Of a stretch of DNA of 64,000 nt, positions 1 through 64,000 are shown one piece after another. The translations under genes and the position numbers were made by a program. The stretch spans positions 416,001 to 480,000 of the forward strand of contig CAVRAL010000004.1 in NCBI GenBank assembly GCA_963719085.1, read 5' to 3'. The notes below the pieces were generated by a model. It was not told the origin of the DNA, did no database searches, and worked only from the letters and a program-made list of their open reading frames with translations. The first letter of the stretch is position 1, and each line of letters starts with the position of its first letter. The stretch comes from a candidate division FCPU426 bacterium. GTDB lineage: Bacteria > Oederibacteriota > Muellerivitia > Muellerivitales > Muellerivitaceae.

Positions 1-963
1 CGCGACGGTTTTACGGCTGAGGGGGGCGGGACCGCCGGAAGTTTTCCCTGCCAATATAAATTGCAGAAACTTGGCCATATCGTTGGCGCTGGAAATCATT
101 CCAACCGCCGGAACATCCCGGTACCGCGGAACCTCAAAAAGGTTTCCACCGCGGCAACCGGGGGCCAGCGTCCTCGTGGAATCCAAAGCCCCGCCAAAGG
201 AAGAAGAACTCATCCCCAGAGGCTCAAATACATCTTTTCGCATGGCGTCCGGAAAACTTTCTTTTTTCTCAACCTCGATGACCCGTCCCAAAAGATCGTA
301 ATCGACGTAAGAGTACTTATAGAGCGTTTGGGGCGGCGCGACCATATAGTCGGACTGGAGCCCCTTCACTAAATCCGACAGACTGGGAGAAGGGTCGCCC
401 CACATCCCCCGGTAAAAAAAGCCGGGCAGGCCCGAATGCTGGGCCAGTAAAGACCGCAAGGTGATGGGTTTCGTGTTTTTAAACCGGGTATGAATCGAAA
501 AACCGGGCAAGGCCAAAGGATCTTCCAAACCCACCATATGGGCCTGAACTAGTTTCATCGTTTCCACCGCGGTGAAAAGTTCCGATGTCGCCCCCAAACG
601 ATAACGTGTGTCTTCCGTGGCCGCTTCATGGGTCACCGGGTCGGCTTGACCAAATCCCTTGGCCCAAACGATTTTTCCCCCATCGACCAGCGCCACGCTG
701 AATCCCTTAACGTTGTCCTTCCCGACTTTATCCAGCAAATAGGCGTTCAGATTGGAGACGGCCTCCGAATAATCGGCATGGGGATTAACGGTCGGCGTCG
801 CGGTGACCGTAAAGGTCGCGGTCAGCTGAGGCGTGGGCGGCAAAGTGGGAAGCGCCGTCATCGGAAGCGGGGTTCCGGATGCGGTGGGAGTGACGCCCGC
901 TGATTGGGCAAAAAGCGGGGCTCCGGGGAAAAACATCAAAAACCAAACGATGTTTTTGTTCAT
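1..963 (-). CDS. Exported beta-lactamase-family (serine hydrolase) protein, truncated by window edge; catalytic motifs degenerate
   Basis: Not in the ORF track; translated by hand from ATG at 963: signal peptide, P/T linker, then GFSVALVDGEKIVWAQGFG, YRLGATSELFTA, ITLRSLLAQHSGLP, YKYSYVDYDLLGRVIE. Confidence 0.85.
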   Translation of the reverse strand, partial: MNKNIVWFLMFFPGAPLFAQSAGVTPTASGTPLPMTALPTLPPTPQLTATFTVTATPTVNPHADYSEAVSNLNAYLLDKVGKDNVKGFSVALVDGGKIVWAKGFGQADPVTHEAATEDTRYRLGATSELFTAVETMKLVQAHMVGLEDPLALPGFSIHTRFKNTKPITLRSLLAQHSGLPGFFYRGMWGDPSPSLSDLVKGLQSDYMVAPPQTLYKYSYVDYDLLGRVIEVEKKESFPDAMRKDVFEPLGMSSSSFGGALDSTRTLAPGCRGGNLFEVPRYRDVPAVGMISSANDMAKFLQFILAGKTSGGPAPLSRKTVA

Positions 964-1125
964 TTTAAGGAATCCTGAGACTCGGGATGGAACCAATCAG
1001 GCGCGCTTTTTTCGTCCATGAGCCATTTTAACTTTTTTGAGCGGGAGTTACCTTGAAAATAGATTCTATCTCGAAAACGGGCTTTAGGGAAAAGCCAAAC
1101 GCCAGACCATGATTTCTCGAGTTAT

Positions 1126-2190
1126 TTAAAAATGATAGGTGAGATCCATCGCCAAACGAAGCCCGCTTAAATCCATGACTAATTTCCGCGCGGCCGCTAC
1201 TTGGGCTTGCGTGATCCCAAAATTGGCGTAGTCCGCGCTGTTATTAGGCACAAAATTAATGACATTCAACCCGCTATTGGGATCATTAAACATCATCAAT
1301 GTTCCCGGCACGCCGTTCCGGGCCGACACCACCGCGTCCGTATAGGTTCCGGTAAAGTTTGTCGCGTAGCTGTATTGATAGCCGCCCTTGAACGACAAAG
1401 CCAATCCGCCTCCCAAATCCATCGCCGCGCCCATTTTGAGGGAGGCGTCAAAGGCGGTCGCGTTCCCGGTGTCGCCCGTTTGATCCGTTGACGGAGTATT
1501 TCCCGTGTTTTGCTCGGTTTGAGTCAATTGGGCCGTCATCGGCTGGACGCCGGCTCCCCCTTCCAGGAAAAAACGGGCACCCTCATTAGCTGTCTTAAAA
1601 AAATAAAACCGGGAAAAAACGTTAAGTTCCAAGGAACTTAAGTTCCGTTGCCAATCATGAGAATATTGCGGATGAACGTCGGCCGCGTCAAAAATAAAAG
1701 GCGTGAAGGCCCAATAATCAAAGTTCAATCCCACATCGAGGTTTGACGTCAGGGGATAAAAAGGGGCGACTTCAAAAACCACGGCGTTATCGGGACCCGA
1801 GGCATGGAATCGGTATTGATCGGCGGGATTGCCCGCTTGTAATTGGGCGTAATGAAAATTGAGGTAAGCCTGATTCGAGTTGAAGTCGGCCAAATTGAAA
1901 AAGGCCAATTCGGTGGAGATCCGGGCCCCAAAAATACCCAAAGGAATGGTGCACTCTCCCGAAGGCGCGGGAAGGGTCGGGCTGGCAGTGCTGGTTCCCA
2001 GCGTTGGCTGGGAATCGCTGAAATCCTCCGCCGAGGGGGTGGGTGTGTTCACCAAGCCGGAGGTTAAAGAAGACGGAGTAGGCGCCGAAGCGGGAAGCGT
2101 CATCGGCTCGCCCGCGGGAACCGGCGTTTGGGCTTCCAAAAAAGAAGCGCTAAGCAGAATCGAAATAATTGAAACGATTACCCGGACCAT
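1126..2190 (-). CDS. Putative outer-membrane beta-barrel protein with N-terminal P/T/S-rich linker
   Basis: Signal peptide, alternating amphipathic strands, C-terminal ...LTYHF. Confidence 0.6.
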   Translation of the reverse strand: MVRVIVSIISILLSASFLEAQTPVPAGEPMTLPASAPTPSSLTSGLVNTPTPSAEDFSDSQPTLGTSTASPTLPAPSGECTIPLGIFGARISTELAFFNLADFNSNQAYLNFHYAQLQAGNPADQYRFHASGPDNAVVFEVAPFYPLTSNLDVGLNFDYWAFTPFIFDAADVHPQYSHDWQRNLSSLELNVFSRFYFFKTANEGARFFLEGGAGVQPMTAQLTQTEQNTGNTPSTDQTGDTGNATAFDASLKMGAAMDLGGGLALSFKGGYQYSYATNFTGTYTDAVVSARNGVPGTLMMFNDPNSGLNVINFVPNNSADYANFGITQAQVAAARKLVMDLSGLRLAMDLTYHF

Positions 2191-2328
2191 GCTTCGATTT
2201 TACCTTTTTTGGCGCCCACGTAACAAAAATGAATTTTTATGATTTAATTTCAGATTTATTGTCGGCTCCTTTAGAATCCACCCATTCCAAAAACTTCTTT
2301 GGGAACCATCATTTAAGGAGACTTTTTC

Positions 2329-3288
2329 ATGAAAAACCATTTCAAATTTTTAACCGCGCTTATTCTGGGTTTGGGCCTCGCCGGCTTCGCGCAGGCGGAT
2401 AATTTGGCCGCAGCCACAGACAGCTTTCAAGTCTCCCCGGCTTCCCAACCTTCGGCTTATGAGTCGGAATTCGCGAAAGTCACCCATAAAAAGCGAGTCG
2501 AAGAAACCCCGGATACGGACCAACCCTCTGGCACCGTTTTTGACGATTCCAAATTCTTCGCCCAAATTTACAGCGGTTATGACTTTTCATCCCTCGGCGA
2601 TTTGGCTTCCGGAACAACCGCCTGGATCAACTACGGCAAATCGCAGGCCGTCGCCACCACCGGCGGCGCGAACGGCAGCGGCGTGTTGGCTGGCGCCCTT
2701 TTCGGCGTTCGGTTGAATCCGACCAATAGCTTATCCCTGGACCTCGGAAGCGTATTTACCTTTTCCAACGGATTTACTTTGACTGGTCCCGGGAACTCAA
2801 TTTCTCAAACCCTGGACCCCCTCCTTTTGAGTGCCTCCATTGACTATACCCTGGATATCGTCAAGAACGCGGGAAGCCACACTTACATCAGTGTCGGTGC
2901 CGGTTGGTATCACGCCTCCGTCAATTATGAACTCGCGGAAAGTTCCCCCGCGAGTGTATTGGGGCAAGGCACTTATACGGGCGACACGATCGGCGGCACA
3001 TTATCTATCGGCGAGGAAGTCGATTTAGGAAATTCTTTTGGGTTGGATTTTTCCGTCCGTGGCCGTTATGCCAGCTTTGGCAGGGTCAGTTCCAATACGG
3101 GCACCTCCTTTTCCGGTGGCGGCACCCCCGATTCCTTGGCCATCAGTTCAACTACGTTCCCCGGTTATAACATTTTGCTTCCGGTCTCAAACGCCGGCAT
3201 TGATGCCAATCCTAGTTTGATACGTTACGCGGTTCTGGATTACACCGGCATCGACGCGAAATTGGGGCTAAGCCTGTATTTTAATTAA
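2329..3288 (+). CDS. Putative outer-membrane beta-barrel protein
   Basis: Signal peptide, AAGGAG RBS, beta-strand pattern (TYISVGAGWY), C-terminal ...LSLYFN. Confidence 0.65.
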   Translation: MKNHFKFLTALILGLGLAGFAQADNLAAATDSFQVSPASQPSAYESEFAKVTHKKRVEETPDTDQPSGTVFDDSKFFAQIYSGYDFSSLGDLASGTTAWINYGKSQAVATTGGANGSGVLAGALFGVRLNPTNSLSLDLGSVFTFSNGFTLTGPGNSISQTLDPLLLSASIDYTLDIVKNAGSHTYISVGAGWYHASVNYELAESSPASVLGQGTYTGDTIGGTLSIGEEVDLGNSFGLDFSVRGRYASFGRVSSNTGTSFSGGGTPDSLAISSTTFPGYNILLPVSNAGIDANPSLIRYAVLDYTGIDAKLGLSLYFN

Positions 3289-3305
3289 GCGGACGGCCCA
3301 CCCAA

Positions 3306-3343
3306 CAAAAAAGCCGGACTGGAAATCCAGTCCGGCTTTTTTG
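3306..3343. terminator. Bidirectional intrinsic terminator
   Basis: caaaaaagccggactgg-aaat-ccagtccggcttttttg between convergent genes. Confidence 0.9.
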
Positions 3344-3583
3344 TTTTCAGCGAGCTTCAACACGTAACGATCATAAAGAATCTGAATCACCTGCCCAAAC
3401 CCGGTATTGAGGATTGAAGGGAACGGATCGGGGAACCCGCTCCGAACGTCTCAAAATTCTATGGACTGCCATGATATCAACCGAGTGTCCAATGAACTAA
3501 CAAGGCTGAATCGGCGCCTCTCGAACCAGCCGGTTTTTCTAAATCGAATATGGAGAAAAAATCATTCGTGAAATCAGAGGATT

Positions 3584-5794
3584 TTATTTAGGCTTTAAGG
3601 ATCCATGAGCATGGGCGGGGATTTCCAAAGCCCCCGCCGGTATGATTTCAAACCGGTCAGCGCCCGGTCTTTTCCAAAGCAAATGAAAAAGGGCCACGCC
3701 GCCCTGGGTCTTGTTGAATTCCACCCGCAAGGGATGGTCGCCCGCGCGTAAATAATCGTCGGAAGATTCTTGATTCCCGGATTCCAAAATATTTTTCCCA
3801 TCCAAAACAAGCCGGCTTTGATCCGTCGCGAGGATCAAAAATTGGTACAGACCTGTTTTTTTCACCCTCAATCGCCCGGTCCATTGAATGGTCAAGGGCG
3901 GCGTCACCGCGACCGGAAAATCATTCCAAAGGGCGAAATTCAAAACCGGGTCCACTTGGGTGTAAAGTCCGGCCGAAGATCGGTACTCCCCTAAAAGCCC
4001 TTGTCCCGAATCCCGGTACTGGCGGGCCAACTTGAATCCGGGCCCCAAAGCGGAGGCCGGAACCTCATAGACATAAACCCTCACGATGCCGTCCCCATCC
4101 CGAAAATCCTGGACCGCCCCCCCGGGATAGAGTTCTTGCAACAACTCCAAAAGACCGGTTTGGGCCCGATCCAAAACAAACCAAGCCCCCCGGGCCGCGG
4201 GAAGCGCGGGCGGCCACGGGCCCGCCGGCCAAGGCATGGGCTTTATTTGTTGGGCCTGGAAATAATCCAGAAACCGAATCGTGTAATTGCCGTAAAAATG
4301 GGGAGTCAGGTAATAATCGTTTTTCCCCCCATCGGATCGGATTAAGTCCGCGACCCCGGTTTCTTTCAGGTCGGAGGCCCACTGAAAATCAGCCGACGGT
4401 GCCATGTCGCTGAAATAAATTTTCCCGTTTTGAAAAGCGATCCAACCCAGCGTCAGCGCCAATAAAACCCACCGGCCCCGGCGCGCCAGGGACCCGGGAT
4501 TCCGGGAGAGGACCCGGCCCGTTTCCAGAAGCCCCGTGGCCGCCAAAAAAGCCACGAAGGGCAAAGCCCCAAACGAGCGGGCCGCGTGACCGGGATTAAC
4601 CGTCAAGGTCGCCGGCAGGCACATCAGCGCGGCCCCGATTAAACCGTAAAAATACTTTCGTTCCCGCCAGTGATATAAGGCGAATCCAAAACCCAAAACC
4701 AACAGCATGCCGGAAGCGTCGTCCAACATCCGGTGGCCCGGTAAATTATGCAGGAGCCAGCCATCGCCCCGATGATTGAACATCAAGGCCGACCGCAAAG
4801 GATTTTCCAAAACGAGCCGCCATTGCTGATGGGTTCGGGCCTCCTCGAAAATGGACAAATGATCGGACGGAGTGCCGAATCCCCCCATACGGGACACGTG
4901 CCGTAACATCGACACGGAACAAGCCAGAAAAAAAAGCAGGCACAGCGCCAAGGTCGGAACCGCCCGGACTAGGCCGGGCCGCCTGTCCCATGCCTCGAAA
5001 AGGAAGATTAAAAATAAAACGATCAACAGGGGTTTGAAGGAGTCATAGGTGTAAAACCCAATGGTTAAAAAGAGGGTTGAAAGAAGCCAAGCCCATTTTT
5101 TACCCGACACCAAAGCGTAGTAACCAAAGCCCAAACAGCCAAACATAAAAAAATGGACGTCCATCACGGGATGGGCCATCCGGGCCAAGGTAAAATCCCA
5201 GCGCATGGGGGCGATCAAAGCCAAGGTTAAAAGGGCGGTTGGCGCTCCGGCGAGTTGACGGAAAAACCAATAAATGAAAAATAATGAGACCAATGAAAGC
5301 AAAGCCGAATAAAGAAAAAGATGATATGGGGTGGGAGAAAAAAAACGAAACCAAGCGGCCAATTCATAATAAATCGGGGCCGGAAACATAAAATGATCTT
5401 GGGAATCATTGATGAGCGGAAGCCATCCCTCATGCAATATCCGAAGGGCGCCCCATCCCTCATTTCCCGCGTCCGGGTTCAGCCCCGCGGGAATGGAGGC
5501 CAGCTTGACCAATCGAAAAAGGGCGGCTTCCAGCAAAAGGGCTGAACCGCCCAGCCATTCCCATCGGCTTGAAACCGAGAAAAAATATTCCGGCGGCCGT
5601 TTTTCTTGAGCCGCCTTGATGAAAAAAAGAACCGCGGCCAAATCCGATAAACAACCTAGGGCCAAATATCCCCAAGCGCCCTGTTGAACCAGCAGTAATT
5701 GGCCCACCCCGACAAAAAAGAATGAAAACCCTAAATACACCAGGGATCGGGAATTTGAGGCCGGGATTGAGCTTGATGAAATGGGGGCTGACAT
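3584..5794 (-). CDS. ArnT/PMT-like (GT-C fold) membrane glycosyltransferase with C-terminal PA14 domain
   Basis: FRLVKLASIPAGLNPDAG loop, many TM helices, C-terminal IQWTGRLRV..TGLYQF..DQSRLVLDG..LRAGDHPLRVEF. Confidence 0.75.
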   Translation of the reverse strand: MSAPISSSSIPASNSRSLVYLGFSFFFVGVGQLLLVQQGAWGYLALGCLSDLAAVLFFIKAAQEKRPPEYFFSVSSRWEWLGGSALLLEAALFRLVKLASIPAGLNPDAGNEGWGALRILHEGWLPLINDSQDHFMFPAPIYYELAAWFRFFSPTPYHLFLYSALLSLVSLFFIYWFFRQLAGAPTALLTLALIAPMRWDFTLARMAHPVMDVHFFMFGCLGFGYYALVSGKKWAWLLSTLFLTIGFYTYDSFKPLLIVLFLIFLFEAWDRRPGLVRAVPTLALCLLFFLACSVSMLRHVSRMGGFGTPSDHLSIFEEARTHQQWRLVLENPLRSALMFNHRGDGWLLHNLPGHRMLDDASGMLLVLGFGFALYHWRERKYFYGLIGAALMCLPATLTVNPGHAARSFGALPFVAFLAATGLLETGRVLSRNPGSLARRGRWVLLALTLGWIAFQNGKIYFSDMAPSADFQWASDLKETGVADLIRSDGGKNDYYLTPHFYGNYTIRFLDYFQAQQIKPMPWPAGPWPPALPAARGAWFVLDRAQTGLLELLQELYPGGAVQDFRDGDGIVRVYVYEVPASALGPGFKLARQYRDSGQGLLGEYRSSAGLYTQVDPVLNFALWNDFPVAVTPPLTIQWTGRLRVKKTGLYQFLILATDQSRLVLDGKNILESGNQESSDDYLRAGDHPLRVEFNKTQGGVALFHLLWKRPGADRFEIIPAGALEIPAHAHGSLKPK

Positions 5795-5878
5795 TCGGGG
5801 TTAAAAGCCTTTCGGATAATGCCAGTTGGAAACTTGAATCGGTTCATCAAAACCGGGCGGCGCCGGTTCTTTCGGCGC

Positions 5879-8800
5879 CTAACTCCGCACCGCGAAATAC
5901 TCGCATTCGGGGTGGTGGATGACGATCGCCGAAGTCGATTGTTCCGGCACCATCATATGGGCCTCTGTCAGCGAGATGCCGATCGCCTTGGTGGCGTCCA
6001 GCAGGCGGAAATATTTTTCCTGGTCCGATTGCTCCGGGCAAGCCGGATAACCGGGTGAATAGCGCTTCCCCTGTCCAATCGGAAGGTTCCATTCTTTGCG
6101 GATGCGGCGGTGGATCCATTCGGCCATGGCTTCCGCGGTTTGCACGGCGAGCCCATGTAAATAGTAGGACTCGGAGTATTTGCCTTCTTTGTTCAGCCGC
6201 TCGGTTTCTTCCGTGGCTCGGTCGCCCACCGTCACGACTTGAAACGCCACCACGTCTTTTTCGCCCGATGACAGGGGTTTAAAATAATCCGACAGGCACA
6301 AGTGCCGTCCCACCCTTTGGCGGGGGAACTTGAACCGTTCGAGTTCCTTACCCTTGTCGTCATAAATCATCAGGTCATTGCCCTCGGACGCGGCGCACCA
6401 ATAGCCATAGACCAATTTGGGCTCGAACAAACCGCTGGCTAAAATCTCATCCTGCATCTTGAGGCGCATGGGCTCGAATTGGGTCTTGATCATGTGCTTG
6501 TACTCGTCCGAATCCTTGCCCTTCACGCCCCAGTTGAGTTTGTAAAGCTGGGTCAAGTCCAAATAAGGCCACACTTCGCGCAAGGGCACCTTTTGAATAA
6601 TGGAAGTCCCAAAGAAAGGATTCTTGGGGAAAAAGGTCGCGGGTTTTACCGTGGGCGGGTATTTTTCGGGCGTGGCTTCGCCTTCTTCCACCACGGCGTC
6701 GGCGAAATTAGTTTCCTTCGCTTTCAAGGCGTCTTCCTTCACCTTGTTGCGGAAAGTTTCCCGGCTGGCCAAATCGGACAAGGCGTTCAAAATGTCCAAC
6801 CCCTCAAAAGCGTCCTTGGCGTAATAAACACCCGGTTCGTAGAGCTTTTCATCCACAAAACTGATGCGGTAGCCGTAGCGGCGGTTGATGGCCGCGCCGC
6901 CCACCACCACGGGATATTGAAGCCCGAGTTTTTCGAGTTCTTGCACGCAAATGGGCATCTGCTTGGAGGTAACCACCAAAAGGGCGGACAAACCGATGGC
7001 GTCGGCCTGCACTTCCTGCGCCTTGGCGATGATGGCGGAAACCGGCACTTGTTTACCCAGGTCAAACACCGTGTAACCGTTGTTGGAAAGGATGGTGCGC
7101 ACCAAGTTTTTTCCGATATCGTGCACATCGCCGTATACCGTGGCCAAAACGACTTTCCCCTTGGACGCTGAGCTGTTTTTATCTAAAAACTGTTCCACGT
7201 AACTCACGGCTTTTTTCATGACCTCCGCCGACTGCAAAACGAAGGGCAAAATGAGTTCGCCCGAGCCGAACTTATCCCCGACTTCTTTCATGGCCGGAAG
7301 CAAAACCGTGTTCAAAACCTGCACGGCGGTCTTTTCTTTTAAAACCTCCGCCAAGTCTTCCTCAATCTTGTCGGGCCTGCGGTTGACGATTTTCCAATGC
7401 GCCCTTTGGGCGGGCGTCATGCCTTCGGTCGGATTCACGGCGGCCTGCGCCTCCACCGGTCCCTTGCCCTCAAAATGTTGGATGAATTTGGCCAGCGCCT
7501 GCGGGTCCCGGTTAAACACCAAGTCATCGGACAGTTTGCGTTCGTCTTCCGGGATGGCGGCATAGGGCTTGATGTCAGCGGGATTTAAGATGGCCATATC
7601 CATGCCGGCCTGCACGCAATGGTAAAGAAAGACCGAGTTCAAAACTTCACGGGCCTGCTTGGCCAGCCCAAAGGAAACGTTCGAAAGGCCGAGGATGGTT
7701 CGGACGCCGGGGATTTCTTTTTTAATAGCCCGGATGCCTTCCAGGGTCTCGACGGCGGAATTCCTAAATTCTTCCTCGCCGGTGGCCAAGGTAAAGGTCA
7801 GGGCGTCAAACACGATATCCTCGGCCGGGATGCCGTACTCGTTCACGCAGATGTCGGTGATTTTTTTCGCCACTTCCAATTTACGCGCGGCCGTCTTGGC
7901 CATGCCCTTTTCCGCGGGTTTGGACTTGTCGTAATAAAGATCGTCAATCGTCATGGCCACGACCGTGGCCCCGTATTTTTTAGCCAAGGGGCAAACCCGT
8001 TTCACCCGGCCGCCGTCCCCTTCCAAATTGATCGAGTTGATCATGGCCCGGCCCGGATAAATTTTGAGGGCTTCCTCAATGACATCCGACTCGGTGGAAT
8101 CGATCATGAGCGGGCTGTCCACGCCTAAAGCCAGCTTTTTCACGATCTTCTTCATCTGCTCTTTTTCATCCGCGCGCTCGGTCAAGGCCACGCAAATATC
8201 CAGCACATGGGCGCCGCCTTCGGCTTGGCCCCGGCCCACATTCACCATGCCCTGATAATCATCGGCCAAAAGCATTTGCTTGATTTTGCGCGACCCTTGG
8301 GAATTCACCCGCTCGCCTACGATGAGGGGTTTGGGGTCTTGGTCCATGGAAACGCTTTTGATCATGGACGAGACGTTGCAAACATGCGTCACGGCGCGCT
8401 TTTTAGGTTTTTGTTTGCCGATGGCCTCAACGACTTGGCGCAAATGCTCGTGCGTGGTTCCGCAACAGCCGCCCACCACGCCCACGCCGAATTCCTCGAC
8501 GAATTCCTTCAGCGCCGACGCCAGTTCTTTAGGGCCCAGCGGATAAAAGGCCTGGCCGCCCCGGTTTTCAGGGAGCCCCGCGTTCGGGATGGTGGAAATA
8601 GGGATATGGGAATATTGGCTCAAGTACCGCACCGAGTCCTTCATTTCTTTAGGACCGGTAGAACAATTCATGCCGATGACGTCGATGGGAAGCCGGGAAA
8701 AGGTGGAAAGCACGGAACCAATCTCGGTTCCTAAAAGCATGCGGCCCGTGGTGTCGAGCGTAGTTTGGGCTTGGATGGCGACTTTTGATTTTTTCTCAAG

Positions 8801-9349
8801 ACGGGCCCGGTGACAGCCGAATACCGCCGCCCGCATTTCAAGAATATCCTGGCTGGTCTCCACCAATAAAGCGTCCACGCCCGCGTCGATCATGATGCAG
8901 GCCTGTTCGTAATAAATGGCTTCCAGTTCATCCACCGTGATATTTCCCAAGTCCGGGTCTTCGGAGGCCGGCAGCATCCCGGTGGGGCCCATGGATCCGA
9001 CGACAAAGCGGGGATGATCCGGCGTGGAATATTTATCCGCCAGCTCTCGGGCCAGCTTGACCGCGGCCGTATTCACCTGGACGATTTGATCCGCGATGCC
9101 GTACTCGGCCAGCTTTAAGCGGTTGGAACCGAAGGTATTGGTTTCCAGGGCGTCCACGCCCACCTTGAGAAAGCCCTCATGGATTTCCCGGATCACTTGG
9201 GGCTTGGTAATGACCAAATAGTCGTTCAGGCCTTCTTTCCCGCCAAAATCCTCTTTGGACAGGTTGTAGGTCTGGATATTGGTGCCCATGGCGCCATCGA
9301 AAATGATGACCTTTTCTTTTAAAACGTCCAAATAAAGCGGTCGGGACAC
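5879..9349 (-). CDS. metH: Cobalamin-dependent methionine synthase
   Basis: FDGAMGT, GGCCGTT, VGERVN, GDVHDIGKNLV, RYSPGYPACP; 1156 aa. Confidence 0.98.
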   Translation of the reverse strand: MSRPLYLDVLKEKVIIFDGAMGTNIQTYNLSKEDFGGKEGLNDYLVITKPQVIREIHEGFLKVGVDALETNTFGSNRLKLAEYGIADQIVQVNTAAVKLARELADKYSTPDHPRFVVGSMGPTGMLPASEDPDLGNITVDELEAIYYEQACIMIDAGVDALLVETSQDILEMRAAVFGCHRARLEKKSKVAIQAQTTLDTTGRMLLGTEIGSVLSTFSRLPIDVIGMNCSTGPKEMKDSVRYLSQYSHIPISTIPNAGLPENRGGQAFYPLGPKELASALKEFVEEFGVGVVGGCCGTTHEHLRQVVEAIGKQKPKKRAVTHVCNVSSMIKSVSMDQDPKPLIVGERVNSQGSRKIKQMLLADDYQGMVNVGRGQAEGGAHVLDICVALTERADEKEQMKKIVKKLALGVDSPLMIDSTESDVIEEALKIYPGRAMINSINLEGDGGRVKRVCPLAKKYGATVVAMTIDDLYYDKSKPAEKGMAKTAARKLEVAKKITDICVNEYGIPAEDIVFDALTFTLATGEEEFRNSAVETLEGIRAIKKEIPGVRTILGLSNVSFGLAKQAREVLNSVFLYHCVQAGMDMAILNPADIKPYAAIPEDERKLSDDLVFNRDPQALAKFIQHFEGKGPVEAQAAVNPTEGMTPAQRAHWKIVNRRPDKIEEDLAEVLKEKTAVQVLNTVLLPAMKEVGDKFGSGELILPFVLQSAEVMKKAVSYVEQFLDKNSSASKGKVVLATVYGDVHDIGKNLVRTILSNNGYTVFDLGKQVPVSAIIAKAQEVQADAIGLSALLVVTSKQMPICVQELEKLGLQYPVVVGGAAINRRYGYRISFVDEKLYEPGVYYAKDAFEGLDILNALSDLASRETFRNKVKEDALKAKETNFADAVVEEGEATPEKYPPTVKPATFFPKNPFFGTSIIQKVPLREVWPYLDLTQLYKLNWGVKGKDSDEYKHMIKTQFEPMRLKMQDEILASGLFEPKLVYGYWCAASEGNDLMIYDDKGKELERFKFPRQRVGRHLCLSDYFKPLSSGEKDVVAFQVVTVGDRATEETERLNKEGKYSESYYLHGLAVQTAEAMAEWIHRRIRKEWNLPIGQGKRYSPGYPACPEQSDQEKYFRLLDATKAIGISLTEAHMMVPEQSTSAIVIHHPECEYFAVRS

Positions 9350-9438
9350 GGGACACCCTTCTTTCTATATATAAGGGACAGAGCGCCACAGTTTAAGGAC
9401 TTCCGCCCCGGTCTTCAAGCGCCCCGCGTCGGGGCAAT

Positions 9439-9476
9439 AAAAAAGGGGCGGAAACCTTTCGGTCCCGCCCCTTTTC
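9439..9476 (-). terminator. Intrinsic terminator of the small His-rich gene
   Basis: aaaaggggcgg...ccgcccctttt hairpin with T-run on the minus strand. Confidence 0.75.
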
Positions 9477-9531
9477 ATCCTGAAACAACTCAATCGGCCT
9501 TAAGGATTGAACCCTTATTCAGCCGCCAAGA

Positions 9532-9783
9532 TCAATTATGGATCCCGACATTAAGGCTGACCCCGTTACGCGGCGGCGGCGCCTCATGATAATCGTTGTC
9601 ATAATAACGATGGTGATGGTCGTAATAATAGCGGCGGTGATTCCAGTAGTGATAATGCCTCACCGGCGCCACCACAATGACCTTCGCGTGGTCGTCATGA
9701 TCATGATGGTAATCATCCGCCATCGCGACCCCCGTTACCGCCAAAAACAAAAGCCCCAAAAAAGCGTTTAAAAGTTTTTTCAT
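9532..9783 (-). CDS. Small exported His/Tyr/Asp-rich protein
   Basis: GGGAG RBS, signal peptide MKKLLNAF..AMA, low-complexity HHDHDDH/HHHRYY. Confidence 0.65.
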   Translation of the reverse strand: MKKLLNAFLGLLFLAVTGVAMADDYHHDHDDHAKVIVVAPVRHYHYWNHRRYYYDHHHRYYDNDYHEAPPPRNGVSLNVGIHN

Positions 9784-10067
9784 AAATTCTCCCTTACAAC
9801 CAAAGACGGCGACTTCCTGGCACACCTAGGACAAGATAAAAAATCTTTCCTTACGAGAAAAACGCGCTTGGTTTCCCGATCAAAAATAGGAGGTGTGGAG
9901 AGCAGGCCGTGATGACGCTCGTTTACTATCCGCTTACCAACGGATTAAAGACAGTGCCCGGGAAAAAGAAATGAAAATAGTTTATCGGTCCCGAGAATTT
10001 ACCGATCAAAATGATTCCATTCGGATGAGAAAAGGCGTTTGGACCAAGCGGGGGCGGCGAAACTAGG

Positions 10068-10391
10068 CTAAAGCCGCTTTTTCGGACCGCGTTTTTTTGA
10101 GGGCATTTTCTTTCGACGGACCCGAGCGCCTAGCCATTTTTCAACTAATTCCATTTTTGCCCGGCGGGTTTTTCGTTTGTATCGGCGCTCACGTTTAAGG
10201 GCTTGTGAATAGGTGCCGATTTTACGGCTGAAGACCAACTCAACGGGAAGCCGCGTTTTGGTATAGCGGGCGCCCCTGCCTAAAGAATGATTCTTCACCC
10301 GGGTAGCCAAACGGTTGCTGATGCCGGTGTAGAGGGTGCCGTCCGCGCAGCGCAGCATGTAGAGAAACCACGGATTGGGGTTCTTTACCAT
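10068..10391 (-). CDS. GIY-YIG nuclease family protein (UPF0213/YhbQ-like)
   Basis: WFLYMLRCADGTLYTGIS..R...H..GRGARYT..RLPVELV; start overlaps the upstream stop. Confidence 0.9.
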   Translation of the reverse strand: MVKNPNPWFLYMLRCADGTLYTGISNRLATRVKNHSLGRGARYTKTRLPVELVFSRKIGTYSQALKRERRYKRKTRRAKMELVEKWLGARVRRKKMPSKKRGPKKRL

Positions 10392-11062
10392 ATATAAGGA
10401 GCCAGTCGATAAGGCGTTTTGCGGCAATAAGCCTTATAGCCGGGTAATTTTTTGGATAGAAATTTTTCTTCCGCCAAAAGCCGGACGATGATGACGGCGT
10501 AAAGCCCGGCCACCGGAATCAAACCCCAAAAGGATCCCAACGCCAAGGGCATCCCCGCCAGCAGTCCAAGAGCCCCCGCGTACATGGGATGACGCACCCA
10601 GGTATAGGGACCGGCGGAGATGACCTTTTGTTTCTTACGCACCTTCACGGTCGAAGCCGCGTAGGTATTTTCCTTAAAGACTCGGAAGATGACGCCGTAA
10701 CCCAAGAAAACCAAAGCGTCCCCCGCCCAGACCAGCGGGAGAGGGACCCGCGACCACCCCAACCGATAGTCTAATCCGGGGATGATCAAGGACAAGGCAA
10801 AGCAAAGACTGGCCAGGGTCTGGATGATTTTTTGAGCCCGCTCTTGTTCGGCCACCGGTCCGGCTTGAAGGCGGCTTTCAATCAACTTGGGGTCGCGTTT
10901 GATGAAATAAAAGGTAACCGCCGCCGCGCAGGCCAGAAAAAAAAATAGAAAAATCCAACCCTGCCAATACCGAAATGTGCCCGCGGGTAAAAAAATGAAA
11001 AGAGCCAAGACCATGAGAAGTTTGAGGAACCCCGAAAAGGCTTGGACCGTAAGTTTGTTCAT
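10385..11062 (-). CDS. Isoprenylcysteine carboxyl methyltransferase (ICMT/Ste14)-family membrane protein
   Basis: QKVISAGPYTWVRHPMYAG, EEKFL..LPGYKAYC. Confidence 0.9.
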   Translation of the reverse strand: MNKLTVQAFSGFLKLLMVLALFIFLPAGTFRYWQGWIFLFFFLACAAAVTFYFIKRDPKLIESRLQAGPVAEQERAQKIIQTLASLCFALSLIIPGLDYRLGWSRVPLPLVWAGDALVFLGYGVIFRVFKENTYAASTVKVRKKQKVISAGPYTWVRHPMYAGALGLLAGMPLALGSFWGLIPVAGLYAVIIVRLLAEEKFLSKKLPGYKAYCRKTPYRLAPYIW

Positions 11063-11134
11063 ATTTGGATTATTTTAAGGGGGAAAAGACCGGAAGGAAA
11101 CCCATAGACTTTAAGAGAAGACCACGTCAAAAAA

Positions 11135-11225
11135 TGGCGGAGAGAAAGGGATTCGAACCCTTGAGACCCTTTTGGAGCCTACACGCTTTCCAGGCGTGCG
11201 CCTTCGACCGCTCGGCCATCTCTCC
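11135..11225 (-). tRNA. tRNA-Ser(GGA)
   Basis: ggagagatggccgagcggtcgaaggcgcacgcctGGAaagcgtg...gttcgaatccctttctctccgcca; long variable arm; encoded CCA. Confidence 0.97.
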
Positions 11226-11320
11226 ATCAATTGACTCGGCTTGGCGCACGTGCGCCTGAACTCAATTCAAACTTTAATTTTATTCTTAATGGACGATTTC
11301 GTTTCGGCCCTTCGGGACCG

Positions 11321-11343
11321 TCGACCGCTCGGCCATCGCTCCA
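11321..11343 (-). repeat. Copy of the 5' end of tRNA-Ser (22/23 identity to 11204-11226)
   Basis: tcgaccgctcggccatcgctcca vs tcgaccgctcggccatctctcca. Confidence 0.85.
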
Positions 11344-11410
11344 CAAACAACGCCATAAAAACAAAAAGCCCGCCTCATGCAGCGAGCTAAAACCCAAGCC
11401 ATGAAAAAAA

Positions 11411-11486
11411 TGGTGGAGATGAGCGGGATCGAACCGCCGACCTTCTCGTTGCGAACGAGACGCTCTCCCAACTGAGCTACATCCCC
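11411..11486 (-). tRNA. tRNA-Ala(CGC)
   Basis: ggggatgtagctcagttgggagagcgtctcgttCGCaacgagaaggtcggcggttcgatcccgctcatctccacca. Confidence 0.97.
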
Positions 11487-11602
11487 ATCTGTCTCTAGAC
11501 CGCCTAACCGCGCCAATTTCGTTGAAACGGCGTCTCGTTCGACGGCCCTAAAATACTTTAGGAAAAGTCCGCTCTATGGACTTTTCAACCTTCCGTCCAC
11601 AA

Positions 11603-11633
11603 AGACGCTCTCCCAACTGAGCTACATCCCCAT
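11603..11633 (-). repeat. Exact 31-bp copy of the 5' end of tRNA-Ala (11458-11488)
   Basis: agacgctctcccaactgagctacatccccat occurs twice. Confidence 0.95.
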
Positions 11634-11702
11634 GTCCTTCAACCAACCCATCCTTCGACTCGCCGATGCTCCGCATCGTCTTGCTCCGGACAGGCCTAGC
11701 TC

Positions 11703-12173
11703 CTACCGCTTACGCAGGTCCTTAAAAAACTCGCTCAAAATCCGCGAACAGTCTTCTTTTAATATACCGCTTTCCACCAACACCCGGTGGTTCAGCTTGG
11801 GGTTCAAAAGGACCCTAGCCGTACTATCCACCGCTCCCGCTTTGGGGTCCGGGGTTCCATAGTAAACCGTCCGAACACGGGACAAAACCATGGCACCCGC
11901 GCACATCGTGCAGGGTTCCAAGGTCACGTATAAATCACAGTCGCTTAACCGCCAGTCGCTTCGCTTGGCCGAGGCCTTGCTCAAGGCCACCATTTCGGCG
12001 TGGACTAAGGCGCTTTTTTTGGCTTCCGTCAGGTTGTGTCCCCGGGCAATGATCTTCCCCTGATACACCACCACGGCTCCCACCGGCACTTCTTTTTTGA
12101 CCGCGGCTTTACGGGCTTCCCGCAGGGCCGCCTTCATAAACTTTTCGTGGGGATTTTTCAGCTGATTCCTCAC
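11703..12173 (-). CDS. tadA: tRNA adenosine(34) deaminase
   Basis: EVPVGAV, HAE, LYVTLEPCTMCAGA, DPKAGA, LNH. Confidence 0.95.
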   Translation of the reverse strand: MRNQLKNPHEKFMKAALREARKAAVKKEVPVGAVVVYQGKIIARGHNLTEAKKSALVHAEMVALSKASAKRSDWRLSDCDLYVTLEPCTMCAGAMVLSRVRTVYYGTPDPKAGAVDSTARVLLNPKLNHRVLVESGILKEDCSRILSEFFKDLRKR

Positions 12174-12314
12174 CGCTTCTTGAAAACCATCACCCCAGGG
12201 ACTCTCCTATATAGAAGAGACTGGGTATATTTTAAAAAAGAAAATGACGCGTCCCAAAGAACTACCATTTCCTCATTTTATGGCGGCGAAACCGCCACCC
12301 ATACAATGAGAAAA

Positions 12315-12391
12315 TGGTGCGCCTGGAGGGATTTGAACCCCCAACCCTCTGATCCGTAGTCAGATACTCTATCCAGTTGAGCTACAGGCGC
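12315..12391 (-). tRNA. tRNA-Arg(ACG)
   Basis: gcgcctgtagctcaactggatagagtatctgactACGgatcagagggttgggggttcaaatccctccaggcgcacca. Confidence 0.97.
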
Positions 12392-12404
12392 GATCCGCTC
12401 TTCT

Positions 12405-12605
12405 TGGGGCCAAGGCCCAAAGAAGAGCGGATATATTACCCAAAAGCCTATTTTTATCGCAAGTACAAAGGGATTTGTTTAAGGCAGCGGCCTGCGCCAA
12501 CTCGCGAGGGCTAACCCCGCCCTTAAAGCTGAAAAGTCGGGCTCTTGCGCTAATTTAGCCCCCATCCCTAGAGGATGGACGTCCGAAAAACCCCCGTAGT
12601 TGACA
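12405..12605 (+). repeat. Left copy of ~200-bp imperfect direct repeat (partner 20714-20906)
   Basis: Shared collinear blocks: acccaaaagcctatt, cgcaagtacaaagg, gctgaaaagtc, cccccatccc..gaggatgg.cgtc, aaaacc.ccg..gttg.ca. Confidence 0.9.
12433..12462 (-). promoter_or_regulatory. Putative sigma70 promoter for tRNA-Arg/tadA
   Basis: TTGCGA-N18-TAATAT on the minus strand. Confidence 0.55.
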
Positions 12606-12608
12606 ACT

Positions 12609-13577
12609 TCAGAGCCGCGACTGATCCGAAACTATCCCAATTTTTCGCAGCCATGCCTCCATCAATTGAGGCCATTCCGTAATGGGAAACTTTGTGCGAC
12701 GCAGTCCAAACCCATGCCCGCCATGCGCATATAAATGCATCTCCACGGGGACTCCGGCCTTCTTTAGGGCGATATCGTAAACCAAGGAATTGTTGACGTC
12801 GTCCACCGGGTCATCCTCCGCCTGCGCTAAAAACGTCGGCGGCGTCTGGCGGGTAATATTGGCTTGGATATCCGGATTCAACTCCCACTTATTACTTTGA
12901 GCGCAAAGATGCCCCGGGTAGAGGACCACCGCAAAATCCGGGCGGCAACTCTCTTTATCAGCCGCGTCCACAGCCGGATATAACCGCTCTTTAAAATGAG
13001 CGCTAATAACTGCCGCCAGATGCCCGCCGGCCGAAAAGCCAAGCACTCCTATTTTGCGGGGATCAATGTTCCATTCGGCGGCGTGAAAACGAACCAACCC
13101 CACTGTCCGTTGCGCATCTTCCAGCGCTGTCGAAATTTTCGGAACGACGAGGCGGTCAAGCCGCGAGTCATAATGTGGCCCCGAACCCGGCACGCGGTAT
13201 TTCAACAACACCGCGGTGATACCCCGGGACGCCAGCCAATCACAAACTTCCGTGCCTTCAAGATCAATGGCCAGAACATCGTAGCCTCCGCCAGGAAACA
13301 CAACGACCGCCACACCTCGGTTACTTCCCTTGGGGGGATAGATCGTCATGGTCGGCCTCGAAACATCACAAACCGCGACCCAAGGCTTTCCCGCGATCAA
13401 TGGATCGTTCCTGACCACGCAATATTCTGATCCTGGGACTGTCTGCGCGTCAGGCGCCGCCCCGGGCCAAATGGGTATTTGTCGATGACCTTGCGGCGGT
13501 TGCCAGACATTCGTCTGCGCCCACAAATTTCCAACCGCCAATAAAAAAACCATAGCCGCAATTAAAGGTTTTATCAA
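12609..13577 (-). CDS. Exported alpha/beta hydrolase (acetyl esterase/lipase-like)
   Basis: FPGGGY, GFSAGG nucleophile motif, AEDDPV, GGHGFG. Confidence 0.9.
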   Translation of the reverse strand: MIKPLIAAMVFLLAVGNLWAQTNVWQPPQGHRQIPIWPGAAPDAQTVPGSEYCVVRNDPLIAGKPWVAVCDVSRPTMTIYPPKGSNRGVAVVVFPGGGYDVLAIDLEGTEVCDWLASRGITAVLLKYRVPGSGPHYDSRLDRLVVPKISTALEDAQRTVGLVRFHAAEWNIDPRKIGVLGFSAGGHLAAVISAHFKERLYPAVDAADKESCRPDFAVVLYPGHLCAQSNKWELNPDIQANITRQTPPTFLAQAEDDPVDDVNNSLVYDIALKKAGVPVEMHLYAHGGHGFGLRRTKFPITEWPQLMEAWLRKIGIVSDQSRL

Positions 13578-13648
13578 ATTCCCACCATTTTTACGGCTCG
13601 TCTATTCCGGGTCCCTTTCGCGGACGAGGCCGTCCCTTACCTTAACGC

Positions 13649-14401
13649 TTATTGAAGCAGGACAAGCCAATTCGGCAGGGCCTGAATCAAAAAACCAATA
13701 ATGGCGAAAAACAATCCTACTATCGACATAACGCGCCGCGACATATGCTCCATCCGCCATTCCACCCAGGGGGTAAAGCAAGTGATAAAAAAACTGGAAA
13801 TCCAGATCGTCAAACCCACCCGCCAGAAAGAGGCCAATGGAAAAGTTGAGGTCGTCACCCCAGAAACCAAGTAACAAGAAATCCAAAATGAGAGACCAGC
13901 GCCTATCCCCCTTGCCACCGCCAGCCAAAAAGACGCGGGCCTGAATACCACCAGTTGAGGGCTTAATTCACGCTCTTTCGTCGTCGACCAGCCTAAAAAA
14001 TAAGTGCCGGTTAAAAATAGGCCGTTGAAAAGAAAAAACAAACCAGCGATCGGGCCGTTGGTGATCGTCCACAAAGCCAACGCTAAAACAAACGCCCTAG
14101 CCAGCGCCAGCAACACCATCGTGGACCAACTCATCGGTTTACCCTTCGTATGAATCCGTCGGGCTTCTTGATAATAGTCAACCCCCAGAATAATCCCCAT
14201 GCCTAAACCCGCGACCAGGCCGAACTTTAAACCCAACCCAAGACAAAAAGGGATTCCGTAGAGGAACATATAGGTGACCACGCGGGTCACACCGGCCAAG
14301 GGGCCATCTTTTCCCCCCAAAAGGTCGTAGGTCAAATAAAGTCCGCCCAGTGCCCCTAGGAGCGATCCGCCCAAATTGCACCAAGCTTCCCAATGCTGCA
14401 T
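13649..14401 (-). CDS. Hypothetical multi-pass membrane protein
   Basis: 250-aa ORF with about 7-8 hydrophobic segments, GAGG RBS. Confidence 0.7.
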   Translation of the reverse strand: MQHWEAWCNLGGSLLGALGGLYLTYDLLGGKDGPLAGVTRVVTYMFLYGIPFCLGLGLKFGLVAGLGMGIILGVDYYQEARRIHTKGKPMSWSTMVLLALARAFVLALALWTITNGPIAGLFFLFNGLFLTGTYFLGWSTTKERELSPQLVVFRPASFWLAVARGIGAGLSFWISCYLVSGVTTSTFPLASFWRVGLTIWISSFFITCFTPWVEWRMEHMSRRVMSIVGLFFAIIGFLIQALPNWLVLLQ

Positions 14402-14540
14402 GCCACACCTCTTCGGTGAATTTTGAATAACGGTTTTCCAATTCGGGCAAACCGTTCCATCATTTTGCTTTTGGATACCGTAGTAAAACTACACCCGAAA
14501 CCAATAAACCAGGAACGGTGAACCTAGTTTTCTTTTCCCT

Positions 14541-14993
14541 CTAAATATTGAATTGGCGGAGATGATGATCCAGGTGTTTGTATTCTAAGACGGCCCACTC
14601 CATGGGCGTAAGCCGGCCAAAAAAGGGATGGGGATGGCTCGTACAAGCCGAAGTCCCGCCTGAAACGAACCGGTCGATGAGCGAACAAAGACGCTCGCTC
14701 TCCACCGCTAGGTCGTGTTCGCCGCTCACGACCAACTCATCCAATGTAGGCGTATTGCGGCGAAATTCATCATCATTTCCTAAGACCATGGGTTTAATCA
14801 TGAAGCCTATCAATCGCCCGACCAACTTGCGGCGTGGCCTGATCTCACCCAGGGCCATCTCCAGTCCCAATACGCAATGCGCCATAACTTGGGCCGGACT
14901 CCGTTTTCCCCATTGCCGAACACTGTCGGGCCTCAGCTTATCAATCCGCCGCTTTACTTCATCCGCAAGAGCGACATCAAACAGGTTTTTCAT
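14541..14993 (-). CDS. DUF1569 / DinB-like protein
   Basis: QWGK..PAQVMAHC, HPFFGRLTPMEW..LEYKHLDHHLRQF. Confidence 0.9.
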   Translation of the reverse strand: MKNLFDVALADEVKRRIDKLRPDSVRQWGKRSPAQVMAHCVLGLEMALGEIRPRRKLVGRLIGFMIKPMVLGNDDEFRRNTPTLDELVVSGEHDLAVESERLCSLIDRFVSGGTSACTSHPHPFFGRLTPMEWAVLEYKHLDHHLRQFNI

Positions 14994-15045
14994 TTGAGTT
15001 TTCTCCGCGAAAGATGAGTGCTTTTCGCTTGTTCAATCCGGGCCT

Positions 15046-15094
15046 CCATTCCGTACGATTCGCAAACCGTGAAGTTTGAGTTAATTCAACAAAA
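15046..15094 (+). repeat. Conserved intergenic site, copy 1 (core attccgtacga-ttcgca-aaccgtgaagt)
   Basis: Aligns with 16204-16252 and 17427-17476. Confidence 0.85.
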
Positions 15095-15116
15095 TGTCTA
15101 TCAAGCGACGAAGTGC

Positions 15117-15365
15117 TTAATCGTCACTATTATTGGTGAATTTTTTCCTGACAATTGAATCAATAATCCAAGCCAAAAGATAACCTCCAACAATCCCGGC
15201 AAAACCACTCCAACTCATAGGCCAGTGTCCCGTGGTAATTTTTAAAATCACCCAGTAAAAAATCATAATAAAAATCCAAAGAAGAAAACCAAACGCGGAC
15301 ACGTCTAATACACTGGGGCCCGTCCCCGGAGCTATCACGCCTTTTTGATTTAATTTTCTAATCAC
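15117..15365 (-). CDS. Small hypothetical membrane protein (2 TM)
   Basis: 82-aa ORF with two hydrophobic helices; fills the intergenic space. Confidence 0.55.
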   Translation of the reverse strand: MIRKLNQKGVIAPGTGPSVLDVSAFGFLLWIFIMIFYWVILKITTGHWPMSWSGFAGIVGGYLLAWIIDSIVRKKFTNNSDD

Positions 15366-15453
15366 GGGTTTTTCCTGGAAAATTTAATCAGATAAATTAG
15401 TTCGAACTATTTAGTCTATAGCAACCCGCCAAAGAACCTTTTTCTCAAAAAGC

Positions 15454-16191
15454 TTAAAGAATCCCTTCAAAACAATCCAAGATGGGGGCTTTGATAGGCA
15501 TGAAATAAGCGTTCCCGTCCACCGAAGCGATTCGGCTCAAAACGCTTTTCGCGAAATCACGATTCCAATCTAAGGTCGGAGTGAAGTTTTTAGGAAAAAC
15601 GGCCTTATTTCTTGTCTCCCAATAATTTTTGGAGTTCGCCGTTAAAACCGGGGAAACGCCCCAAAACACTTCGTAGGATTGGAGCAATTCGAAATAGATG
15701 TCAAAAAGGCGGATATCGAAAAAAGGTTGGGTGAAAAAACCATCCGCGCCTGCCTCCCGTTTGGCATGCGCGTAATCCAGTTCTTTGTGAATTCCCTGTC
15801 GATAAGGATCGAAAGCCGCATAAATCTTAATTTCCGGAATTTCTTTCTTGAATTTCTTGATTACGTCCAAAACATCCGAGGGATATATCTTTCTGGAGAT
15901 ATCCTGGGGAATATCGCCGCTAATCAAGACAATTTCCTTCAAGTGATTTTCCTTAAGAAAGGCGGCCATGGGCAACGGTTCATTCAAATTAATGTCAACG
16001 GCCCGAATGTGGGGTATGGCTTTTTCAAAAAAAGGTTTCACATATCCGCAAGCGACCCAACTTCTCAAATCAAACCGCAATAAATCAGGAATGTTTATCG
16101 CGGTTACTTTTTTAAGATTTTTCGAGATCTTTTCGACTTCGTCCAATATGGACTCTTTATTTCTTGGCACCAATTCCAATGAAATTCTCAT
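15454..16191 (-). CDS. metF: Methylenetetrahydrofolate reductase family protein (short form)
   Basis: ISLELVPR, INIPD, IPHIRA, ISGD, K..AGADGFFTQPFFD. Confidence 0.8.
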   Translation of the reverse strand: MRISLELVPRNKESILDEVEKISKNLKKVTAINIPDLLRFDLRSWVACGYVKPFFEKAIPHIRAVDINLNEPLPMAAFLKENHLKEIVLISGDIPQDISRKIYPSDVLDVIKKFKKEIPEIKIYAAFDPYRQGIHKELDYAHAKREAGADGFFTQPFFDIRLFDIYFELLQSYEVFWGVSPVLTANSKNYWETRNKAVFPKNFTPTLDWNRDFAKSVLSRIASVDGNAYFMPIKAPILDCFEGIL

Positions 16192-16203
16192 TCAATAACT
16201 CCT

Positions 16204-16252
16204 CATCCCGTACGATTTTCGAACCGTTAAATTCGAGGTAATTCGATGAAAA
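16204..16252 (+). repeat. Conserved intergenic site, copy 2 (core atcccgtacga-ttttcg-aaccgttaaat)
   Basis: Aligns with copies 1 and 3. Confidence 0.85.
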
Positions 16253-16326
16253 AACTTATAAAGACGGGCAGACGTGAAACGGTTCTATTGTTTTAATCAA
16301 AATTTGTTACCGATCATATTATTCGC

Positions 16327-17412
16327 CTATTTCTTTTGTTGGCTTTCCCAAGTTAAATAAGTTTTAGATTGAAGGATACTTTTAAACTGAGGGTCGCTAT
16401 TTATAGTCTTTTCATAGGCAGGATTAAGTTTGATTACTTTCCCAATTTCGGACACAGCTCCTTGCTCATCAAATTCGGCAAAATCCGCCAAAGCCAAATT
16501 GTAGTGACCCATAATATAATCCGGGTTAATTTGAACAGCCTTTTCAAGAGCATTTTTAGCGGCGTTAGATGCTCCCGCCCTTAGATAGGCGTAACCTAAA
16601 TATTGCCAGGCGGAATAATCGCTTGGATGATCCTGCAGATCCAACTTATATTCTTGAACGGCACAATTATATTCATGTTGATGGAAATATTTTTTTCCAC
16701 GCGCCAAATGATCTAAAGATTCGTCTGGATCACTACAACCTTCCAATAATTCTTTTTCGTCCAATGGTTTCCAATAACCCATAAACCTCATCTCGTTTTT
16801 GTCCCAAAGCTTTTTTCCTTCATCCGAAACAATCTCCAATGCATCTTGTTCCGGGAGGTAAACAAAATGTGGTTCTGTACCTGGGCCGCCTTTTCCAATC
16901 CATTCAACTGTGCTTATTGCGTTTATTATTTTTGATCCATTCCAATAATCGAACTCCCATTCGGCTGCACCGGCCGCTAAACCCCATTCAGTTTCATATC
17001 CCCAAAAAAAGGGAAAACCTTTCTTTTCCAAACCGAAAACCAAGTTATCGCCATAGCCCGAATCTTCACTATCAAGTAGTTTTCCCGTTTCATCCAAAAT
17101 GAAAACTTTGTTTTTTGCTCCATCGAAACGGACGAGCGAAATAATTTCAAATTTACCATCCTGGTTTAAATCCGCTAAATAAGATATTACTGACTTCATT
17201 TGCCCATCGGACGAAATATTTTTGGTGATCAATTCTGTAAAATTGTCGATTTCGACTTTTTTTCCACTATTGTCAAAAAGAACCAAACTCTTATTAGAGT
17301 CGTCACTGTCTAATTCAACACCTAATAAACCGTTAACCGAGGCTCTTACCAAAAGCGGAATCATTAAAAAAATAATCAACCCGGTCAAAAAATAAATTTT
17401 GAAGACTTTCAT
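16327..17412 (-). CDS. Exported protein with FG-GAP/EF-like DLNQDG motif and C-terminal TPR repeats
   Basis: N-terminal hydrophobic segment, ADLNQDGKFEII, AWQYLGYAY..A..ALEKAVQINP; AT-rich; start chosen from the GGAGAG RBS. Confidence 0.75.
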   Translation of the reverse strand: MKVFKIYFLTGLIIFLMIPLLVRASVNGLLGVELDSDDSNKSLVLFDNSGKKVEIDNFTELITKNISSDGQMKSVISYLADLNQDGKFEIISLVRFDGAKNKVFILDETGKLLDSEDSGYGDNLVFGLEKKGFPFFWGYETEWGLAAGAAEWEFDYWNGSKIINAISTVEWIGKGGPGTEPHFVYLPEQDALEIVSDEGKKLWDKNEMRFMGYWKPLDEKELLEGCSDPDESLDHLARGKKYFHQHEYNCAVQEYKLDLQDHPSDYSAWQYLGYAYLRAGASNAAKNALEKAVQINPDYIMGHYNLALADFAEFDEQGAVSEIGKVIKLNPAYEKTINSDPQFKSILQSKTYLTWESQQKK

Positions 17413-17426
17413 TACCAAATGACTCT

Positions 17427-17476
17427 CCATTACGTACGATTTGCGAACCATTAAATTCCAGGTTTTTCGATGAAAA
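17427..17476 (+). repeat. Conserved intergenic site, copy 3 (core attacgtacga-tttgcg-aaccattaaat)
   Basis: Aligns with copies 1 and 2. Confidence 0.85.
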
Positions 17477-17499
17477 AGGACGCCAATAAGAGGGGAATC

Positions 17500-17988
17500 T
17501 TATTTTTTAAAGTTCTTTTTAGGAATATAAAGAAAAGAACCTCCATCCCAATCCAAAATCATTTTATCCCCAGGGCCATCAACAACAAATGTGTATTTGT
17601 TATAGGGTTCGTCTGTTTTGAATTCGACAACGCGATCTGAAAACTTAAATCTTTTGGGATCAAGTGACCCTTTTTCGGTTGGGTCAAAATCTTCACATTT
17701 TTCAATCGGCATGACTTTTCCAGGATAAATAATTTTAAAATCAAATTTACGTGTTAGGCCATCGGTTAAATTAACAATATCGAATTTCATCACACCATTT
17801 TTAATTTTTGCAGTCTTACCAATCATTCCTTTTATGCCATTATCATCCCATGCCCCTATGTCCGGCTCGTCGCCATCAACGCAGACCCATTCACCATCTA
17901 AATTAATATTCAAAACATTAATATCCTTTTTTCTTGAACAAGAAACGATAACCAGGATTATCAGTAAAATAAGAGTGATTTCTTTCAC
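17500..17988 (-). CDS. Hypothetical lipoprotein (AT-rich)
   Basis: GGAGG RBS + GTG, lipobox IVSC. Confidence 0.65.
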   Translation of the reverse strand: MKEITLILLIILVIVSCSRKKDINVLNINLDGEWVCVDGDEPDIGAWDDNGIKGMIGKTAKIKNGVMKFDIVNLTDGLTRKFDFKIIYPGKVMPIEKCEDFDPTEKGSLDPKRFKFSDRVVEFKTDEPYNKYTFVVDGPGDKMILDWDGGSFLYIPKKNFKK

Positions 17989-18192
17989 GATACCTCCCTG
18001 GGTTGGACTCGAGCCTTTTGAAACCCAAGTCATTTTATGTCCACTTTTAGGGGCTATAACGGAAAAATGACATGATTCCTTAAATCTCAGAAGCTTCAAA
18101 TCCAATTGGGGGTTGCGCGGTTGCGCTCATCGCAAAAAAAGCAGGCTCCCCGCACCGCGGCGGACAGCTTGGCCTTTGGTTGTAACGCTGGT

Positions 18193-20160
18193 TTAATGAA
18201 TAACGACTAGCCGGCCGGTAGCGACCCCGAGGGGTTTTATCAGATAAACAATATAAATCCCGCTGGCGACTTTTTGGCCGTAGGTGTTGGTTCCATCCCA
18301 GCTCAATGTTGTCAACGGCAGTGGTTGGGTTAAGGTTTCATCGAACAATGTCTTAATGTGCTCACCCGCCGAGTTGTAAATCCTCAAGGTCATCGGACCA
18401 AAATATTGGCCGGACGCGATCTTGATGCCGACTGTTCCATCGAGGGTTTCATTAAAGACATTTCTGGAAATCTCAAATACATCTCCTGAAACCGTCGGCG
18501 TCGGAGTCTCGGAGCTGATGGGTGTATGGACCGGCGTGACAGTGGCTGTCGCCGGCGGCGGGGTGGGCGTAAGCGTAGGTGTTATGAGAGGCACAATGGT
18601 CTCTGTCACGGTAGGCGTACCCGTAGGGGACAATGTTTTCGTCGAGGTTGGAGTGGCGCTGTTGGTGGCGGTGGGGGTTGACGTACTCGTGGCGGTTGGT
18701 ATGGCGGTATGGGTGGCCGTGTTGGTGGAGGTAACGGTGCAGGTGACGGTGTTGGTAAAAGTCGATGTACCTGTGGGAGTGCTGGTGCAGGTTGGTGTGG
18801 AAGAAGCCGTCGAGGTGCTGGTAGGTGAGTTCGTCGAGGTTGGAGTGGCGCTGCTGGTGGCCGTCAGCGTCGCGGTGGGGGTCGGCGTATTCGTGGCGGT
18901 TGGTGTCGCGGTATGGGTCGCTGTTTGGGTGGCGGTGGCCGTAGGACTGTTGGTCCAGGTAAAAGTGGGAGAAGCCGTGAAAGTGCTGGTGGGGGTTGGA
19001 ACGCAGCCGCTGAAAGTGATTGCCAGCGCCCGGGCGTTGCCGCTGACCAGCAGGTCGCTTTGGTTGTCGTCATCGTCATAGGGAAAACCATAAGCCAGAT
19101 TGTTCAGATTGACCGTATGAAAAAAGGCCGAGTAATAATTACAGGGAGCGGTTTGATAAAAGGCCGCGGGGTTGTTGAGGTTGGCCGCGTTGTCGAGAAC
19201 GTGGCGGTTAATGCCGGCGGCCATCACCACTTCCAACGCCAGCTCGGTGGGATTTCCGCTGGCGAAGACGCCGGAAGCGGCCAGCGCGTCCTGCGTGGTG
19301 GGATAGCCGACAGTGTAAGGCCCGCCCGGACCGGTAAAAGTCATCTGGCTTCCCGGGCCCGTCGTGGTGCCCGAGTAGGTGTTGCCCCCAACGCTGATGA
19401 CCAAAGGCTTCGACTGGTACTCGGTCCAGAGCTGGGAAATATAGCCGTCCAAGTAAGTGCCGTTGGCCCCGCCCGCCGCGAAAGTGCCGTCCGCGGGGGC
19501 CACGATCCGCGTTGAGCCCACCAGGGAATTGAAGATGGCCGCGCCCGGGATGGAGTTCATATAGGCCTCGTACTTGCTCACGATGTCGCTAGCGCAATCC
19601 GCGACGCCGCTGGCGCCGTTGAGGCCCCCGCCCACATTGTACAAACCCATGGTGTAGGCAATGCCGAACATATTCACCTGGGTGGTATTGCAGTAAATGT
19701 AATCACTGCCCTCGTCAAACTCCATCCAGTCGAAAACGGTATTGATGTTGGGGTCGCTTGGATTGCCGATATTGGGCTGTACGATGCCCGGCCCCGCCAC
19801 GATGGGCATGTTCAAGGGCGAGTAAAAAGAAAACCACATGCGGCCCGAGCCCATCACGGGCAACTGCAGTCCGGCGGGGCTTAACGCGTCGATCTGGGCC
19901 AGGGTCATGGTATAGCCGCTGGCGTTCTGGCCGGGCACAATGGCGTTCATCGTTCCACCCGGAGTGAGATAGGCATTGTTGGCCAACACACAGATGTAAA
20001 CCTGATTGTTGGGCACGGTCGTGTTATTGACGAACTGGCAGGTCATCACTTCCCCGCTATTAAGGGAGATGAGCTGGGCCCGGACCCCGGAGGCCGAAAG
20101 AAAAAGAAGACAACTCGAAAGCGCTGTCAAAGTGAATAGGCGCGCGGAAATTGAGACCAT
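18193..20160 (-). CDS. GH64 (beta-1,3-glucanase-like) domain + Thr-rich linker + FlgD-Ig C-terminal domain
   Basis: SGRMWFS, NPSDPN..DWMEF, NTTQVN, NYYS..H..AYGFPYDD; long (T-x) repeat; IYNSAGEHIKTL..WDG....VASGIY. Confidence 0.85.
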   Translation of the reverse strand: MVSISARLFTLTALSSCLLFLSASGVRAQLISLNSGEVMTCQFVNNTTVPNNQVYICVLANNAYLTPGGTMNAIVPGQNASGYTMTLAQIDALSPAGLQLPVMGSGRMWFSFYSPLNMPIVAGPGIVQPNIGNPSDPNINTVFDWMEFDEGSDYIYCNTTQVNMFGIAYTMGLYNVGGGLNGASGVADCASDIVSKYEAYMNSIPGAAIFNSLVGSTRIVAPADGTFAAGGANGTYLDGYISQLWTEYQSKPLVISVGGNTYSGTTTGPGSQMTFTGPGGPYTVGYPTTQDALAASGVFASGNPTELALEVVMAAGINRHVLDNAANLNNPAAFYQTAPCNYYSAFFHTVNLNNLAYGFPYDDDDNQSDLLVSGNARALAITFSGCVPTPTSTFTASPTFTWTNSPTATATQTATHTATPTATNTPTPTATLTATSSATPTSTNSPTSTSTASSTPTCTSTPTGTSTFTNTVTCTVTSTNTATHTAIPTATSTSTPTATNSATPTSTKTLSPTGTPTVTETIVPLITPTLTPTPPPATATVTPVHTPISSETPTPTVSGDVFEISRNVFNETLDGTVGIKIASGQYFGPMTLRIYNSAGEHIKTLFDETLTQPLPLTTLSWDGTNTYGQKVASGIYIVYLIKPLGVATGRLVVIH

Positions 20161-20163
20161 TTT

Positions 20164-20526
20164 TCAAGAAGCCTTTTTAAGAAAAGACGCCAAGGCCTCC
20201 ATTTCGGCGGGTTTGATCAGAAGAAAATGAAGCCCGACGCTGCTCTTATTCACCCAAACCACCCTGGCATAAACGGTCACCACGCTCACCTTGTCCAGGA
20301 TGTAAATTTTAAATTCCAACACGCTGCCGACCGCCAAGTGATAGTCCACGACAAGCTGCATGCCGCCGGGGCTCAGGTCGAGGGTGACTCCATATTTCTT
20401 AGATTCGCGCCAATCCTCGATTTTTTTCAGGACTTTTTTATCTTCCGCCGGGAAGAATTTAACGGGGATCTTGATCGGAACCCGGGGATTATCCCTGCGG
20501 TTATTGGCTATTTTGGTTTGCGGCAT
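20164..20526 (-). CDS. Stand-alone PilZ domain (c-di-GMP binding) protein
   Basis: RRDNPR (RxxxR) and DLSPGG (DxSxxG), ARVVW, VGLHF. Confidence 0.88.
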   Translation of the reverse strand: MPQTKIANNRRDNPRVPIKIPVKFFPAEDKKVLKKIEDWRESKKYGVTLDLSPGGMQLVVDYHLAVGSVLEFKIYILDKVSVVTVYARVVWVNKSSVGLHFLLIKPAEMEALASFLKKAS

Positions 20527-20713
20527 TTTTCCCTCCGGCTATCGGATAAACCCTGTTACCAGCGGCGACATCTTTCCGGTTTTCTTGGTTTTCGGGCTTT
20601 CGGACAAAATCGAAAAGCCCGGGGGAATCCTTCACGATTCCTCGAAAAGCAAAATACATTCGCCTTGTCAAAAACAACATTGACGGGATTATCTAAAGAA
20701 TGGATGGAATTGA

Positions 20714-20906
20714 TGGGGAACCCAAGGCCGACAAAAGGCTTTAAACGAACCCAAAAGCCTATTCTCACCCGCAAGTACAAAGGCTTTTGTTTGGGACGGT
20801 AAAATAAAGCCGCTGATCGGGGCGGGGCTGAAAAGTCCCCTTCTTCTGTTATAATTCACCCCCCATCCCGCGAGGATGGCCGTCTGGAAAACCTCCGCGG
20901 TTGTCA
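20714..20906 (+). repeat. Right copy of ~200-bp imperfect direct repeat (partner 12405-12605)
   Basis: Same collinear blocks as the left copy. Confidence 0.9.
20828..20855 (+). promoter_or_regulatory. Putative extended -10 promoter for ffs-dnaX
   Basis: CTGAAA-N16-TATAAT with TGnTATAAT. Confidence 0.6.
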
Positions 20907-20929
20907 TTATGATCGACCGACGGTTTCAA

Positions 20930-21036
20930 CGTGGAAGTCGGGTCCTATACGGCGAGCCGGCCCCAACTCCGCCAGGTCCGGAAGGAAGCAACGGTTAGGC
21001 ATGTGTTCGGGCGTTGTAGTCAACCTGGCTTCCACG
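20930..21036 (+). ncRNA. ffs: SRP RNA (4.5S, small type)
   Basis: Conserved gccaggtccggaaggaagcaacgg domain IV; closing stem cgtggaag/cttccacg; directly upstream of dnaX. Confidence 0.95.
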
Positions 21037-21070
21037 ATGAAACTGTCGAATCTTTTTTCCGAGGTATTGG

Positions 21071-22867
21071 ATGCCCCCCCAAGTCATGGCGCTCAAATGG
21101 CGCCCCCAAACTTTCGCCGACATGGTCGGCCAGGAACACATCACCCGCACCCTGCAGAACGCCATTACGGCCGACCGGGTAGCCCACGCTTATATCTTCG
21201 CCGGGCCCCGGGGCGTGGGGAAAACCACCACCGCGCGCATTTTCGCCAAGGCGCTCAATTGCCGTAACCTCAAGGGCACGGAGCCTTGCAATACCTGCGA
21301 CCTGTGCGAGGAGGTCAATCAGGGCTCGGCCATGGACGTGATCGAGATCGACGCCGCTTCCTTCAACCGCGTGGAAGACATCCGCAACTTACAGGAACAG
21401 GTCGGCACCTATCCCGCCAAGGCCAAGTACAAGGTTTATATCTTTGACGAAGCGCACCGGATCACCCGGGCCGCTTTCGACGCCTTTTTGAAAACGCTGG
21501 AAGAGCCTCCGGCCCACGTCATCTTCATTTTAGCCTCCACCGAAATTCACCAGTTCCCGCCTACGGTCCAGTCCCGCTGCCAAAGGTTTGAGTTCCGGGC
21601 GATGAACCTGGACACCTTGATCAAACAATTGCGCCGCATCAGCGAGTCGGAAAAAATCGAGGTGGATGACAAGGCGCTTTACCAGATCGCCCGGTCCGCC
21701 GGCGGTTCCATGCGGGACGCCCAGCGCACATTGGACCAGTTGGTGGCCTTTTCCGGACGCAAGATCACCACCGATGACATTCGGATTGTTTTAGGCACGA
21801 TTGAGGGCGAGGTTTATTTGAATTTTCTGCGGGCCGCCGCCCGGGAAGACGCCGGCGCCGCCCTGGATATCGTCCGCCAGGTTTTAGAAAGCGGCAAAGA
21901 CCTGGATCATTTTTATTCGGGCCTTTTGGAGTCTTACCGGCACCTAGCCGTGGCCAAGGCTTATCCCGCGGCCGCCGCCAAGCTTATCCCCTTGGCCGCC
22001 GAGGAAATTGAGCGGCTGATCGAGATCGCGAAAGAATGCGACGACGCTTATGTTTTATCCGCGCTAAGGCTTCTCATTGAGCAGGAATGGGCGGCCCGCC
22101 GCTCGTCCTTGCCTCAAATTGTTTTAGAAACCCTGACGCTGGAATTATGCCGGCTCAAACAACTGACCAATGTCACCGCGCTCTTAAGCCAGTCGGGAAA
22201 AGTCTCCCTGCCTTCGGCCGCTCCCGCGGCGCGGACCTTCACGTCGTCCGCCGCGCCCCCGGGGACTTCGCCCTCAAAACCCCCAACCGTTTCATCGGCC
22301 GCGCAGTCCCCGCAGGGGGCGCCGTCCACCGCCCCGGCGAAATCCCCGCAGGGCCCGGCCTCTTCGGCCGTCATGGACAGCGAACCTGTGTTGGCGGTCG
22401 ACGAAATTGAGGATCCCATCGACGCCGAGAAAAACCCCGAACTGGCCAAGCTCAAGTCCCAATGGCGTGAATTTTTAGAAAGCGTCTCATCGCAAAAAAA
22501 ATCCTTACAAGCCGTGCTCATCGACACCCGGCCCAAAAGCCTGGACGAAGGCACCCTGGTCCTTCTTTGCAAAGGTCCCTTTCACCAGGAACAATTATCA
22601 AAAGCCGAGAATAAAACGCTGGTCGAACAGATCCTCAAAGACCTTTTGGGCCGGCCCATTACTTTGGTCCCCGTTTTGGCCGAAGGCGCGGCCAAGCCGT
22701 CCGAGGCTAAAACCCCCGGCCCCGCGGCCCGCGCGCCCAAATCACTGGTCGCGCCAGCGGTCGACGTGAAAGAGCTGGAAAAAGAAGAGCCTTTGGTGGC
22801 CGCCGCGCTCAAAATGTTCGGGGGCAAAATCGTGGAAGTAAAACGCAACAACCCCAAACAGCTATAA
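21071..22867 (+). CDS. dnaX: DNA polymerase III subunit gamma/tau
   Basis: KWRPQTF, GPRGVGKTT, Cys zinc motif, DEAH, LKTLEEPP, SRC. Confidence 0.98.
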   Translation: MPPQVMALKWRPQTFADMVGQEHITRTLQNAITADRVAHAYIFAGPRGVGKTTTARIFAKALNCRNLKGTEPCNTCDLCEEVNQGSAMDVIEIDAASFNRVEDIRNLQEQVGTYPAKAKYKVYIFDEAHRITRAAFDAFLKTLEEPPAHVIFILASTEIHQFPPTVQSRCQRFEFRAMNLDTLIKQLRRISESEKIEVDDKALYQIARSAGGSMRDAQRTLDQLVAFSGRKITTDDIRIVLGTIEGEVYLNFLRAAAREDAGAALDIVRQVLESGKDLDHFYSGLLESYRHLAVAKAYPAAAAKLIPLAAEEIERLIEIAKECDDAYVLSALRLLIEQEWAARRSSLPQIVLETLTLELCRLKQLTNVTALLSQSGKVSLPSAAPAARTFTSSAAPPGTSPSKPPTVSSAAQSPQGAPSTAPAKSPQGPASSAVMDSEPVLAVDEIEDPIDAEKNPELAKLKSQWREFLESVSSQKKSLQAVLIDTRPKSLDEGTLVLLCKGPFHQEQLSKAENKTLVEQILKDLLGRPITLVPVLAEGAAKPSEAKTPGPAARAPKSLVAPAVDVKELEKEEPLVAAALKMFGGKIVEVKRNNPKQL

Positions 22868-22884
22868 AGCCTTAAACAAAGGCC

Positions 22885-22995
22885 TTTTACCACGAAGTTC
22901 ACTAAGTGCACGAAGTAAACAAAGATAATTTTAAAAATCAAATGATGTGTTTTTGTTCTTAAAACTTGGTGAACTTCGTGTACTTAGTGGTAAAA
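22885..22995. repeat. REP/MITE-like inverted repeat with 9-bp periodic arms
   Basis: ttttaccacgaagttcactaagtgcacgaag ... cttggtgaacttcgtgtacttagtggtaaaa, AT-rich loop. Confidence 0.8.
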
Positions 22996-23036
22996 ATGGG
23001 TTAATTCGCTTCTTACATTCTATCTGGAGCCATCCC

Positions 23037-23348
23037 TTGCCCGACCTGTTCAATATGATCCGCCAAGCCCAAGCCCTCAAAGAAAAGATGGCCCAATTCC
23101 AGGAAGAGCTGGAAAAGCAAACCTTCACCGGGACCGCCGGAAACGGCGCGGTCACCGTGCTGTTGAATGGAAAACATGTCGTTCAAAAAGTCACCTTAAA
23201 ACCCGAATCGCTCAAAGACGGCGACGCCAAGTGGCTGGAAGCCCTTATTCAAGAGGCCGTCAACGACGCGGGAGCCCAAGTCACGGCGCGGCTGAAAGAA
23301 CAGGTTTCCAAAATGACCGGCGGGCTCGGCCTGCCGGGGTTATTTTAA
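23037..23348 (+). CDS. ybaB: YbaB/EbfC nucleoid-associated protein
   Basis: MIRQAQ..QEEL..GTAGNGAVTV..NG..EAVNDA; position between dnaX and recR; TTG start inferred. Confidence 0.93.
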   Translation: MPDLFNMIRQAQALKEKMAQFQEELEKQTFTGTAGNGAVTVLLNGKHVVQKVTLKPESLKDGDAKWLEALIQEAVNDAGAQVTARLKEQVSKMTGGLGLPGLF

Positions 23349-23371
23349 GCTCATTTATTTAAGGAGACTTT

Positions 23372-24814
23372 ATGCCGCTCGGTGAAAATCTTTCGAATAA
23401 ATTCCATTCGGTCTCAACGTCTTCCACCGCCAAATTCATCGCGATCACCATTTTACTCCTGCTTCTTCTCATTCCTAAAAGCATGGTCACCGACGTCATC
23501 AGCGACCGCGAGCAACACCGGGATGAGGCCCGGCAAGAAGTCAGCGGCCAATGGGGCGGTCCTCAGGTTTTGGCCGGACCCTTTTTGGTGGTGCCTTATC
23601 TGGTAAACGAAAAAGTGCTCAATGATAAAAAAGAACTTCAAGAAACCAGCACGCTTTATTACGCCGTCTTTCTTCCCGACAGCCTCCAAGAGGATGTCCA
23701 AGCGGCGCCCCAGGTCCGCCACCGGGGAATTTATGAAGTCATCCTTTATCAATCCAAGGTGGTTTTAAAAGGCGCTTTTCCCTGGCCCAACTTCGGCGGC
23801 TTCCCCGTCCAACCCACACAGATCCTTTGGAATAAAGCCGCTCTTGTCCAAGGCCTGACTGATATCCGCGGAATCCAAAAAGACGCCCAGCTTTTAATGG
23901 ATGGAAAAAATGTCGCGCTGGAGCCGGGCCTGCCGCCCATTCAAACCGTCACTTCCGGCATCCACGCCGATCTGGACCTATCGGCGCGAAAAACCTCCGT
24001 TCCCTTTACTTTGACCTTCACCTTGAATGGCGCCGGGAACATGAGCTTTATCCCCCTGGGACGGCAAACGACCGTGAATTTTTCATCCTCCTGGCCCAAC
24101 CCCAGTTTCCAGGGCGCTTTCCTTCCCAGTGACCGGCAGATAGGTCCCGATGGTTTCAAAGCCAAGTGGGAAATCCCGAACCTCGCCCGCAATTTCCCCC
24201 AGCAATGGACCACCGCCAATTCTCCCGTGGACTTTCAAGCTCAAGCCGCCGTCGATTCTTATTACGCGCCAAGAGAAGAAAACCTTTCCACCCGAACCCA
24301 AGATTTAGGCCCTTCCACCTTTGGCGTCAGTTTCTTTTACCCCGTGGATAATTACCAATCCACCACGCGCTCGGCGAAATACGGGGAACTTTTTCTGGCC
24401 CTGACCTTTCTTATTTTTTTCCTGTTCGAGATCCTTTCGGGGATACGCGTCCATCCCTTTCAGTACCTGCTGGTGGGCTTCGCCTTGATTCTTTTCTACC
24501 TCCTGCTCTTGTCCACCTCGGAATTGATCGGCTTCGGGTGGTCTTATCTGATCGCCGCCTTGGCCACCATCGGCCTCATTACGGCCTATAGCAGTTCGGT
24601 GCTTTGGAATTGGAAACAAGCCCGTCTCATTGGAATCCTGTTGGGCTTCATTTACGCCTATCTTTTTTGCCTGTTGAAGGTTGAGGATTATTCGCTGCTT
24701 TTGGGTTCCATCGGCTTGTTCGTCAGCTTGGGGGTTGTCATGTACGCCACACGAAAAGTGGATTGGTACAACACCGCCAAAAAAAGCGGCATCGCCTTGA
24801 AAAAAAACCGGTAA
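23372..24814 (+). CDS. creD: Inner membrane protein CreD
   Basis: LLLLIP..I.DRE, WGGPQ.LAGP, RGIY, SSWPNPSFQG.FLP, R.AKYG.LF, HPFQYLLVG, MYATRKVDWY. Confidence 0.93.
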   Translation: MPLGENLSNKFHSVSTSSTAKFIAITILLLLLLIPKSMVTDVISDREQHRDEARQEVSGQWGGPQVLAGPFLVVPYLVNEKVLNDKKELQETSTLYYAVFLPDSLQEDVQAAPQVRHRGIYEVILYQSKVVLKGAFPWPNFGGFPVQPTQILWNKAALVQGLTDIRGIQKDAQLLMDGKNVALEPGLPPIQTVTSGIHADLDLSARKTSVPFTLTFTLNGAGNMSFIPLGRQTTVNFSSSWPNPSFQGAFLPSDRQIGPDGFKAKWEIPNLARNFPQQWTTANSPVDFQAQAAVDSYYAPREENLSTRTQDLGPSTFGVSFFYPVDNYQSTTRSAKYGELFLALTFLIFFLFEILSGIRVHPFQYLLVGFALILFYLLLLSTSELIGFGWSYLIAALATIGLITAYSSSVLWNWKQARLIGILLGFIYAYLFCLLKVEDYSLLLGSIGLFVSLGVVMYATRKVDWYNTAKKSGIALKKNR

Positions 24815-24835
24815 ACCGGCCGAACGGGGTTTCTC

Positions 24836-25438
24836 TTGGCTGAATATCCGCCTTCTCTTGAACGCGTCATCCATGAACTGGGAAAACTTCCCGGCATCGG
24901 GCCCCGAACGGCGCTTCGGCTGGCTTTTTATCTATTAAAACAACCCGCCGAAGCGTCCCAGACATTGGCCAGAGCCTTGGTGGAAGCCCGCGCCAAACTG
25001 CATCCTTGCCGGGATTGCTTCAACTTGACTGAGGAAACCCTTTGCCAGATTTGCGCCTCCTCAAGCCGGGATAAAACCACCATCCTGGTAGTGGAAGATC
25101 CCAGTGACGTAGTCGCCTTTGAGCGGACCCATGAGTTTAAGGGCCTGTATCACGTGTTGGGCGGAACCCTTTCGCCGCTGGAAGGCCGCGGTCCCCAACA
25201 GCTGACCTTGGAACCTTTGGTGGAGCGGGTGAAAAAAAGCGGAACCTTGAAAGAAATTATCGTGGCCACCGACCCCACGGTTGAGGGCGATTCCACCGCC
25301 CTTTACATCCAGCAGCTTTTGAAAGCGGCGCCGGTCAAAGTCACCCGCCTCGCCCGGGGACTTCCATCGGGCGGGGATGTGGAATACGCCGATGAATCCA
25401 CATTGTTAAAAGCCCTCGAGGGACGAAGGGAGTTATAA
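24836..25438 (+). CDS. recR: Recombination mediator RecR
   Basis: LPGIGPRTA.RLA, C4 zinc finger, YHVLGG, VEGDSTA, EYADE. Confidence 0.98.
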   Translation: MAEYPPSLERVIHELGKLPGIGPRTALRLAFYLLKQPAEASQTLARALVEARAKLHPCRDCFNLTEETLCQICASSSRDKTTILVVEDPSDVVAFERTHEFKGLYHVLGGTLSPLEGRGPQQLTLEPLVERVKKSGTLKEIIVATDPTVEGDSTALYIQQLLKAAPVKVTRLARGLPSGGDVEYADESTLLKALEGRREL

Positions 25439-25439
25439 A

Positions 25440-25820
25440 ATGATTCTCCTTCGATCGATCGGCGCCTTCCTGCTTTTGAGCTTGGTCGTTCCCGCGCTTT
25501 TCGCCCAAACCGCCGGGGTCAGCGTCATCAACCAGCGAAATGTGATTCTGGTGGTCCCCACCCCCAATCCCCAAAACCCGCCATCTTCCAACGCGCTCTT
25601 GACCCGCAACGGACGGTTGGGAGCAACCTCGAATTCCCGCCGGGTCAATGATGTGAATCCCCCGGCCCACCCTCAACACCGGGATCCTTTGCGGGCCCCA
25701 AAGCCCGCGCCTTTTGCCCCCAAGCGTCCCTTGACTAAAAAATTTATGGCCAACGCTTCGGCTTCCCTGGCCACTACCGCGCCGCCCGAAAGCTCCGGGG
25801 TCTTCCCCAAGGGAAAATGA
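25440..25820 (+). CDS. Hypothetical exported Pro-rich protein
   Basis: Signal peptide; abuts recR and overlaps the next start codon. Confidence 0.5.
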   Translation: MILLRSIGAFLLLSLVVPALFAQTAGVSVINQRNVILVVPTPNPQNPPSSNALLTRNGRLGATSNSRRVNDVNPPAHPQHRDPLRAPKPAPFAPKRPLTKKFMANASASLATTAPPESSGVFPKGK

Positions 25821-26887
25821 GACAAACCGCGAATCTTTTAATTTTAATGGGAGGATTTCTTTTTTTGACACCCACTTTTTCCAACGCCGATACCACCATC
25901 CCCGCCAATGACCCCCGGATCCAATATTCGGGCCGGGTTGATTTTTCAAACCCCCAGGCGCCCCGGTTTGATTGGCCCGGCGTTTCCATTCAAATCCGGT
26001 TCAACGGCCCGGCCATTGGTTTTTTATTACAAGACAGTCAAAACCGCTTTGATGTTTGGGTGGACGGAAAACCCCAAACCGTCTTAGCCGCGTCAGCGGC
26101 CAAAACCCTTTATCTCGTGGATGGTCTAGCGCCAGGCGAACACCGGCTTCAACTCACCAAGCGCACCGAGGCTTCCTGGGGCATCACTTGTTTCCGGGGT
26201 TTGTCCTTGCCCGCGGGAACTGAATTGCTAGCCCCGCCGGAAAAACCCGTCCGGCGGATCGAGATCATCGGGGATTCCTGGGTTTGCGGTTACGGCAATG
26301 AGGCCGCCACGGTCCATTGCGATGACTTAAACCCCTACGAAAACGCCAACCGGGGTTTCGCCCTGGTCACCGCCCGGGAATTAAAGGTCGAAGCCCACTT
26401 AGTCGCCTATTCGGGCCGGGGCGTGGTGCGCAATTACGGTGACAGCCAGCGCCAATCCGCCGAGCCTTTTCCAGCGCTTTATGACCGCCTGCTTTGCGCC
26501 GAATCCCAAAGCCGTTGGGATTTTCAAAGCTGGATTCCGGACGCCGTGGTCATTCACCTGGGGACCAACGACTTCTCCACCGAACCCCATCCGGACCCGA
26601 AAGTTTTCGAGCAAGGGTGTTCCGATCTACTGGCCCATCTACGATCCCTTTATCCCAACGCCTCCCTTTTTTGGTTTTGCGCCACCGGCTGGCCCAACTA
26701 TTACCTAGGGGTGGAATCGGTGGTCCGGGACAAAAACAACGCCGGGGACAAAAAAATTTATTGCGTGGGTTATCCGCCGGTCCCCCAGGACCAAATGGGT
26801 TGTGATTTTCATCCCAACGTGAGGGTGCATCAAAAATTGGCGACCCGGCTGACTCAAGCCCTTCGTCAAAAGCTGAGCTGGCATTAA
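25817..26887 (+). CDS. SGNH/GDSL esterase, CE2-like (acetyl-polysaccharide esterase)
   Basis: QYSGR..WPG, KRTE, RIEIIGDS..CGYGN, LGTNDF, DFHP. Confidence 0.88.
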   Translation: MRQTANLLILMGGFLFLTPTFSNADTTIPANDPRIQYSGRVDFSNPQAPRFDWPGVSIQIRFNGPAIGFLLQDSQNRFDVWVDGKPQTVLAASAAKTLYLVDGLAPGEHRLQLTKRTEASWGITCFRGLSLPAGTELLAPPEKPVRRIEIIGDSWVCGYGNEAATVHCDDLNPYENANRGFALVTARELKVEAHLVAYSGRGVVRNYGDSQRQSAEPFPALYDRLLCAESQSRWDFQSWIPDAVVIHLGTNDFSTEPHPDPKVFEQGCSDLLAHLRSLYPNASLFWFCATGWPNYYLGVESVVRDKNNAGDKKIYCVGYPPVPQDQMGCDFHPNVRVHQKLATRLTQALRQKLSWH

Positions 26888-26904
26888 GGCCATAAATAAA
26901 CCTC

Positions 26905-27032
26905 TTCACCGCCAAGACGCCAAGTTCGCCAAGAAAGACTACAAAAAAACAACAAGGTTCACTCAAAAAGACTTAAATTCTAAACCAGAAGCCTTTTGAT
27001 TTACTTGGCGAACTTGGCGTCTTGGCGGTGAA
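26905..27032. repeat. REP/MITE-like element, perfect 29-bp inverted repeat of three cgccaag units
   Basis: ttcaccgccaagacgccaagttcgccaag / cttggcgaacttggcgtcttggcggtgaa. Confidence 0.9.
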
Positions 27033-27065
27033 AAGCCGTTTTGTTAATTCTCATAAGGAAAAAAC

Positions 27066-28100
27066 ATGAAAGTTCTTATCATCGGCGGGACCGGCCTTAT
27101 CTCAACGGCTATCGTGAACCAGCTCGTGGAACGCGGCGACGAGGTCACCGTGGTCAACCGGGGGGTGAGCGAAAAGCGAATCCCCGATTCGGTCAAGACC
27201 ATCGTGGGCAACCGCTGGGACTATCCGGCTTTTGAGAAACTCATGGAGGGCCGATCCTTTGACGCGGTCATCGACATGGTGGCTTTCGCGCCGGAGAACG
27301 CCGAGTCAATCTTGCGCGCCTTCACGGGACGGGTGAAGCAAATCGTGGTTTGTTCCACGGTTTGTGTTTACGGCGGGCCCATGACCAAGCTCCCCGCCGA
27401 CGATGATGAGCCCCACCGGCCCGTGGGCGATTACGGTAAAAACAAATCGAAGATTGAGTCCATCCTGCTTTCGGCCAACGGTAAAAACGGCCTGCACACC
27501 ACGGTTCTGCGCCCCTCTTTCACCACTGGCGAAGGCGCCACCGCCTCCGGGATTCTTTTTGACGACAGCCTGCCCAACCGGCTGAAAGCCGGGCTTCCCA
27601 CGATTGTGATGGATGGGGGGAAAGCCGCCTGGGCCATCGCCCATGTGTCGGACGTGGCCCGCGGTTTCGTCAATTCGCTTTTGAATCCCAAAGCCTATGG
27701 ACAGGCCTATCACTTAACCAGCGACGAGCACACCACTTGGAACGGGGTCTTTGAGGCCCTCGCGAAAGCCGTGGGCGGAAAATGGAATCCGGCCTCGATC
27801 CCCACCGATTGGCTTTATGAGCAGGCGCCCAGGCGAAGCGTGGGCGTGAAATATATTTTCCAGTACCCTTCCATCTTTGATAACTCCAAAGCCAAGCGGG
27901 ACTTGGGTTTTAAAACCACGGTGCCTTTGGTGGAAACTTTCCGCCGTCAGGTCGAATGGATGGAAAAGACGGGCCGCTCGAAAAAAGTTTCAGAAGAACC
28001 TTTTGAGGATTTGATGATTGAGGCCTTTCAAAAGAACAAAAAACCGCTTTTGCCCGAGGGCATGGACTTTAATCCCTGGGGCAATGGAACGACGAATTGA
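27066..28100 (+). CDS. NAD-dependent epimerase/dehydratase family protein
   Basis: IIGGTGLIS, STVCVYG, YGKNK (YxxxK), HVSDVA. Confidence 0.9.
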   Translation: MKVLIIGGTGLISTAIVNQLVERGDEVTVVNRGVSEKRIPDSVKTIVGNRWDYPAFEKLMEGRSFDAVIDMVAFAPENAESILRAFTGRVKQIVVCSTVCVYGGPMTKLPADDDEPHRPVGDYGKNKSKIESILLSANGKNGLHTTVLRPSFTTGEGATASGILFDDSLPNRLKAGLPTIVMDGGKAAWAIAHVSDVARGFVNSLLNPKAYGQAYHLTSDEHTTWNGVFEALAKAVGGKWNPASIPTDWLYEQAPRRSVGVKYIFQYPSIFDNSKAKRDLGFKTTVPLVETFRRQVEWMEKTGRSKKVSEEPFEDLMIEAFQKNKKPLLPEGMDFNPWGNGTTN

Positions 28101-28115
28101 ACAAGAAGGACGATC

Positions 28116-28604
28116 ATGTCTTTTGAAAAAAGAATCAATTATGAATCCGTGGGACGTTACGACATCACTCCCATCTTCCGGGACCCGGCGGCTTTCGCGG
28201 ATCTTCTCGACCGCATGGCCGAAGGGCTTCGAGGACAAACTTTTGAATTGATCGCCGGGATCGACGCCTTGGGTTTCGTCATCGGCGCCGCCTTGGCCCA
28301 AAAATTAGAAAAAGGTTTTCTTGTCGTTCGAAAAGGGGGAAAACTTCCCGTCAAAACCACCAGCCTCGAATTCAAGGATTACTCGGGACAAGCCAAAAAG
28401 CTTGAAATCGCCTTGGACACGGTTCCGGCGGGCGCGAAAATTTTAATCGTGGACGATTGGATTGAGACCGGATCCCAGGTTCGCTCCGCCATTGAGCTCA
28501 TTGAAGGGCAAAGGGGCCAAGTCACCGCCATTGCCGCCATCAGAATCGACAAGCCGGGCGCGCAGTTGGGGTTCGGGAACCGTTTTTGCCTTTCTTTGCT
28601 GTAA
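28116..28604 (+). CDS. apt: Adenine phosphoribosyltransferase-like (type I PRTase)
   Basis: DITP, GIDALGF, RKGGKLP, ILIVDDWIETGS. Confidence 0.8.
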   Translation: MSFEKRINYESVGRYDITPIFRDPAAFADLLDRMAEGLRGQTFELIAGIDALGFVIGAALAQKLEKGFLVVRKGGKLPVKTTSLEFKDYSGQAKKLEIALDTVPAGAKILIVDDWIETGSQVRSAIELIEGQRGQVTAIAAIRIDKPGAQLGFGNRFCLSLL

Positions 28605-28635
28605 TGTGGGACAAATGCCGAACAGGAGAATTCTC

Positions 28636-29337
28636 GTGAAAAATATCCTATGGTTTGTGGCGGTCCTAGTGACCGTCTTGTCGGTAGCCCTGCTTGGCTG
28701 GGGTTTCCATTATCTGGGTCCCAGGACCCTGACCGGTCCCGGCGAAATCTTCATCCGCCAGCAGGCGAAAGACCCCAAGGCCTACCGGGCGGAATTTTTG
28801 GCCCAATCCCCCCAGCTCAAGGGGGCGGGCTTCACGGCCTATAGCTTCCACCGGGACCTCAAGGACCCCAAGATCCTCATCACCACGCTCAAGTGCTCCC
28901 ACCTGGGACAAGGCGTCGCCTTCGTGCAGTCTCCCCAGTTCACCTCGGCGCTGGACAAGTCCGGCGCCCGGATCCCGCAGGTCTGGTACGGGATGGACCA
29001 AAAACCCAGGGTCTACGGCGGGGACTTCAGCCCCAAACCCGCCGGGATCGTGATCGCCCGCAACGAAGTGCGCGACTACGCCTTCTGGCTTAAGTGCTTC
29101 TTCGCGGAGGACGGCGGCAAGCACAACCACCCGGGGAGAAAATATAAAAACAGCGACTACAGCATCCATTACCTCTTATTTACTCCCGCGGTGGCTATCG
29201 TGGCCCATGAGGCTTCGGACGTTTCTAAAGCGCCGCCTTTCATGATTTCGGACCCCATGACCGGTGAAATGCAGTCCACCGGCGTGATAGGCTTGGAGGT
29301 CTGGTACGGGATCAATATGGACGAAGGCGCTTTTTGA
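28636..29337 (+). CDS. Membrane-anchored hypothetical protein with two similar small domains
   Basis: AGGAG RBS + GTG, N-terminal TM; RQQAKDPKAYRAEF and RNEVRDYAFWLKCF repeats. Confidence 0.6.
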   Translation: MKNILWFVAVLVTVLSVALLGWGFHYLGPRTLTGPGEIFIRQQAKDPKAYRAEFLAQSPQLKGAGFTAYSFHRDLKDPKILITTLKCSHLGQGVAFVQSPQFTSALDKSGARIPQVWYGMDQKPRVYGGDFSPKPAGIVIARNEVRDYAFWLKCFFAEDGGKHNHPGRKYKNSDYSIHYLLFTPAVAIVAHEASDVSKAPPFMISDPMTGEMQSTGVIGLEVWYGINMDEGAF

Positions 29338-29365
29338 AACTTGAAAAATCAATTTACAATGATCG

Positions 29366-29440
29366 ACGCGGATGAACGCTGATTTCATTAACCATATTGA
29401 TTGCTGTCGGGCGTTCTTCATCATCGGCGTTTATCCGCAT
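29366..29440. repeat. REP-like inverted repeat (acgcggat-type, 10-bp period)
   Basis: acgcggatgaacgctgat ... atcggcgtttatccgcat; related copy at 34420-34484. Confidence 0.7.
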
Positions 29441-29496
29441 TTATCATTGTTCCATGAAATTTTTAGGTCGTTAGACAAAAGTTGAAGGAGCCCCTG

Positions 29497-30279
29497 ATGC
29501 AAAATGCCGAAACCCAAACCCTGCCCTTGGAAACCCCCTTGGTGGAACCCGCCTACTCCGGCTGGAGCGACGAAAAGCTGATGGCCTTTTCGGCCAACGA
29601 TTACATGCAAAAACTTTATCACCGGGCCAAAAACATCGGCGATGACCTTTACGATTCCCGGGCCTACGAATTTTTCAAGCTGGACCCCGAGGTCTACCGG
29701 GAAAACCTGATTACCTACATGCGGCGGCGCGCTTGGAGCGAGTGGTATTTCGGCACCGTGGCCCAGGCCCGGCAAATCACCCTTCTGGCCGACGACCAGG
29801 TGAATTTGAAGCTGCGCTTGGCCCGGCAAATCCGGGACGAGATGCGCCACTACGATGTTTTCGCCGCCCAGCTCAAGCGCTACAACGCCGAGCCGCGCAT
29901 TTCCGAATTCACCCTGCCGCCCATCTTGATCCAAATGCAAAAGGTCCAGACCGACGCCCAAACCGCCCCCGAGATCGCGGCCGCCAATCAGTTCGCCGGC
30001 GAGATTGTGCTGTCTTCCATGACCGATCTTCCCACCAGTATTTTCAAGGTGCTTTTCGATAAGGAACTGATGGACGCCATCGAGGACATCGAGAAGGATG
30101 AGCCCCCCCATATCGCCAATGGGAAGGATTTGATTTTGCTGGCCTGCGGTACGGCGGAGGAGCGACGCAAACTGGCGGTCGCCCAAGAAAAATATCTCTC
30201 GGCCATGATGCAGCTGCACGTGACCGAAATCGTGAAATTAGGCTGCCGCCGCTTGAAGCCCGTCCCCGTCTTCGAGTGA
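29497..30279 (+). CDS. Ferritin-like diiron-carboxylate protein
   Basis: E..DEMRH ... E..DEPPH ligand pattern. Confidence 0.8.
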   Translation: MQNAETQTLPLETPLVEPAYSGWSDEKLMAFSANDYMQKLYHRAKNIGDDLYDSRAYEFFKLDPEVYRENLITYMRRRAWSEWYFGTVAQARQITLLADDQVNLKLRLARQIRDEMRHYDVFAAQLKRYNAEPRISEFTLPPILIQMQKVQTDAQTAPEIAAANQFAGEIVLSSMTDLPTSIFKVLFDKELMDAIEDIEKDEPPHIANGKDLILLACGTAEERRKLAVAQEKYLSAMMQLHVTEIVKLGCRRLKPVPVFE

Positions 30280-30282
30280 GGG

Positions 30283-30960
30283 CTAGCGCGCCGGGCTTTT
30301 GGCCAAGTGCTCGGCCAAACGGTTGAAATAGGTTTCCCACGCGCTTAGGCCAAACCGGAAACCCGCCCCAATCGCTTGGGTTCCCCCGTCTATCCGCGCT
30401 TGGCGTTCCATGATCGTGGTGATTTCTTCCACATGCTCGGTTTCCAAGGTCAGGTGCTTGGTGAAATATTCCTGGTCCGCGGTCGGGTATTGGCTTTTCA
30501 AGGCCGGATAGAGGCGGCTTAAGGCGGGCTGGGCTAAAAATTCCCCGGCCGCCAAAGCGCCCAAGACGGCTCCCGCGGCTTCTTGATGCAGGTACTGACG
30601 TAAAGTTTCTCGCCACTCCACGGCGAAAGACGGCTCAGCCATTGAGGCCTGTTGGATCCCGGCGGTGAAAAGGAACTTTTGGTAGATGGCGTGATGGGTG
30701 CGGCTCGGATCGCCTTCGCCGCATTCCTGGTAGAGATTGACGGCTAAAACCGCCCGGGTTCGCTCATCTTCCATCCGCGAGGCGCCTTGGGCGATGAGGG
30801 AAGGAAAACTTTTGACCAGCGAGTCGAAGGAAACCAGGAAACGCTCCATCACGGCGGGGGCGACGGGGCCTTCTTCCCAAAAACGGAAAAAAGCCGACCG
30901 GCCGATCAATTCGTCGACCAGCGCGTTAAAGCGTTCCGCGATTTCTTTTTTCTGAGTCAT
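30283..30960 (-). CDS. Heme-oxygenase-like iron-containing redox enzyme (TenA/PqqC/CADD-like)
   Basis: NLYQECGEG..THH, AAGEF, YFTKHLTLETEH. Confidence 0.8.
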   Translation of the reverse strand: MTQKKEIAERFNALVDELIGRSAFFRFWEEGPVAPAVMERFLVSFDSLVKSFPSLIAQGASRMEDERTRAVLAVNLYQECGEGDPSRTHHAIYQKFLFTAGIQQASMAEPSFAVEWRETLRQYLHQEAAGAVLGALAAGEFLAQPALSRLYPALKSQYPTADQEYFTKHLTLETEHVEEITTIMERQARIDGGTQAIGAGFRFGLSAWETYFNRLAEHLAKSPAR

Positions 30961-31038
30961 GGGGAGGTCCTCGGCCTGCTCAAAGTGTACAATAAAAAGT
31001 CGAAAAAATTGTTTCCCAATTTTTTTTCACGGGGCCCG

Positions 31039-31974
31039 ATGAAAAACGTCAAAACAAAAGCAGCCGCATGCTTATGGAGCGCCTTTTTTTTAGCGGGACT
31101 GGCTCAAGGACAGACACCCGCCGGCCCCCATCCTTTCCTGCTCCAATGGGGTGTTTGGGGTTCGGGCAAGGGACAGATGTGGAATCCCTACAGCGTGGCC
31201 GTCAACGCGGAGGGTAATGTTTATGTTTCGGACTACGTCAACGAGCGTATTGAGGTTTTTAACGGCGCCGGAACTTACGTCAACCAATGGGGAAATAAGG
31301 GGGCCGGACCCGGCCAGTTTCACCACGCCCTAGGGGTGGCGGTCGGCCCCCAAGGCGATGTGTTTGTGGCCGATACCTTAAACGACCGGATTGAGAAATT
31401 CACTTCCACGGGGGCTTGGGAAACCCGCTGGGGGGGCGCCGGCGACGGCCCCGGGCAGCTTTTCAACCCCATCCTGCTAACGGTGGACGCGGGCGGGATG
31501 GTCCATGTGGTCGATGGCAGCAACAACCGGATTGAGGAATTTACCTCCGATGGGGTTTACCTGCGCCAAGAAGGCAAGCCCGGGACCGGCGCGGGCCAAT
31601 TCAACCTGCCCACCGGCGCCGCGGTCGACCGGGAAGGGAATCTGTACGTCTCCGACACCGGCAACAACCGGATCGAAAAGTTTAACGCCTCCGGCGGTTT
31701 TGTGGCCCAATGGGGGACTCCGGGCCAAGCCCCGGGCCAGTTCAATGGCCCGGGCGGCGTGGCGGTCGACGGAAAAAACAGGGTCTATGTGGTCGACTCG
31801 GGCAACGACCGGGTTCAGGTTTTTGGCCCCGATGGAAATTATTTGGGCCAATGGGGGAGCCCCGGCAAGGCGGCGGGCCAGTTCAACGCGCCGGAAGGCG
31901 CCGCGTTTGACGGCGCGGGAAATATTTATGTGGCGGACTGGGGCAATTGCCGGATTGAGAAATTCGGGCCTTAA
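31039..31974 (+). CDS. Exported NHL-repeat beta-propeller protein
   Basis: Six WG..G..PGQF..P.GVAVD..G.VYV.D..N.RIEKF repeats. Confidence 0.93.
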   Translation: MKNVKTKAAACLWSAFFLAGLAQGQTPAGPHPFLLQWGVWGSGKGQMWNPYSVAVNAEGNVYVSDYVNERIEVFNGAGTYVNQWGNKGAGPGQFHHALGVAVGPQGDVFVADTLNDRIEKFTSTGAWETRWGGAGDGPGQLFNPILLTVDAGGMVHVVDGSNNRIEEFTSDGVYLRQEGKPGTGAGQFNLPTGAAVDREGNLYVSDTGNNRIEKFNASGGFVAQWGTPGQAPGQFNGPGGVAVDGKNRVYVVDSGNDRVQVFGPDGNYLGQWGSPGKAAGQFNAPEGAAFDGAGNIYVADWGNCRIEKFGP

Positions 31975-32002
31975 CGATCTTGAGACAAAAGGCGGGCTTC
32001 AA

Positions 32003-33466
32003 ATGACGGATCATCCGGTTAAAAAAATCTCGTTGGACCAAATCGCCCGCGCCGCCATGGCTGAAAACGGCCTGGAGGCCGATTTCCCGCCCGACGCGTT
32101 AAGCCAATTGGACGCCATTCAAGGCCCGGCCACGGACGACGCTTTGCCCGACCTCACTTCCCTTTTGTGGTGCTCGATCGACAACGACGACTCTCGGGAT
32201 TTGGATCAATTGAGCGTGGGCGAAAAATTGTCCGATGGAAAAATAAAAGTGTATGTGGCGGTGGCCGACGTGGACGCCAAAGTCGCCCAAGGCACGCCCC
32301 TGGATCTTCACGCCCGAAAAAATACCACTTCCATTTATACGGGAGTGGAAACTTTTCCCATGCTTCCCGAAAAACTTTCCACCGACCTGACCTCCCTTTC
32401 CTTCAATGAAACCCGGATCGCGCTGGTGATTGAGATGCGCGTCGATGCCGACGGCCGGATGGACGATTATCAAATTTACCGTGCCCGGGTCAAAAACAAG
32501 GCCAAGCTGGCCTATAACGGCGTGGGCGCCTGGCTGGAAGGGTATGGTCCTTTGCCCGAAGCCGCGGCCCGGGTGCCGGGCATGGAAGCCCAGCTCCAAT
32601 TACAGGATGAGGCGGCGCAAAAGATGCGGGCCCTGCGCCACGAGCATGGGGCGCTGGATCTTCAAACCCTGCAGCCCCGGCCCGTGACGGACAAGGGCGT
32701 TGTGGTGGACTTGGCCTTGGAAACCCAGAACCGCGCCGGCCAGCTCATTGAGGATTTCATGGTGGCGGCCAACGGCGCCACCGCCCGCTTTCTCACCGCC
32801 CAAAACTTTCCCACCCTGCGCCGGATAGTGAAAACTCCCAAACGTTGGGACCGCATGGTGGCCGTGGCCGCCGGGCTGAATGAAAAACTGCCCGCGGAGC
32901 CCGATTCCAAAGCCCTGTCGGATTTTTTGACTCGCCAACGTCAAAAAGACCCGCTTCACTTTCCCGATCTTTCTTTGACCATCGTCAAACTCATGGGCCG
33001 GGGCGAATACGCGCTCGACACGCCAGGCCAAACACCGCTGGGCCATTTTGGTTTGGCGGTGCGGGATTACAACCATTCCACCGCCCCCAACCGCCGCTAC
33101 CCGGACCTGATCACCCAAAGGCTTTTAAAAGCCGCCCTGTCAAAAAAGCCGATTCCCTACACCCTGGGCGACCTTTCGTCCCTGGCGTCCCATTGCACGG
33201 AACAAGAAAACGCCGCCGACAAGGTGGAGCGCCAAGTGCGCAAATCCGCCAGCGCGGCCTTTTTGTCGGACCGCGTGGGCGAGCATTTTGACGCCTTGGT
33301 CACCGGCCTGTCGGACAAAGGCACCTGGATCCGGCTTTTGAAGCCGCCGGTCGAGGGAAAACTGGTTCAAGGCGCGCAAGGGCTGGATGTGGGCGATACC
33401 ATCCGGGTCAAACTGATCAGCGTGAATATTGACCGCGGCTGGATCGATTTCGTCAAAACATCCTGA
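32003..33466 (+). CDS. RNase II/R family (RNB + S1) exoribonuclease
   Basis: SIDNDDSRDLDQ, VAVADV, LIEDFMVAAN, HFGLA..Y.HSTAPNRRYPDL. Confidence 0.93.
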   Translation: MTDHPVKKISLDQIARAAMAENGLEADFPPDALSQLDAIQGPATDDALPDLTSLLWCSIDNDDSRDLDQLSVGEKLSDGKIKVYVAVADVDAKVAQGTPLDLHARKNTTSIYTGVETFPMLPEKLSTDLTSLSFNETRIALVIEMRVDADGRMDDYQIYRARVKNKAKLAYNGVGAWLEGYGPLPEAAARVPGMEAQLQLQDEAAQKMRALRHEHGALDLQTLQPRPVTDKGVVVDLALETQNRAGQLIEDFMVAANGATARFLTAQNFPTLRRIVKTPKRWDRMVAVAAGLNEKLPAEPDSKALSDFLTRQRQKDPLHFPDLSLTIVKLMGRGEYALDTPGQTPLGHFGLAVRDYNHSTAPNRRYPDLITQRLLKAALSKKPIPYTLGDLSSLASHCTEQENAADKVERQVRKSASAAFLSDRVGEHFDALVTGLSDKGTWIRLLKPPVEGKLVQGAQGLDVGDTIRVKLISVNIDRGWIDFVKTS

Positions 33467-33488
33467 TACTATATTTTCTGCGAAAAAA

Positions 33489-33661
33489 TTTCACCGCCAA
33501 GTTCGCCAAGAAAGAACGAAAACTTTTCATCCGAATTTGTGGTTAAACGAAAGAGAAACTGCCGAAATTTTTTAGTTAAAGAATCAGGCTCTTCCGTTCT
33601 TGGCGTCTGCCCCAACATTGTTTAATTGGAACGGGGCCGCCCTTGGGCGTGTGCGGTGAAA
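33489..33661. repeat. Degenerate copy of the cgccaag REP/MITE element
   Basis: tttcaccgccaagttcgccaagaaaga ... cttggcgtct ... gcggtgaaa. Confidence 0.65.
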
Positions 33662-33686
33662 TGGTTAAATTTTTAAAGGAGTCTCC

Positions 33687-34304
33687 GTGTCCGATCTTCC
33701 CATCAAAGCCCTCTTCCTCGACGTCGGGGGCGTGCTCTTGACCAACGGCTGGGACCGCAAATCCCGGCAGGGCGCGGCCGAAAAATTCGGTCTCAATTAC
33801 ACCGACCTGGAGGAACGCCACCACTTGACCTACGACACTTACGAAGCGGGTAAGATCACCTTAGAAACTTATTTGGACCGCATCGTTTTTTATGAAAAAC
33901 GCCCCTTCAGCCGGGAAGATTTTCGGGCCTATCTCTACTCCCAAACCCAGGCCCTGCCCGGCATGATCGACTATTTCACGAAACTCAAGGCCGATCATCA
34001 TTTGAAGGTGGGCGTGATCAGCAATGAGGGCCGGGAACTTTCGGAGTACCGGATCAACCATTTTAACTTGGGCACCTTGGCCGACTTTTTCGTCATGTCG
34101 GCCTTCGTGCATTTCCGCAAACCCGACACGGATATCTTTAAGCTGGCCTTGGATATCGCCCAGGTCCCGGCCCGGCAATGCCTTTATTTTGACGACCGGC
34201 CCCTGTTCGTGGAAGTGGCCCGCCGCTTGGGGATGCACGCCATCCATCACAAGGATTTGGCCGCCACTCAAAAAGCCGTGGCCGCGCTGGGCCTGCCCGC
34301 TTAA
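33687..34304 (+). CDS. HAD-superfamily phosphatase
   Basis: DVGGVL, ISN, RKP, FDDR. Confidence 0.92.
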   Translation: MSDLPIKALFLDVGGVLLTNGWDRKSRQGAAEKFGLNYTDLEERHHLTYDTYEAGKITLETYLDRIVFYEKRPFSREDFRAYLYSQTQALPGMIDYFTKLKADHHLKVGVISNEGRELSEYRINHFNLGTLADFFVMSAFVHFRKPDTDIFKLALDIAQVPARQCLYFDDRPLFVEVARRLGMHAIHHKDLAATQKAVAALGLPA

Positions 34305-34419
34305 AGTGAACTAAAAAAAATCAAGGCAATTGGAACAATGATGCCCCGGATCTCCATAAAGGATTTAAGGAGGCCCGGGACAATGCCGCTCTCCCTGACT
34401 CATATGAATAGCGGCGCGG

Positions 34420-34484
34420 ACGCGGATGGACGCGGATTATAGAAAAAATGATTTTGGGTCGCCCCCATCGGCGTTTATCCGCGT
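34420..34484. repeat. REP-like inverted repeat (acgcggat-type)
   Basis: acgcggatggacgcggat ... atcggcgtttatccgcgt. Confidence 0.7.
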
Positions 34485-34573
34485 TAATCACTACTCAAGA
34501 TGTTTTGAAAATCCTTCCCAAAGCCCCTTTCAAAAGCTAAAGTCTTGGTCGACCACTCACCGGACGGGGGCGC

Positions 34574-36901
34574 ATGAAATTTAAACACATACTGACGGTC
34601 ATCGCCGTACTCGGCGCGTTGTCGGTCCTGGACTATTACTACTATTCCAATTGGTGGACGGCCCGCGAAAATATTTCAGCCCCGCCCCAGCCGCCGAAGC
34701 CCTCGCCCCAACCATCCCAAGCCCTGATCAATGACTTGAAACTGGGCGGTTCCAGCCTGCCCGCCTGTCCGCTTCTATTTCCCCTGCTGGATTCCAAGGG
34801 CCGCGTCACGCCGCTGGGAAGCGCCTTAAGTTACCTCAGCATGAAACAAGCCTCTTATTTGCCCCAGGCGATTTTGAGCCTGCCCGACCTGGACCAAGCC
34901 TTTCAGGATCTGGGTCTTTTCAGCGCCGAATCCTCCGCCGACGCTTTTTACAAAGATCAGCTTCCCTACCGCTTTCAAACCAAAGACTTTGGCGAAGGCA
35001 CTTGGAAAAAAACCTACCAGGGTTGGAAAATTCATTTGCGCTTTTGGGGAACCAAGCCGGAAAAAACCTACAACCAATCCTTCGCCAAAGGCGGGCTTCA
35101 TAACGCGCCAAGCTGGATCGCGGCATGCCTCCAGGACTACATCGGCTTCAAGCCCTCCCCGGAAGAAACCATGGTTTTGACCCAACCCATTTTTAACGAC
35201 GATGTCGATCTTCTGCGCGCCGCCAGTCTGGAATCCCTTTTTAACCAAGGCGGGGCCCGCCTCATCACCCATTGGCAGGACATCTTGGCCAAGAATCCGG
35301 ATCAGCCTGAAATCGTCGGCCGCTGGGCGGCCATCTTGGACTCGCGGGAAAACCAGGGCCATCCCGAAGGGTTGGAGGCGCTTTTGAAAAAACAGCCCGC
35401 CTCCGGTTTAGCGTCCCAAGCCTTGGCCCGGGAATATTTGCGGGCCGGTCGTTTCAGCGACGCTTGGCCCCTTTTCTTTTCCCTGTTGAAAAACGACGAC
35501 AATAACGGCGCGCTTTATTCGAGGGCCATTGACTGCTTGGAAGGCTTGGGCGATTGGCAAGGCGCGGTTCAATTGAGCAGAAATTGGACCCAAAAATATC
35601 CCAACAATCCGGAAAGCTGGATGGAATTGGGCCTGACGCTGGTGAAAGACACGGATTACTTCCTCAAGCGGCAGTCCTCCGGAACCGATTCCACCGCTCC
35701 CGTGACCACCCTATCGCCGGACCTCACGGAAGCTTTCGCGGCGGCCCAAAAGGCTTCCCAGCTCGCGCCCGGCGATGTCCGGGTCTGGACCCTGCTCATC
35801 ACCAACGGGAACCGCGCGCGCCAAGCACAGCCCCTGTTGGATTCCTATTTGCAAAAGGCCATTCAGTTGGACCCGGCCGACGACAAGCCATTTGAGGCTT
35901 ATTTAGACGCCCTCGAAACGCAAGGACTGGTCGATGTCCAGGACGCTTGGAACTTCGCCCGCCAAAACGCGGCCCAACATCCCTATTTGTTTTACACCCT
36001 GGCCGCCTTTGAGCTTTCTTCCACGAGTCCGGCTCAAACCCTGGACAACCTGAAAAAATTCAAGGAAACCGCCGCTTTGGAGCAGGCTTATCGGGATGAT
36101 TTGAAAAAGACTCCGGCTGATTTGAGCCTTTGGCGGGACTATTTGAAATGGACCGACCTAGCCGGCACCACGCCCAAAGCCCTGGCCTTCGCCCAAATCC
36201 TGACGGCGGGCAAGCCGGAACTTAAAAGTTTGCCGCCCACGCTGGTGCTGTTGTCCTGGGAAGCCGCGTCCGCCAACCAAAACCCGGAAGCCGGAAAAGC
36301 GAAGGCCGTTTCCCAAATCGCGGCGGCCGACCGCGCCCTGCTGGTTCTGGATGACGGCAATGAACGGGTGTGGAACGAGTACGCGAAACTTTGCGTGGAA
36401 AATCATTGGGACGCGGAAGCTAAAAAAGCCATGGACGCGGTTGGGGACGATTGCGACACGGGCGTCTGGCCCCAGCAGGACTTTGACAAGGCCCGGGTCG
36501 CCTTGGGGCTCGACCCGATCCCGCCCCAACCGGATGTCACCGAAACGAAAGAGGATGTTTCGGTCACTCCCCCGCCGGCCCAACCCGTTGAAACGCCCAC
36601 TCCCGCGGCGAAAACAAAAATCACGGCTCCGGAAATTTCACCCGGACCGGCCTTGGCCCCCACACCGCCTGAAACGCCGTCCGTTTCTCCTGAAGTTCCG
36701 ACGGCGTCCCCGGCCCCTGGGGCGATCACTCCCACGGCGATTTTGAAAATCCAAACGCCGGTAACGACGGCGGACCTGGCGCGGCTGATCCCACCCTCGC
36801 CTCAGCCCACGGTTCAACCGGCTGTCAGCCCCGTTCAAACGCCTCAACCCATTCTGACCGCCGTCCCCGCTTTATCCCCAACGGCAACCCACACGCCTTA
36901 A
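34574..36901 (+). CDS. Membrane-anchored TPR-like protein with Pro/Thr-rich C-terminal tail
   Basis: N-terminal TM, TPR-like helices (YPNNPESWMELG, QKAIQLDP), P/T-rich tail. Confidence 0.7.
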   Translation: MKFKHILTVIAVLGALSVLDYYYYSNWWTARENISAPPQPPKPSPQPSQALINDLKLGGSSLPACPLLFPLLDSKGRVTPLGSALSYLSMKQASYLPQAILSLPDLDQAFQDLGLFSAESSADAFYKDQLPYRFQTKDFGEGTWKKTYQGWKIHLRFWGTKPEKTYNQSFAKGGLHNAPSWIAACLQDYIGFKPSPEETMVLTQPIFNDDVDLLRAASLESLFNQGGARLITHWQDILAKNPDQPEIVGRWAAILDSRENQGHPEGLEALLKKQPASGLASQALAREYLRAGRFSDAWPLFFSLLKNDDNNGALYSRAIDCLEGLGDWQGAVQLSRNWTQKYPNNPESWMELGLTLVKDTDYFLKRQSSGTDSTAPVTTLSPDLTEAFAAAQKASQLAPGDVRVWTLLITNGNRARQAQPLLDSYLQKAIQLDPADDKPFEAYLDALETQGLVDVQDAWNFARQNAAQHPYLFYTLAAFELSSTSPAQTLDNLKKFKETAALEQAYRDDLKKTPADLSLWRDYLKWTDLAGTTPKALAFAQILTAGKPELKSLPPTLVLLSWEAASANQNPEAGKAKAVSQIAAADRALLVLDDGNERVWNEYAKLCVENHWDAEAKKAMDAVGDDCDTGVWPQQDFDKARVALGLDPIPPQPDVTETKEDVSVTPPPAQPVETPTPAAKTKITAPEISPGPALAPTPPETPSVSPEVPTASPAPGAITPTAILKIQTPVTTADLARLIPPSPQPTVQPAVSPVQTPQPILTAVPALSPTATHTP

Positions 36902-36938
36902 AACTCGAAAGGCGCCTAAAACTATTTCGGGCCTTGGG

Positions 36939-37547
36939 TTAGTGTTTTCCCTTGCCCCAAATGCCGTCCAGGTAGGAGTCCCGTCCGGAGGCCGCGTGGT
37001 ACATCTCGTAATGAACCGGATTCTTTTTGTAAAAGTCCTGGTGATAATCCTCGGCCGGGTAAAAATTAGTGAAGGCCTTCACCGGCGTCACGATGGGTTT
37101 GTCGTAAAGACCGGACTTGTCCAACACCGACTTGGATTGTTCCGCCTCCGCCTTTTGTTTGGGGTTTAGGGTAAAGATGACGGCCCGATATTGGGGTCCC
37201 CGGTCCACGAACTGGCCCTCGGCGTCCGTGGGATTAATCTGCTTCCAATAGACCCCCACGAGCTGTGAATAACTGATGGCGGCGGGATCGTAAAGAATTT
37301 CCACGGTTTCGGTAAAACCCCGGTCGGCGTAATCGTCATAGGTTGGATTTTCCCCTTGGCCGTCGGCGTACCCCGCGGTCACCTTAAGAACGCCCTTGAG
37401 TTTTTCAAAAGGCGGCGTCATGCACCAAAAGCATCCGCCGGCGAAATAGGCTTTCTGGGCCTTCACGGGAGCCGAATCTCCCCAAGCGAAAACCGCCGGG
37501 AACAAAGCTAAAACCAACCCCAAACACTTCAGCCAGGAACGCGTCAT
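36939..37547 (-). CDS. msrA: Exported peptide-methionine (S)-S-oxide reductase
   Basis: FAGGCFWC, GQFVDRGPQYR, FYPAEDYHQDFY; signal peptide. Confidence 0.95.
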   Translation of the reverse strand: MTRSWLKCLGLVLALFPAVFAWGDSAPVKAQKAYFAGGCFWCMTPPFEKLKGVLKVTAGYADGQGENPTYDDYADRGFTETVEILYDPAAISYSQLVGVYWKQINPTDAEGQFVDRGPQYRAVIFTLNPKQKAEAEQSKSVLDKSGLYDKPIVTPVKAFTNFYPAEDYHQDFYKKNPVHYEMYHAASGRDSYLDGIWGKGKH

Positions 37548-37608
37548 ATTTCCCTCCAAGGATTCGTCTGCCTTTATATACGAAGACTTTCAAAGAATAG
37601 TTGCCCCG

Positions 37609-37684
37609 CCAGCCTCGTTCCTCGGCAAAGCCGCGGGACGGCGCCACCAGCCTCGCTCCTCGGCATGGCCGCGGGACGGCGCCA
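37609..37684. repeat. Tandem duplication of a 38-bp hairpin-forming unit
   Basis: ccagcctcgttcctcggcaaagccgcgggacggcgcca + ccagcctcgctcctcggcatggccgcgggacggcgcca. Confidence 0.85.
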
Positions 37685-37773
37685 CCCCTTTTAACTCCTG
37701 TTGGGTGGGGTGGCTTGCATTCCCCGGCGGATTTCCGGTTAATGAAAGCATCTTATCCCCACTGGAGAAAAAA

Positions 37774-38568
37774 ATGAAAATTGACCTGACCGGCAAAAAA
37801 GCGATTATCAGCGGCTCCACGGCCGGCATCGGGTTCGCCATCGCCAAAGGCTTGGCCCAATCCGGCGCCTCGGTTGTGGTGAACGGCCGCACCGCCAAAA
37901 GAGTCGAAGAAGCCTTGGGCGAAATAAAATCCCAAGTGCCCCTCGCCAAAGCCCATGGGCTGGCGGCGGACCTGGGAACGGCCGAGGGCGCGGCCAAGCT
38001 CCTCCAAGAATTTCCCGAAGCGGATATTCTGGTGAACAACCTGGGGATCTTTGAGGCCAAAGGTTTTTTTGAGATTCCGGATGAAGATTGGGAAAGGTTT
38101 TTCCGCGCCAACGTCCTCAGCGGCGTGCGGCTGTCACGGGCCTACACGCCCGGTATGGTGAAAAAGGGCTGGGGCCGGGTGGTTTTTATTTCCAGTGAGT
38201 CGGCCCTCCAAATTCCCGCCGAGATGGTTCATTACGGCATGACCAAGACCGCCCAATTGGCCGTCTCCCGTGGTTTGGCCGAAACGGTCGCCGGAACCGG
38301 CGTGACGGTCAACTGCGTGCTGCCAGGTCCCACCCGGTCCGAAGGCGTGGAGGGTTTTGTGGAAGCATTGGGCCGGCAATCGGGTAAGAGCCCGGAGGAA
38401 ATTGAGAAGGATTTCTTTAAAAACATGCGTCCCAGTTCACTGATCCAGCGTTTTGCCACCGTTGAGGAAGTGGCGAATTTGGTGGTTTATGTTTGCTCCC
38501 AACAAGCCTCCGCCACGACGGGCGCGGCCCTGCGGGTGGATGGAGGCGTGGTGCGGTTCATCGCTTGA
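37774..38568 (+). CDS. SDR family oxidoreductase
   Basis: SGSTAGIG, LVNNLG, YGMTK, LRVDGG. Confidence 0.93.
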   Translation: MKIDLTGKKAIISGSTAGIGFAIAKGLAQSGASVVVNGRTAKRVEEALGEIKSQVPLAKAHGLAADLGTAEGAAKLLQEFPEADILVNNLGIFEAKGFFEIPDEDWERFFRANVLSGVRLSRAYTPGMVKKGWGRVVFISSESALQIPAEMVHYGMTKTAQLAVSRGLAETVAGTGVTVNCVLPGPTRSEGVEGFVEALGRQSGKSPEEIEKDFFKNMRPSSLIQRFATVEEVANLVVYVCSQQASATTGAALRVDGGVVRFIA

Positions 38569-38622
38569 GAATGAAAAAGGCTCCGGCGGCAAAGCGTGCC
38601 GGAGCCTTTTAAAACTCTTAGA

Positions 38623-38928
38623 TTAGCTCTTAGAAGCGGGCGCCGAAGGGGCCGGAGCCGACTGCGCCGGAGCGCCATAATAACCCGGCTGCCATCCACA
38701 GGCGCGGCCATGGAACAAATGGAAAAGCCCGAAAATCGCCAGGCCCAAAATGAGGACCTTCATAAAACCAAAACCCCAATAATGCCGGCCGCAATGGCCG
38801 TGGCCGCCCCAGCCCATGCCGCGATGGCCCCAACGGCCGAACTCTTCCTGCATGAGCTTTTTCTTGGTCTCAAACCTTAAGGTCTCCTCTTCAATGATGT
38901 ATTGCTTTTCTTCCTCGGTAATCGGCAT
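38623..38928 (-). CDS. Small Gly/His-rich single-TM protein
   Basis: AGGAG RBS, charged N-terminus, GHGH-rich segment, one TM. Confidence 0.7.
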   Translation of the reverse strand: MPITEEEKQYIIEEETLRFETKKKLMQEEFGRWGHRGMGWGGHGHCGRHYWGFGFMKVLILGLAIFGLFHLFHGRACGWQPGYYGAPAQSAPAPSAPASKS

Positions 38929-39010
38929 TTTGTTTCTCCTGAATAACCTTTATTTACATATTCGGGCGATGAATTCCCGACACCCCTACCTTAAGAACCT
39001 TTCTTACGGG

Positions 39011-39048
39011 AAGCTTTTCAGGGATGTGTCGGTTTGTAACAGTTTGTA
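39011..39048 (-). promoter_or_regulatory. Putative OmpR-family binding site/promoter, copy 1
   Basis: aagcttttc..tgt.tcggtttgtaacagtttgta, repeated at 39584-39621; minus strand reads TACAaactGTTACA. Confidence 0.7.
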
Positions 39049-39218
39049 GCCATCCTCATTGAAAAAAAATTAGATAAAAGGGATGGCGTAGTTCCGCCGA
39101 TTAGATTGGGCCACCAATCTGGCGGAACATAAACCCTTAGCCCTTCCAAACCTCGAAAAAAACCGCGGCCAGGGAAAAACCCAAGTAAAGAACAAGAATG
39201 AAAAAAAGGGTGCCAAGA

Positions 39219-39524
39219 TCATAACCTCACCAGTGTGATCGCGTCCTCGGGACAAACCGCGATACACAAACCACAGGCCTGGCATTGATCCGCCCGAACC
39301 GCGTAGGCGGTTTTTCGCCCGTGGGCCAGGCTCTTCAACCGCTCGAAGGGGTTTAAAGCGTCGAAATCATCCTTCGACATACGCCGAATCTCAAAAACAT
39401 CATTTGGACAAACCTGCAGGCAGGTCTGCTTACCCTCGCAGCGGGCCCGATTCACCACGGGTTTAAAAGCACCCGGCTCCTCGGGGCAAGCCGGTGAGAA
39501 AGACTTAAAGGGGGACGCGTTCAC
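39219..39524 (-). CDS. 4Fe-4S dicluster ferredoxin-like protein
   Basis: CEGKQTCLQVCP and CQACGLCIAVCP. Confidence 0.9.
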   Translation of the reverse strand: MNASPFKSFSPACPEEPGAFKPVVNRARCEGKQTCLQVCPNDVFEIRRMSKDDFDALNPFERLKSLAHGRKTAYAVRADQCQACGLCIAVCPEDAITLVRL

Positions 39525-39583
39525 GTTTTTTTCCTTTCATCAGGCGATATCGTCCGCTTCTATATAGAGGCAAAGGGCCCCGC

Positions 39584-39621
39584 AAGCTTTTCCACGTTGT
39601 TTCGGTTTGTAACAGTTTGTA
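39584..39621 (-). promoter_or_regulatory. Putative OmpR-family binding site/promoter, copy 2
   Basis: 20-bp identity with 39029-39048 plus shared aagcttttc; lies between the divergent ferredoxin and response-regulator genes. Confidence 0.7.
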
Positions 39622-39663
39622 ACGCTTGGCGTTCGGGCGGGCCTCCCGTGTTAAAATCAGCCC

Positions 39664-40374
39664 ATGAATTCCAAAAAACAAATCCTGATCATCGACGACG
39701 ATCAGAAACTCAACGAGCTTTTAAAAAGCTATCTGGCCAAATTCGACATGACCGTGACCGCCGCCACCCGTTCCGAAGAGGGTCTTTTATGGCTCAAACG
39801 CTCCAGCCCCCATCTGGTGATTTTGGACGTCATGCTGCCCGGCCAGGACGGTTTTTCCGTCTGCAAAGAAATTAGAAAATCCTCGAAGGTGCCGGTCATT
39901 ATGCTGACCGCCCGGGGCGACGTGACCGACCGGGTCGTGGGGTTGGAACTGGGCGCGGACGATTATCTGCCCAAACCTTTTGAGCCCCGGGAATTGGTGG
40001 CCCGCATCGAAAGTGTTTTAAGACGTCTGGCGCCCAAAGAGCCTGCCTCGGGCCAGGTGCTCAAATGCGAATCCCTCACCCTGGATACGGGAAAACGGCT
40101 GGCGCTCTTAAAAGGAAAAGACCTGGGACTGACCACCACCGAGTTTGAGACCCTGGCCTTTTTCATGAAAAATCCCGGGGCGGTTTTGAACCGGGACCAG
40201 ATCATGGAATATTTAAAGGGCATCGAATGCGAGGCCTTCAACCGGTCCGTCGATATCGCCATGAGCCGCCTGCGCAAAAAACTCGGCGATTCCGCGGAGA
40301 AACCCAAATATTTCAAAACCATCTGGGGTACGGGCTACCTCTTTATCGGCAAGGTGGCGACCCATGAATCCTAA
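39664..40374 (+). CDS. OmpR-family response regulator
   Basis: IIDDD, LDVMLP, MLTA, GADDYLPKPF, winged helix RSVD..RLRKK..TIWGTGY. Confidence 0.96.
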   Translation: MNSKKQILIIDDDQKLNELLKSYLAKFDMTVTAATRSEEGLLWLKRSSPHLVILDVMLPGQDGFSVCKEIRKSSKVPVIMLTARGDVTDRVVGLELGADDYLPKPFEPRELVARIESVLRRLAPKEPASGQVLKCESLTLDTGKRLALLKGKDLGLTTTEFETLAFFMKNPGAVLNRDQIMEYLKGIECEAFNRSVDIAMSRLRKKLGDSAEKPKYFKTIWGTGYLFIGKVATHES

Positions 40375-41476
40375 AAAACTCCACGGACCTTCCCAGCCGC
40401 CCCCGCCGGACGACCGGCCCTTTTGGGCCAGGCGCCCTTGGAGCGAGCGCCATTCCCACGGCCATTGGAATCATGAGGCTTGGGACCATTACCGGCACCC
40501 GCGTTGGCGCCACGGCCACGGCCCCGGTTTTTTCATGAAGGTTTTCATGTTTTTTTTCGTGCTCTGCCTGACCCTGCTGATCACCTTTTGCTCCAGCGAG
40601 GGATTCAGCTGGAAGCATCTGTTCCACCTTCTGGGCTGGATCCTGCTCATCCAATTTTTAGCCTTCATGGGACTGCGGCGTATGTTCGGCCCCTTGCGCT
40701 ACTTGATGCGGGGGGTTTTGGAAATTTCCGAGGGAAATCTGGCTTTCCGTTTCCCACCCAAGGGCCGCGGCGAATTTGATTTTTTGGCCTATAACTTCAA
40801 CCGTATGGCCGACCGAATCCAGGAAATGATTCGATCCAAGGAACAGCTTTTGCTGGATGTCAGCCACGAGCTGAGAAGCCCCTTGACCCGCCTCAAACTG
40901 GCCTTGGAAATGACGCCGCCCGGCGAGATGAAGGAAGCCATGGGCCGGGATATCGTCGAGATGGAGACCATGCTGACGGAGATTTTGGAAACCCAGCATT
41001 TGAGGAGCGCCCATGGCAAGCTTCAACTGAAAACCTTGGACCTGGCCGCGGTCATGCGCGAAATAACTGAAAAATATAAAGACCGCCCGCCGGGCCTTTC
41101 TTTTTCCCCCGGCTCAAAAATTTCCGCCCTTGTCCAGGCCGATGAGGCCCGAGTCCAAACCGTTTTCCAAAATGTTTTGGAAAACGCGTTGAAATATTCG
41201 GCCCACCAAACAAGACCCGTTGACATCTCGATCAAAGCCCTTCCGGGTTTTATGGAAGTCCGGGTCAAAGACTTCGGCGTTGGAATCCCGAAAGAAGACC
41301 AAGAAAAGGTTTTCGAGCCTTTTTACCGCGTGGATAAATCCCGCACCAAGGAAACCGGCGGCTATGGTTTGGGTTTAAGCCTTTGCCGGGAAATCATGAG
41401 GGCTCACGGCGGCGAAATCACGATTGAGGGCGCGCCCGAACCGGGCACCCAAGTCATCCTTAAATTCCCCCAATAA
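40364..41476 (+). CDS. HAMP-HisKA-HATPase sensor histidine kinase
   Basis: Two TM helices, HAMP, VSHELRSPLTRL, NALKY, D.G.GI, GGYGLGL. Confidence 0.96.
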   Translation: MNPKKLHGPSQPPPPDDRPFWARRPWSERHSHGHWNHEAWDHYRHPRWRHGHGPGFFMKVFMFFFVLCLTLLITFCSSEGFSWKHLFHLLGWILLIQFLAFMGLRRMFGPLRYLMRGVLEISEGNLAFRFPPKGRGEFDFLAYNFNRMADRIQEMIRSKEQLLLDVSHELRSPLTRLKLALEMTPPGEMKEAMGRDIVEMETMLTEILETQHLRSAHGKLQLKTLDLAAVMREITEKYKDRPPGLSFSPGSKISALVQADEARVQTVFQNVLENALKYSAHQTRPVDISIKALPGFMEVRVKDFGVGIPKEDQEKVFEPFYRVDKSRTKETGGYGLGLSLCREIMRAHGGEITIEGAPEPGTQVILKFPQ

Positions 41477-41624
41477 AAACCACCTCGACGTCTTCAAGCG
41501 CGAAAAGTTACAAAAATATTATTTTATTTTTGGGCGGTGAGATTCAATTTCGCTACGGGCTGGATTTTTCAATCCTCCCGGCGCCTAATAGAATCCAAGT
41601 CTTGAACCTTGAAGGAGAAATGAA

Positions 41625-42302
41625 ATGATTAAAAAATCAATCGGCTTTTTAAAAATCGCAGCCCTCGCGCTCGGCCTGGGCGGCTTGGCCCCCTCGCTTT
41701 GGGCGCAAGCCACGCCTACGGCGGCGGCGATCACTCCCGTCGCAACTCCTGGGGCGGCCCCCATCGCCACTTCCAGTGTCGCCGGGCCATCCCCTGTAAC
41801 AACTCCTGGGGCGGATGGTACCATCTACGGTTTCGAAGCCGACTCACTACAGGGCAAACCGGTCACGCTTTCCCAATATCAAGGCAAGGTTTTGCTCATC
41901 GTCAACGTGGCCAGCAAATGCGGCTTTACACCCCAGTACAAGGGACTGGAAGCGCTTTATGAAAAATATAAGGACAAGGGATTCGTGATCCTGGGTTTTC
42001 CCTGCAACCAATTCGCCAGCCAAGAACCCGGCACCGCCGCCCAGATCGCGACTTTTTGCAAAGCCAATTACGGCGTGACCTTTCCGATGTTCGCCAAGAT
42101 CGAGGTCAACGGGCCCAACGCCTTCCCGCTTTACCAGTTCCTTAAAAAAGCCGAGCTGGATCCGGCCGGCAAAACCGAGATAGGCTGGAACTTTAATAAG
42201 TTTCTCATCGACCGCCAGGGGCATCCCCTGCACCGCTACGTATCCCAGGTCAAGCCCGAGGACATCGACGCGGATATTGATAAGTTGACGACCACCCACT
42301 AA
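41625..42302 (+). CDS. Exported Cys-type glutathione peroxidase with P/T linker
   Basis: NVASKCGFT, LGFPCNQF, WNFNKFL. Confidence 0.95.
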   Translation: MIKKSIGFLKIAALALGLGGLAPSLWAQATPTAAAITPVATPGAAPIATSSVAGPSPVTTPGADGTIYGFEADSLQGKPVTLSQYQGKVLLIVNVASKCGFTPQYKGLEALYEKYKDKGFVILGFPCNQFASQEPGTAAQIATFCKANYGVTFPMFAKIEVNGPNAFPLYQFLKKAELDPAGKTEIGWNFNKFLIDRQGHPLHRYVSQVKPEDIDADIDKLTTTH

Positions 42303-42333
42303 GAATAAAATGGCGTCAGCCTTTATTTATGGG

Positions 42334-42366
42334 AATCCCCTTTCTCCAACGGAAGGGGATTTTTTT
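42334..42366 (+). terminator. Intrinsic terminator
   Basis: aatccccttt...gaaggggat followed by a T-run. Confidence 0.7.
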
Positions 42367-42712
42367 ATTTGAACCAAAGAAGTGGACAAATTCATTTTAA
42401 GTTCAGTCCCTTCTTCCGACCCCTTCCGGACGGCTTTGAGCCCCCGCCCATTCCCCCAAACAGCCCTAGTTGATTCCCGTTTTCAAAACCCGCCTACAAA
42501 TTCGTCCGTTTCACGCCCCGCGGCGTAAAAAAACCGCTTAAATCTCGGATTCAAAATGAAACTTTTGACCTTTTGAATTATCATTTGAAATTCTAAACAG
42601 CGGCTTAAATCTTCTTTAAATCCCGGGAAATTTTCCCTTGAAGTGGCCCTTTCACGGGAATAGTCTGTTGCCTTCGTAGGGCGACATATCTTCCAACCAG
42701 GAATTCACTGCC

Positions 42713-43678
42713 ATGAACCAAGACGTCATTTTTAATTCGAACGTTGCGACCATCCCCGTCTTCCAGCCGCTGGCCGCCCAACCCGCCGCCATCTCGCACC
42801 TGTTCATTACGGTGTTGTGGATTTGCGCGGGCATCATGGTGGTGGTTTGCGCCATGGTCTTTGGGGCCTTGATCAAGTACCGGCACAAACCGGGCGACCC
42901 GGAGCCCAAGCCTTATTTCGGAAACCACACGGTGGAAATCATTTGGACCGTGGTTCCCAGCATCATTGTTCTCTGGCTGGTATGGCTGACCATCGACGGC
43001 ATGGGCGCCTATTACCCCGACCTTTCCAAAAAAGACCAAGCGGATATCACTGTGATAGGCCACCAATGGTGGTGGGAAGCCCACTATAAAGAAGGCGTGG
43101 TGGTGGCAAATGAACTGCACATCCCCACCGGCAAAAAACTTTACGTCTTCCTGGACTCCGCGGACGTCATCCACAACTTCTGGGTTCCCCAATTGGCCCG
43201 CAAACTGGACGCCATCCCTAACTTTCCAAACGCCATCTATATGGAAGCGCAAAAACCCGGAACCTACCTGGGGGCCTGCGACGAGTATTGCGGACTCCAA
43301 CACGCCTGGATGCGCTTTTTGGTCATCGCCCAGACTCCGGACGATTACGCCGCTTGGGTGAAGGCCCAGAACACCCCGGCCTCAAGCCACCTATCGGCGG
43401 CCGCGGCCAAGGGATCCCAGGTGTTTCATGACATGACCTGCACCAATTGCCACGCCATCAACAACGTGCCTTCGCTTTATCCCCAGACCGCTCCCGACCT
43501 GACCCACGTGGCCAGCCGGCAGACCCTGGGCGGCTGTATCATTTCGAATACCCCCGACAACCTGGCCCGCTGGTTACACGACCCGCAGGCCATCAAGTCC
43601 GGCTGCCGCATGCCGAACCTGAAACTCAGCGATGATCAAGTTGCGGACTTAGTCAATTACCTGGAGACATTACAATGA
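42713..43678 (+). CDS. coxB: Cytochrome c oxidase subunit II with C-terminal cytochrome c (caa3 type)
   Basis: EIIWT, HQWWW, DVIHNFW, CDEYCGLQHAWM (CuA), CTNCH. Confidence 0.96.
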   Translation: MNQDVIFNSNVATIPVFQPLAAQPAAISHLFITVLWICAGIMVVVCAMVFGALIKYRHKPGDPEPKPYFGNHTVEIIWTVVPSIIVLWLVWLTIDGMGAYYPDLSKKDQADITVIGHQWWWEAHYKEGVVVANELHIPTGKKLYVFLDSADVIHNFWVPQLARKLDAIPNFPNAIYMEAQKPGTYLGACDEYCGLQHAWMRFLVIAQTPDDYAAWVKAQNTPASSHLSAAAAKGSQVFHDMTCTNCHAINNVPSLYPQTAPDLTHVASRQTLGGCIISNTPDNLARWLHDPQAIKSGCRMPNLKLSDDQVADLVNYLETLQ

Positions 43679-45906
43679 GCCAAACAGCCGAAGCCGTCAT
43701 CACGGACCACGCGTCCGAGCATCACGACCACGAGGGTTTGTGGAGTTGGATCGCCACGGTCGACCACAAACGCATCGGCCTTTTATACCTGGGCACGGCG
43801 CTCTTCTTTCTTTTAACCGGCGGCATCGAGGCCTTGATGATGCGCATCCAACTGATGCGCCCCAACAATGACTTCATCTCGCCCGAACTTTTCAACCAGC
43901 TCTTCACCATGCACGGCACCACCATGATCTTCATGGTCGTCATGCCCACCCTGATCGGATTCGCCAACTATTTCGTGCCGCTGTTGATCGGTGCGCGCGA
44001 TATGGCTTACCCGCGCTTGAACGCCATGGCTTACTGGTTCCTGCCCTTCGGCGGGCTCTTGATGCACTTCAGCTGGTTGGCCGGCGGCGCGCCCTCGGCG
44101 GGCTGGTTTTCTTACGCGCCCTTGAGCGAAACCCCGTTCAACTCCACCCACGGCGTGGACTACTGGGCCCTGGGGCTTTTCGTGATGGGGATTGGGTCTA
44201 TCTCCACTTCCATCAACATCATCGCCACCATCGTGGCCTGCCGCCCGCCGGGCATGACGCTTTTCCGCATGCCTTTGTTCGTTTGGATGACCCTGGTCAA
44301 CTCGTTCCTGATCACCCTGGCCATGCCCATCTTGAACTCGTCGCTGGTCATGCTTTTCGTGGACCGCCTCTTCGCCGCCCACTTCTTTTTACCCGAACAC
44401 GGCGGCTCCGCCGTCATTTGGCAGCACTTTTTCTGGGCTTTCGGCCATCCGGAGGTCTACATCCTGGTGCTTCCGGCCTTCGGCATGGTGTCCGAAGTCA
44501 TCCCGGTTTTCGCCCGCCGCCCGATCTTTGGATACGGCACCATGGTGGGCTCGGTCATCACCATCGCGGTGTTAAGCTTCGGCGTCTGGGCCCACCACAT
44601 GTTCACCGTCGGTTTGGGCAATGCGGCCGACGCCTTCTTCGCCGCTTCCACCATGCTGATCGCGGTGCCGACCGGCATCAAGATTTTCAACTGGTCCGCC
44701 ACCCTTTGGGGCGGCTCGATCAAGCTCAATACCGCCATGCTTTTCTGTATGGCCTTTCTGATCGAGTTCACCATCGGGGGCTTATCCGGCATCACCTTCG
44801 CGGTGGTTCCCATCGACTGGCAGATGAACGCCAGCTACTACCTGGTCGCCCATTTCCACTATGTCATCTTCGGCGGAACTTATTTCGCCATGATGGCCGG
44901 CATCTACTACTGGTTCCCGAAAATGACCGGACGCATCCTGTCTGAATCTTTGGGCAAATGGCATTTCTGGGCCACGGTCATCGGCTTCAACATGACCTTC
45001 TTCGTCCAGCATTTCTTGGGCTTCATGGGAATGCCGCGCCGGGTTTACACCTATCCCGACCTTCCGGGCTGGGCCACCTTGAACCTGATCTCCACGATCG
45101 GCGCCTTTATCCTGGGCACCTCGGCCTTCCTGCTGGTGTGGAACGTCATCATGACGTCCCGCCGGCCGGCCAACGCGGGCAACAACCCCTGGAACGCTTG
45201 GACGCTGGAATGGATGACCACCTCACCGCCGCCGGAGCACAACTTTGATTACATCCCGCCGGTCCACGGCCGCCGTCCGCTTTGGGATTTGGAACATCCG
45301 GAACTTCCGGACGATCCGAAAGCCCAATCTGAACCCTTCTGGGATCCGGTCTTCGACAAGTTCAAGGTCGGCATGGCTTGCTTCATCGCCTCCGAATCGT
45401 TCTTCTTCCTGATGCTGGTCATCGGCTTCGTGTTCTACAACACGTCGTTGCACATGGGCGCCTTCAACGCCCATACCCTGGACGTGCCCAAGAGCAGTAT
45501 CTTCACGGTGGCCCTTTTGGGAAGCAGCGTGACCCTGCACATCGCCGAGCACTATATGGAAGCCAAGCGGCGGGCCGCCTTCCTGGGTTGGTTCATCTTC
45601 ACTATCGCGCTGGGGCTGGTCTTTTTGATCGGACAGGGCGGTGAGTATTACCACCTGTTCACCACCGGCGTTACTTTGAACGCCAATTTGTTTTCGAGCA
45701 GCTTCTTCATCCTGACCGGCTTCCACGGATTCCACGTCTTCGTGGGGCTGGTGCTGCTGTTGATCGTGCTGATCTTCGCCTTCGTCGGGGACTACAATTC
45801 CGGCAAGGGTGAGATCGTGAAGACGATCGGCTGGTACTGGCATTTCGTCGACGCGGTTTGGATTGTGGTGTTTTCAACCGTTTACTTGATAGGACCGCAC
45901 TTATGA
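43675..45906 (+). CDS. coxA: Cytochrome c oxidase subunit I fused to a subunit III-like domain (A1 type)
   Basis: TVDHKRIG, TMHG, FGHPEVY, WAHH, AHFH, GMPRR; C-terminal FIASE, LTGFHGFHV, YWHFVDAVW. Confidence 0.96.
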   Translation: MSQTAEAVITDHASEHHDHEGLWSWIATVDHKRIGLLYLGTALFFLLTGGIEALMMRIQLMRPNNDFISPELFNQLFTMHGTTMIFMVVMPTLIGFANYFVPLLIGARDMAYPRLNAMAYWFLPFGGLLMHFSWLAGGAPSAGWFSYAPLSETPFNSTHGVDYWALGLFVMGIGSISTSINIIATIVACRPPGMTLFRMPLFVWMTLVNSFLITLAMPILNSSLVMLFVDRLFAAHFFLPEHGGSAVIWQHFFWAFGHPEVYILVLPAFGMVSEVIPVFARRPIFGYGTMVGSVITIAVLSFGVWAHHMFTVGLGNAADAFFAASTMLIAVPTGIKIFNWSATLWGGSIKLNTAMLFCMAFLIEFTIGGLSGITFAVVPIDWQMNASYYLVAHFHYVIFGGTYFAMMAGIYYWFPKMTGRILSESLGKWHFWATVIGFNMTFFVQHFLGFMGMPRRVYTYPDLPGWATLNLISTIGAFILGTSAFLLVWNVIMTSRRPANAGNNPWNAWTLEWMTTSPPPEHNFDYIPPVHGRRPLWDLEHPELPDDPKAQSEPFWDPVFDKFKVGMACFIASESFFFLMLVIGFVFYNTSLHMGAFNAHTLDVPKSSIFTVALLGSSVTLHIAEHYMEAKRRAAFLGWFIFTIALGLVFLIGQGGEYYHLFTTGVTLNANLFSSSFFILTGFHGFHVFVGLVLLLIVLIFAFVGDYNSGKGEIVKTIGWYWHFVDAVWIVVFSTVYLIGPHL

Positions 45907-46736
45907 CAACACAAGCTTTCTTGCAGTCAGCCTGGAACTGGACGCCCGCGATTTTGCTCGCCGTCGCTTTGACGGGAGCTTATTTGGCGGCCCTCCGGTT
46001 TAAACTTTCCGCCCGCAGCCTTTATTTCTTTTCGGGGCTGGCCTTGTTGACGCTGGCCTTGGCCTCGCCCCTGAACGCGTTGGCGGAAGGTTATCTCTTC
46101 AGCGCCCACATGTTTCAGCACATGCTGCTACTGATGATCATTCCCCTGCTGTTTCTTTTGGGCATGCCGCCCGCGGCCAAGGGAACCAGCTCCGGCCATA
46201 CCGGCGGCCTCTATCCGGCGCTGAACTGGATCGCCGGGATCGGCACCATGTGGTTTTGGCATGTGCCGATGTTTTGCAACGCGGCCGTCGCGAATCCGGA
46301 AGTCCGGGGCCTGCAGATCGCCTCGCTTTTAGCCATGGGCATCTTGTTCTGGACCCCCATTATCGGCTCCAAACTCGGCCAAAAGCTCACCCCCTGGTCC
46401 GGCATCGCCTATCTCTTTAGCGCCTGCATGGGCTGTGTACTGCTGGGGATCGGTTTGACCTTCGCCCCCGTAAACGTGTGTTCCACCTTCATTGATCCGG
46501 TGGACAAGCTGGGCATCCTTTCCACAATCCGCGGCCAATGGGGAATGTCGCCCCGGTTGGATCAACAGATCGGCGGGCTCTTTATGTGGGTCCCTTCCTG
46601 CCTGGTTTACTTGGTCGGCATCCTGGGCTTACTGGGCCGGGGATTCCGTGAAGACGCCGTGCTTGAAACCGTCGATTCCCAGCCGCGTCCGGCCGGGAAG
46701 GCTTTGCCGTTAGTCGCCCATTCCAAGACGAAATAG
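45903..46736 (+). CDS. ctaG: caa3-type cytochrome c oxidase assembly factor (CtaG_caa3)
   Basis: ASPL..LFSAHMFQH, WFWHVP, DQQIGGLFMWVP. Confidence 0.9.
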   Translation: MTTQAFLQSAWNWTPAILLAVALTGAYLAALRFKLSARSLYFFSGLALLTLALASPLNALAEGYLFSAHMFQHMLLLMIIPLLFLLGMPPAAKGTSSGHTGGLYPALNWIAGIGTMWFWHVPMFCNAAVANPEVRGLQIASLLAMGILFWTPIIGSKLGQKLTPWSGIAYLFSACMGCVLLGIGLTFAPVNVCSTFIDPVDKLGILSTIRGQWGMSPRLDQQIGGLFMWVPSCLVYLVGILGLLGRGFREDAVLETVDSQPRPAGKALPLVAHSKTK

Positions 46737-46745
46737 GAAAACACC

Positions 46746-46979
46746 ATGTCGAACGAAACGCATGAGCATAACGCGCCACCCCGCCCCGCGGGCTGGAACG
46801 ATCCCAAACCCCTGAAGCTGCCGCCCCCGACGATTTGGCCCATCGCCTTGGCCCTCGCCGTGGTGGCCATGGCTTGGGGCGCCGTGACGTCCTACGTCAT
46901 CACCTTGTTTGGTTTGTTGGGCTTTATTGTTTCCATCATTGGTTGGATTGGAGAACTTCGTCATGACCGCAAAAACTAA
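46746..46979 (+). CDS. Small 2-TM oxidase accessory subunit (subunit IV-like)
   Basis: LPPPTIWP..TM..GWIGELRH, within the operon. Confidence 0.7.
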   Translation: MSNETHEHNAPPRPAGWNDPKPLKLPPPTIWPIALALAVVAMAWGAVTSYVITLFGLLGFIVSIIGWIGELRHDRKN

Positions 46980-47496
46980 CTCGCCCGAACCCAAACAGCC
47001 CGTCTCGGCGGAGCTTTTAAGCCGCCGCGCTTTTTTGGAGAGGATCACTTTCATCCTGGGCGGCATCGGCACTTTAGTGATGTCCGTTCCCTTGATCGGC
47101 TACGTGCTGGCGCCCGTGTTCAAGTTTGACAAGCCCGTCTGGCGCTCCATCGGCAAGGTCGATGACTTCAAGGTCGGCGAGACCGTGGCGATCTCCTTTG
47201 AGAACGCCGCGCCCCTGGCCTGGGACGGCCAAACGGCCAAGACCGGCGCCTGGCTTCGCCGCAACACGGAGACCGAGTTCATCGCTTTCGCGTTGACCTG
47301 CACCCACTTGGGTTGCCCGGTGCGCTGGATGGCCTCGGCCGAACTTTTCATGTGCCCCTGCCACGGCGGGATTTATTACAAAGACGGCACCGTGGCCGCC
47401 GGCCCGCCGCCCAAGCCTCTGCCGCGTTTTCAGACCCGCGTCAATAACGGGATGGTCGAAGTCATGACCCAGCCCGTCGCCATCCAGAGGAGCTAA
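46963..47496 (+). CDS. qcrA: Rieske iron-sulfur subunit
   Basis: Tat motif SRRAFL, CTHLGC, CPCHGG. Confidence 0.93.
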   Translation: MTAKTNSPEPKQPVSAELLSRRAFLERITFILGGIGTLVMSVPLIGYVLAPVFKFDKPVWRSIGKVDDFKVGETVAISFENAAPLAWDGQTAKTGAWLRRNTETEFIAFALTCTHLGCPVRWMASAELFMCPCHGGIYYKDGTVAAGPPPKPLPRFQTRVNNGMVEVMTQPVAIQRS

Positions 47497-47503
47497 CCGA
47501 CCC

Positions 47504-48928
47504 ATGAAAGACACCTTCAAAAAAATCTGGCAGTGGGTGGATGAAAGAACGGGACTGGGCGAAATGCTCGGCCCCCAATTGACCCATCTGGTTCCCCATG
47601 ACGCCCGTTGGTGGTACGTGTTTGGAAGCGCCACGCTTTTCGCTTTCATCATCCAAATCGTCACCGGTATTTTGCTGGCCTTCACTTACGTGCCGTCCGG
47701 CGGCCAGGCCTACGACAGCCTGCTTTACATCACCCACGTGGAACCCTTGGGTTGGTACCTCCGGGCGCTGCATTTTTACGGCGCCTCGGCCATGATCTTG
47801 ATGATGATCATCCACATGGTGCAGGTCTTCTCGTTCGGTTCTTATAAATACCCGCGGGAAATGAACTGGCTCTCGGGCGTCTTGCTTTTCGCCTTCACCA
47901 TCACCCTGGGCTTCACCGGCCAGTTGATGCGCTGGGACCAGAACGCGGTTTGGTCCATCATGGTGGCCGCCGAGCAAGCCGGCCGGGTGCCTTTTATCGG
48001 CCCCTGGATCGGGCGCTTCATCGTCGGCGGCGACGTGGAGTCGGCCTCGACCTTGACCAAGTTCTACGCCCTGCACGTCTTCATTTTGCCGGGAATCATC
48101 CTGGCCTTCATTGGCCTTCACTTGCAGTTGGTCATGAAGAACGGCATCTCGGAGCCCCCGACGCCGGGCAAAAAAGTCGATCCCAAGACCTATCGCGAGG
48201 AATATCACGCGCTGATGGAAAAGACCGGCGTGCCTTTCTGGCCGGACGCGGCCTGGCGCGACGCCTTGTTCGGCGTGGCCATGGTTTTAGCCATCATGTT
48301 CTGCGCCTGGTATTTCGGGGCCCCCGCCCTGGATAACGCGCCGGACCCGAGCCTGACCAACGCCAATCCCCAGCCGGATTGGTATTTGATGTGGTACTTC
48401 GCCATTTTGGCGCTGATGCCGCCCCAAATTGAGAGCATCGTCATGGTGTTCGGGCCGCTCTTGATGGGCTTGCTTCTTTTTTCGCTTCCCTTTATTTCCA
48501 ACTCGGGCGAGCGTCATTTGCAAAAGCGCCCCTGGGCCTCGGCCTTCATCGTTTTCGCCCTGGTCTTGATCGGCGTGCTTTGGCACGCCGCGGCCAAGGA
48601 AAACTGGTCCCCGCATTTCACGGAAGCGCCTTTGCCGGTGGAAGTGGTCGGCGCCACCGACGGGCCGGTCGCCCGCGGAGCCCATACCTTTTACAGCCGG
48701 GGCTGCATCAACTGCCACGCCATCCAAGGCCATGGCGGCTTGAAAGGCCCGGATCTGACCTATATCGGCAACAAGCTGGACGCCTCCCAGATCATGCTTC
48801 GCATCGACAACGGCGGCAAAGGGATGCCGTCTTTTGCCAGCATCATCAAGTCGGACGAGTTGAGCGACCTGGTGACGTTCTTGCAGACCCGCAAGCATGT
48901 GCCGTTGCCTTATTCCAATAATCCATAA
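47504..48928 (+). CDS. qcrB: Cytochrome b (b6 + subunit IV regions) fused to a monoheme cytochrome c
   Basis: RALHFYGAS..HM, PREMNW, WDQ, FYALH..H, PDWY, CINCH..MP. Confidence 0.93.
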   Translation: MKDTFKKIWQWVDERTGLGEMLGPQLTHLVPHDARWWYVFGSATLFAFIIQIVTGILLAFTYVPSGGQAYDSLLYITHVEPLGWYLRALHFYGASAMILMMIIHMVQVFSFGSYKYPREMNWLSGVLLFAFTITLGFTGQLMRWDQNAVWSIMVAAEQAGRVPFIGPWIGRFIVGGDVESASTLTKFYALHVFILPGIILAFIGLHLQLVMKNGISEPPTPGKKVDPKTYREEYHALMEKTGVPFWPDAAWRDALFGVAMVLAIMFCAWYFGAPALDNAPDPSLTNANPQPDWYLMWYFAILALMPPQIESIVMVFGPLLMGLLLFSLPFISNSGERHLQKRPWASAFIVFALVLIGVLWHAAAKENWSPHFTEAPLPVEVVGATDGPVARGAHTFYSRGCINCHAIQGHGGLKGPDLTYIGNKLDASQIMLRIDNGGKGMPSFASIIKSDELSDLVTFLQTRKHVPLPYSNNP

Positions 48929-48937
48929 AGTCGACGC

Positions 48938-48977
48938 AAAAAGCCCCATCGGTTAAATCCGGTGGGGCTTTTTTTTT
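48938..48977 (+). terminator. Intrinsic terminator of the respiratory operon
   Basis: aaaaagccccatcgg-ttaaat-ccggtggggctttttttt. Confidence 0.9.
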
Positions 48978-48987
48978 GCATTTTCAT

Positions 48988-49027
48988 CCCCCTCGCCCCC
49001 GGAGGGAGAGGGTCGGGGTGAGGGGGG
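48988..49027. repeat. REP-like GC-rich element (ccctcgccc...gggagagggtcggggtgaggg)
   Basis: Palindromic C-run/G-run architecture of a widespread intergenic repeat type; single copy here. Confidence 0.5.
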
Positions 49028-49154
49028 TAGTTATATTCATTATAGTTATCTCTTTATTTAGCCCTACTTGTTCCCGCACGGACGTCTTAACCTATTGATA
49101 GTCCTTTACGCCCAAGGCAAACTGGACTGGATTTCTAAAACTTGAGGTTTCCCG

Positions 49155-50306
49155 TTGATTAAAAAATTCCTGATTCTCCCACTGTTCTTGCTCTTAAGCG
49201 GCTGCGCCACGATGGCGGTAAATTTCACCCAAGCCACCTCGCCCAACTTTTGGGCCGTTGAAAACAGTTGTCAAACCCAGCTCGCCCAAATTCAAGCTTC
49301 CGTCCAAGCCAACGAGATTCCCTTTACCTTGGGCGACGGGCTCAAAACCAACGACGAGATCATCCGCAGGCTGAACCACCAGTACCGGGATAACTCGGCC
49401 GGTGCCGCCGACCTTTCCACCTCGCAGGCCGCTTTTTTGGAAAAACTTCTGAAGGACAACGACAGCTTTTTGGCCGACGCCTCGCAAAATCCCGACGATT
49501 GGTCCCAAGCCTTTTCAGGCCAGGACGACTATGTCCAATACCACCGCGCGCCGAACCAGGATTTCAGCGACCCGGTTCAACGGGGAATGTTCATTGTTTA
49601 TTTAAATATGCGCCTCAAGGAAGACGGGGACAAGGCCCTGGCCTTGGCGCAGTCAGGCCAATTGAGCGTCGATCAAGCCCAACAATTGCAGTCGAACCTG
49701 AACGATGTCCAGGGCAAGGCGGTTGAGGACTATTACGCGAACAACGCCTTGGATTTAACCGGCGATCAAATTTTTCAACTCCAGCGCATGCTGGCCGACA
49801 GCTATCAGGCGCTTAATACCGCCCCCACCCAGACTTATTACGGTGGCGGCTCTTTTTACAGCGCCCCGGCCAACAGCTGGGCCAACAACCCCGCGCCCGT
49901 GGCCAGCGGAAACAATTATTATCAATCCCCCGCCTCTTCCAGTTATTACCAGCCGCCCGCCCAAACCCAAAATAATCCCGCGCCTTCTGTGCCGACCGCC
50001 ACGCCCACCGCTTCCACCAATGGCGGCCGTGGATCCCCTGAGATCAATAACCGCCTGAATGTAAATCGCCCCGGCAATCCGCCTCCGCCGAATAATCCGA
50101 CCGCCACCGCGACCCCTGTTCCTGCGGTTCCCACCAATACGCCAGTGCCCGCGCCCGTCCCCGCGACGCCGACACCCACTCCCGGTTTCAACAATCGTTT
50201 AAATAGACATTTTCATTCTCGCGCGGAGAACCCATCCGCTCCCGCGACCCCCACTCCCGTTCCACCCGTAGCGCCGATTAACTCAACTCCCACTCCCGGC
50301 AGTTGA
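49155..50306 (+). CDS. Hypothetical lipoprotein with Pro/Thr/Asn-rich tail
   Basis: Lipobox LSGC, helical domain, low-complexity C-terminus. Confidence 0.7.
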   Translation: MIKKFLILPLFLLLSGCATMAVNFTQATSPNFWAVENSCQTQLAQIQASVQANEIPFTLGDGLKTNDEIIRRLNHQYRDNSAGAADLSTSQAAFLEKLLKDNDSFLADASQNPDDWSQAFSGQDDYVQYHRAPNQDFSDPVQRGMFIVYLNMRLKEDGDKALALAQSGQLSVDQAQQLQSNLNDVQGKAVEDYYANNALDLTGDQIFQLQRMLADSYQALNTAPTQTYYGGGSFYSAPANSWANNPAPVASGNNYYQSPASSSYYQPPAQTQNNPAPSVPTATPTASTNGGRGSPEINNRLNVNRPGNPPPPNNPTATATPVPAVPTNTPVPAPVPATPTPTPGFNNRLNRHFHSRAENPSAPATPTPVPPVAPINSTPTPGS

Positions 50307-50368
50307 AGCCGCCCAATCCTATTCTTAGAAACTCTTTTTTCTTCTGGATTAATAGGGATATCGAAAAC

Positions 50369-50396
50369 TTGACTTTTAAAACTTGTGGTTTAGACT
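50369..50396 (+). promoter_or_regulatory. sigma70 promoter for tRNA-Asn
   Basis: TTGACT-N16-TAGACT. Confidence 0.7.
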
Positions 50397-50499
50397 GACT
50401 CTCCCTCAAAAGCCTAAGGTTTTTGGGGGTTTTTGTTGGTTTAACCGCCAACTCTTAACTTAAAACTTCTAGTTCCGGCCCGATGTTCGGCCGGCATCT

Positions 50500-50574
50500 T
50501 CCCCGGTAGCTCAATGGTGGAGCATGCGACTGTTAATCGCAGGGTTGTTGGTTCGAGTCCAACCCGGGGAGCCA
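50500..50574 (+). tRNA. tRNA-Asn(GTT)
   Basis: tccccggtagctcaatggtggagcatgcgactGTTaatcgcagggttgttggttcgagtccaacccggggagcca. Confidence 0.97.
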
Positions 50575-50579
50575 TAAAC

Positions 50580-50616
50580 GAACCAGACCCCTCGAAAGAG
50601 GGGCCTGGTTTTTTTC
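50580..50616 (+). terminator. Intrinsic terminator after tRNA-Asn
   Basis: accagacccctc-gaaa-gaggggcctggt followed by a T-run. Confidence 0.85.
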
Positions 50617-51151
50617 TACGCCGTCGAATGGTTTTCCAGCGGAAAACAGCCACAGGTAACAAAAAAATAACTGTCCCCAGCAAGGACAAGAGCCCCCGCC
50701 CCTCCGATTTTGGGAGAACGGGGGCTTTTTTATTTCTGATGGTCAGTGATGGCAATCGAGGGCAAAAAACGGGTTTGAATGGCACTCAATGACACGGGAA
50801 TGACACAGCCCAAAACCCTTATTTTTGAAGTGCATGCGACTCAAAACTATTGGCCTTCAGGTCGTGTCGGTTCTAGTTCGACTTGGCCCAATTTCAATCA
50901 GTTTGATAAACGCGTTCATATGGCCCATCTTCCTGACTTTTCCCGGTGTTCTTTTAGACATCCTGATCATAAGGCGGGATTAGAAGGCCGGGGCAACCAG
51001 CCACCAGGGTGCTATTTGCGGAAAGATAAGCGAAGATATTTGTGCGGAAAAAATCCTGATCGCACCTTCCTGCTTGAAGATTGGAATCGTATTAGGCTTG
51101 GACCTGATAGGCCATGTGTAACTGGGATTGTGTGAGGAAGGGGCATTCATT

Positions 51152-53782
51152 ATGCAAGCAACTCCTGGTAAATCCGAAAACGTATCGCCGCTTCCGAAGC
51201 CGGCAAACGCCAAGGTGCCCGACATTACTTCTGAGTCAATACCGGACACTTTGGCGGGACTTCGTGTAAATTCTGAAACCGGACTGACCAGTGCGGAAGT
51301 CGAAACGCGGCGGAAAGAAAATGGTTTTAATGAAGTAGCCGTTAAAAAGGAACATCCGGCCCTCAAGTTTCTTGGGAAGTTTTGGGGATTGTCTGCTTGG
51401 ATGCTCGAATCGATCATGATGTTGTCGGCAATACTGGGGAAAATTCCTGATCTGGTCGTGGTGGGAGTGCTCCTAGTCGTCAACGCGGTGGTGAGTTTTA
51501 CCCAGGAACACCGGGCCGCTGGTGTCGTAGAGACCCTTAGGAAGCGACTTCAAGTCAGCGCCCGAGTATTACGCGAGTCGTCTTGGCGGCTAATTCCCGC
51601 CAGGGAGTTGGTTCCCGGGGATATCATTCGTGTTCGCCCCGGGGACATTATTCCCGCCGATGCCAAGCTTTTGAACGGGGCTTTGAGCATTGATGAATCG
51701 GCCCTGACGGGCGAGTCCAAAGACGCCGACAAAGCCCCCGGCGGAGTACTTTCTTCGGGATCCATCGTCCGGCGCGGTGAAGGCGGTTGCGTAGTGATGC
51801 TAACCGGGGCCAAGACCTTTTTTGGCCGAACCACCGAGCTGGTCCGGGAAGCCCATCCGAAACTTCACCTAGAAGCAGTGGTTGCGAAGGTGGTCCGTTG
51901 GCTCCTTTTGATCGTGGGGGCTTTGCTTATTGTGGTCATCTTGTTGTCCCTTATTCGTGGCATACCTCTCCTCCAGACGCTCCCGCTTTTACTCATACTA
52001 TTGATGACTGCGGTGCCGGTCGCCCTACCCGTCATGTTCGCGGTCAGTATGGCCGTCGGATCCAAGGAACTAGCGAAGGTCGGCGTCTTGGTGACACGCC
52101 TTAACGCGGCTGAGGACGCGGCCACAATGGATGTCCTTTGCGTGGATAAAACGGGGACGATCACCCTTAACCAACTGGCGGTTACCGGCGTGATCCCTCA
52201 GGAACAGGTGTCGGAAGCCGAAGTATTGTCCGCCGGGGCGCTTGCTTCCCAAGAGGCAAATCAGGACCCCATTGACCTGGCATTCCTTGCCGCGTCGAAA
52301 GAACGGCGGCTTTTCGAAGGCAAGGCGGCCTTCGTTCCGGTTTCTTTTGTGCCCTTTGACGCTAAAAACCGGCGGACGGAGGCCGTGGTCGAACAAAACG
52401 GCCAACGGACGCGCGTAATGAAAGGAGCCGTGGAAACAGTCGCCCAAGCTTGCGGTTTCCAGCTCCCCGCCATCCAGGCTTTGGAGGCCAGGACGGGCGA
52501 AGCGGCAGCAAAAGGATTTAGGACCTTGGCGGTTGCGCGGGGTCCTGAAGCAGGTCCTTTGGTATTGCTCGGATTGGTGACTCTTTATGACCCGCCTAGG
52601 CCTGACGCGAAGCAACTGATCTCTGAACTCAAGGACTTAGGTGTACCGGTCAAGATGCTCACCGGGGACGCATTGGCGGTTGCGAGAGAGACCGGCCAAG
52701 GGGTCGGGTTACCCAATATCCGGCCCGTCTCGGATTTGAAAAAGAACTCTTCCCCTACAGACCAGCGGATGGACTTATTGGCCGGGGCGGATGGATTCGC
52801 CGAGGTGTACCCGGAGGATAAATATACGGTCGTAAAGCATTTGCAGACGGCGGGCCATGTGACCGGGATGACCGGGGACGGTGTCAATGACGCGCCCGCC
52901 TTGCGCCAAGCCGAAGTGGGCATTGCCGTCAGCACCGCCACCGATGTGGCGAAGGGGGCCGCCAGCGTTGTCCTCACCGAACCGGGATTGACCAACATCG
53001 TGGCGTTAATCAAGCAGGGCCGGGCTATTTACCAGCGAATCCTGACTTGGATTATCAACAAGATAAGCAGGGGTATTTTGAAAGCCGCTTTCGTCGCCAT
53101 TGCCTTCGTGTTAACCGGAAAATTCGTCATTTCGGCTTTGGCCATGCTGTTACTCGTTTTCGTTTTGGACTTCGCGACGATCGCCTTGGCCACCGACCGT
53201 GTCCGTCCCTCCGGAAAGCCGGAAACCTGGGCCATCGGGGGTTTCATCACCGTTTCCATCGTGATCGGGCTTGCGATGGTTGCGGAAACACTTCTATTCC
53301 TGTGGATGGGTTGGTCGCGGCTGGGTTTGTCGGCGGATAGCTATGCTCTTTGCACCTTTAGCTTTTTGATCCTGCTTTATTTCAGCGTTTTTTCAAGCGT
53401 TTCCCTGCGGGAACGGCGCTGGTTCTGGGCAACCTCGCCCAGTAAATTCTTTATTGCGGCTCTCATGGCGGGAGCGCTAGGCGGAACTCTCCTGACCTTT
53501 GTGGGACTTCCGGGGCTTCCGGCATTACCTGGTTGGCAGACAATCGTGATATTGGTTTATGCCCTCGTTTCGTGCTTAATCGTGAACGATGCCTTAAAGG
53601 TCGGAATTATCAAATGGAGTATTCTAAATAATCCGTTCAAGAAACCTGCTGAAATAACCCTGACAGTTCCCCAGCGCGCTTATGAACTTTACGAACAAGG
53701 CGGCCGCAAGGACGGCCATGCGGCCCAAGATTGGGAACAGGCTGAACAGGAAATTTCGGAAAAGCAAAAACTTCACAAATGA
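51152..53782 (+). CDS. P-type (IIIA) plasma-membrane H+-ATPase with C-terminal DUF2934-like motif
   Basis: [33 protein letters not shown]6 Asp (VLDF); tail RAYELYE..GR.DGH..QDW..AE. Confidence 0.92.
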
Positions 53783-53799
53783 TGATTGGAGGAGAATTC

Positions 53800-54714
53800 A
53801 TGAAAATTGATCCTAAGGATTATCGGGTTAAGGCGGGGCGGGCCATCGAACTCAAAAAGTGGCCTACTCGAATCAAGCCCCTTTACAGTTCGCGGGAGGA
53901 TTATCAAAAAGCCTTGGCCAAACATGTGGAAGAGCTAAGCTCATTACAAAGCCTGCTTTATGCGGACAATCAATATTCAGTGCTTTTAATCTTCCAGGCC
54001 ATGGATGCCGCCGGTAAAGACGGGGCCATCAAACATGTCATGTCCGGGGTCAACCCACAGGGATGCCAGGTTTTCAGCTTCAAGCATCCCAGCGACGAGG
54101 AACTCCAGCATGACTTCCTTTGGCGTACCACCCGTGACCTGCCGGAACGGGGAAAGATCGGAATTTTCAATCGCTCTTACTATGAAGAGGTGCTCATCGC
54201 CAGAGTTCATCCTGAAATTCTTAAAGCGGAACAAATACCGGACAATCTTCTGAATGAGGGATCCGTGTGGGAAGGACGTTATCGTTCCATTGTGGAATTG
54301 GAAAATCATCTTCACCGCAACGGCACCCGGATCATCAAGTTTTTCCTGCACCTTTCCAAGGAGGAACAACGAAAAAGGTTTCTGGACCGGCTGGAAAAGC
54401 CGGAAAAGAATTGGAAGTTCAGCCTGAATGACATTAAAGAACGGGAATATTGGAAGGAATACCGGAAGTCTTACGAGGCCTGCCTGAGCGCCACGAGCAC
54501 CCCAACGGCCCCGTGGTTTGTGGTTCCGGCGGACGATAAGAAGGATGCCAGGCTGATCATTTCACAGGTCATCCTTGATAACCTAAAGGAACTGAAGATG
54601 AGCTATCCAAAACCGAACAAGGGACGTCGGAAAGAACTTAAGATTTCCCGGAACCTTTTAATCGAGCAAGGTAAGAAAATAAATCAGGAAAAAGAGGGTT
54701 CAGTCGAAGGTTAA
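53800..54714 (+). CDS. ppk2: Polyphosphate kinase 2 family (polyP:nucleotide phosphotransferase)
   Basis: [32 protein letters not shown]. Confidence 0.95.
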
Positions 54715-54889
54715 AATTCATAATGCGAAACCTACAAAATCCAATAATTATAACTAATGTTTCAATATACCCGGATGTTCAAAAGCCATACTCAGGGATA
54801 AAGGGGTCAACTTAAAGGCTTTTTCCAGGCTATTTCAAAATCAGGAGGGGGGTCTTGACGCTAATCGGGGGAAGGAGTTAAATATTTTT

Positions 54890-55249
54890 ATGTCCAATTT
54901 GCTTTCACATTTCCGCCGTGTTTCTCTCGCCGGACTGATTACACTCAGTTTGATCCCATTTGCCTGCCAGGCATTGTTAACTATCGTGCTTCATGGGTCC
55001 TGTGTTTCCCAGACCTCCATTTCGAGTGATTCCAGTGGTCACAGGAATGGCGCAAGGACGCTCTTGCGCCAGATTAACTCGCAGGCTCAAGAAGATTCTT
55101 TTAAGGACTTCAAGAAGGTGTTAAACATAATGGCTGTGGCGAACGCCATAGCCATTTTAATTTTATGCAGCGCAAGTTTTTACAGGTTTGTTGTTCTTCC
55201 TAGCTTAAATACCCCTTCGTCGAACCGCCTACTCCCCTTAAGAATTTAA
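54890..55249 (+). CDS. Hypothetical small protein (doubtful)
   Basis: ORF with two hydrophobic segments downstream of a TTGACG element. Confidence 0.35.
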   Translation: MSNLLSHFRRVSLAGLITLSLIPFACQALLTIVLHGSCVSQTSISSDSSGHRNGARTLLRQINSQAQEDSFKDFKKVLNIMAVANAIAILILCSASFYRFVVLPSLNTPSSNRLLPLRI

Positions 55250-55381
55250 AGTCCAATTTAAATTTTTTTGATTACCCCAGAAAAGGGTAATTATTCCTTT
55301 ATGCATTTATTGCATATCGGTTTTCCGCGTTTCAATTCAACTTACCCACAAACCTATTGTTTTCAAGAAAAGGAACTAAAC

Positions 55382-55660
55382 ATGGAATGGAAATTGACTA
55401 TACCCAACCCGACCGGCCTCCGTTTTGAAATCTTGTCGAATTTATGGAAAATCGCCACCCAGTTCAAAGGCCATATTCAAATTCGAAAAGGGCGGGTTTG
55501 GGCCGATGCCAAAAGTTACATCCAGGTGGTTGCCCTAATCAACGCCACGGGAAAAAAGATGGAAGTAAAGGTCCAAGGCGAAAACGCGAGAGAAATTCTG
55601 GAAACGATTCGAGGCTTACTGCTGGAAAAACATCCTGTCGAAATTATGAACAAGCCATGA
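55382..55660 (+). CDS. HPr-like protein lacking the His15 equivalent
   Basis: TIPNPTGLRF, A.QF...I, ADAKS, V.V.G.NA; AAGGA RBS. Confidence 0.75.
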   Translation: MEWKLTIPNPTGLRFEILSNLWKIATQFKGHIQIRKGRVWADAKSYIQVVALINATGKKMEVKVQGENAREILETIRGLLLEKHPVEIMNKP

Positions 55661-55720
55661 GGCCATTCGATTTCCGGGGGCGGAATTAGTCGCCCCTGAT
55701 TTCTTTCAAAAGGATGTTTG

Positions 55721-55906
55721 ATGGATTGCCGGGAAATTCACTCACTTTACAAAGATTTTGTTCAAGGAAAATTATCCTCCGCTCAAACCGAGTTTATTAA
55801 AGAGCACATCTGGGACTGTCCGGATTGTGTTTTATTGAACGCGGAAGAACGAAAAATTTATTTGGAAGAGCATCGCAATCAACTAAAGGACGAAAACTTG
55901 AATTAG
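55721..55906 (+). CDS. zf-HC2 (anti-sigma-type zinc finger) mini-protein
   Basis: MDC..I....D...G.LS.......EHIWDCPDC. Confidence 0.75.
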   Translation: MDCREIHSLYKDFVQGKLSSAQTEFIKEHIWDCPDCVLLNAEERKIYLEEHRNQLKDENLN

Positions 55907-56101
55907 TGACGTTCAGAAAAGATTTCGAGGAATCGTCCGTAGTGATTTTTTTCCATACGTTGAAGTGATGATTTTTTTCGGATTTTTACTTAAACCGGAT
56001 TTTGATTCGGGGTTTTGGTGTCAATCACTCACTTATCGCCGTCTTGAAACGCTGAAAGGTTTCGGTCGATAAGTCTTCGTTGTTCTGTCGGGAGGAATTA
56101 C

Positions 56102-57361
56102 ATGAAGCGGACAAACATTTTTTTGTTTTTTGTTTTTTTGTTCACAACCAGCGCTCTTTTCGCCCAATTTCGCGGCGGGGGAGCACATGCCGGTGGAAGC
56201 GGGGGCGGGTATGGCGGGGGAAGCGGATGGAGCAGCGGCAGCAACCGGGGGGATGGCGAAGCGGGCGGCGGTCATGAAAATTATGGAAACGCTTCCAATT
56301 CGATAAATCGCGGCGTTTCGGGGGGCTATTCGAACCAAAGCAATGGCCGTTTGGGCGGGGTTTACCATCCTGGAACATCTCAAAGTTTTTCTCGAAATCG
56401 GACCCGTTTTTATCAGTCGAATCATCGAGATAGTTGGAGTTATTCCAGGGCTTATTCAGGATCAAACTTTAATGGAACCCACCAATACCAAGCCGCAAGG
56501 AATTATCCCCCCGCTTATTCGTACACCAACAGAAATGGAATTGGTTTTCAAAATTCAAGGAACATTGGCGCTACCAAGCTGGGACGTTCTACCGCCAATG
56601 GGAACCAACTCTTGTCGGCTGGCAACCTCCGGCACACTTCGGTGTTGCTACCGACTCGGGGTTTCGGTGGCGGCGTCCTATCCGCCTCGGTTATCCCATC
56701 CCGAAATATGAGCGGGAAAGCGGTCCGAAATCAAATGTCGGCCATTGCCCATAACTCAAATTTCAGCAGAAACATTAACGCCCACAACGGCTCTGAAAAT
56801 AGGTCGGGACATTATTATTGGCATAACTGGAATGGAGGCCAATATTGTCACTACCGTGATCAGTGGGGATGCAATTGGTATGGATGGTATGCGGGGAATG
56901 ACTGTTTTTGGACCCAATATTATCTGGACAATTGGTGGTGGTATGACCCCTCTTATTCCCGTTGGTGTTATTGGGATGACGGTTGGTGTTGGCAAGATCC
57001 GGCTTCAAATGTTTACGTCTATAACGACGGGAGTTATCTTCCGACGGAAACATCCGTAAATGACGGTTCGGACAGCGATGGCGGGCCCAGCGAAACGACA
57101 AGCGGCGGGGACGCGACTCCGACTTCTTTTCAAAGCCTGGATAATTCACGCACGATCAATTTGGAAGGACCGGACAACGACGCCATTTTGTACAAATCGG
57201 ATGAAAACGATTCATCAAGCCGTCCCATTTTTCTCGCTTCCCATGTCACGGAAGCCAAGTTTTCAAACCCCGATCAGGGCCCGCTCCGCATCCTGCTCTT
57301 TATGGATGATGGAAATTTCGAGTTGTTCAACGCGGATGGAGCGCGACTGGATCGCGACTAG
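56102..57361 (+). CDS. Exported Gly/Asn-rich protein with Trp/Tyr-rich segment
   Basis: GGAGG RBS, signal peptide, Gly-rich N-terminus, HYYWHNW..WYGWY..WWWYD. Confidence 0.65.
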   Translation: MKRTNIFLFFVFLFTTSALFAQFRGGGAHAGGSGGGYGGGSGWSSGSNRGDGEAGGGHENYGNASNSINRGVSGGYSNQSNGRLGGVYHPGTSQSFSRNRTRFYQSNHRDSWSYSRAYSGSNFNGTHQYQAARNYPPAYSYTNRNGIGFQNSRNIGATKLGRSTANGNQLLSAGNLRHTSVLLPTRGFGGGVLSASVIPSRNMSGKAVRNQMSAIAHNSNFSRNINAHNGSENRSGHYYWHNWNGGQYCHYRDQWGCNWYGWYAGNDCFWTQYYLDNWWWYDPSYSRWCYWDDGWCWQDPASNVYVYNDGSYLPTETSVNDGSDSDGGPSETTSGGDATPTSFQSLDNSRTINLEGPDNDAILYKSDENDSSSRPIFLASHVTEAKFSNPDQGPLRILLFMDDGNFELFNADGARLDRD

Positions 57362-57431
57362 GTTCAAAAGATTGTCATGACACAAAAGTTTAATTTCATT
57401 GGCGGGAATTAATTCAACTTCGGAGGGCAAA

Positions 57432-57803
57432 ATGCGAATGGGCATTGTTGGATTGGGAAAATTGGGCATATATATCACGCGAAACCTCATGGGGTGCGGT
57501 CATGAATGTGTGGTGTTTGACTATCAAGTCAAGTTGGTTAGGTCGCTGGTAAAAGAGGGGGCCATACCAGCGCCTTATTTTGACGACTTACTAAAGAAGA
57601 TTCCGAATCCCAGGATTATTTGGCTGACATTGCCATCGGAAAATCACATTGAAAGGATCTTGAGTATCTTGGCTTTGATTTTAGATCCCGGGGACCTGGT
57701 GATTTATGTTCGCGAATCTCGTTTAGGTAATGCTCCTCAAGGATTGAATAATTCGGAAACTAGCGGTTGGAATTTAATGGGTGGTCTTAAAAGAAGTCGT
57801 TGA
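57432..57803 (+). pseudogene. gnd: Truncated 6-phosphogluconate dehydrogenase (NAD-binding N-terminal part only)
   Basis: MRMGIVGLGKLG..RNLM..GHECVVFD, PRIIWLTLP, L.PGDLVI, then divergence and stop at about 123 aa. Confidence 0.7.
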
Positions 57804-57908
57804 ACGAAACGCTTTTCGAAAATATTTTAAAAACATGATCGCAAAATTTCCAAGTTCTTCTAAAAAATAAACCAGTATCACTTGGAAATTTACGGAAGGA
57901 TTTAAATT

Positions 57909-58910
57909 ATGCTTAGCCTGTCTCATGAAACCGTTTTAAAGACGTTCCTACTTTTGGCGGGGTTGGCCTTGGGCCATTCGTTTGCCTGCGCCGGTGAGCT
58001 TGCCTTTTCTAAGCCTGAGCAATTAACGACCATTCCCTGGTTCAACGGTTCTAACCAGGGCGTTTCCCCCAATGGACCTGAGTGGTTAGTAGTGGACAAC
58101 CAAAGACGTTATTGGCTGGAAGAGGGCACGGATTTTAGACTTTACACCAGCAACGGACATTATCTCCGGACTGTCTCCCCTCTTGATAAGCAGATGGATT
58201 TCTACGGATTGGCGTCGACGGAAGCACTACCAGATGGCCACATCATATTGTTACAACGACAGGAAACACGATCGGAACAAGAGCGGAAGTTTAATTATGA
58301 GAATCGATCACAGCCGGGAGTCCTATTGATCGTTCTCAAAAACGATGGAACAGTTGAAAAGGAGAAGGTGGAAGTTGACCCTCACGAACCCCATTCGGAT
58401 TATTACTTGGAAGGCCGAACCCTTTACAGCATCCATGATGACGGAACCTATGAGCAATTGGATTCCATTGGCTCCCGCTCCATAGACCATCATTTCGGAA
58501 ACTTCGCCGCTGTTGATGACCCAAAGAATTGGCTGGCCCATGTGAAGACACTACCGATCTTCCATTCCGAAAACAGGTATTACCAGGATATGAGCGGAAA
58601 ACTTCATGCGGACAAAAACGCGAAATCATTCCTGATGGGTCAGCCTTTTGTTGAAGGGACTTCCCCTTTGGCGGAAAGAAACGGGATTATCTATTACCGA
58701 GTGGTGTGTTGCCCTCTTGGCAATTTCACTCATAAGGTTTTCGTGGAGGACCCAATCCATAAGAACTATGCCCTTATTGACCTAGTGGCCGAGGACGAGG
58801 ACCTGGACGCCGCCAACAACCGTGCCCTTTTCGTAAATGAAAAGGGAGACTTGTTCGAAGGAGTCGCGGAAAAAGAAGGTTACAGGATTTATGAGTGGAA
58901 AATCCTCTAA
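57909..58910 (+). CDS. Hypothetical exported protein
   Basis: 333-aa ORF with signal peptide. Confidence 0.65.
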   Translation: MLSLSHETVLKTFLLLAGLALGHSFACAGELAFSKPEQLTTIPWFNGSNQGVSPNGPEWLVVDNQRRYWLEEGTDFRLYTSNGHYLRTVSPLDKQMDFYGLASTEALPDGHIILLQRQETRSEQERKFNYENRSQPGVLLIVLKNDGTVEKEKVEVDPHEPHSDYYLEGRTLYSIHDDGTYEQLDSIGSRSIDHHFGNFAAVDDPKNWLAHVKTLPIFHSENRYYQDMSGKLHADKNAKSFLMGQPFVEGTSPLAERNGIIYYRVVCCPLGNFTHKVFVEDPIHKNYALIDLVAEDEDLDAANNRALFVNEKGDLFEGVAEKEGYRIYEWKIL

Positions 58911-59060
58911 TGAAATGCAGATCGAATTATTTTTCCACGGACCGGAACAAAAGCACCGTTTCTTTTCTCTCGGAATTCATGTCTACCCCCGGGTTAAATG
59001 GTTGAATATCCGATTTCAGGATAACCGGTTAATAGGGCCATCGATATGACTTCGGTCATG

Positions 59061-59453
59061 TCAGCCTTCCCACAATAGGTAAATGGCCATGGCCATACCT
59101 ACTAAAATGAGGCAGGAGGCCGTGACCAAGCCCAGCCATGAAAAGCTGGGTTCGGGGTTCTCGCCCCGGTGGAAGCGTGAAATGAACCGGTAATAATCCA
59201 CCGTGGATCCAACCTGTATGAGGACACTCAAAAACACTAAGCTTGTGCCGATCCACATGGACCAACTAGGTTGGGCGGCGGCCTGAACGGGTTCGTTGAG
59301 CCGAATCATGCGCAGGAAGAGGCCGAAGCGGGCCACCACGAAGCCGAAACCCATCAGGGCCAAGCCGGTTCGTAGCCAAGCAAGGAAAGTGCGTTCCTTC
59401 GCCCAGTAGATCCGGGGGTCTTGGGTAGCCGAATTCTTTTTTTGTACTTTCAT
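59061..59453 (-). CDS. DUF202 (YidH-like) membrane protein
   Basis: DPR...A.ERTFLAWLRTGLALMGFGFVVARF. Confidence 0.9.
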   Translation of the reverse strand: MKVQKKNSATQDPRIYWAKERTFLAWLRTGLALMGFGFVVARFGLFLRMIRLNEPVQAAAQPSWSMWIGTSLVFLSVLIQVGSTVDYYRFISRFHRGENPEPSFSWLGLVTASCLILVGMAMAIYLLWEG

Positions 59454-59672
59454 GAGACTATTTTGAGGCCTGGACAAGCAAAAGGCCACTTTCTTTTTAA
59501 AGAGCCGAATAAAATAAGACAGCAGTCTCGATACACTTAATTTTTTGAAAAACGGAAACAGCATTTTTAAAACAAGCGCTTTTGAACGATATGGCGAGGT
59601 GTTCAGCGGGGCTTTCAAAACGCTCGTCGGTTTGGTGTTCTGGGTATGGCCTGTTCTTTAAAGGAGTTCCTG

Positions 59673-60290
59673 GTGCCGAATCGGGAAGAGCATTGGGAAA
59701 AGATCTATTCCGAGAAAAATCCGGATGAGGTGAGTTGGTTCCAGGAAGTCCCAAAAAAATCCCTCGACCTGATAAACCTGTCCGGAGTTTCAAAGGACGG
59801 GAATGTAATTGATGTTGGCGGGGGGGCATCGGTCTTGGTGGATCGCCTCTTGGAAAACGGGATGAAAAACATCACGGTTTTGGACATTTCCAGCAAGGCT
59901 CTCGAATATGCGAAAAAGAGGCTTGGAAACCGGGCCCAACAGGTGAAATGGGTGGTGGCCGACGTAACCCAATTCAACCCTTCGGAAAAGTTCGATTTAT
60001 GGCACGACAGGGCGGTTTTTCATTTTTTAACGGAGGCATCCGACCGTAAACGATATGCCGAAATAGTCGGCCATTCCATTAAACCCGGGGGCCATTTGAT
60101 CCTGGCTTCGTTCGCGTTGGACGGCCCGGACAAATGTAGTAACTTGCCGGTTTGCCGGTATGACGGCGAAATGATCGAACACGAGCTTGGAAATAATTTC
60201 AAATTGATTAAAGAAGATTCTGAAACCCATTTAACACCTTGGAAGAAAGAGCAAAAATTCAGGTATTTTTTATTCTCTAAAACATTATAA
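59673..60290 (+). CDS. Class I SAM-dependent methyltransferase
   Basis: HWEKIY..EVSWFQ, IDVGGG, LDIS, WHDRAVFHFL. Confidence 0.92.
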   Translation: MPNREEHWEKIYSEKNPDEVSWFQEVPKKSLDLINLSGVSKDGNVIDVGGGASVLVDRLLENGMKNITVLDISSKALEYAKKRLGNRAQQVKWVVADVTQFNPSEKFDLWHDRAVFHFLTEASDRKRYAEIVGHSIKPGGHLILASFALDGPDKCSNLPVCRYDGEMIEHELGNNFKLIKEDSETHLTPWKKEQKFRYFLFSKTL

Positions 60291-60416
60291 GACTGCTTTA
60301 GAACTGTTGTTTTCAAGCGATGGCCTTCCCCTGGCCTTTGCCTGCCTTTGTTGGTCCCTGCAACATCCTTCTCCGGGGCTTCGTCCCGGGTCCCCCACAA
60401 AACCCCTAAAAGCCCC

Positions 60417-60448
60417 TTGACCCTGAAGTATACTCCAGCATTTATACT
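60417..60448 (+). promoter_or_regulatory. MerR-type promoter/operator
   Basis: TTGACC-N20-TATACT with dyad CTGAAGTA|TACTCCAG in the spacer. Confidence 0.88.
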
Positions 60449-60465
60449 TTCCCCCGGAGTCGAAA

Positions 60466-60843
60466 ATGAAAATAAACGGATCGTTCTTACAAATCGGGCA
60501 AGTGTCCAAGCAAAGCGGGATGTCCATTGACACCATCCGGTATTACGAAAAGGAAGGCTTGCTGAAAAAACCGTCCCGAAGCGCGGGGGGATTCAGGCTT
60601 TACCCCAAGGAAGCCGTCGATCAATTGGTTTTCATCCGGAAGGCCCAGGGAATGGGCCTCACACTTGGCGAGATCAAGAAAATAACCTGTTGTGGGGACA
60701 AAGGGCTGGGGCCCTGTTGCGACCTGACCGTTGACCTGTTCACCAAGAAGATCAACGAGTTCGAGGCGAAGATTTCTGAAATTCAGGGGATGAAAAAGAA
60801 GTTAAAGACGGTTTTGGGCGGTTGGGTAAAAAACAAGAAGTAG
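60466..60843 (+). CDS. MerR-family regulator with two vicinal Cys pairs
   Basis: IGQVS..SG..IDTIRYYEKEGLL..R..GGFRLY, FIRKAQ.MGLTL.EI, CC-x7-CC. Confidence 0.93.
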   Translation: MKINGSFLQIGQVSKQSGMSIDTIRYYEKEGLLKKPSRSAGGFRLYPKEAVDQLVFIRKAQGMGLTLGEIKKITCCGDKGLGPCCDLTVDLFTKKINEFEAKISEIQGMKKKLKTVLGGWVKNKK

Positions 60844-60848
60844 GGGGA

Positions 60849-61268
60849 ATGGCTATGCGGGCTCACTTGTCCATCGATGTTGAGAATGTCGAAAAATCGG
60901 TTGAATTTTACGAGAAGGTTTTTGGCGAAAAACCCCAAAAACAATCCGATCACTACGCCAAGTTCGACCTCAAGAATCCCGCCCTGAACTTCTCCATGCA
61001 AAGCCATGTAGGGCATCCCTCCAGCCGGGTAAACCATCTTGGCATAGAGGTTGATTCTCCCCAGGACTTGGCCAATTGGCAGGCAAGACTGCAAGCCCAA
61101 GGGCTTGTGAAAAGGGTGGAAACCCAAACATCCTGTTGTTTCGCGCGGCAGGATAAGCTTTGGTTCGAGGACCCGGATGGCAATGCCTGGGAAGTCTTCC
61201 ACGTCTATGAACAACTGCCCCTCCACGCTTCCGCCATGAAAGACAGCCAGTGTTGCCCCAAACCCTGA
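60849..61268 (+). CDS. arsI: ArsI/CadI-family VOC metalloenzyme (putative C-As lyase)
   Basis: RAHLS, YAKF..P.LNF, NHLGIEV, TSCCFARQDKLW..DPDGNAWEVF. Confidence 0.85.
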   Translation: MAMRAHLSIDVENVEKSVEFYEKVFGEKPQKQSDHYAKFDLKNPALNFSMQSHVGHPSSRVNHLGIEVDSPQDLANWQARLQAQGLVKRVETQTSCCFARQDKLWFEDPDGNAWEVFHVYEQLPLHASAMKDSQCCPKP

Positions 61269-61942
61269 TTCTTTGGAAAAAATCTCTGGCCGAGGGCGTT
61301 GGGACCTTCACCCTCGTTTTCGCCGGATGTGGGGCCATCATGGTGGCCGAGAGGTATCCCGGAACCCTTTCACACGCTTCCATATCGATTGTCTTCGGCT
61401 TGGCGGTGGCCGTCATGATTTACGCCGTGGGCCATATCTCAGGGGCCCACTTTAATCCCGCCGTCACCCTAGCCTTCGCGGTCGCTAGGCACTTTCCCTT
61501 CCAGGAAGTCCTGGCTTATTGGACGGCCCAGCTCTTGGGCGGCTTGGCCGCGATCGGTGCCCTAAAGTTGATGCTCCCTCCCGGCCATTCTTACGGGGCG
61601 ACCGTCCCGACCGTGCCCCTCATACCGGCCTTGGCGTGGGAAATCATCCTGACTTTTTTCCTCATGTTCGTGATTGTGGCCGTGGCCACCGATACCCGGG
61701 CCGTGGGAACCATGGCCGGGGCGGCCATCGGGGGCACGGTCATGATGGCGGCTTGGGTTGGCGGGCCGATCACCGGTGCTTCCATGAATCCCGTCAGGTC
61801 GTTCGCCCCGGCGGTATTTGAGGGGCAGTTGGGAGTGATGTGGATTTACCTTTTGGGGCCTTGTCTGGGGGCGGTTCTAGCCGCATTGTTTTACGAGGCC
61901 ATCCGAATGACACCTGGCAACGGGAAAAACAATAAGGAGTAG
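61250..61942 (+). CDS. MIP-family channel (putative arsenite-conducting aquaglyceroporin)
   Basis: [26 protein letters not shown]. Confidence 0.92.
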
Positions 61943-61946
61943 GCTT

Positions 61947-62351
61947 GTGAAAAAGATTCTTTTCATGTGTGTGGCCAATTCGGGAAGAAGCCAAATGGCT
62001 GAAGGGATGGCCAAAAAGCTCTTTGGGGACCGAGCTTTAATCCAAAGCGCCGGTTCTAAGCCTTCCGTCGTAAATCCTTTCGCCATCAAGGCCATGGCTG
62101 AAATCGGCATTGATATCACGGGCCAACGGTCAAAATCAGTGGATGAGATAGATCCGTCCACGGTGGATACGGTCATTACACTTTGTGCCGAAGAAGTGTG
62201 CCCTGTTTTCCTCGGAAAAGCTGAACGCCTGCACTGGCCCCATACGGACCCTGGGCATGGCAAAACCACGGACGAGGAAAAACTCCAAAGCTTCCGGGAG
62301 GTAAGGGATCAAATCCAAAACAGGTTAAAGGTTTTTAAAGAGACGTTATAA
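61947..62351 (+). CDS. arsC: Arsenate reductase, LMW-PTPase (thioredoxin) type
   Basis: [31 protein letters not shown]. Confidence 0.92.
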
Positions 62352-62363
62352 GACCTAATTTTT

Positions 62364-63119
62364 TTATTTATTCTTTTGGTCGGGGCCCCATGTCCAATAA
62401 AGGGCTAAATACGAAACGGTTGTGTTCTGTCCGACTATGGAATGGCCCCCAGAAAACAGGAGACTGAAGTCCGGAGAAAAATTAAACTGCCCACCGATGT
62501 TTGCCAAAAGAAAGCCTTGATCTGCGTCCGTGTCCTGCCCTTGCGCGAAAAGTTCCCCTCCCAGGGTTAGTTGGCCGCTTAGGTCCCTTTGGAGAAGCCA
62601 ACCGCCAAAAGGATAATCGCGGGCACCGGGTGCCGAATTGAAAACATATCCCCCGCCGCCATAGGTGGTCCAAGGTCCCCAACTTTTCTGAATCCAGAGG
62701 GGCAACCTATACCAGATGAGTCCGTTTCCTAAACCCTTTGAAACGTCGCCGGTTGGGATTTCCACCATGGGGAAGATTCCAACCTGGGGATTGTCGGACC
62801 CTTCTTCAATAAACCTGAACTTAATGCCTGTTTCCGTATCCCCCAGTCCGTAAGCCGATCCATTGCCGCCGGGAGAGAAATAAGTAAGCGAAGTCAAAAT
62901 GTGGAGTTGGACGTCCGGCATTGCCCCCCAATTGAATTCCACGGCGGGCCCCTGGACTAAGGAATCTCCACCCGACTTATTCAGGGTCGAAAAAAGGTAA
63001 AACTCGTAATGGCCCGTGTCCACCGGTTCAGGGTCATCGGTTAAGAAGGGGGGACCGGCCCAAGCGGGGATAGCGCAGATGATAAGGGCACCAATGAATA
63101 GGCCATAAAATTTTCCCAT
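62364..63119 (-). CDS. Putative outer-membrane channel (GPPFxTDDPEP family)
   Basis: Signal peptide, GPPFLTDDPEP, GLGDTE.G.KFRF, P.G....GLGNG. Confidence 0.7.
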   Translation of the reverse strand: MGKFYGLFIGALIICAIPAWAGPPFLTDDPEPVDTGHYEFYLFSTLNKSGGDSLVQGPAVEFNWGAMPDVQLHILTSLTYFSPGGNGSAYGLGDTETGIKFRFIEEGSDNPQVGIFPMVEIPTGDVSKGLGNGLIWYRLPLWIQKSWGPWTTYGGGGYVFNSAPGARDYPFGGWLLQRDLSGQLTLGGELFAQGQDTDADQGFLLANIGGQFNFSPDFSLLFSGGHSIVGQNTTVSYLALYWTWGPDQKNK

Positions 63120-63138
63120 GAACCACCCCCTGCTTTTT

Positions 63139-64000
63139 TTAAACAATTCCAAATCCGGCCAATATCCCGGCAAGGACCACGACCAACCAGGGCGGAACCT
63201 TCCAAACAAGCAACGCCAAAAAGGCGATTAGCGCCGCGCAGAAATCCCGGGGACCAAGGATGGCGCTTTTCCAAACGGGGTTGTAGAAAGCCGCCAAAAG
63301 GAGCCCGACCACCGCCGAATTGATCCCCATCATCACTTTCTGCATCCCCTGGTAATGCCGCAGGCGGTCCCAAAAGGGGATGATCCCGATCACCAGCAAA
63401 AACGAGGGCAGGAATATTGCGACGACGGCGATGGCCGCTCCCAGCCAGCCCGAAGGGGTTTGGGTGGAAATGGCCCCCAGGTAGGCGGCAAAAGTGAATA
63501 AGGGGCCGGGAACGGCTTGGGCCGCTCCATAACCGGCCAGGAATAAATCGTTGGAAACCCAACCGCGAGCCACCACTTGTGATTGAAGCAAAGGGAGCAC
63601 AACATGCCCACCGCCGAATACCAGCGAGCCTGTCCGATAAAAAACGTCAAAAAGTTGAACCGTGTAGTTATTGAAATGGGCCGCCAGGATAGGAAGTGGA
63701 AAAAGAAGAAGAAAGAAAAGGGAAATTAATATGGCTCCCGTCGTTCGGCTGGTCCTTGTTTGGAGAAATCCTTTATGCGTTTCAGGTGAAAAAGGAAGGA
63801 GCGCCCAACCCGCAAGACCGCCCACCACAATGATTCCGATTTGGGCCAGGGGGCTTGGGATGAAAATGACGAGGGCGGCGGCGCAAACCGTGAAGGTGGC
63901 CCGAATTATATCCGGACTAAGCGTTTTACCCATGCCCCACAGGGCCTGAGCCACTACCGCTACGGCGACCAACTGAAGCCCGTGCAACCAGCCGGTTCCA
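63139..64000 (-). CDS. chrA: Chromate efflux transporter (5' part outside window)
   Basis: VAVAVVAQA, GSLVFGGGHVVLPLL, FLAGYGAAQAVPGP, IFLPSF. Confidence 0.93.
   Translation of the reverse strand, partial: GTGWLHGLQLVAVAVVAQALWGMGKTLSPDIIRATFTVCAAALVIFIPSPLAQIGIIVVGGLAGWALLPFSPETHKGFLQTRTSRTTGAILISLFFLLLFPLPILAAHFNNYTVQLFDVFYRTGSLVFGGGHVVLPLLQSQVVARGWVSNDLFLAGYGAAQAVPGPLFTFAAYLGAISTQTPSGWLGAAIAVVAIFLPSFLLVIGIIPFWDRLRHYQGMQKVMMGINSAVVGLLLAAFYNPVWKSAILGPRDFCAALIAFLALLVWKVPPWLVVVLAGILAGFGIV

Follow-up and report, generated by a model that had tools for sequence, protein, structure and literature searches.

What are the three similar repeats that punctuate a short AT-rich island in the genome of an uncultured soil bacterium, each standing just 5′ of a minus-strand gene unrelated to the other two? 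Within the window, by which we mean the whole 64,000-nucleotide stretch of DNA that was analyzed, a preliminary description had placed direct repeats at 15048, 16205, and 17429; the three-site pattern indeed matches at 15052, 16209, and 17433, with spacings of 1,157 and 1,224 bp, and nowhere in 100 shuffles. The setting given there is borne out as well: GC content is 0.34–0.43 over 15000–18150 against 0.50–0.62 in the flanks, defining a 3.1-kb low-GC island, and 19–75 nt separate each of the three sites from the minus-strand ORF downstream of it (DUF1569/DinB-like, truncated MTHFR-like, and TPR/FG-GAP, respectively). The ~50-bp repeats, hereafter A sites, extend beyond the core first recognized and read, on the gene strand, approximately tCGAAtTAcCTnGAATTTrAyGGTTCGCAAATCGTACGGAATGGGGAG. 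Each terminates in a G-rich hexamer, a putative ribosome-binding site (RBS), at or just beyond the low-coordinate edge of the sites as first drawn. The conclusion that these repeats are joints in a small row of swappable gene cassettes is well supported.

Read along the minus strand, the array follows an upstream core gene, a GH64 beta-1,3-glucanase at 18193..20160 (−; GC ~0.58) recognized by Pfam and composition, and a terminator-like hairpin behind that gene at 18141–18153, located by a terminator scan. The array head is a site of a second type, B (17990..18016, −; GGCTCGAGTCCAACCCAGGGAGG), which mimics the 3′ end of tRNA-Asn from T-loop to discriminator, scores 25.6 bits against the B profile (E 2.4e-5 genome-wide), and carries the hexamer AGGGAG at 17994–17999, with a GTG start 5 nt further on. 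Cassette 1 comes next; its ORF (17500..17988, −) encodes 162 aa at a GC of ~0.35 and has no Pfam family. A site 3 (17423..17476, −; 44.6 bits by the A profile; core GGTTCGCAAATCGTAC at 17434–17449; hexamer GGAGAG at 17423–17428) precedes cassette 2 (ORF 16327..17412, −), a 361-aa protein with a signal peptide and FG-GAP-like and TPR segments, at a GC of ~0.38. A site 2 (16199..16252, −; 46.3 bits; core at 16210–16225), the site first placed at 16205, has the hexamer GAGGAG at 16199–16204 and an ATG 7 nt further on; behind it lies cassette 3 (ORF 15454..16191, −; 245 aa), a truncated, MTHFR-like protein by Pfam. A decayed half A site (15403..15416, −; AAATAGTTCG) then precedes cassette 4 (ORF 15117..15365, −), which encodes a membrane-like protein of 82 aa at a GC of ~0.40, likewise without a Pfam family. 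The last site of the array, A site 1 (15042..15093, −; 29.5 bits; core GGTTTGCGAATCGTAC at 15053–15068; hexamer GGAGGC at 15042–15047), borders DNA of normal GC, and the downstream core gene, DUF1569/DinB-like, follows at 14541..14993 (−; GC ~0.52). The preliminary description had noted neither the B site nor the half-site, nor that both site types resemble the 3′ end of tRNA-Asn.

Three loci of this genome share the order core gene–B–cassette–A–cassette–A–core gene, an arrangement that recurs in 22 of the family's 31 genomes and in contigs from soil metagenomes, which contain as many as 12 A sites. Scanned with the profiles, this genome yielded exactly three arrays, each with one B followed by one to three A sites on the same strand; the other B-profile matches are confined to tRNA-Asn and the tRNA repeat of the tRNA-Asn island. 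Across 75 loci (489 kb) we counted 134 A sites and 43 B sites, all of which are co-oriented direct repeats within their arrays. B stands ahead of the first A in 38 of the 51 evaluable loci, and one contig has a single B followed by 12 A sites. In relatives some arrays sit within operons. The RodA junction is devoid of A and B sites in 17 of 19 evaluable family genomes, where an ORF of ~620 aa adjoins RodA, and is occupied by arrays in genomes G019 and G006, as would follow from insertion at a place that formerly had no site; by its position this ORF is PBP2, an assignment that Pfam confirms in G019 only. Genes followed by no further site also occur behind the last A, as at the infC locus of this genome compared with that of G001 and in G019 (GNAT–RodA).

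A cassette consists of one low-GC ORF, at times two, plus the A site behind (median GC 0.39 against ~0.54 for the genome; median length 156 aa) and mostly encodes orphan membrane or secreted proteins; for 9 of the 13 cassettes on contig L118, Pfam returned no family. The 151 ORFs behind sites fall into 99 singletons and 21 clusters, five of which are found behind A as well as B and several of which have differing upstream neighbors. The genes downstream of sites are extremely diverse, mostly orphans, and include RodA, RsmD, and an epimerase. Cassette 3, the MTHFR-like one, is also found in G014, G018, and two metagenome contigs, within other arrays and surroundings and at 79–89% nucleotide identity. 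In related genomes and contigs, modules are gained, lost, and reordered exactly at the sites.

The junctions that locate the exchange come from assembled MAGs and metagenome contigs rather than from reads; one MAG contig, C58 of G003, is possibly chimeric, joined across a repeated cassette. In near-identical contigs, the same cassette stands behind B at one place and behind A at another. Two unlike flanks contain the same 119-aa cassette at 100% identity, from the CGGGGAG of B to the GGGGAG of A, and a 918-nt block lies behind B in L114 and behind A in L128, the identity there beginning with the first G of GGGGAG. A single flank with its B site leads into two different cassettes, and one cassette with its A site leads into two different neighbors, divergence setting in right past GGGGAG in both. 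Since the identity of a shared cassette begins at GGGGAG and stops just past GGGGAG, the exchange falls within this hexamer, ~15–20 nt away from the TTCGCA spacer to which it had originally been assigned. Some cassettes end elsewhere, right behind TTCG or behind GCAAATC. In four DNA runs, which gave short contigs, we found neither circular forms nor empty sites nor polymorphism at the read level, and the only joints were paralogous site copies.

Both site types descend from the 3′ end of tRNA-Asn. The B site matches the final ~22 nt of the one tRNA-Asn gene in the genome (tRNA-Asn(GUU), 50500..50574, +; 3′ end GGTTCGAGTCCAACCCGGGGAGCCA), and A sites are derivatives of the same tail with a 5–6-nt insertion in the T-loop. 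In G033, which belongs to a different family, the A site differs from the tRNA-Asn tail by an AAATC insert and otherwise matches it at 25 of 28 nt; its A sites lie 1.5 and 2.6 kb behind the tRNA-Asn gene, the sole case of A sites in that position. The three arrays of the present genome (G000) are at least 32 kb from tRNA-Asn or on another contig, and a scan of array loci for tRNA genes found none in seven of eight.

Taken together, we consider it probable that the repeats are attC-like joints of a small integron-like array whose attI-like head, B, copies the tRNA-Asn 3′ end. A cassette would be excised, presumably as a circular intermediate, and inserted through site-specific exchange in the 6-bp core GGGGAG, the last element of A and B sites alike; insertion at B or at any A would then build the series B–cassette–A–cassette–A…–core gene. 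For 54 of 110 A and 26 of 41 B sites, the hexamer lies 3–13 nt ahead of the next start codon. Because the core is purine-rich and so placed, it may also provide the Shine-Dalgarno sequence for the ORF that follows, and every joint would supply one to any ORF landing behind it, the resident core gene included. Transcription would most likely come by read-through from upstream. Several observations weigh against this reading: the array loci carry no recombinase gene, neither tyrosine recombinase type tested tracks the sites, some cassettes end away from GGGGAG, genes can lie behind a last A and be followed by no further site, the junctions come from assemblies, no circle or empty site was found in the DNA runs, and the hexamers of the window array are degenerate.

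The sites could instead be portable expression signals, each a promoter with its leader (of the ECF type GAAT-N16-CGTA or for another regulator) in front of one gene of a small regulon, with shuffling due only to ordinary homologous recombination between the 50-nt repeats. We regard this as unlikely. Such a signal would suit sites that invariably share the strand of the gene, stand directly 5′ of an ORF, and include the RBS; the three window sites match T(C/G)RAAY-N16-CGTA, on which a SigW-like ECF promoter had been proposed, the genome's five full copies are of small-regulon size, a gene for an ECF-type sigma factor is found 1.5 kb from array 3 (although convergent to it), and no terminator is predicted inside the window array. 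However, one and the same cassette occurs behind both B and A, and homologous recombination is ruled out for this swap because the two sites share GGGGAG alone at the joint. Of 73 copies, 13 have a hairpin or insertion of ~30 nt between the putative −35 and −10 boxes, the box spacing is not fixed at 16–17 nt throughout, and many copies read CGTT instead of CGTA, all of which speaks against a SigW-like promoter as the conserved function; the short form may nevertheless have promoter activity. About 25 contiguous nt of the A site, the "spacer" included, are conserved across families, the diversity and orphan character of the downstream genes are ill suited to a regulon, and a sigma gene stands behind none of this genome's copies. 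B sites lack the motif, yet they occupy the same place ahead of the first cassette. A sigma-70 promoter scan gave no promoter at the sites (7 found against 7.9 expected).

Xer/dif sites span 28 bp: a pair of inverted 11-bp arms flanks a 6-bp central region in which exchange takes place. Xer-dependent modules (pdif modules and IMEX such as CTX and TLC) are integrase-less, rely on the host recombinase in trans, and have direct target-site repeats; in pdif modules the orientation of the sites alternates. The preliminary description had parsed the repeats as dif-like 11-6-11 sites, at which host Xer would stack integrating modules in the manner of IMEX or pdif modules, a reading that now appears very unlikely. 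It would account for arrays that encode no recombinase and, as in Xer modules, depend on a host enzyme acting in trans (here a candidate); this genome has one Xer-like tyrosine recombinase, and some genomes with arrays, for instance G006, G014, and G044 (63–85% complete), have very few tyrosine recombinase candidates. But the proposed arms are not inverted repeats of one another, the window's three sites show no better folding than shuffled sequences (z +0.2 to +1.1), the breakpoints lie in GGGGAG and not in the TTCGCA spacer, and the site sequence derives from tRNA-Asn. Moreover, the sites are all direct repeats, in contrast to the alternating pdif sites, and there are three arrays per genome, some within operons in relatives, instead of the single terminus site expected for dif. 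What stands of the original proposal of an array of cassettes joined at recombination sites is thus the row of tandem joints with no recombinase gene nearby; its dif/Xer parse does not.

The enzyme that would serve the probable integron-like array appears to be encoded away from it. Homologues of this genome's five tyrosine recombinases were sought in the 75 array loci, and no recombinase gene was found there; the genome itself shows no serine recombinase and no Y1 transposase. Because this 99%-complete genome shows tyrosine recombinases only, a tyrosine recombinase acting in trans, as first suggested, is plausible, and the candidates of known families would be these five alone. Among them the P4-like integrase at C4:497336–498439, in the tRNA-Asn island, is the likeliest, ahead of the single Xer-like enzyme at C1:829969–831090. 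The P4-like type occurs in 17 of the 22 genomes with A sites and in 8 of the 9 without, and the other tyrosine recombinase type tested occurs in 7 of 31; the phylogenetic profile of neither follows the sites.

A further alternative, which we hold highly improbable, is that the conserved 50 nt work at the RNA level, as a leader that governs processing or translation and optionally includes a hairpin, the tRNA likeness serving recognition by a tRNA-handling enzyme. In its favor, the optional stem is kept by compensatory changes (CCTCC/GGAGG, CTACC/GGTAG, CCTTC/GAAGG, CCCCC/GGGGG), the RBS belongs to the element, and a consensus fold pairs the stretch before GGTTCG with CCATT after GGGGAG, but an Rfam search of the sites gave no family match, the near-invariant core shows no covariation, the right arm occurs in just 11 of 64 sites against 5.9% of controls, the hexamer breakpoints are left unexplained, and a tRNA-like fold of B is impossible because B keeps only the 3′ strand of the T and acceptor stems. 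Pairing of the upstream CGAATT stretch as RNA was rejected separately, its variants being without covariation.

Integrons are the textbook route by which bacteria stockpile and reshuffle single genes, and their attC sites are imperfect inverted repeats (R″-L″/L′-R′) that fold into a hairpin. Beyond integrons, integrase-less gene stacks between tRNA-end repeats have, to our knowledge, received descriptive notice only. The system described here is a variation on published tRNA-end-delimited "additive island" and integron-like systems. Its cassettes are co-oriented, have one site each behind a distinct head, and move as units. With integrons, a group that includes sedentary chromosomal integrons and CALINs (Cury et al. 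2016, PMC4889954), the system shares a single primary head site, one 3′ site per mostly single-ORF cassette in the same orientation, a huge pool of orphan cassettes, arrays that can reach 12 or more cassettes, turnover chiefly at the head end, and a short exchange core common to head and cassette sites. Unlike integrons, which have IntI, none of the 31 family genomes has an integron integrase (TIGR02249) above the curated cut-off. Breakpoints fall at GGGGAG instead of the integron core GTTRRRY, a tRNA 3′ end is the source of the sites, several platforms exist per genome, some within operons, and the core probably doubles as an RBS. No attC hairpin was detected in the three window sites on either strand (folding against shuffles, z +0.21 to +1.06). 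An attC-like right arm was rejected, a left/right-arm complementarity score of at least 6 being enriched only weakly (11 of 64 sites against 5.9% of 1,280 controls).

Closer in origin are the additive flexible genomic island fGI-2 of 'Ca. Methylopumilus', whose repeats are the last 20 bp of tRNA-Lys (PMC10872708), and the tycheposons, islands of Prochlorococcus (bioRxiv 10.1101/2020.12.28.424599). In these islands, variable genes of mostly unknown function are likewise stacked between direct repeats that copy a tRNA-gene end, new insertions shift older ones inward, and degenerate partial-tRNA repeats persist. Those islands lie at the tRNA gene itself, whereas the present arrays lie at tRNA-tail look-alikes far from it; tycheposons, as described there, carry their own integrase and replication modules, in contrast to the 75 integrase-free array loci; and the units here are single small ORFs, with two site types and an exchange mapped to 6 bp. 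The rAID-1 clusters of Bacteroidales (Ross et al., bioRxiv 10.1101/471110) are also integron-like arrays with skewed GC; their intergenic regions are repetitive, with one motif following the head and a different one separating the ORFs. They differ in having an XerD-family recombinase conserved at the head, which here has none, and in holding immunity genes instead of mostly orphan membrane or secreted proteins.

We tentatively suggest a form of IntI-independent gene capture in which a tRNA 3′-end look-alike serves as docking platform, cassette sites are tRNA-tail derivatives, and the crossover core is a Shine-Dalgarno sequence, so that a captured ORF with neither promoter nor RBS could be translated wherever it lands. 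Platforms could be seeded at many chromosomal places, including between mrdA and mrdB, and be served in trans by the tRNA-Asn island integrase or another host tyrosine recombinase. Relative to the systems above, this work adds breakpoint resolution of 6 bp, a core that would tie recombination to translation initiation, and tRNA-tail platforms scattered over the chromosome instead of a tRNA gene. Were the trans-acting enzyme identified, the system would illustrate how orphan small proteins are sampled from a very large pool by a common soil lineage, and it could yield a compact "dock and express" recombination module.

A strict 26-mer scan of genome contigs found seven stretches, from MAGs. Eleven 17-mer matches in viral contigs are attributed to chance because they score only 15–20 bits by the A profile. 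As for the array in the window, homology of its half A site (15403–15416) to a complete A site of contig L118 breaks off directly after TTCG, and its hexamers (GGAGGC, GAGGAG, GGAGAG, and AGGGAG) are degenerate; with one site decayed and the hexamers in this state, the array may be inactive.

The genome under study (3.04 Mb, 99% complete, ~54% GC) carries exactly three matches to the repeat in the window, which spans C4:416001-480000; they lie at 15052, 16209, and 17433, and the pattern, derived from these same three sites, found none in 100 shuffles, confirming the preliminary description of three direct repeats 5' of unrelated minus-strand genes. All annotated genes of the array region are on the minus strand, and on that gene strand a copy of the repeat, which we call the A site, lies directly 5' of a DUF1569/DinB-like ORF (14541-14993), a truncated MTHFR-like ORF (15454-16191), and a secreted FG-GAP/TPR protein (16327-17412). 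On this strand, the A element spans ~50 nt (tCGAAtTAcCTnGAATTTrAyGGTTCGCAAATCGTACGGAATGGGGAG), and its final six bases, the hexamer GGGGAG, would form a purine-rich ribosome-binding sequence for the next ORF. Positions 15000-18150 form a low-GC island (GC 0.34-0.43 vs. 0.50-0.62 in the surroundings). Three minus-strand tRNA genes and a small SRP RNA flank the region (11138-12391 and 20936-21033) and are unrelated to the sites, which match no Rfam family.

In place of an A site, the opening low-GC ORF of each array is preceded by another conserved sequence, GGTTCGAGTCCAAC(C/T)CGGGGAG, the B site, which in the window lies at 17990-18016 ahead of a 162-aa ORF with a GTG start at 17988. Profile scans of the whole genome revealed exactly three arrays, each consisting of one B site and then A sites: the window array, with B and three A sites; a second on contig C1 (1075139-1074487), with B, one A, and one half A; and a third on contig C4 (553684-552803), with B and one A. 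These five full and one half A copies all lie shortly upstream of same-strand ORFs. A 16-mer core (at most one mismatch) recurs in 19 of 41 related genomes, including 14 of 24 from the same family, and an exact 15-mer in 22 of 31 family genomes, with no matches for a reversed control; A copies are usually tandem, co-oriented, and 300-1200 bp apart, each followed by one small low-GC ORF. Across 75 loci from relatives and metagenomes (489 kb), we counted 134 A and 43 B sites, and B lay upstream of the first A in 38 of the 51 loci that were evaluable, that is, with B upstream or with >2.5 kb of upstream sequence present. Scanning metagenome contigs with a 27-mer yielded 36 stretches, and the sufficiently long contigs again present B and then A sites; one (L118) holds one B and 12 A sites across 8 kb. 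Matches of the site to viral contigs were due to chance.

The B sequence equals the 3' end of tRNA-Asn (T loop, T-stem 3' strand, acceptor-stem 3' strand, and discriminator), and its source is the sole tRNA-Asn gene of the genome, at 50500-50574. Beyond the three arrays, the B profile finds only this gene and a 45-nt repeat that copies the gene's 3' half (C4:498527-498571), which closes a ~32-kb island integrated at tRNA-Asn (window 50575-64000 and beyond; C4:466575-498571). Both GGTTCG and GGGGAG(CCA) of the tRNA tail recur in the A site, with GT at an equal 9-nt distance from the hexamer, and the A site differs by 5-6 extra bases (CAAATC) at the T-loop position; it too derives from the tRNA-Asn tail. 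In a relative from another family (G033), the tRNA-Asn gene is followed by two A sites at distances of 1.5 and 2.6 kb, and the A site without its AAATC agrees with that genome's own tRNA-Asn tail at 25 of 28 positions.

Arrays sit between ordinary core genes, their flanks including a Na/H exchanger and an ABC transporter, CstA, a sugar transferase and an epimerase, and a ~650-aa protein and an OmdA-family gene. At the PBP2-RodA junction, a ~620-aa ORF, confirmed as PBP2 by Pfam only in G019, abuts RodA without an A or B site in 17 of 19 evaluable family genomes, and arrays are present there in G019 and G006; here, then, the B...A block was inserted at a place that previously had no site. In G042 (C5) and G043 (C88), which belong to one genus of the family, PBP2 and RodA form one open frame of ~1005-1026 aa, through gene fusion or through an overlap that lacks an in-frame stop.

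The idea of a cassette array is supported by modules that move and by breakpoints at the sites in near-identical contigs, all comparisons being of assemblies of uncultured organisms. Public sequencing runs contributed short DNA contigs only, and none of RNA. Several cassettes are common to different genera. Copies of the window MTHFR-like cassette, with 79-89% nucleotide identity and other neighbors, are present in G014, G018, and two metagenome contigs; a 153-aa cassette is common to G003 and G014 (91.6% identity), and a zinc-ribbon cassette to the genome under study and G005 (80%). Four comparisons of near-identical contigs locate the joint. Two loci that differ in left flank and B-site variant carry the same 119-aa cassette at 100% identity, the identity running from CGGGGAG of B up to GGGGAG of the next A and ending there (contig C58 of G003, a MAG, may be a chimera across this repeated cassette); a 918-nt block lies behind B in L114 and behind A in L128, with identity from the first G of GGGGAG; the same left flank and B lead to two different cassettes, and the same cassette and A to two different cassettes, diverging directly after GGGGAG in both cases. 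These cases place the exchange inside the shared hexamer or at its edges. The 918-nt case can reflect neither homologous recombination nor an assembly join, since no more than those 6-7 bases are common to B and A at the joint. At one locus in close strains, the distal cassettes are common (156-182-150 aa) and the B-proximal end differs, as would be seen if new cassettes were added at the head. The 151 site-following ORFs comprise 99 singletons and 21 clusters, five of which occur behind both A and B; cassettes (median 156 aa, median GC 0.39) mostly lack a Pfam family.

Integrons and CALINs follow the same logic, but none of the defining parts of an integron is found here: integron integrase is absent from all 31 family genomes. 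An attC identity was rejected; on neither strand do the window sites outperform shuffled sequences in folding (z +0.21 to +1.06), and the right arm is complementary to the left in 11 of 64 sites vs. 5.9% of controls. Nor does the 11-6-11 dif-like parse hold, as the proposed arms are not inverted repeats, the breakpoints fall ~15-20 nt from the TTCGCA spacer suggested as exchange point, and the genome carries three arrays. A conserved ECF promoter, the other function suggested earlier, is contradicted by copies with CGTT rather than CGTA, which are many, and by a ~30-nt hairpin module that separates the supposed boxes in 13 of 73 copies; the short form may have promoter activity. Together with integrons and CALINs, the closest systems to the tRNA-derived arrays are additive flexible genomic islands whose repeats come from tRNA 3' ends (PMC10872708), tycheposon islands (bioRxiv 10.1101/2020.12.28.424599), and rAID-1 clusters of Bacteroidales (bioRxiv 10.1101/471110). 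Full-text searches on such cassette sites, judged for most hits by their search listings, turned up no description of platforms distant from the tRNA gene or of a crossover core doubling as a ribosome-binding site.

No homologues of the genome's tyrosine recombinases are encoded in the 75 array loci, and the genome has no serine recombinase or Y1 transposase. Its five tyrosine recombinases are three P4-like paralogues, one Xer-like enzyme, and one other, a type present in only 7 of 31 genomes. One P4-like paralogue (C4:497336-498439) adjoins the 45-nt repeat of the tRNA-Asn island, and the other two lie elsewhere; the island integrase would be the most natural candidate enzyme for the array sites, given that the B sequence forms part of its target. 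The P4-like type occurs in 17 of 22 genomes with A sites, the five others being 63-85% complete, and in 8 of 9 without.

Considering ORFs of at least 40 aa, a start codon lies 3-13 nt past the hexamer at 54 of 110 A sites and 26 of 41 B sites, and the last A site gives its hexamer to the resident core gene: RodA (G006), an epimerase (G002 and G043), or DUF1569 (window). The window array may be a fossil, because its hexamers are degenerate. No terminators were predicted inside it and no sigma-70-like promoters at the sites; the simplest reading is that transcription would occur by read-through from upstream.

Some boundaries deviate. Some genes behind the last A site have no site of their own, and the window half site is cut after TTCG. 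Two A sites of G023 (L041, contig C36; 3222 and 5452) are cut after GCAAATC and continue with the same AT-rich 23 nt and a common GC-rich ~60-nt stretch, perhaps another element targeting the GCAAATC position. At the infC locus, the same-genus G001 (L074) has an A site 70 nt ahead of the infC promoter and leader, and the genome under study has 2.1 kb of small membrane-protein genes between the A site and infC, with no closing site (C1:1072370-1074512).

The hairpin module stands directly after GCAAATC (hairpin observations in relatives: L034, L036, L059, L061, L065, L066, L067, L068, L073, and L031), and its stem changes are compensatory (CCTCC/GGAGG, CTACC/GGTAG, CCTTC/GAAGG, and CCCCC/GGGGG); in G019 this position is occupied by another hairpin. 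The module's loop holds CGCTAAAGC, resembling the octamer of REP-type repeats reported in the genome under study. An A site terminating in GGGGAGCCA at L046 (G007, contig C80; 3321-3420) has behind it a hairpin similar to the terminator that follows the tRNA-Asn gene of the genome under study; the low-GC island around this A site is long and includes a reverse-transcriptase-like ORF.

Follow-up and report, generated by a model that had tools for sequence, protein, structure and literature searches.

The arsenic operon and its promoter

The window, by which we mean the whole 64,000-nt stretch of DNA that was analysed, contains four tightly linked, co-directional genes that are headed by a gene for a MerR-family regulator and preceded by a promoter in which a dyad separates the two hexamers:

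60417..60422, + strand: -35 hexamer TTGACC; TTGA(C/T) is kept in 33/33 scored tail-less loci
60423..60438, no strand assigned: 16-bp dyad CTGAAGTA / TACTCCAG within the 20-bp spacer, the predicted MerR operator; 7 of 8 positions pair
60443..60448, + strand: -10 hexamer TATACT, separated from the -35 hexamer by 20 bp
60466..60843, + strand: merR, tail-less MerR-family regulator of 125 aa (Pfam and NCBIfam profiles, homologue alignment)
60855..61268, + strand: VOC metalloenzyme of the ArsI/CadI family, a predicted C-As lyase (NF041414, 142.9 against a cut-off of 116)
61250..61942, + strand: MIP-family channel (NPA/NPV; PF00230), predicted to let As(OH)3 out in the manner of AqpS
61947..62351, + strand: arsenate reductase ArsC of the LMW-phosphatase fold (LMWPc), with C8-x5-R, C80 and C85

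The successive genes are spaced by an 11-bp gap, a 19-bp overlap and a 4-bp gap, the start codon of the MIP gene being either GTG 61250 or TTG 61253, and both the open reading frames and the profile scans agree with the order merR-arsI/cadI-MIP-arsC that was given in the initial annotation. The iron ligands of ArsI are His or Gln, His and Glu, and a vicinal cysteine pair is also needed. The VOC protein has an ungapped match (E 1.7e-22) to the PDB 5cb9 series, which we take to be ArsI of T. curvata, such that H4, H61 and E113 align with the iron ligands and C94-C95 with the cysteine pair; a further pair, C133-C134, is located at the C-terminus. For ArsC, the best PDB match is the arsenate reductase 1jl3 (E 6e-31), compared with which the spacer in the window protein is two residues shorter, and the best profile is the thioredoxin-type ArsC model, at 123 bits below its cut-off of 174. 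Together, arsC and the MIP gene provide the co-directional pairing of an arsenate reductase with an arsenite exit route by which an ars operon is recognized. A similar arrangement, with ArsC and a MIP channel in place of a pump, is found in the aqpS operon of Sinorhizobium meliloti, and the accessible part of the same source reports a MIP channel as the sole transporter in 18/18 surveyed ars operons (PMC4435449); the passages available from PMC6205960 present ArsI as the C-As lyase of ars operons. The ars operons with aqpS and ArsI nevertheless differ from the present one in the regulator, the word 'MerR' occurring 0 times in the main text of these two papers.

The 20-bp spacer between TTGACC and TATACT reads CTGAAGTATACTCCAGCATT; the merR ORF begins 17 bp after TATACT, and its ribosome-binding site is probably GGAG at 60456-60459. 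This architecture, TTGACC-N20-TATACT with a dyad, had been read from the sequence at the outset along with its resemblance to E. coli PzntA, and both observations hold: the fetched K-12 sequence, TTGACT-CTGGAGTCGACTCCAG-AGTG-TATCCT, is identical to the window promoter in 24 of 32 positions, counted by hand. Each of the 33 scored tail-less loci has a promoter of the TTGA(C/T)-N20-TAnnnT type with a dyad (consensus TTGACTCTAGAGTATACTCTAGAGTGTATACT), always with a 20-bp spacer, and spacers of 19-20 bp are given as a hallmark of activation by untwisting in section 3.2.3 of PMC11672702 and in the available portion of PMC9909328. A degenerate pattern of the operator has a single match in the 64,000-nt window and none in 100 shuffles. 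Furthermore, when a matrix derived from the 33 loci is run over the 3.04-Mb genome, it recovers two promoters only, each preceding a copy of this regulator, and the one further match is the reverse strand of one of these two. In two relatives (L209 and L223), an ATG follows the -10 hexamer by 6-7 nt, which matches the expectation for a leaderless transcript. A generic promoter scan, which permits spacers of 16-18 bp only, missed the merR promoter. The dyad as such was considered as a marker of arsenic control and rejected: it is shared with PzntA and with many unrelated, non-ars MerR loci, and so holds no arsenic information.

The regulator and its cysteines

The regulator belongs to the MerR family but falls outside every named metal subfamily, and it is not an ArsR. 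A winged helix-turn-helix at the N-terminus and the long dimerisation helix are both present, with the Pfam models MerR_1, MerR and MerR-DNA-bind above cut-off; the scores against the metal-specific equivalogs (ZntR, CadR-PbrR, MerR and CueR) are all below cut-off, at about half of it, and no profile of the HTH_5/HTH_20 fold of ArsR/SmtB matches. The AlphaFold model consists of the winged helix-turn-helix and a single long helix (86-121), and the nearest folds found by Foldseek are CadR, PbrR and CueR (TM 0.71 for CadR). In this model, loop 77-83 has a pLDDT below 50, so that the geometry of the cysteine site is not fixed by it.

The initial annotation had singled out the pairs C75-C76 and C84-C85 and the lack of a C-terminal cysteine, and in the ORF these four are indeed the only cysteines; histidine is absent. 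In MerR, ZntR, CadR, PbrR and CueR, the metal is bound via a C-terminal loop (PMC11672702, in the sections available). No such loop with at least two Cys or His residues is found in the window protein, and 104 of 107 tail-less homologues contain no cysteine beyond C85. These 107 belong to the 120 listed homologues, out of 209 found, the other 13 being tailed, that is, equipped with a C-terminal CPQ motif. Among the 120 listed, C76, G77, P83, C84 and C85 are invariant in 107/107 tail-less proteins, whereas C75 is present in 81 and replaced in 26. Thus, of the CC-x7-CC site originally proposed, three cysteines stand and C75 is dispensable, so that the motif is better read as C76-x7-C84-C85. The description of this site as relocated is likewise correct in part: C76 and C84 occupy new positions, but C85 aligns without gaps to the cysteine at the start of helix 5 of ZntR, where divalent-metal MerR proteins have theirs. 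As judged from the alignment, then, C85 is the canonical ligand position, C76 and C84 are new, and the C-terminal loop is gone.

A frameshift or a broken gene as the cause of the short protein was rejected, given that 107 of the 120 listed homologues also have no tail. The tail-less branch is small: among 1.84 billion representatives of 50%-identity clusters, 11 score at E<=1e-30, and among these the tail-less CG-x2-GL-x-PCC type is represented by two full-length proteins. A search for MerR-ArsC fusions, which covered the top matches among these representatives, yielded none, the four long ones having MerR domains in tandem or being chimeric with an ABC substrate-binding protein and two more being plain MerR.

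Arsenic genes downstream of tail-less regulators

The search for homologues and their neighbourhoods that was proposed in the initial annotation gives a consistent picture: genes of the ars type lie downstream of the regulator in 37/37 tail-less loci, 33 from the window's own order and from metagenomes and four from Omnitrophota. Of the 33 loci, with the window counted, 25 are copies in genomes and the other 8, tail-less too, come from metagenomes, and at each of them an ars gene follows the regulator directly; L148, at a contig end, and L115 and L232, which are tailed and have no downstream DNA, were left out of the counts, and the frameshifted L124 was kept. Within this set, arsC is found in 31 loci, a MIP gene in 21, arsI in 11, acr3 in 10 and arsM in six, and MIP and acr3 never occur together; representatives of Acr3 and ArsM from the relatives score above the NCBIfam cut-offs. 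Gene order and content vary while the regulator and the promoter always come first, which is what a dedicated regulator should show. In the window's phylum, the regulator is present in 23 of 99 genomes, all within the same order, and the 37 loci, which are mostly close kin, represent perhaps one or two independent events. Some of the tail-less operons end with redox-type genes (C_GCAxxG_C_C, DGC).

A second phylum was examined by running a profile of the regulator against 401 sampled Omnitrophota genomes, which gave 21 matches in 18 genomes, 17 of them tailed. All four tail-less proteins head acr3-arsC or arsC-arsP. In the window's own genome (3.04 Mb, 99% complete), where no acr3 was found, a second copy of the regulator, 82% identical, at C4:334032 heads MIP-arsC without arsI; this second-copy arrangement recurs in the same-genus genome G069, down to the short neighbour that follows it. 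None of the four remaining MerR_1 matches in the window's genome shows metal-sensor features. Actinomycetota (L009 and L035) and Terriglobia (L010 and L014) also have MerR genes in the vicinity of ars genes; these were treated as chance neighbours, since all four either come after the ars genes or are directed away from them, and L010, L014 and L035 carry an ArsR-type gene of their own.

The composition of these loci bears on the nature of the inducer. The window operon, in which arsI is the first target gene, might suggest a sensor selective for methylarsenite that binds it through a two-thiol vicinal pair and mainly serves ArsI, and methylarsenite had indeed been allowed as an inducer in the initial annotation; the invariance of the vicinal C84-C85 and the presence in six loci of arsM, the maker of methylarsenite, are compatible with such specificity. 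However, arsI is present in 11 of the 33 loci only, against 31 for arsC, and is missing at the second copy in the same genome, the constant partner genes handle inorganic arsenic, and the third cysteine is invariant as well. A methylarsenite-selective sensor thus appears extremely doubtful, and demethylation is not the core of the regulon.

A different possibility is suggested by HiNmlR and AdhR, which resemble the window MerR in being short, without a C-terminal sensor, and in having cysteines in the N-terminal half; HiNmlR acts via Cys54 and Cys71, without binding a metal (PMC5001606, in the accessible part). A sensor of thiol or electrophile stress that works through cysteine modification, with arsenic acting indirectly, could also make sense of the redox-type genes that close some operons and of HiNmlR being among the fold matches. 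Such a mode of action is nevertheless very improbable here, considering that the cysteines of HiNmlR/AdhR are at 54 and 71 rather than at 76, 84 and 85, that their targets belong to formaldehyde detoxification whereas those of the window protein are ars genes, and that the NmlR/AdhR model NF041849 scores 48 bits, against a cut-off of 175 and against 76-85 bits for the metal sensors. Furthermore, three invariant cysteines in one loop suit a metalloid site, and adh- or thioredoxin-type targets are not seen in the operons.

Mutual exclusion with ArsR

Among the 32 genomes of the order, several of which are incomplete and which, as kin, are not independent, 23 encode the MerR, six an ars-type ArsR (as counted with one query at E<=1e-12), none both and three neither, whereas ArsC-like genes are present in 32/32. 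The pattern in the order is one of clean displacement. In four genomes without the MerR (G051, G052, G053 and G057), an ArsR with a CVC motif heads arsM-(arsC)-acr3-(arsC) cassettes of matching make-up, and the operator, ATCGTATATATACGAT, is a different one that is absent from the merR promoter of the window. The window itself was said to contain no ArsR/SmtB gene, and this is the case: the four HTH_5 matches in the genome all lie outside it and none is near ars genes; three of the proteins have no cysteine and the fourth, with a CxxC motif, is encoded next to a thioredoxin. Outside the order, the situation is less uniform. In two of the four tail-less Omnitrophota loci (L223 and L225), a co-oriented ArsR-like gene is located 210-350 bp upstream; both loci retain the MerR promoter, and L223 has a terminator-like hairpin between the ArsR-like gene and the MerR gene. 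The claim that MerR control stands in place of ArsR is accordingly well matched by the mutual exclusion in the 32 genomes but not by these two loci.

These ArsR-like genes, along with the four ArsR/SmtB genes of the window's genome, one of them with CxxC, could be taken to mean that the loss of the tail left a constitutive activator or a simple repressor, blind to any inducer, and that any arsenic control there may be is exerted by an ArsR encoded elsewhere. We consider this highly improbable. Three cysteines would not be expected to persist in all 107 listed tail-less homologues of such a protein, an ars-type ArsR was detected with the above query and threshold in 0/23 MerR-bearing genomes of the order, and the ATCGTATATATACGAT operator of the ArsR-headed relatives is not found in the merR promoter.

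Tailed relatives and the origin of the tail-less branch

The tailed proteins of Omnitrophota are the closest points of comparison. They share with the window MerR 50-62% identity, the same operator and the PCC motif but keep a tail cysteine (YxVCPQIE C-terminus) and head genes other than ars: 14 of the 17 are followed by MerT/MerC-like genes and two by CopZ-like genes, one locus being cut off, and no ars gene lies within about 1.5 kb in any of the 16 loci with downstream DNA. Their cognate metal is a matter of inference; no merA was noted in an untargeted look at the retrieved tailed loci. One genome, G100, carries one tailed and one tail-less MerR, 23 kb apart. Among the 120 listed of the 209 homologues, all 13 tailed proteins combine C76, C84 and C85 with a tail cysteine, and some more distant tailed loci have no C76; the triad, occurring also in tailed, MerT/MerC-linked kin, is thus in itself no proof of arsenic specificity.

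In a tree of the core 115 residues, tailed and tail-less proteins form one clade (support 99) in which the tail-less ones are nested, with weak resolution, among the tailed through one or two losses of the tail; the tail-less label requires two changes. An earlier tree of whole proteins (39 in-group rows, with fewer tailed ones) shows the opposite nesting, tailed within tail-less. Both trees are quick searches, and, with their nestings opposite, the direction of change, tail loss or tail gain, is not established. The more probable course is that the tail-less branch descends from tailed relatives linked to MerT/MerC and has lost the tail cysteine.

Such an origin raises the question of whether the regulator could be a broad soft-metal sensor that has kept the response of its tailed ancestors to Hg, Cd, Zn or Pb, arsenic not being the chief inducer. 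The occurrence of the triad in the tailed homologues fits this idea, and so does the appearance of Hg MerR, CadR and PbrR as the top matches by sequence and by fold; the VOC profile, too, is named ArsI/CadI, and a chromate transporter and a P-type ATPase are part of the cargo of the island on which the operon resides. What makes this scenario unlikely is the combination of arsenic-specific targets (acr3, arsM, arsC and arsP) in 37/37 loci, with no MerT/MerC reference matches among them, the absence of the loop cysteines that the known Hg, Cd, Zn and Pb MerRs require, and the absence from most of these genomes of an ars-type ArsR as an alternative source of the arsenic signal.

A candidate arsenite-responsive MerR switch

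We consider it likely that the tail-less MerR is an autoregulated, As(III)-sensing activator of merR-arsI-MIP-arsC. As to the components of this hypothesis, the MerR protein very probably binds the dyad, activation by untwisting of the operator is, by analogy, highly probable, and As(III) is probably the inducer. Under this scenario, a homodimer held together by an antiparallel coiled coil, as assumed from the family, would sit on the dyad between the -35 and -10 hexamers and, as MerR biology suggests, would keep the misaligned promoter nearly silent. The motif suggests that As(III), and probably also Sb(III) or methylarsenite, would be held within a single subunit by three thiols, those of C76, C84 and C85, in the loop that joins helix 4 to the dimerisation helix. 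The case for such a three-cysteine site is built on the invariance of these residues together with the AsS3 sites of ArsR proteins, inasmuch as the known As(III) sensors use three-cysteine sites, including the CCx5C motif (PMC11672702, section 3.2.2.3). Binding of the metalloid would then shift the coiled coil, untwist the operator and activate merR-arsI-MIP-arsC; since merR itself leads the operon, the feedback would be positive. The predicted outputs are the reduction of As(V) to As(III) by ArsC, the conversion of methylarsenite to As(III) by ArsI and the downhill exit of As(OH)3 through the MIP channel. The fullest version of the scenario, in which an As(III) activator with no inter-subunit loop and with a three-cysteine, single-subunit site evolved from a mercury-type sensor and displaced ArsR across the order, appears to have a somewhat better than even chance of being correct.

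How does this candidate switch relate to the known ones? The winged helix-turn-helix and the long dimerisation helix are common to the window MerR and to ZntR (of PzntA), the Hg MerR of Gram-positive mer operons (4ua1), CadR (6jgx) and PbrR (5gpe); ZntR also shares the cysteine equivalent to C85 and the promoter with a 20-bp spacer, and Gram-positive mer operons, as does the window operon, begin with merR (PMC6741143, section 3.1). In contrast to all of these, the window MerR has no C-terminal loop, possesses the extra Cys 76 and 84, and heads ars targets. With the As(III) repressors of the ArsR/SmtB family (the R773, A. ferrooxidans CCx5C and C. glutamicum types), it shares the position as the first ars gene, a three-cysteine site and, by prediction, autoregulation, but the fold is different and activation through DNA distortion is predicted instead of derepression. 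Two potential precedents were dismissed: AntR, a sensor of Sb(III), belongs to the ArsR/SmtB family (PMC12665635, in the part available), and Slr0701 is a mercury regulator according to the available text of PMC6741143.

Arsenic is not among the MerR inducers listed in section 3.2.3 of PMC11672702 or Table 1 of PMC12665635, and is likewise absent from section 3.2.3.5 and from the available passages of the other MerR sections of the former. Words that start with 'arsen' are missing from the main texts of a 2021 review of the MerR family and of a 2026 network preprint, and no arsenic-sensing MerR is announced in the full-text literature that was searched, largely outside the subscription journals and in the form of listings and the starts of abstracts. 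The MerR-type switch at the head of an ars operon is likely to be an undescribed kind of arsenite-sensing activator. If so, it would be the first case of positive, DNA-untwisting control of an ars operon and would give the MerR family an inducer and an allosteric site that are both new, whereas the reviews consulted treat As(III) sensing as the task of ArsR; the tailed and tail-less proteins would, moreover, show how few changes convert a mercury-type into an arsenic sensor. The natural pairs, namely, the tailed and tail-less regulators that coexist in G100 and the matching cassettes headed by MerR or by ArsR, make the arsenic question amenable to testing. In practical terms, an activator with low leakage could improve arsenic biosensors, and searches for ars operons that rely on ArsR overlook the MerR-headed loci.

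The genomic island

The operon is located on a 32-kb island at a tRNA-Asn gene, the left boundary of which lies within the window:

50530..50576, + strand: 3' part of tRNA-Asn, repeated exactly over 47 bp at G000:C4:498509-498555

The distal 47-bp repeat adjoins a phage-type integrase, and the cargo in between includes the above chromate transporter and P-type ATPase. From about position 54000 of the window to the integrase, the GC content is lower in most 2.5-kb bins.

A second copy of the operon and the merR transcript start

The genome that carries the ars operon of the window encodes a second operon, merR-MIP-arsC, on the same contig (contig 4, 334032-332495), which is 82% identical to the first and from which arsI is absent. 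Because nearly the same operator serves the regulators of both copies, cross-regulation between the two is likely. In two other loci with a tail-less merR (L209 and L223), the start codon of this gene lies only 6-7 nt past the -10 hexamer, which suggests that the respective merR mRNAs are leaderless.

Genomic setting

The window copy belongs to the cargo of a 32-kb integrative island at tRNA-Asn, which extends from window position 50530 past the window end (64000) to contig position 498555, encodes an integrase and has a perfect 47-bp direct repeat; among the other genes that the island carries are those for two P-type ATPases, PPK2, a chromate transporter and a Fic protein. Elsewhere on this contig (375938-376013), ARAGORN reports, in addition to the normal GTG tRNA-His, a tRNA-His with the anticodon ATG, which is unusual for bacteria; this might be a false call.

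Directly upstream of the merR promoter is a gene for a SAM-dependent methyltransferase (window 59646-60290) that is not an ArsM by the NCBIfam cut-off and has relatives (45-50% identity) close to two tailed MerR loci, L120 and L121. Many tailed MerR genes are immediately followed, ahead of merT/merC-like genes, by a gene for a conserved small protein without a match in Pfam or NCBIfam:

L227:1950-2120, small CPxCxxCP protein (57-70 aa across the loci); equivalents in L228, L229, L231, L233, L236, L237, L240 and L244

Other arrangements of ars genes and regulators

At L218 (G058:C78:4052-5679), MIP-arsC has no regulator directly upstream, and the gene behind it encodes a conventional tailed MerR and has a long-spacer promoter of its own; MIP-arsC of genome G071 (L222) likewise lacks a recognisable regulator. 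A different type of MerR, with a single helix-5 Cys, a Cys-free tail and a W-ended coiled coil, heads a His-rich exported protein in Acidobacteriota (L010, L014 and L028), and two copies of this type lie directly behind ars operons headed by ArsR. In five loci (L202, L204, L205, L206 and L114), arsC-MIP continues, in the same orientation, into genes for a squalene/phytoene synthase and a flavin oxidoreductase.
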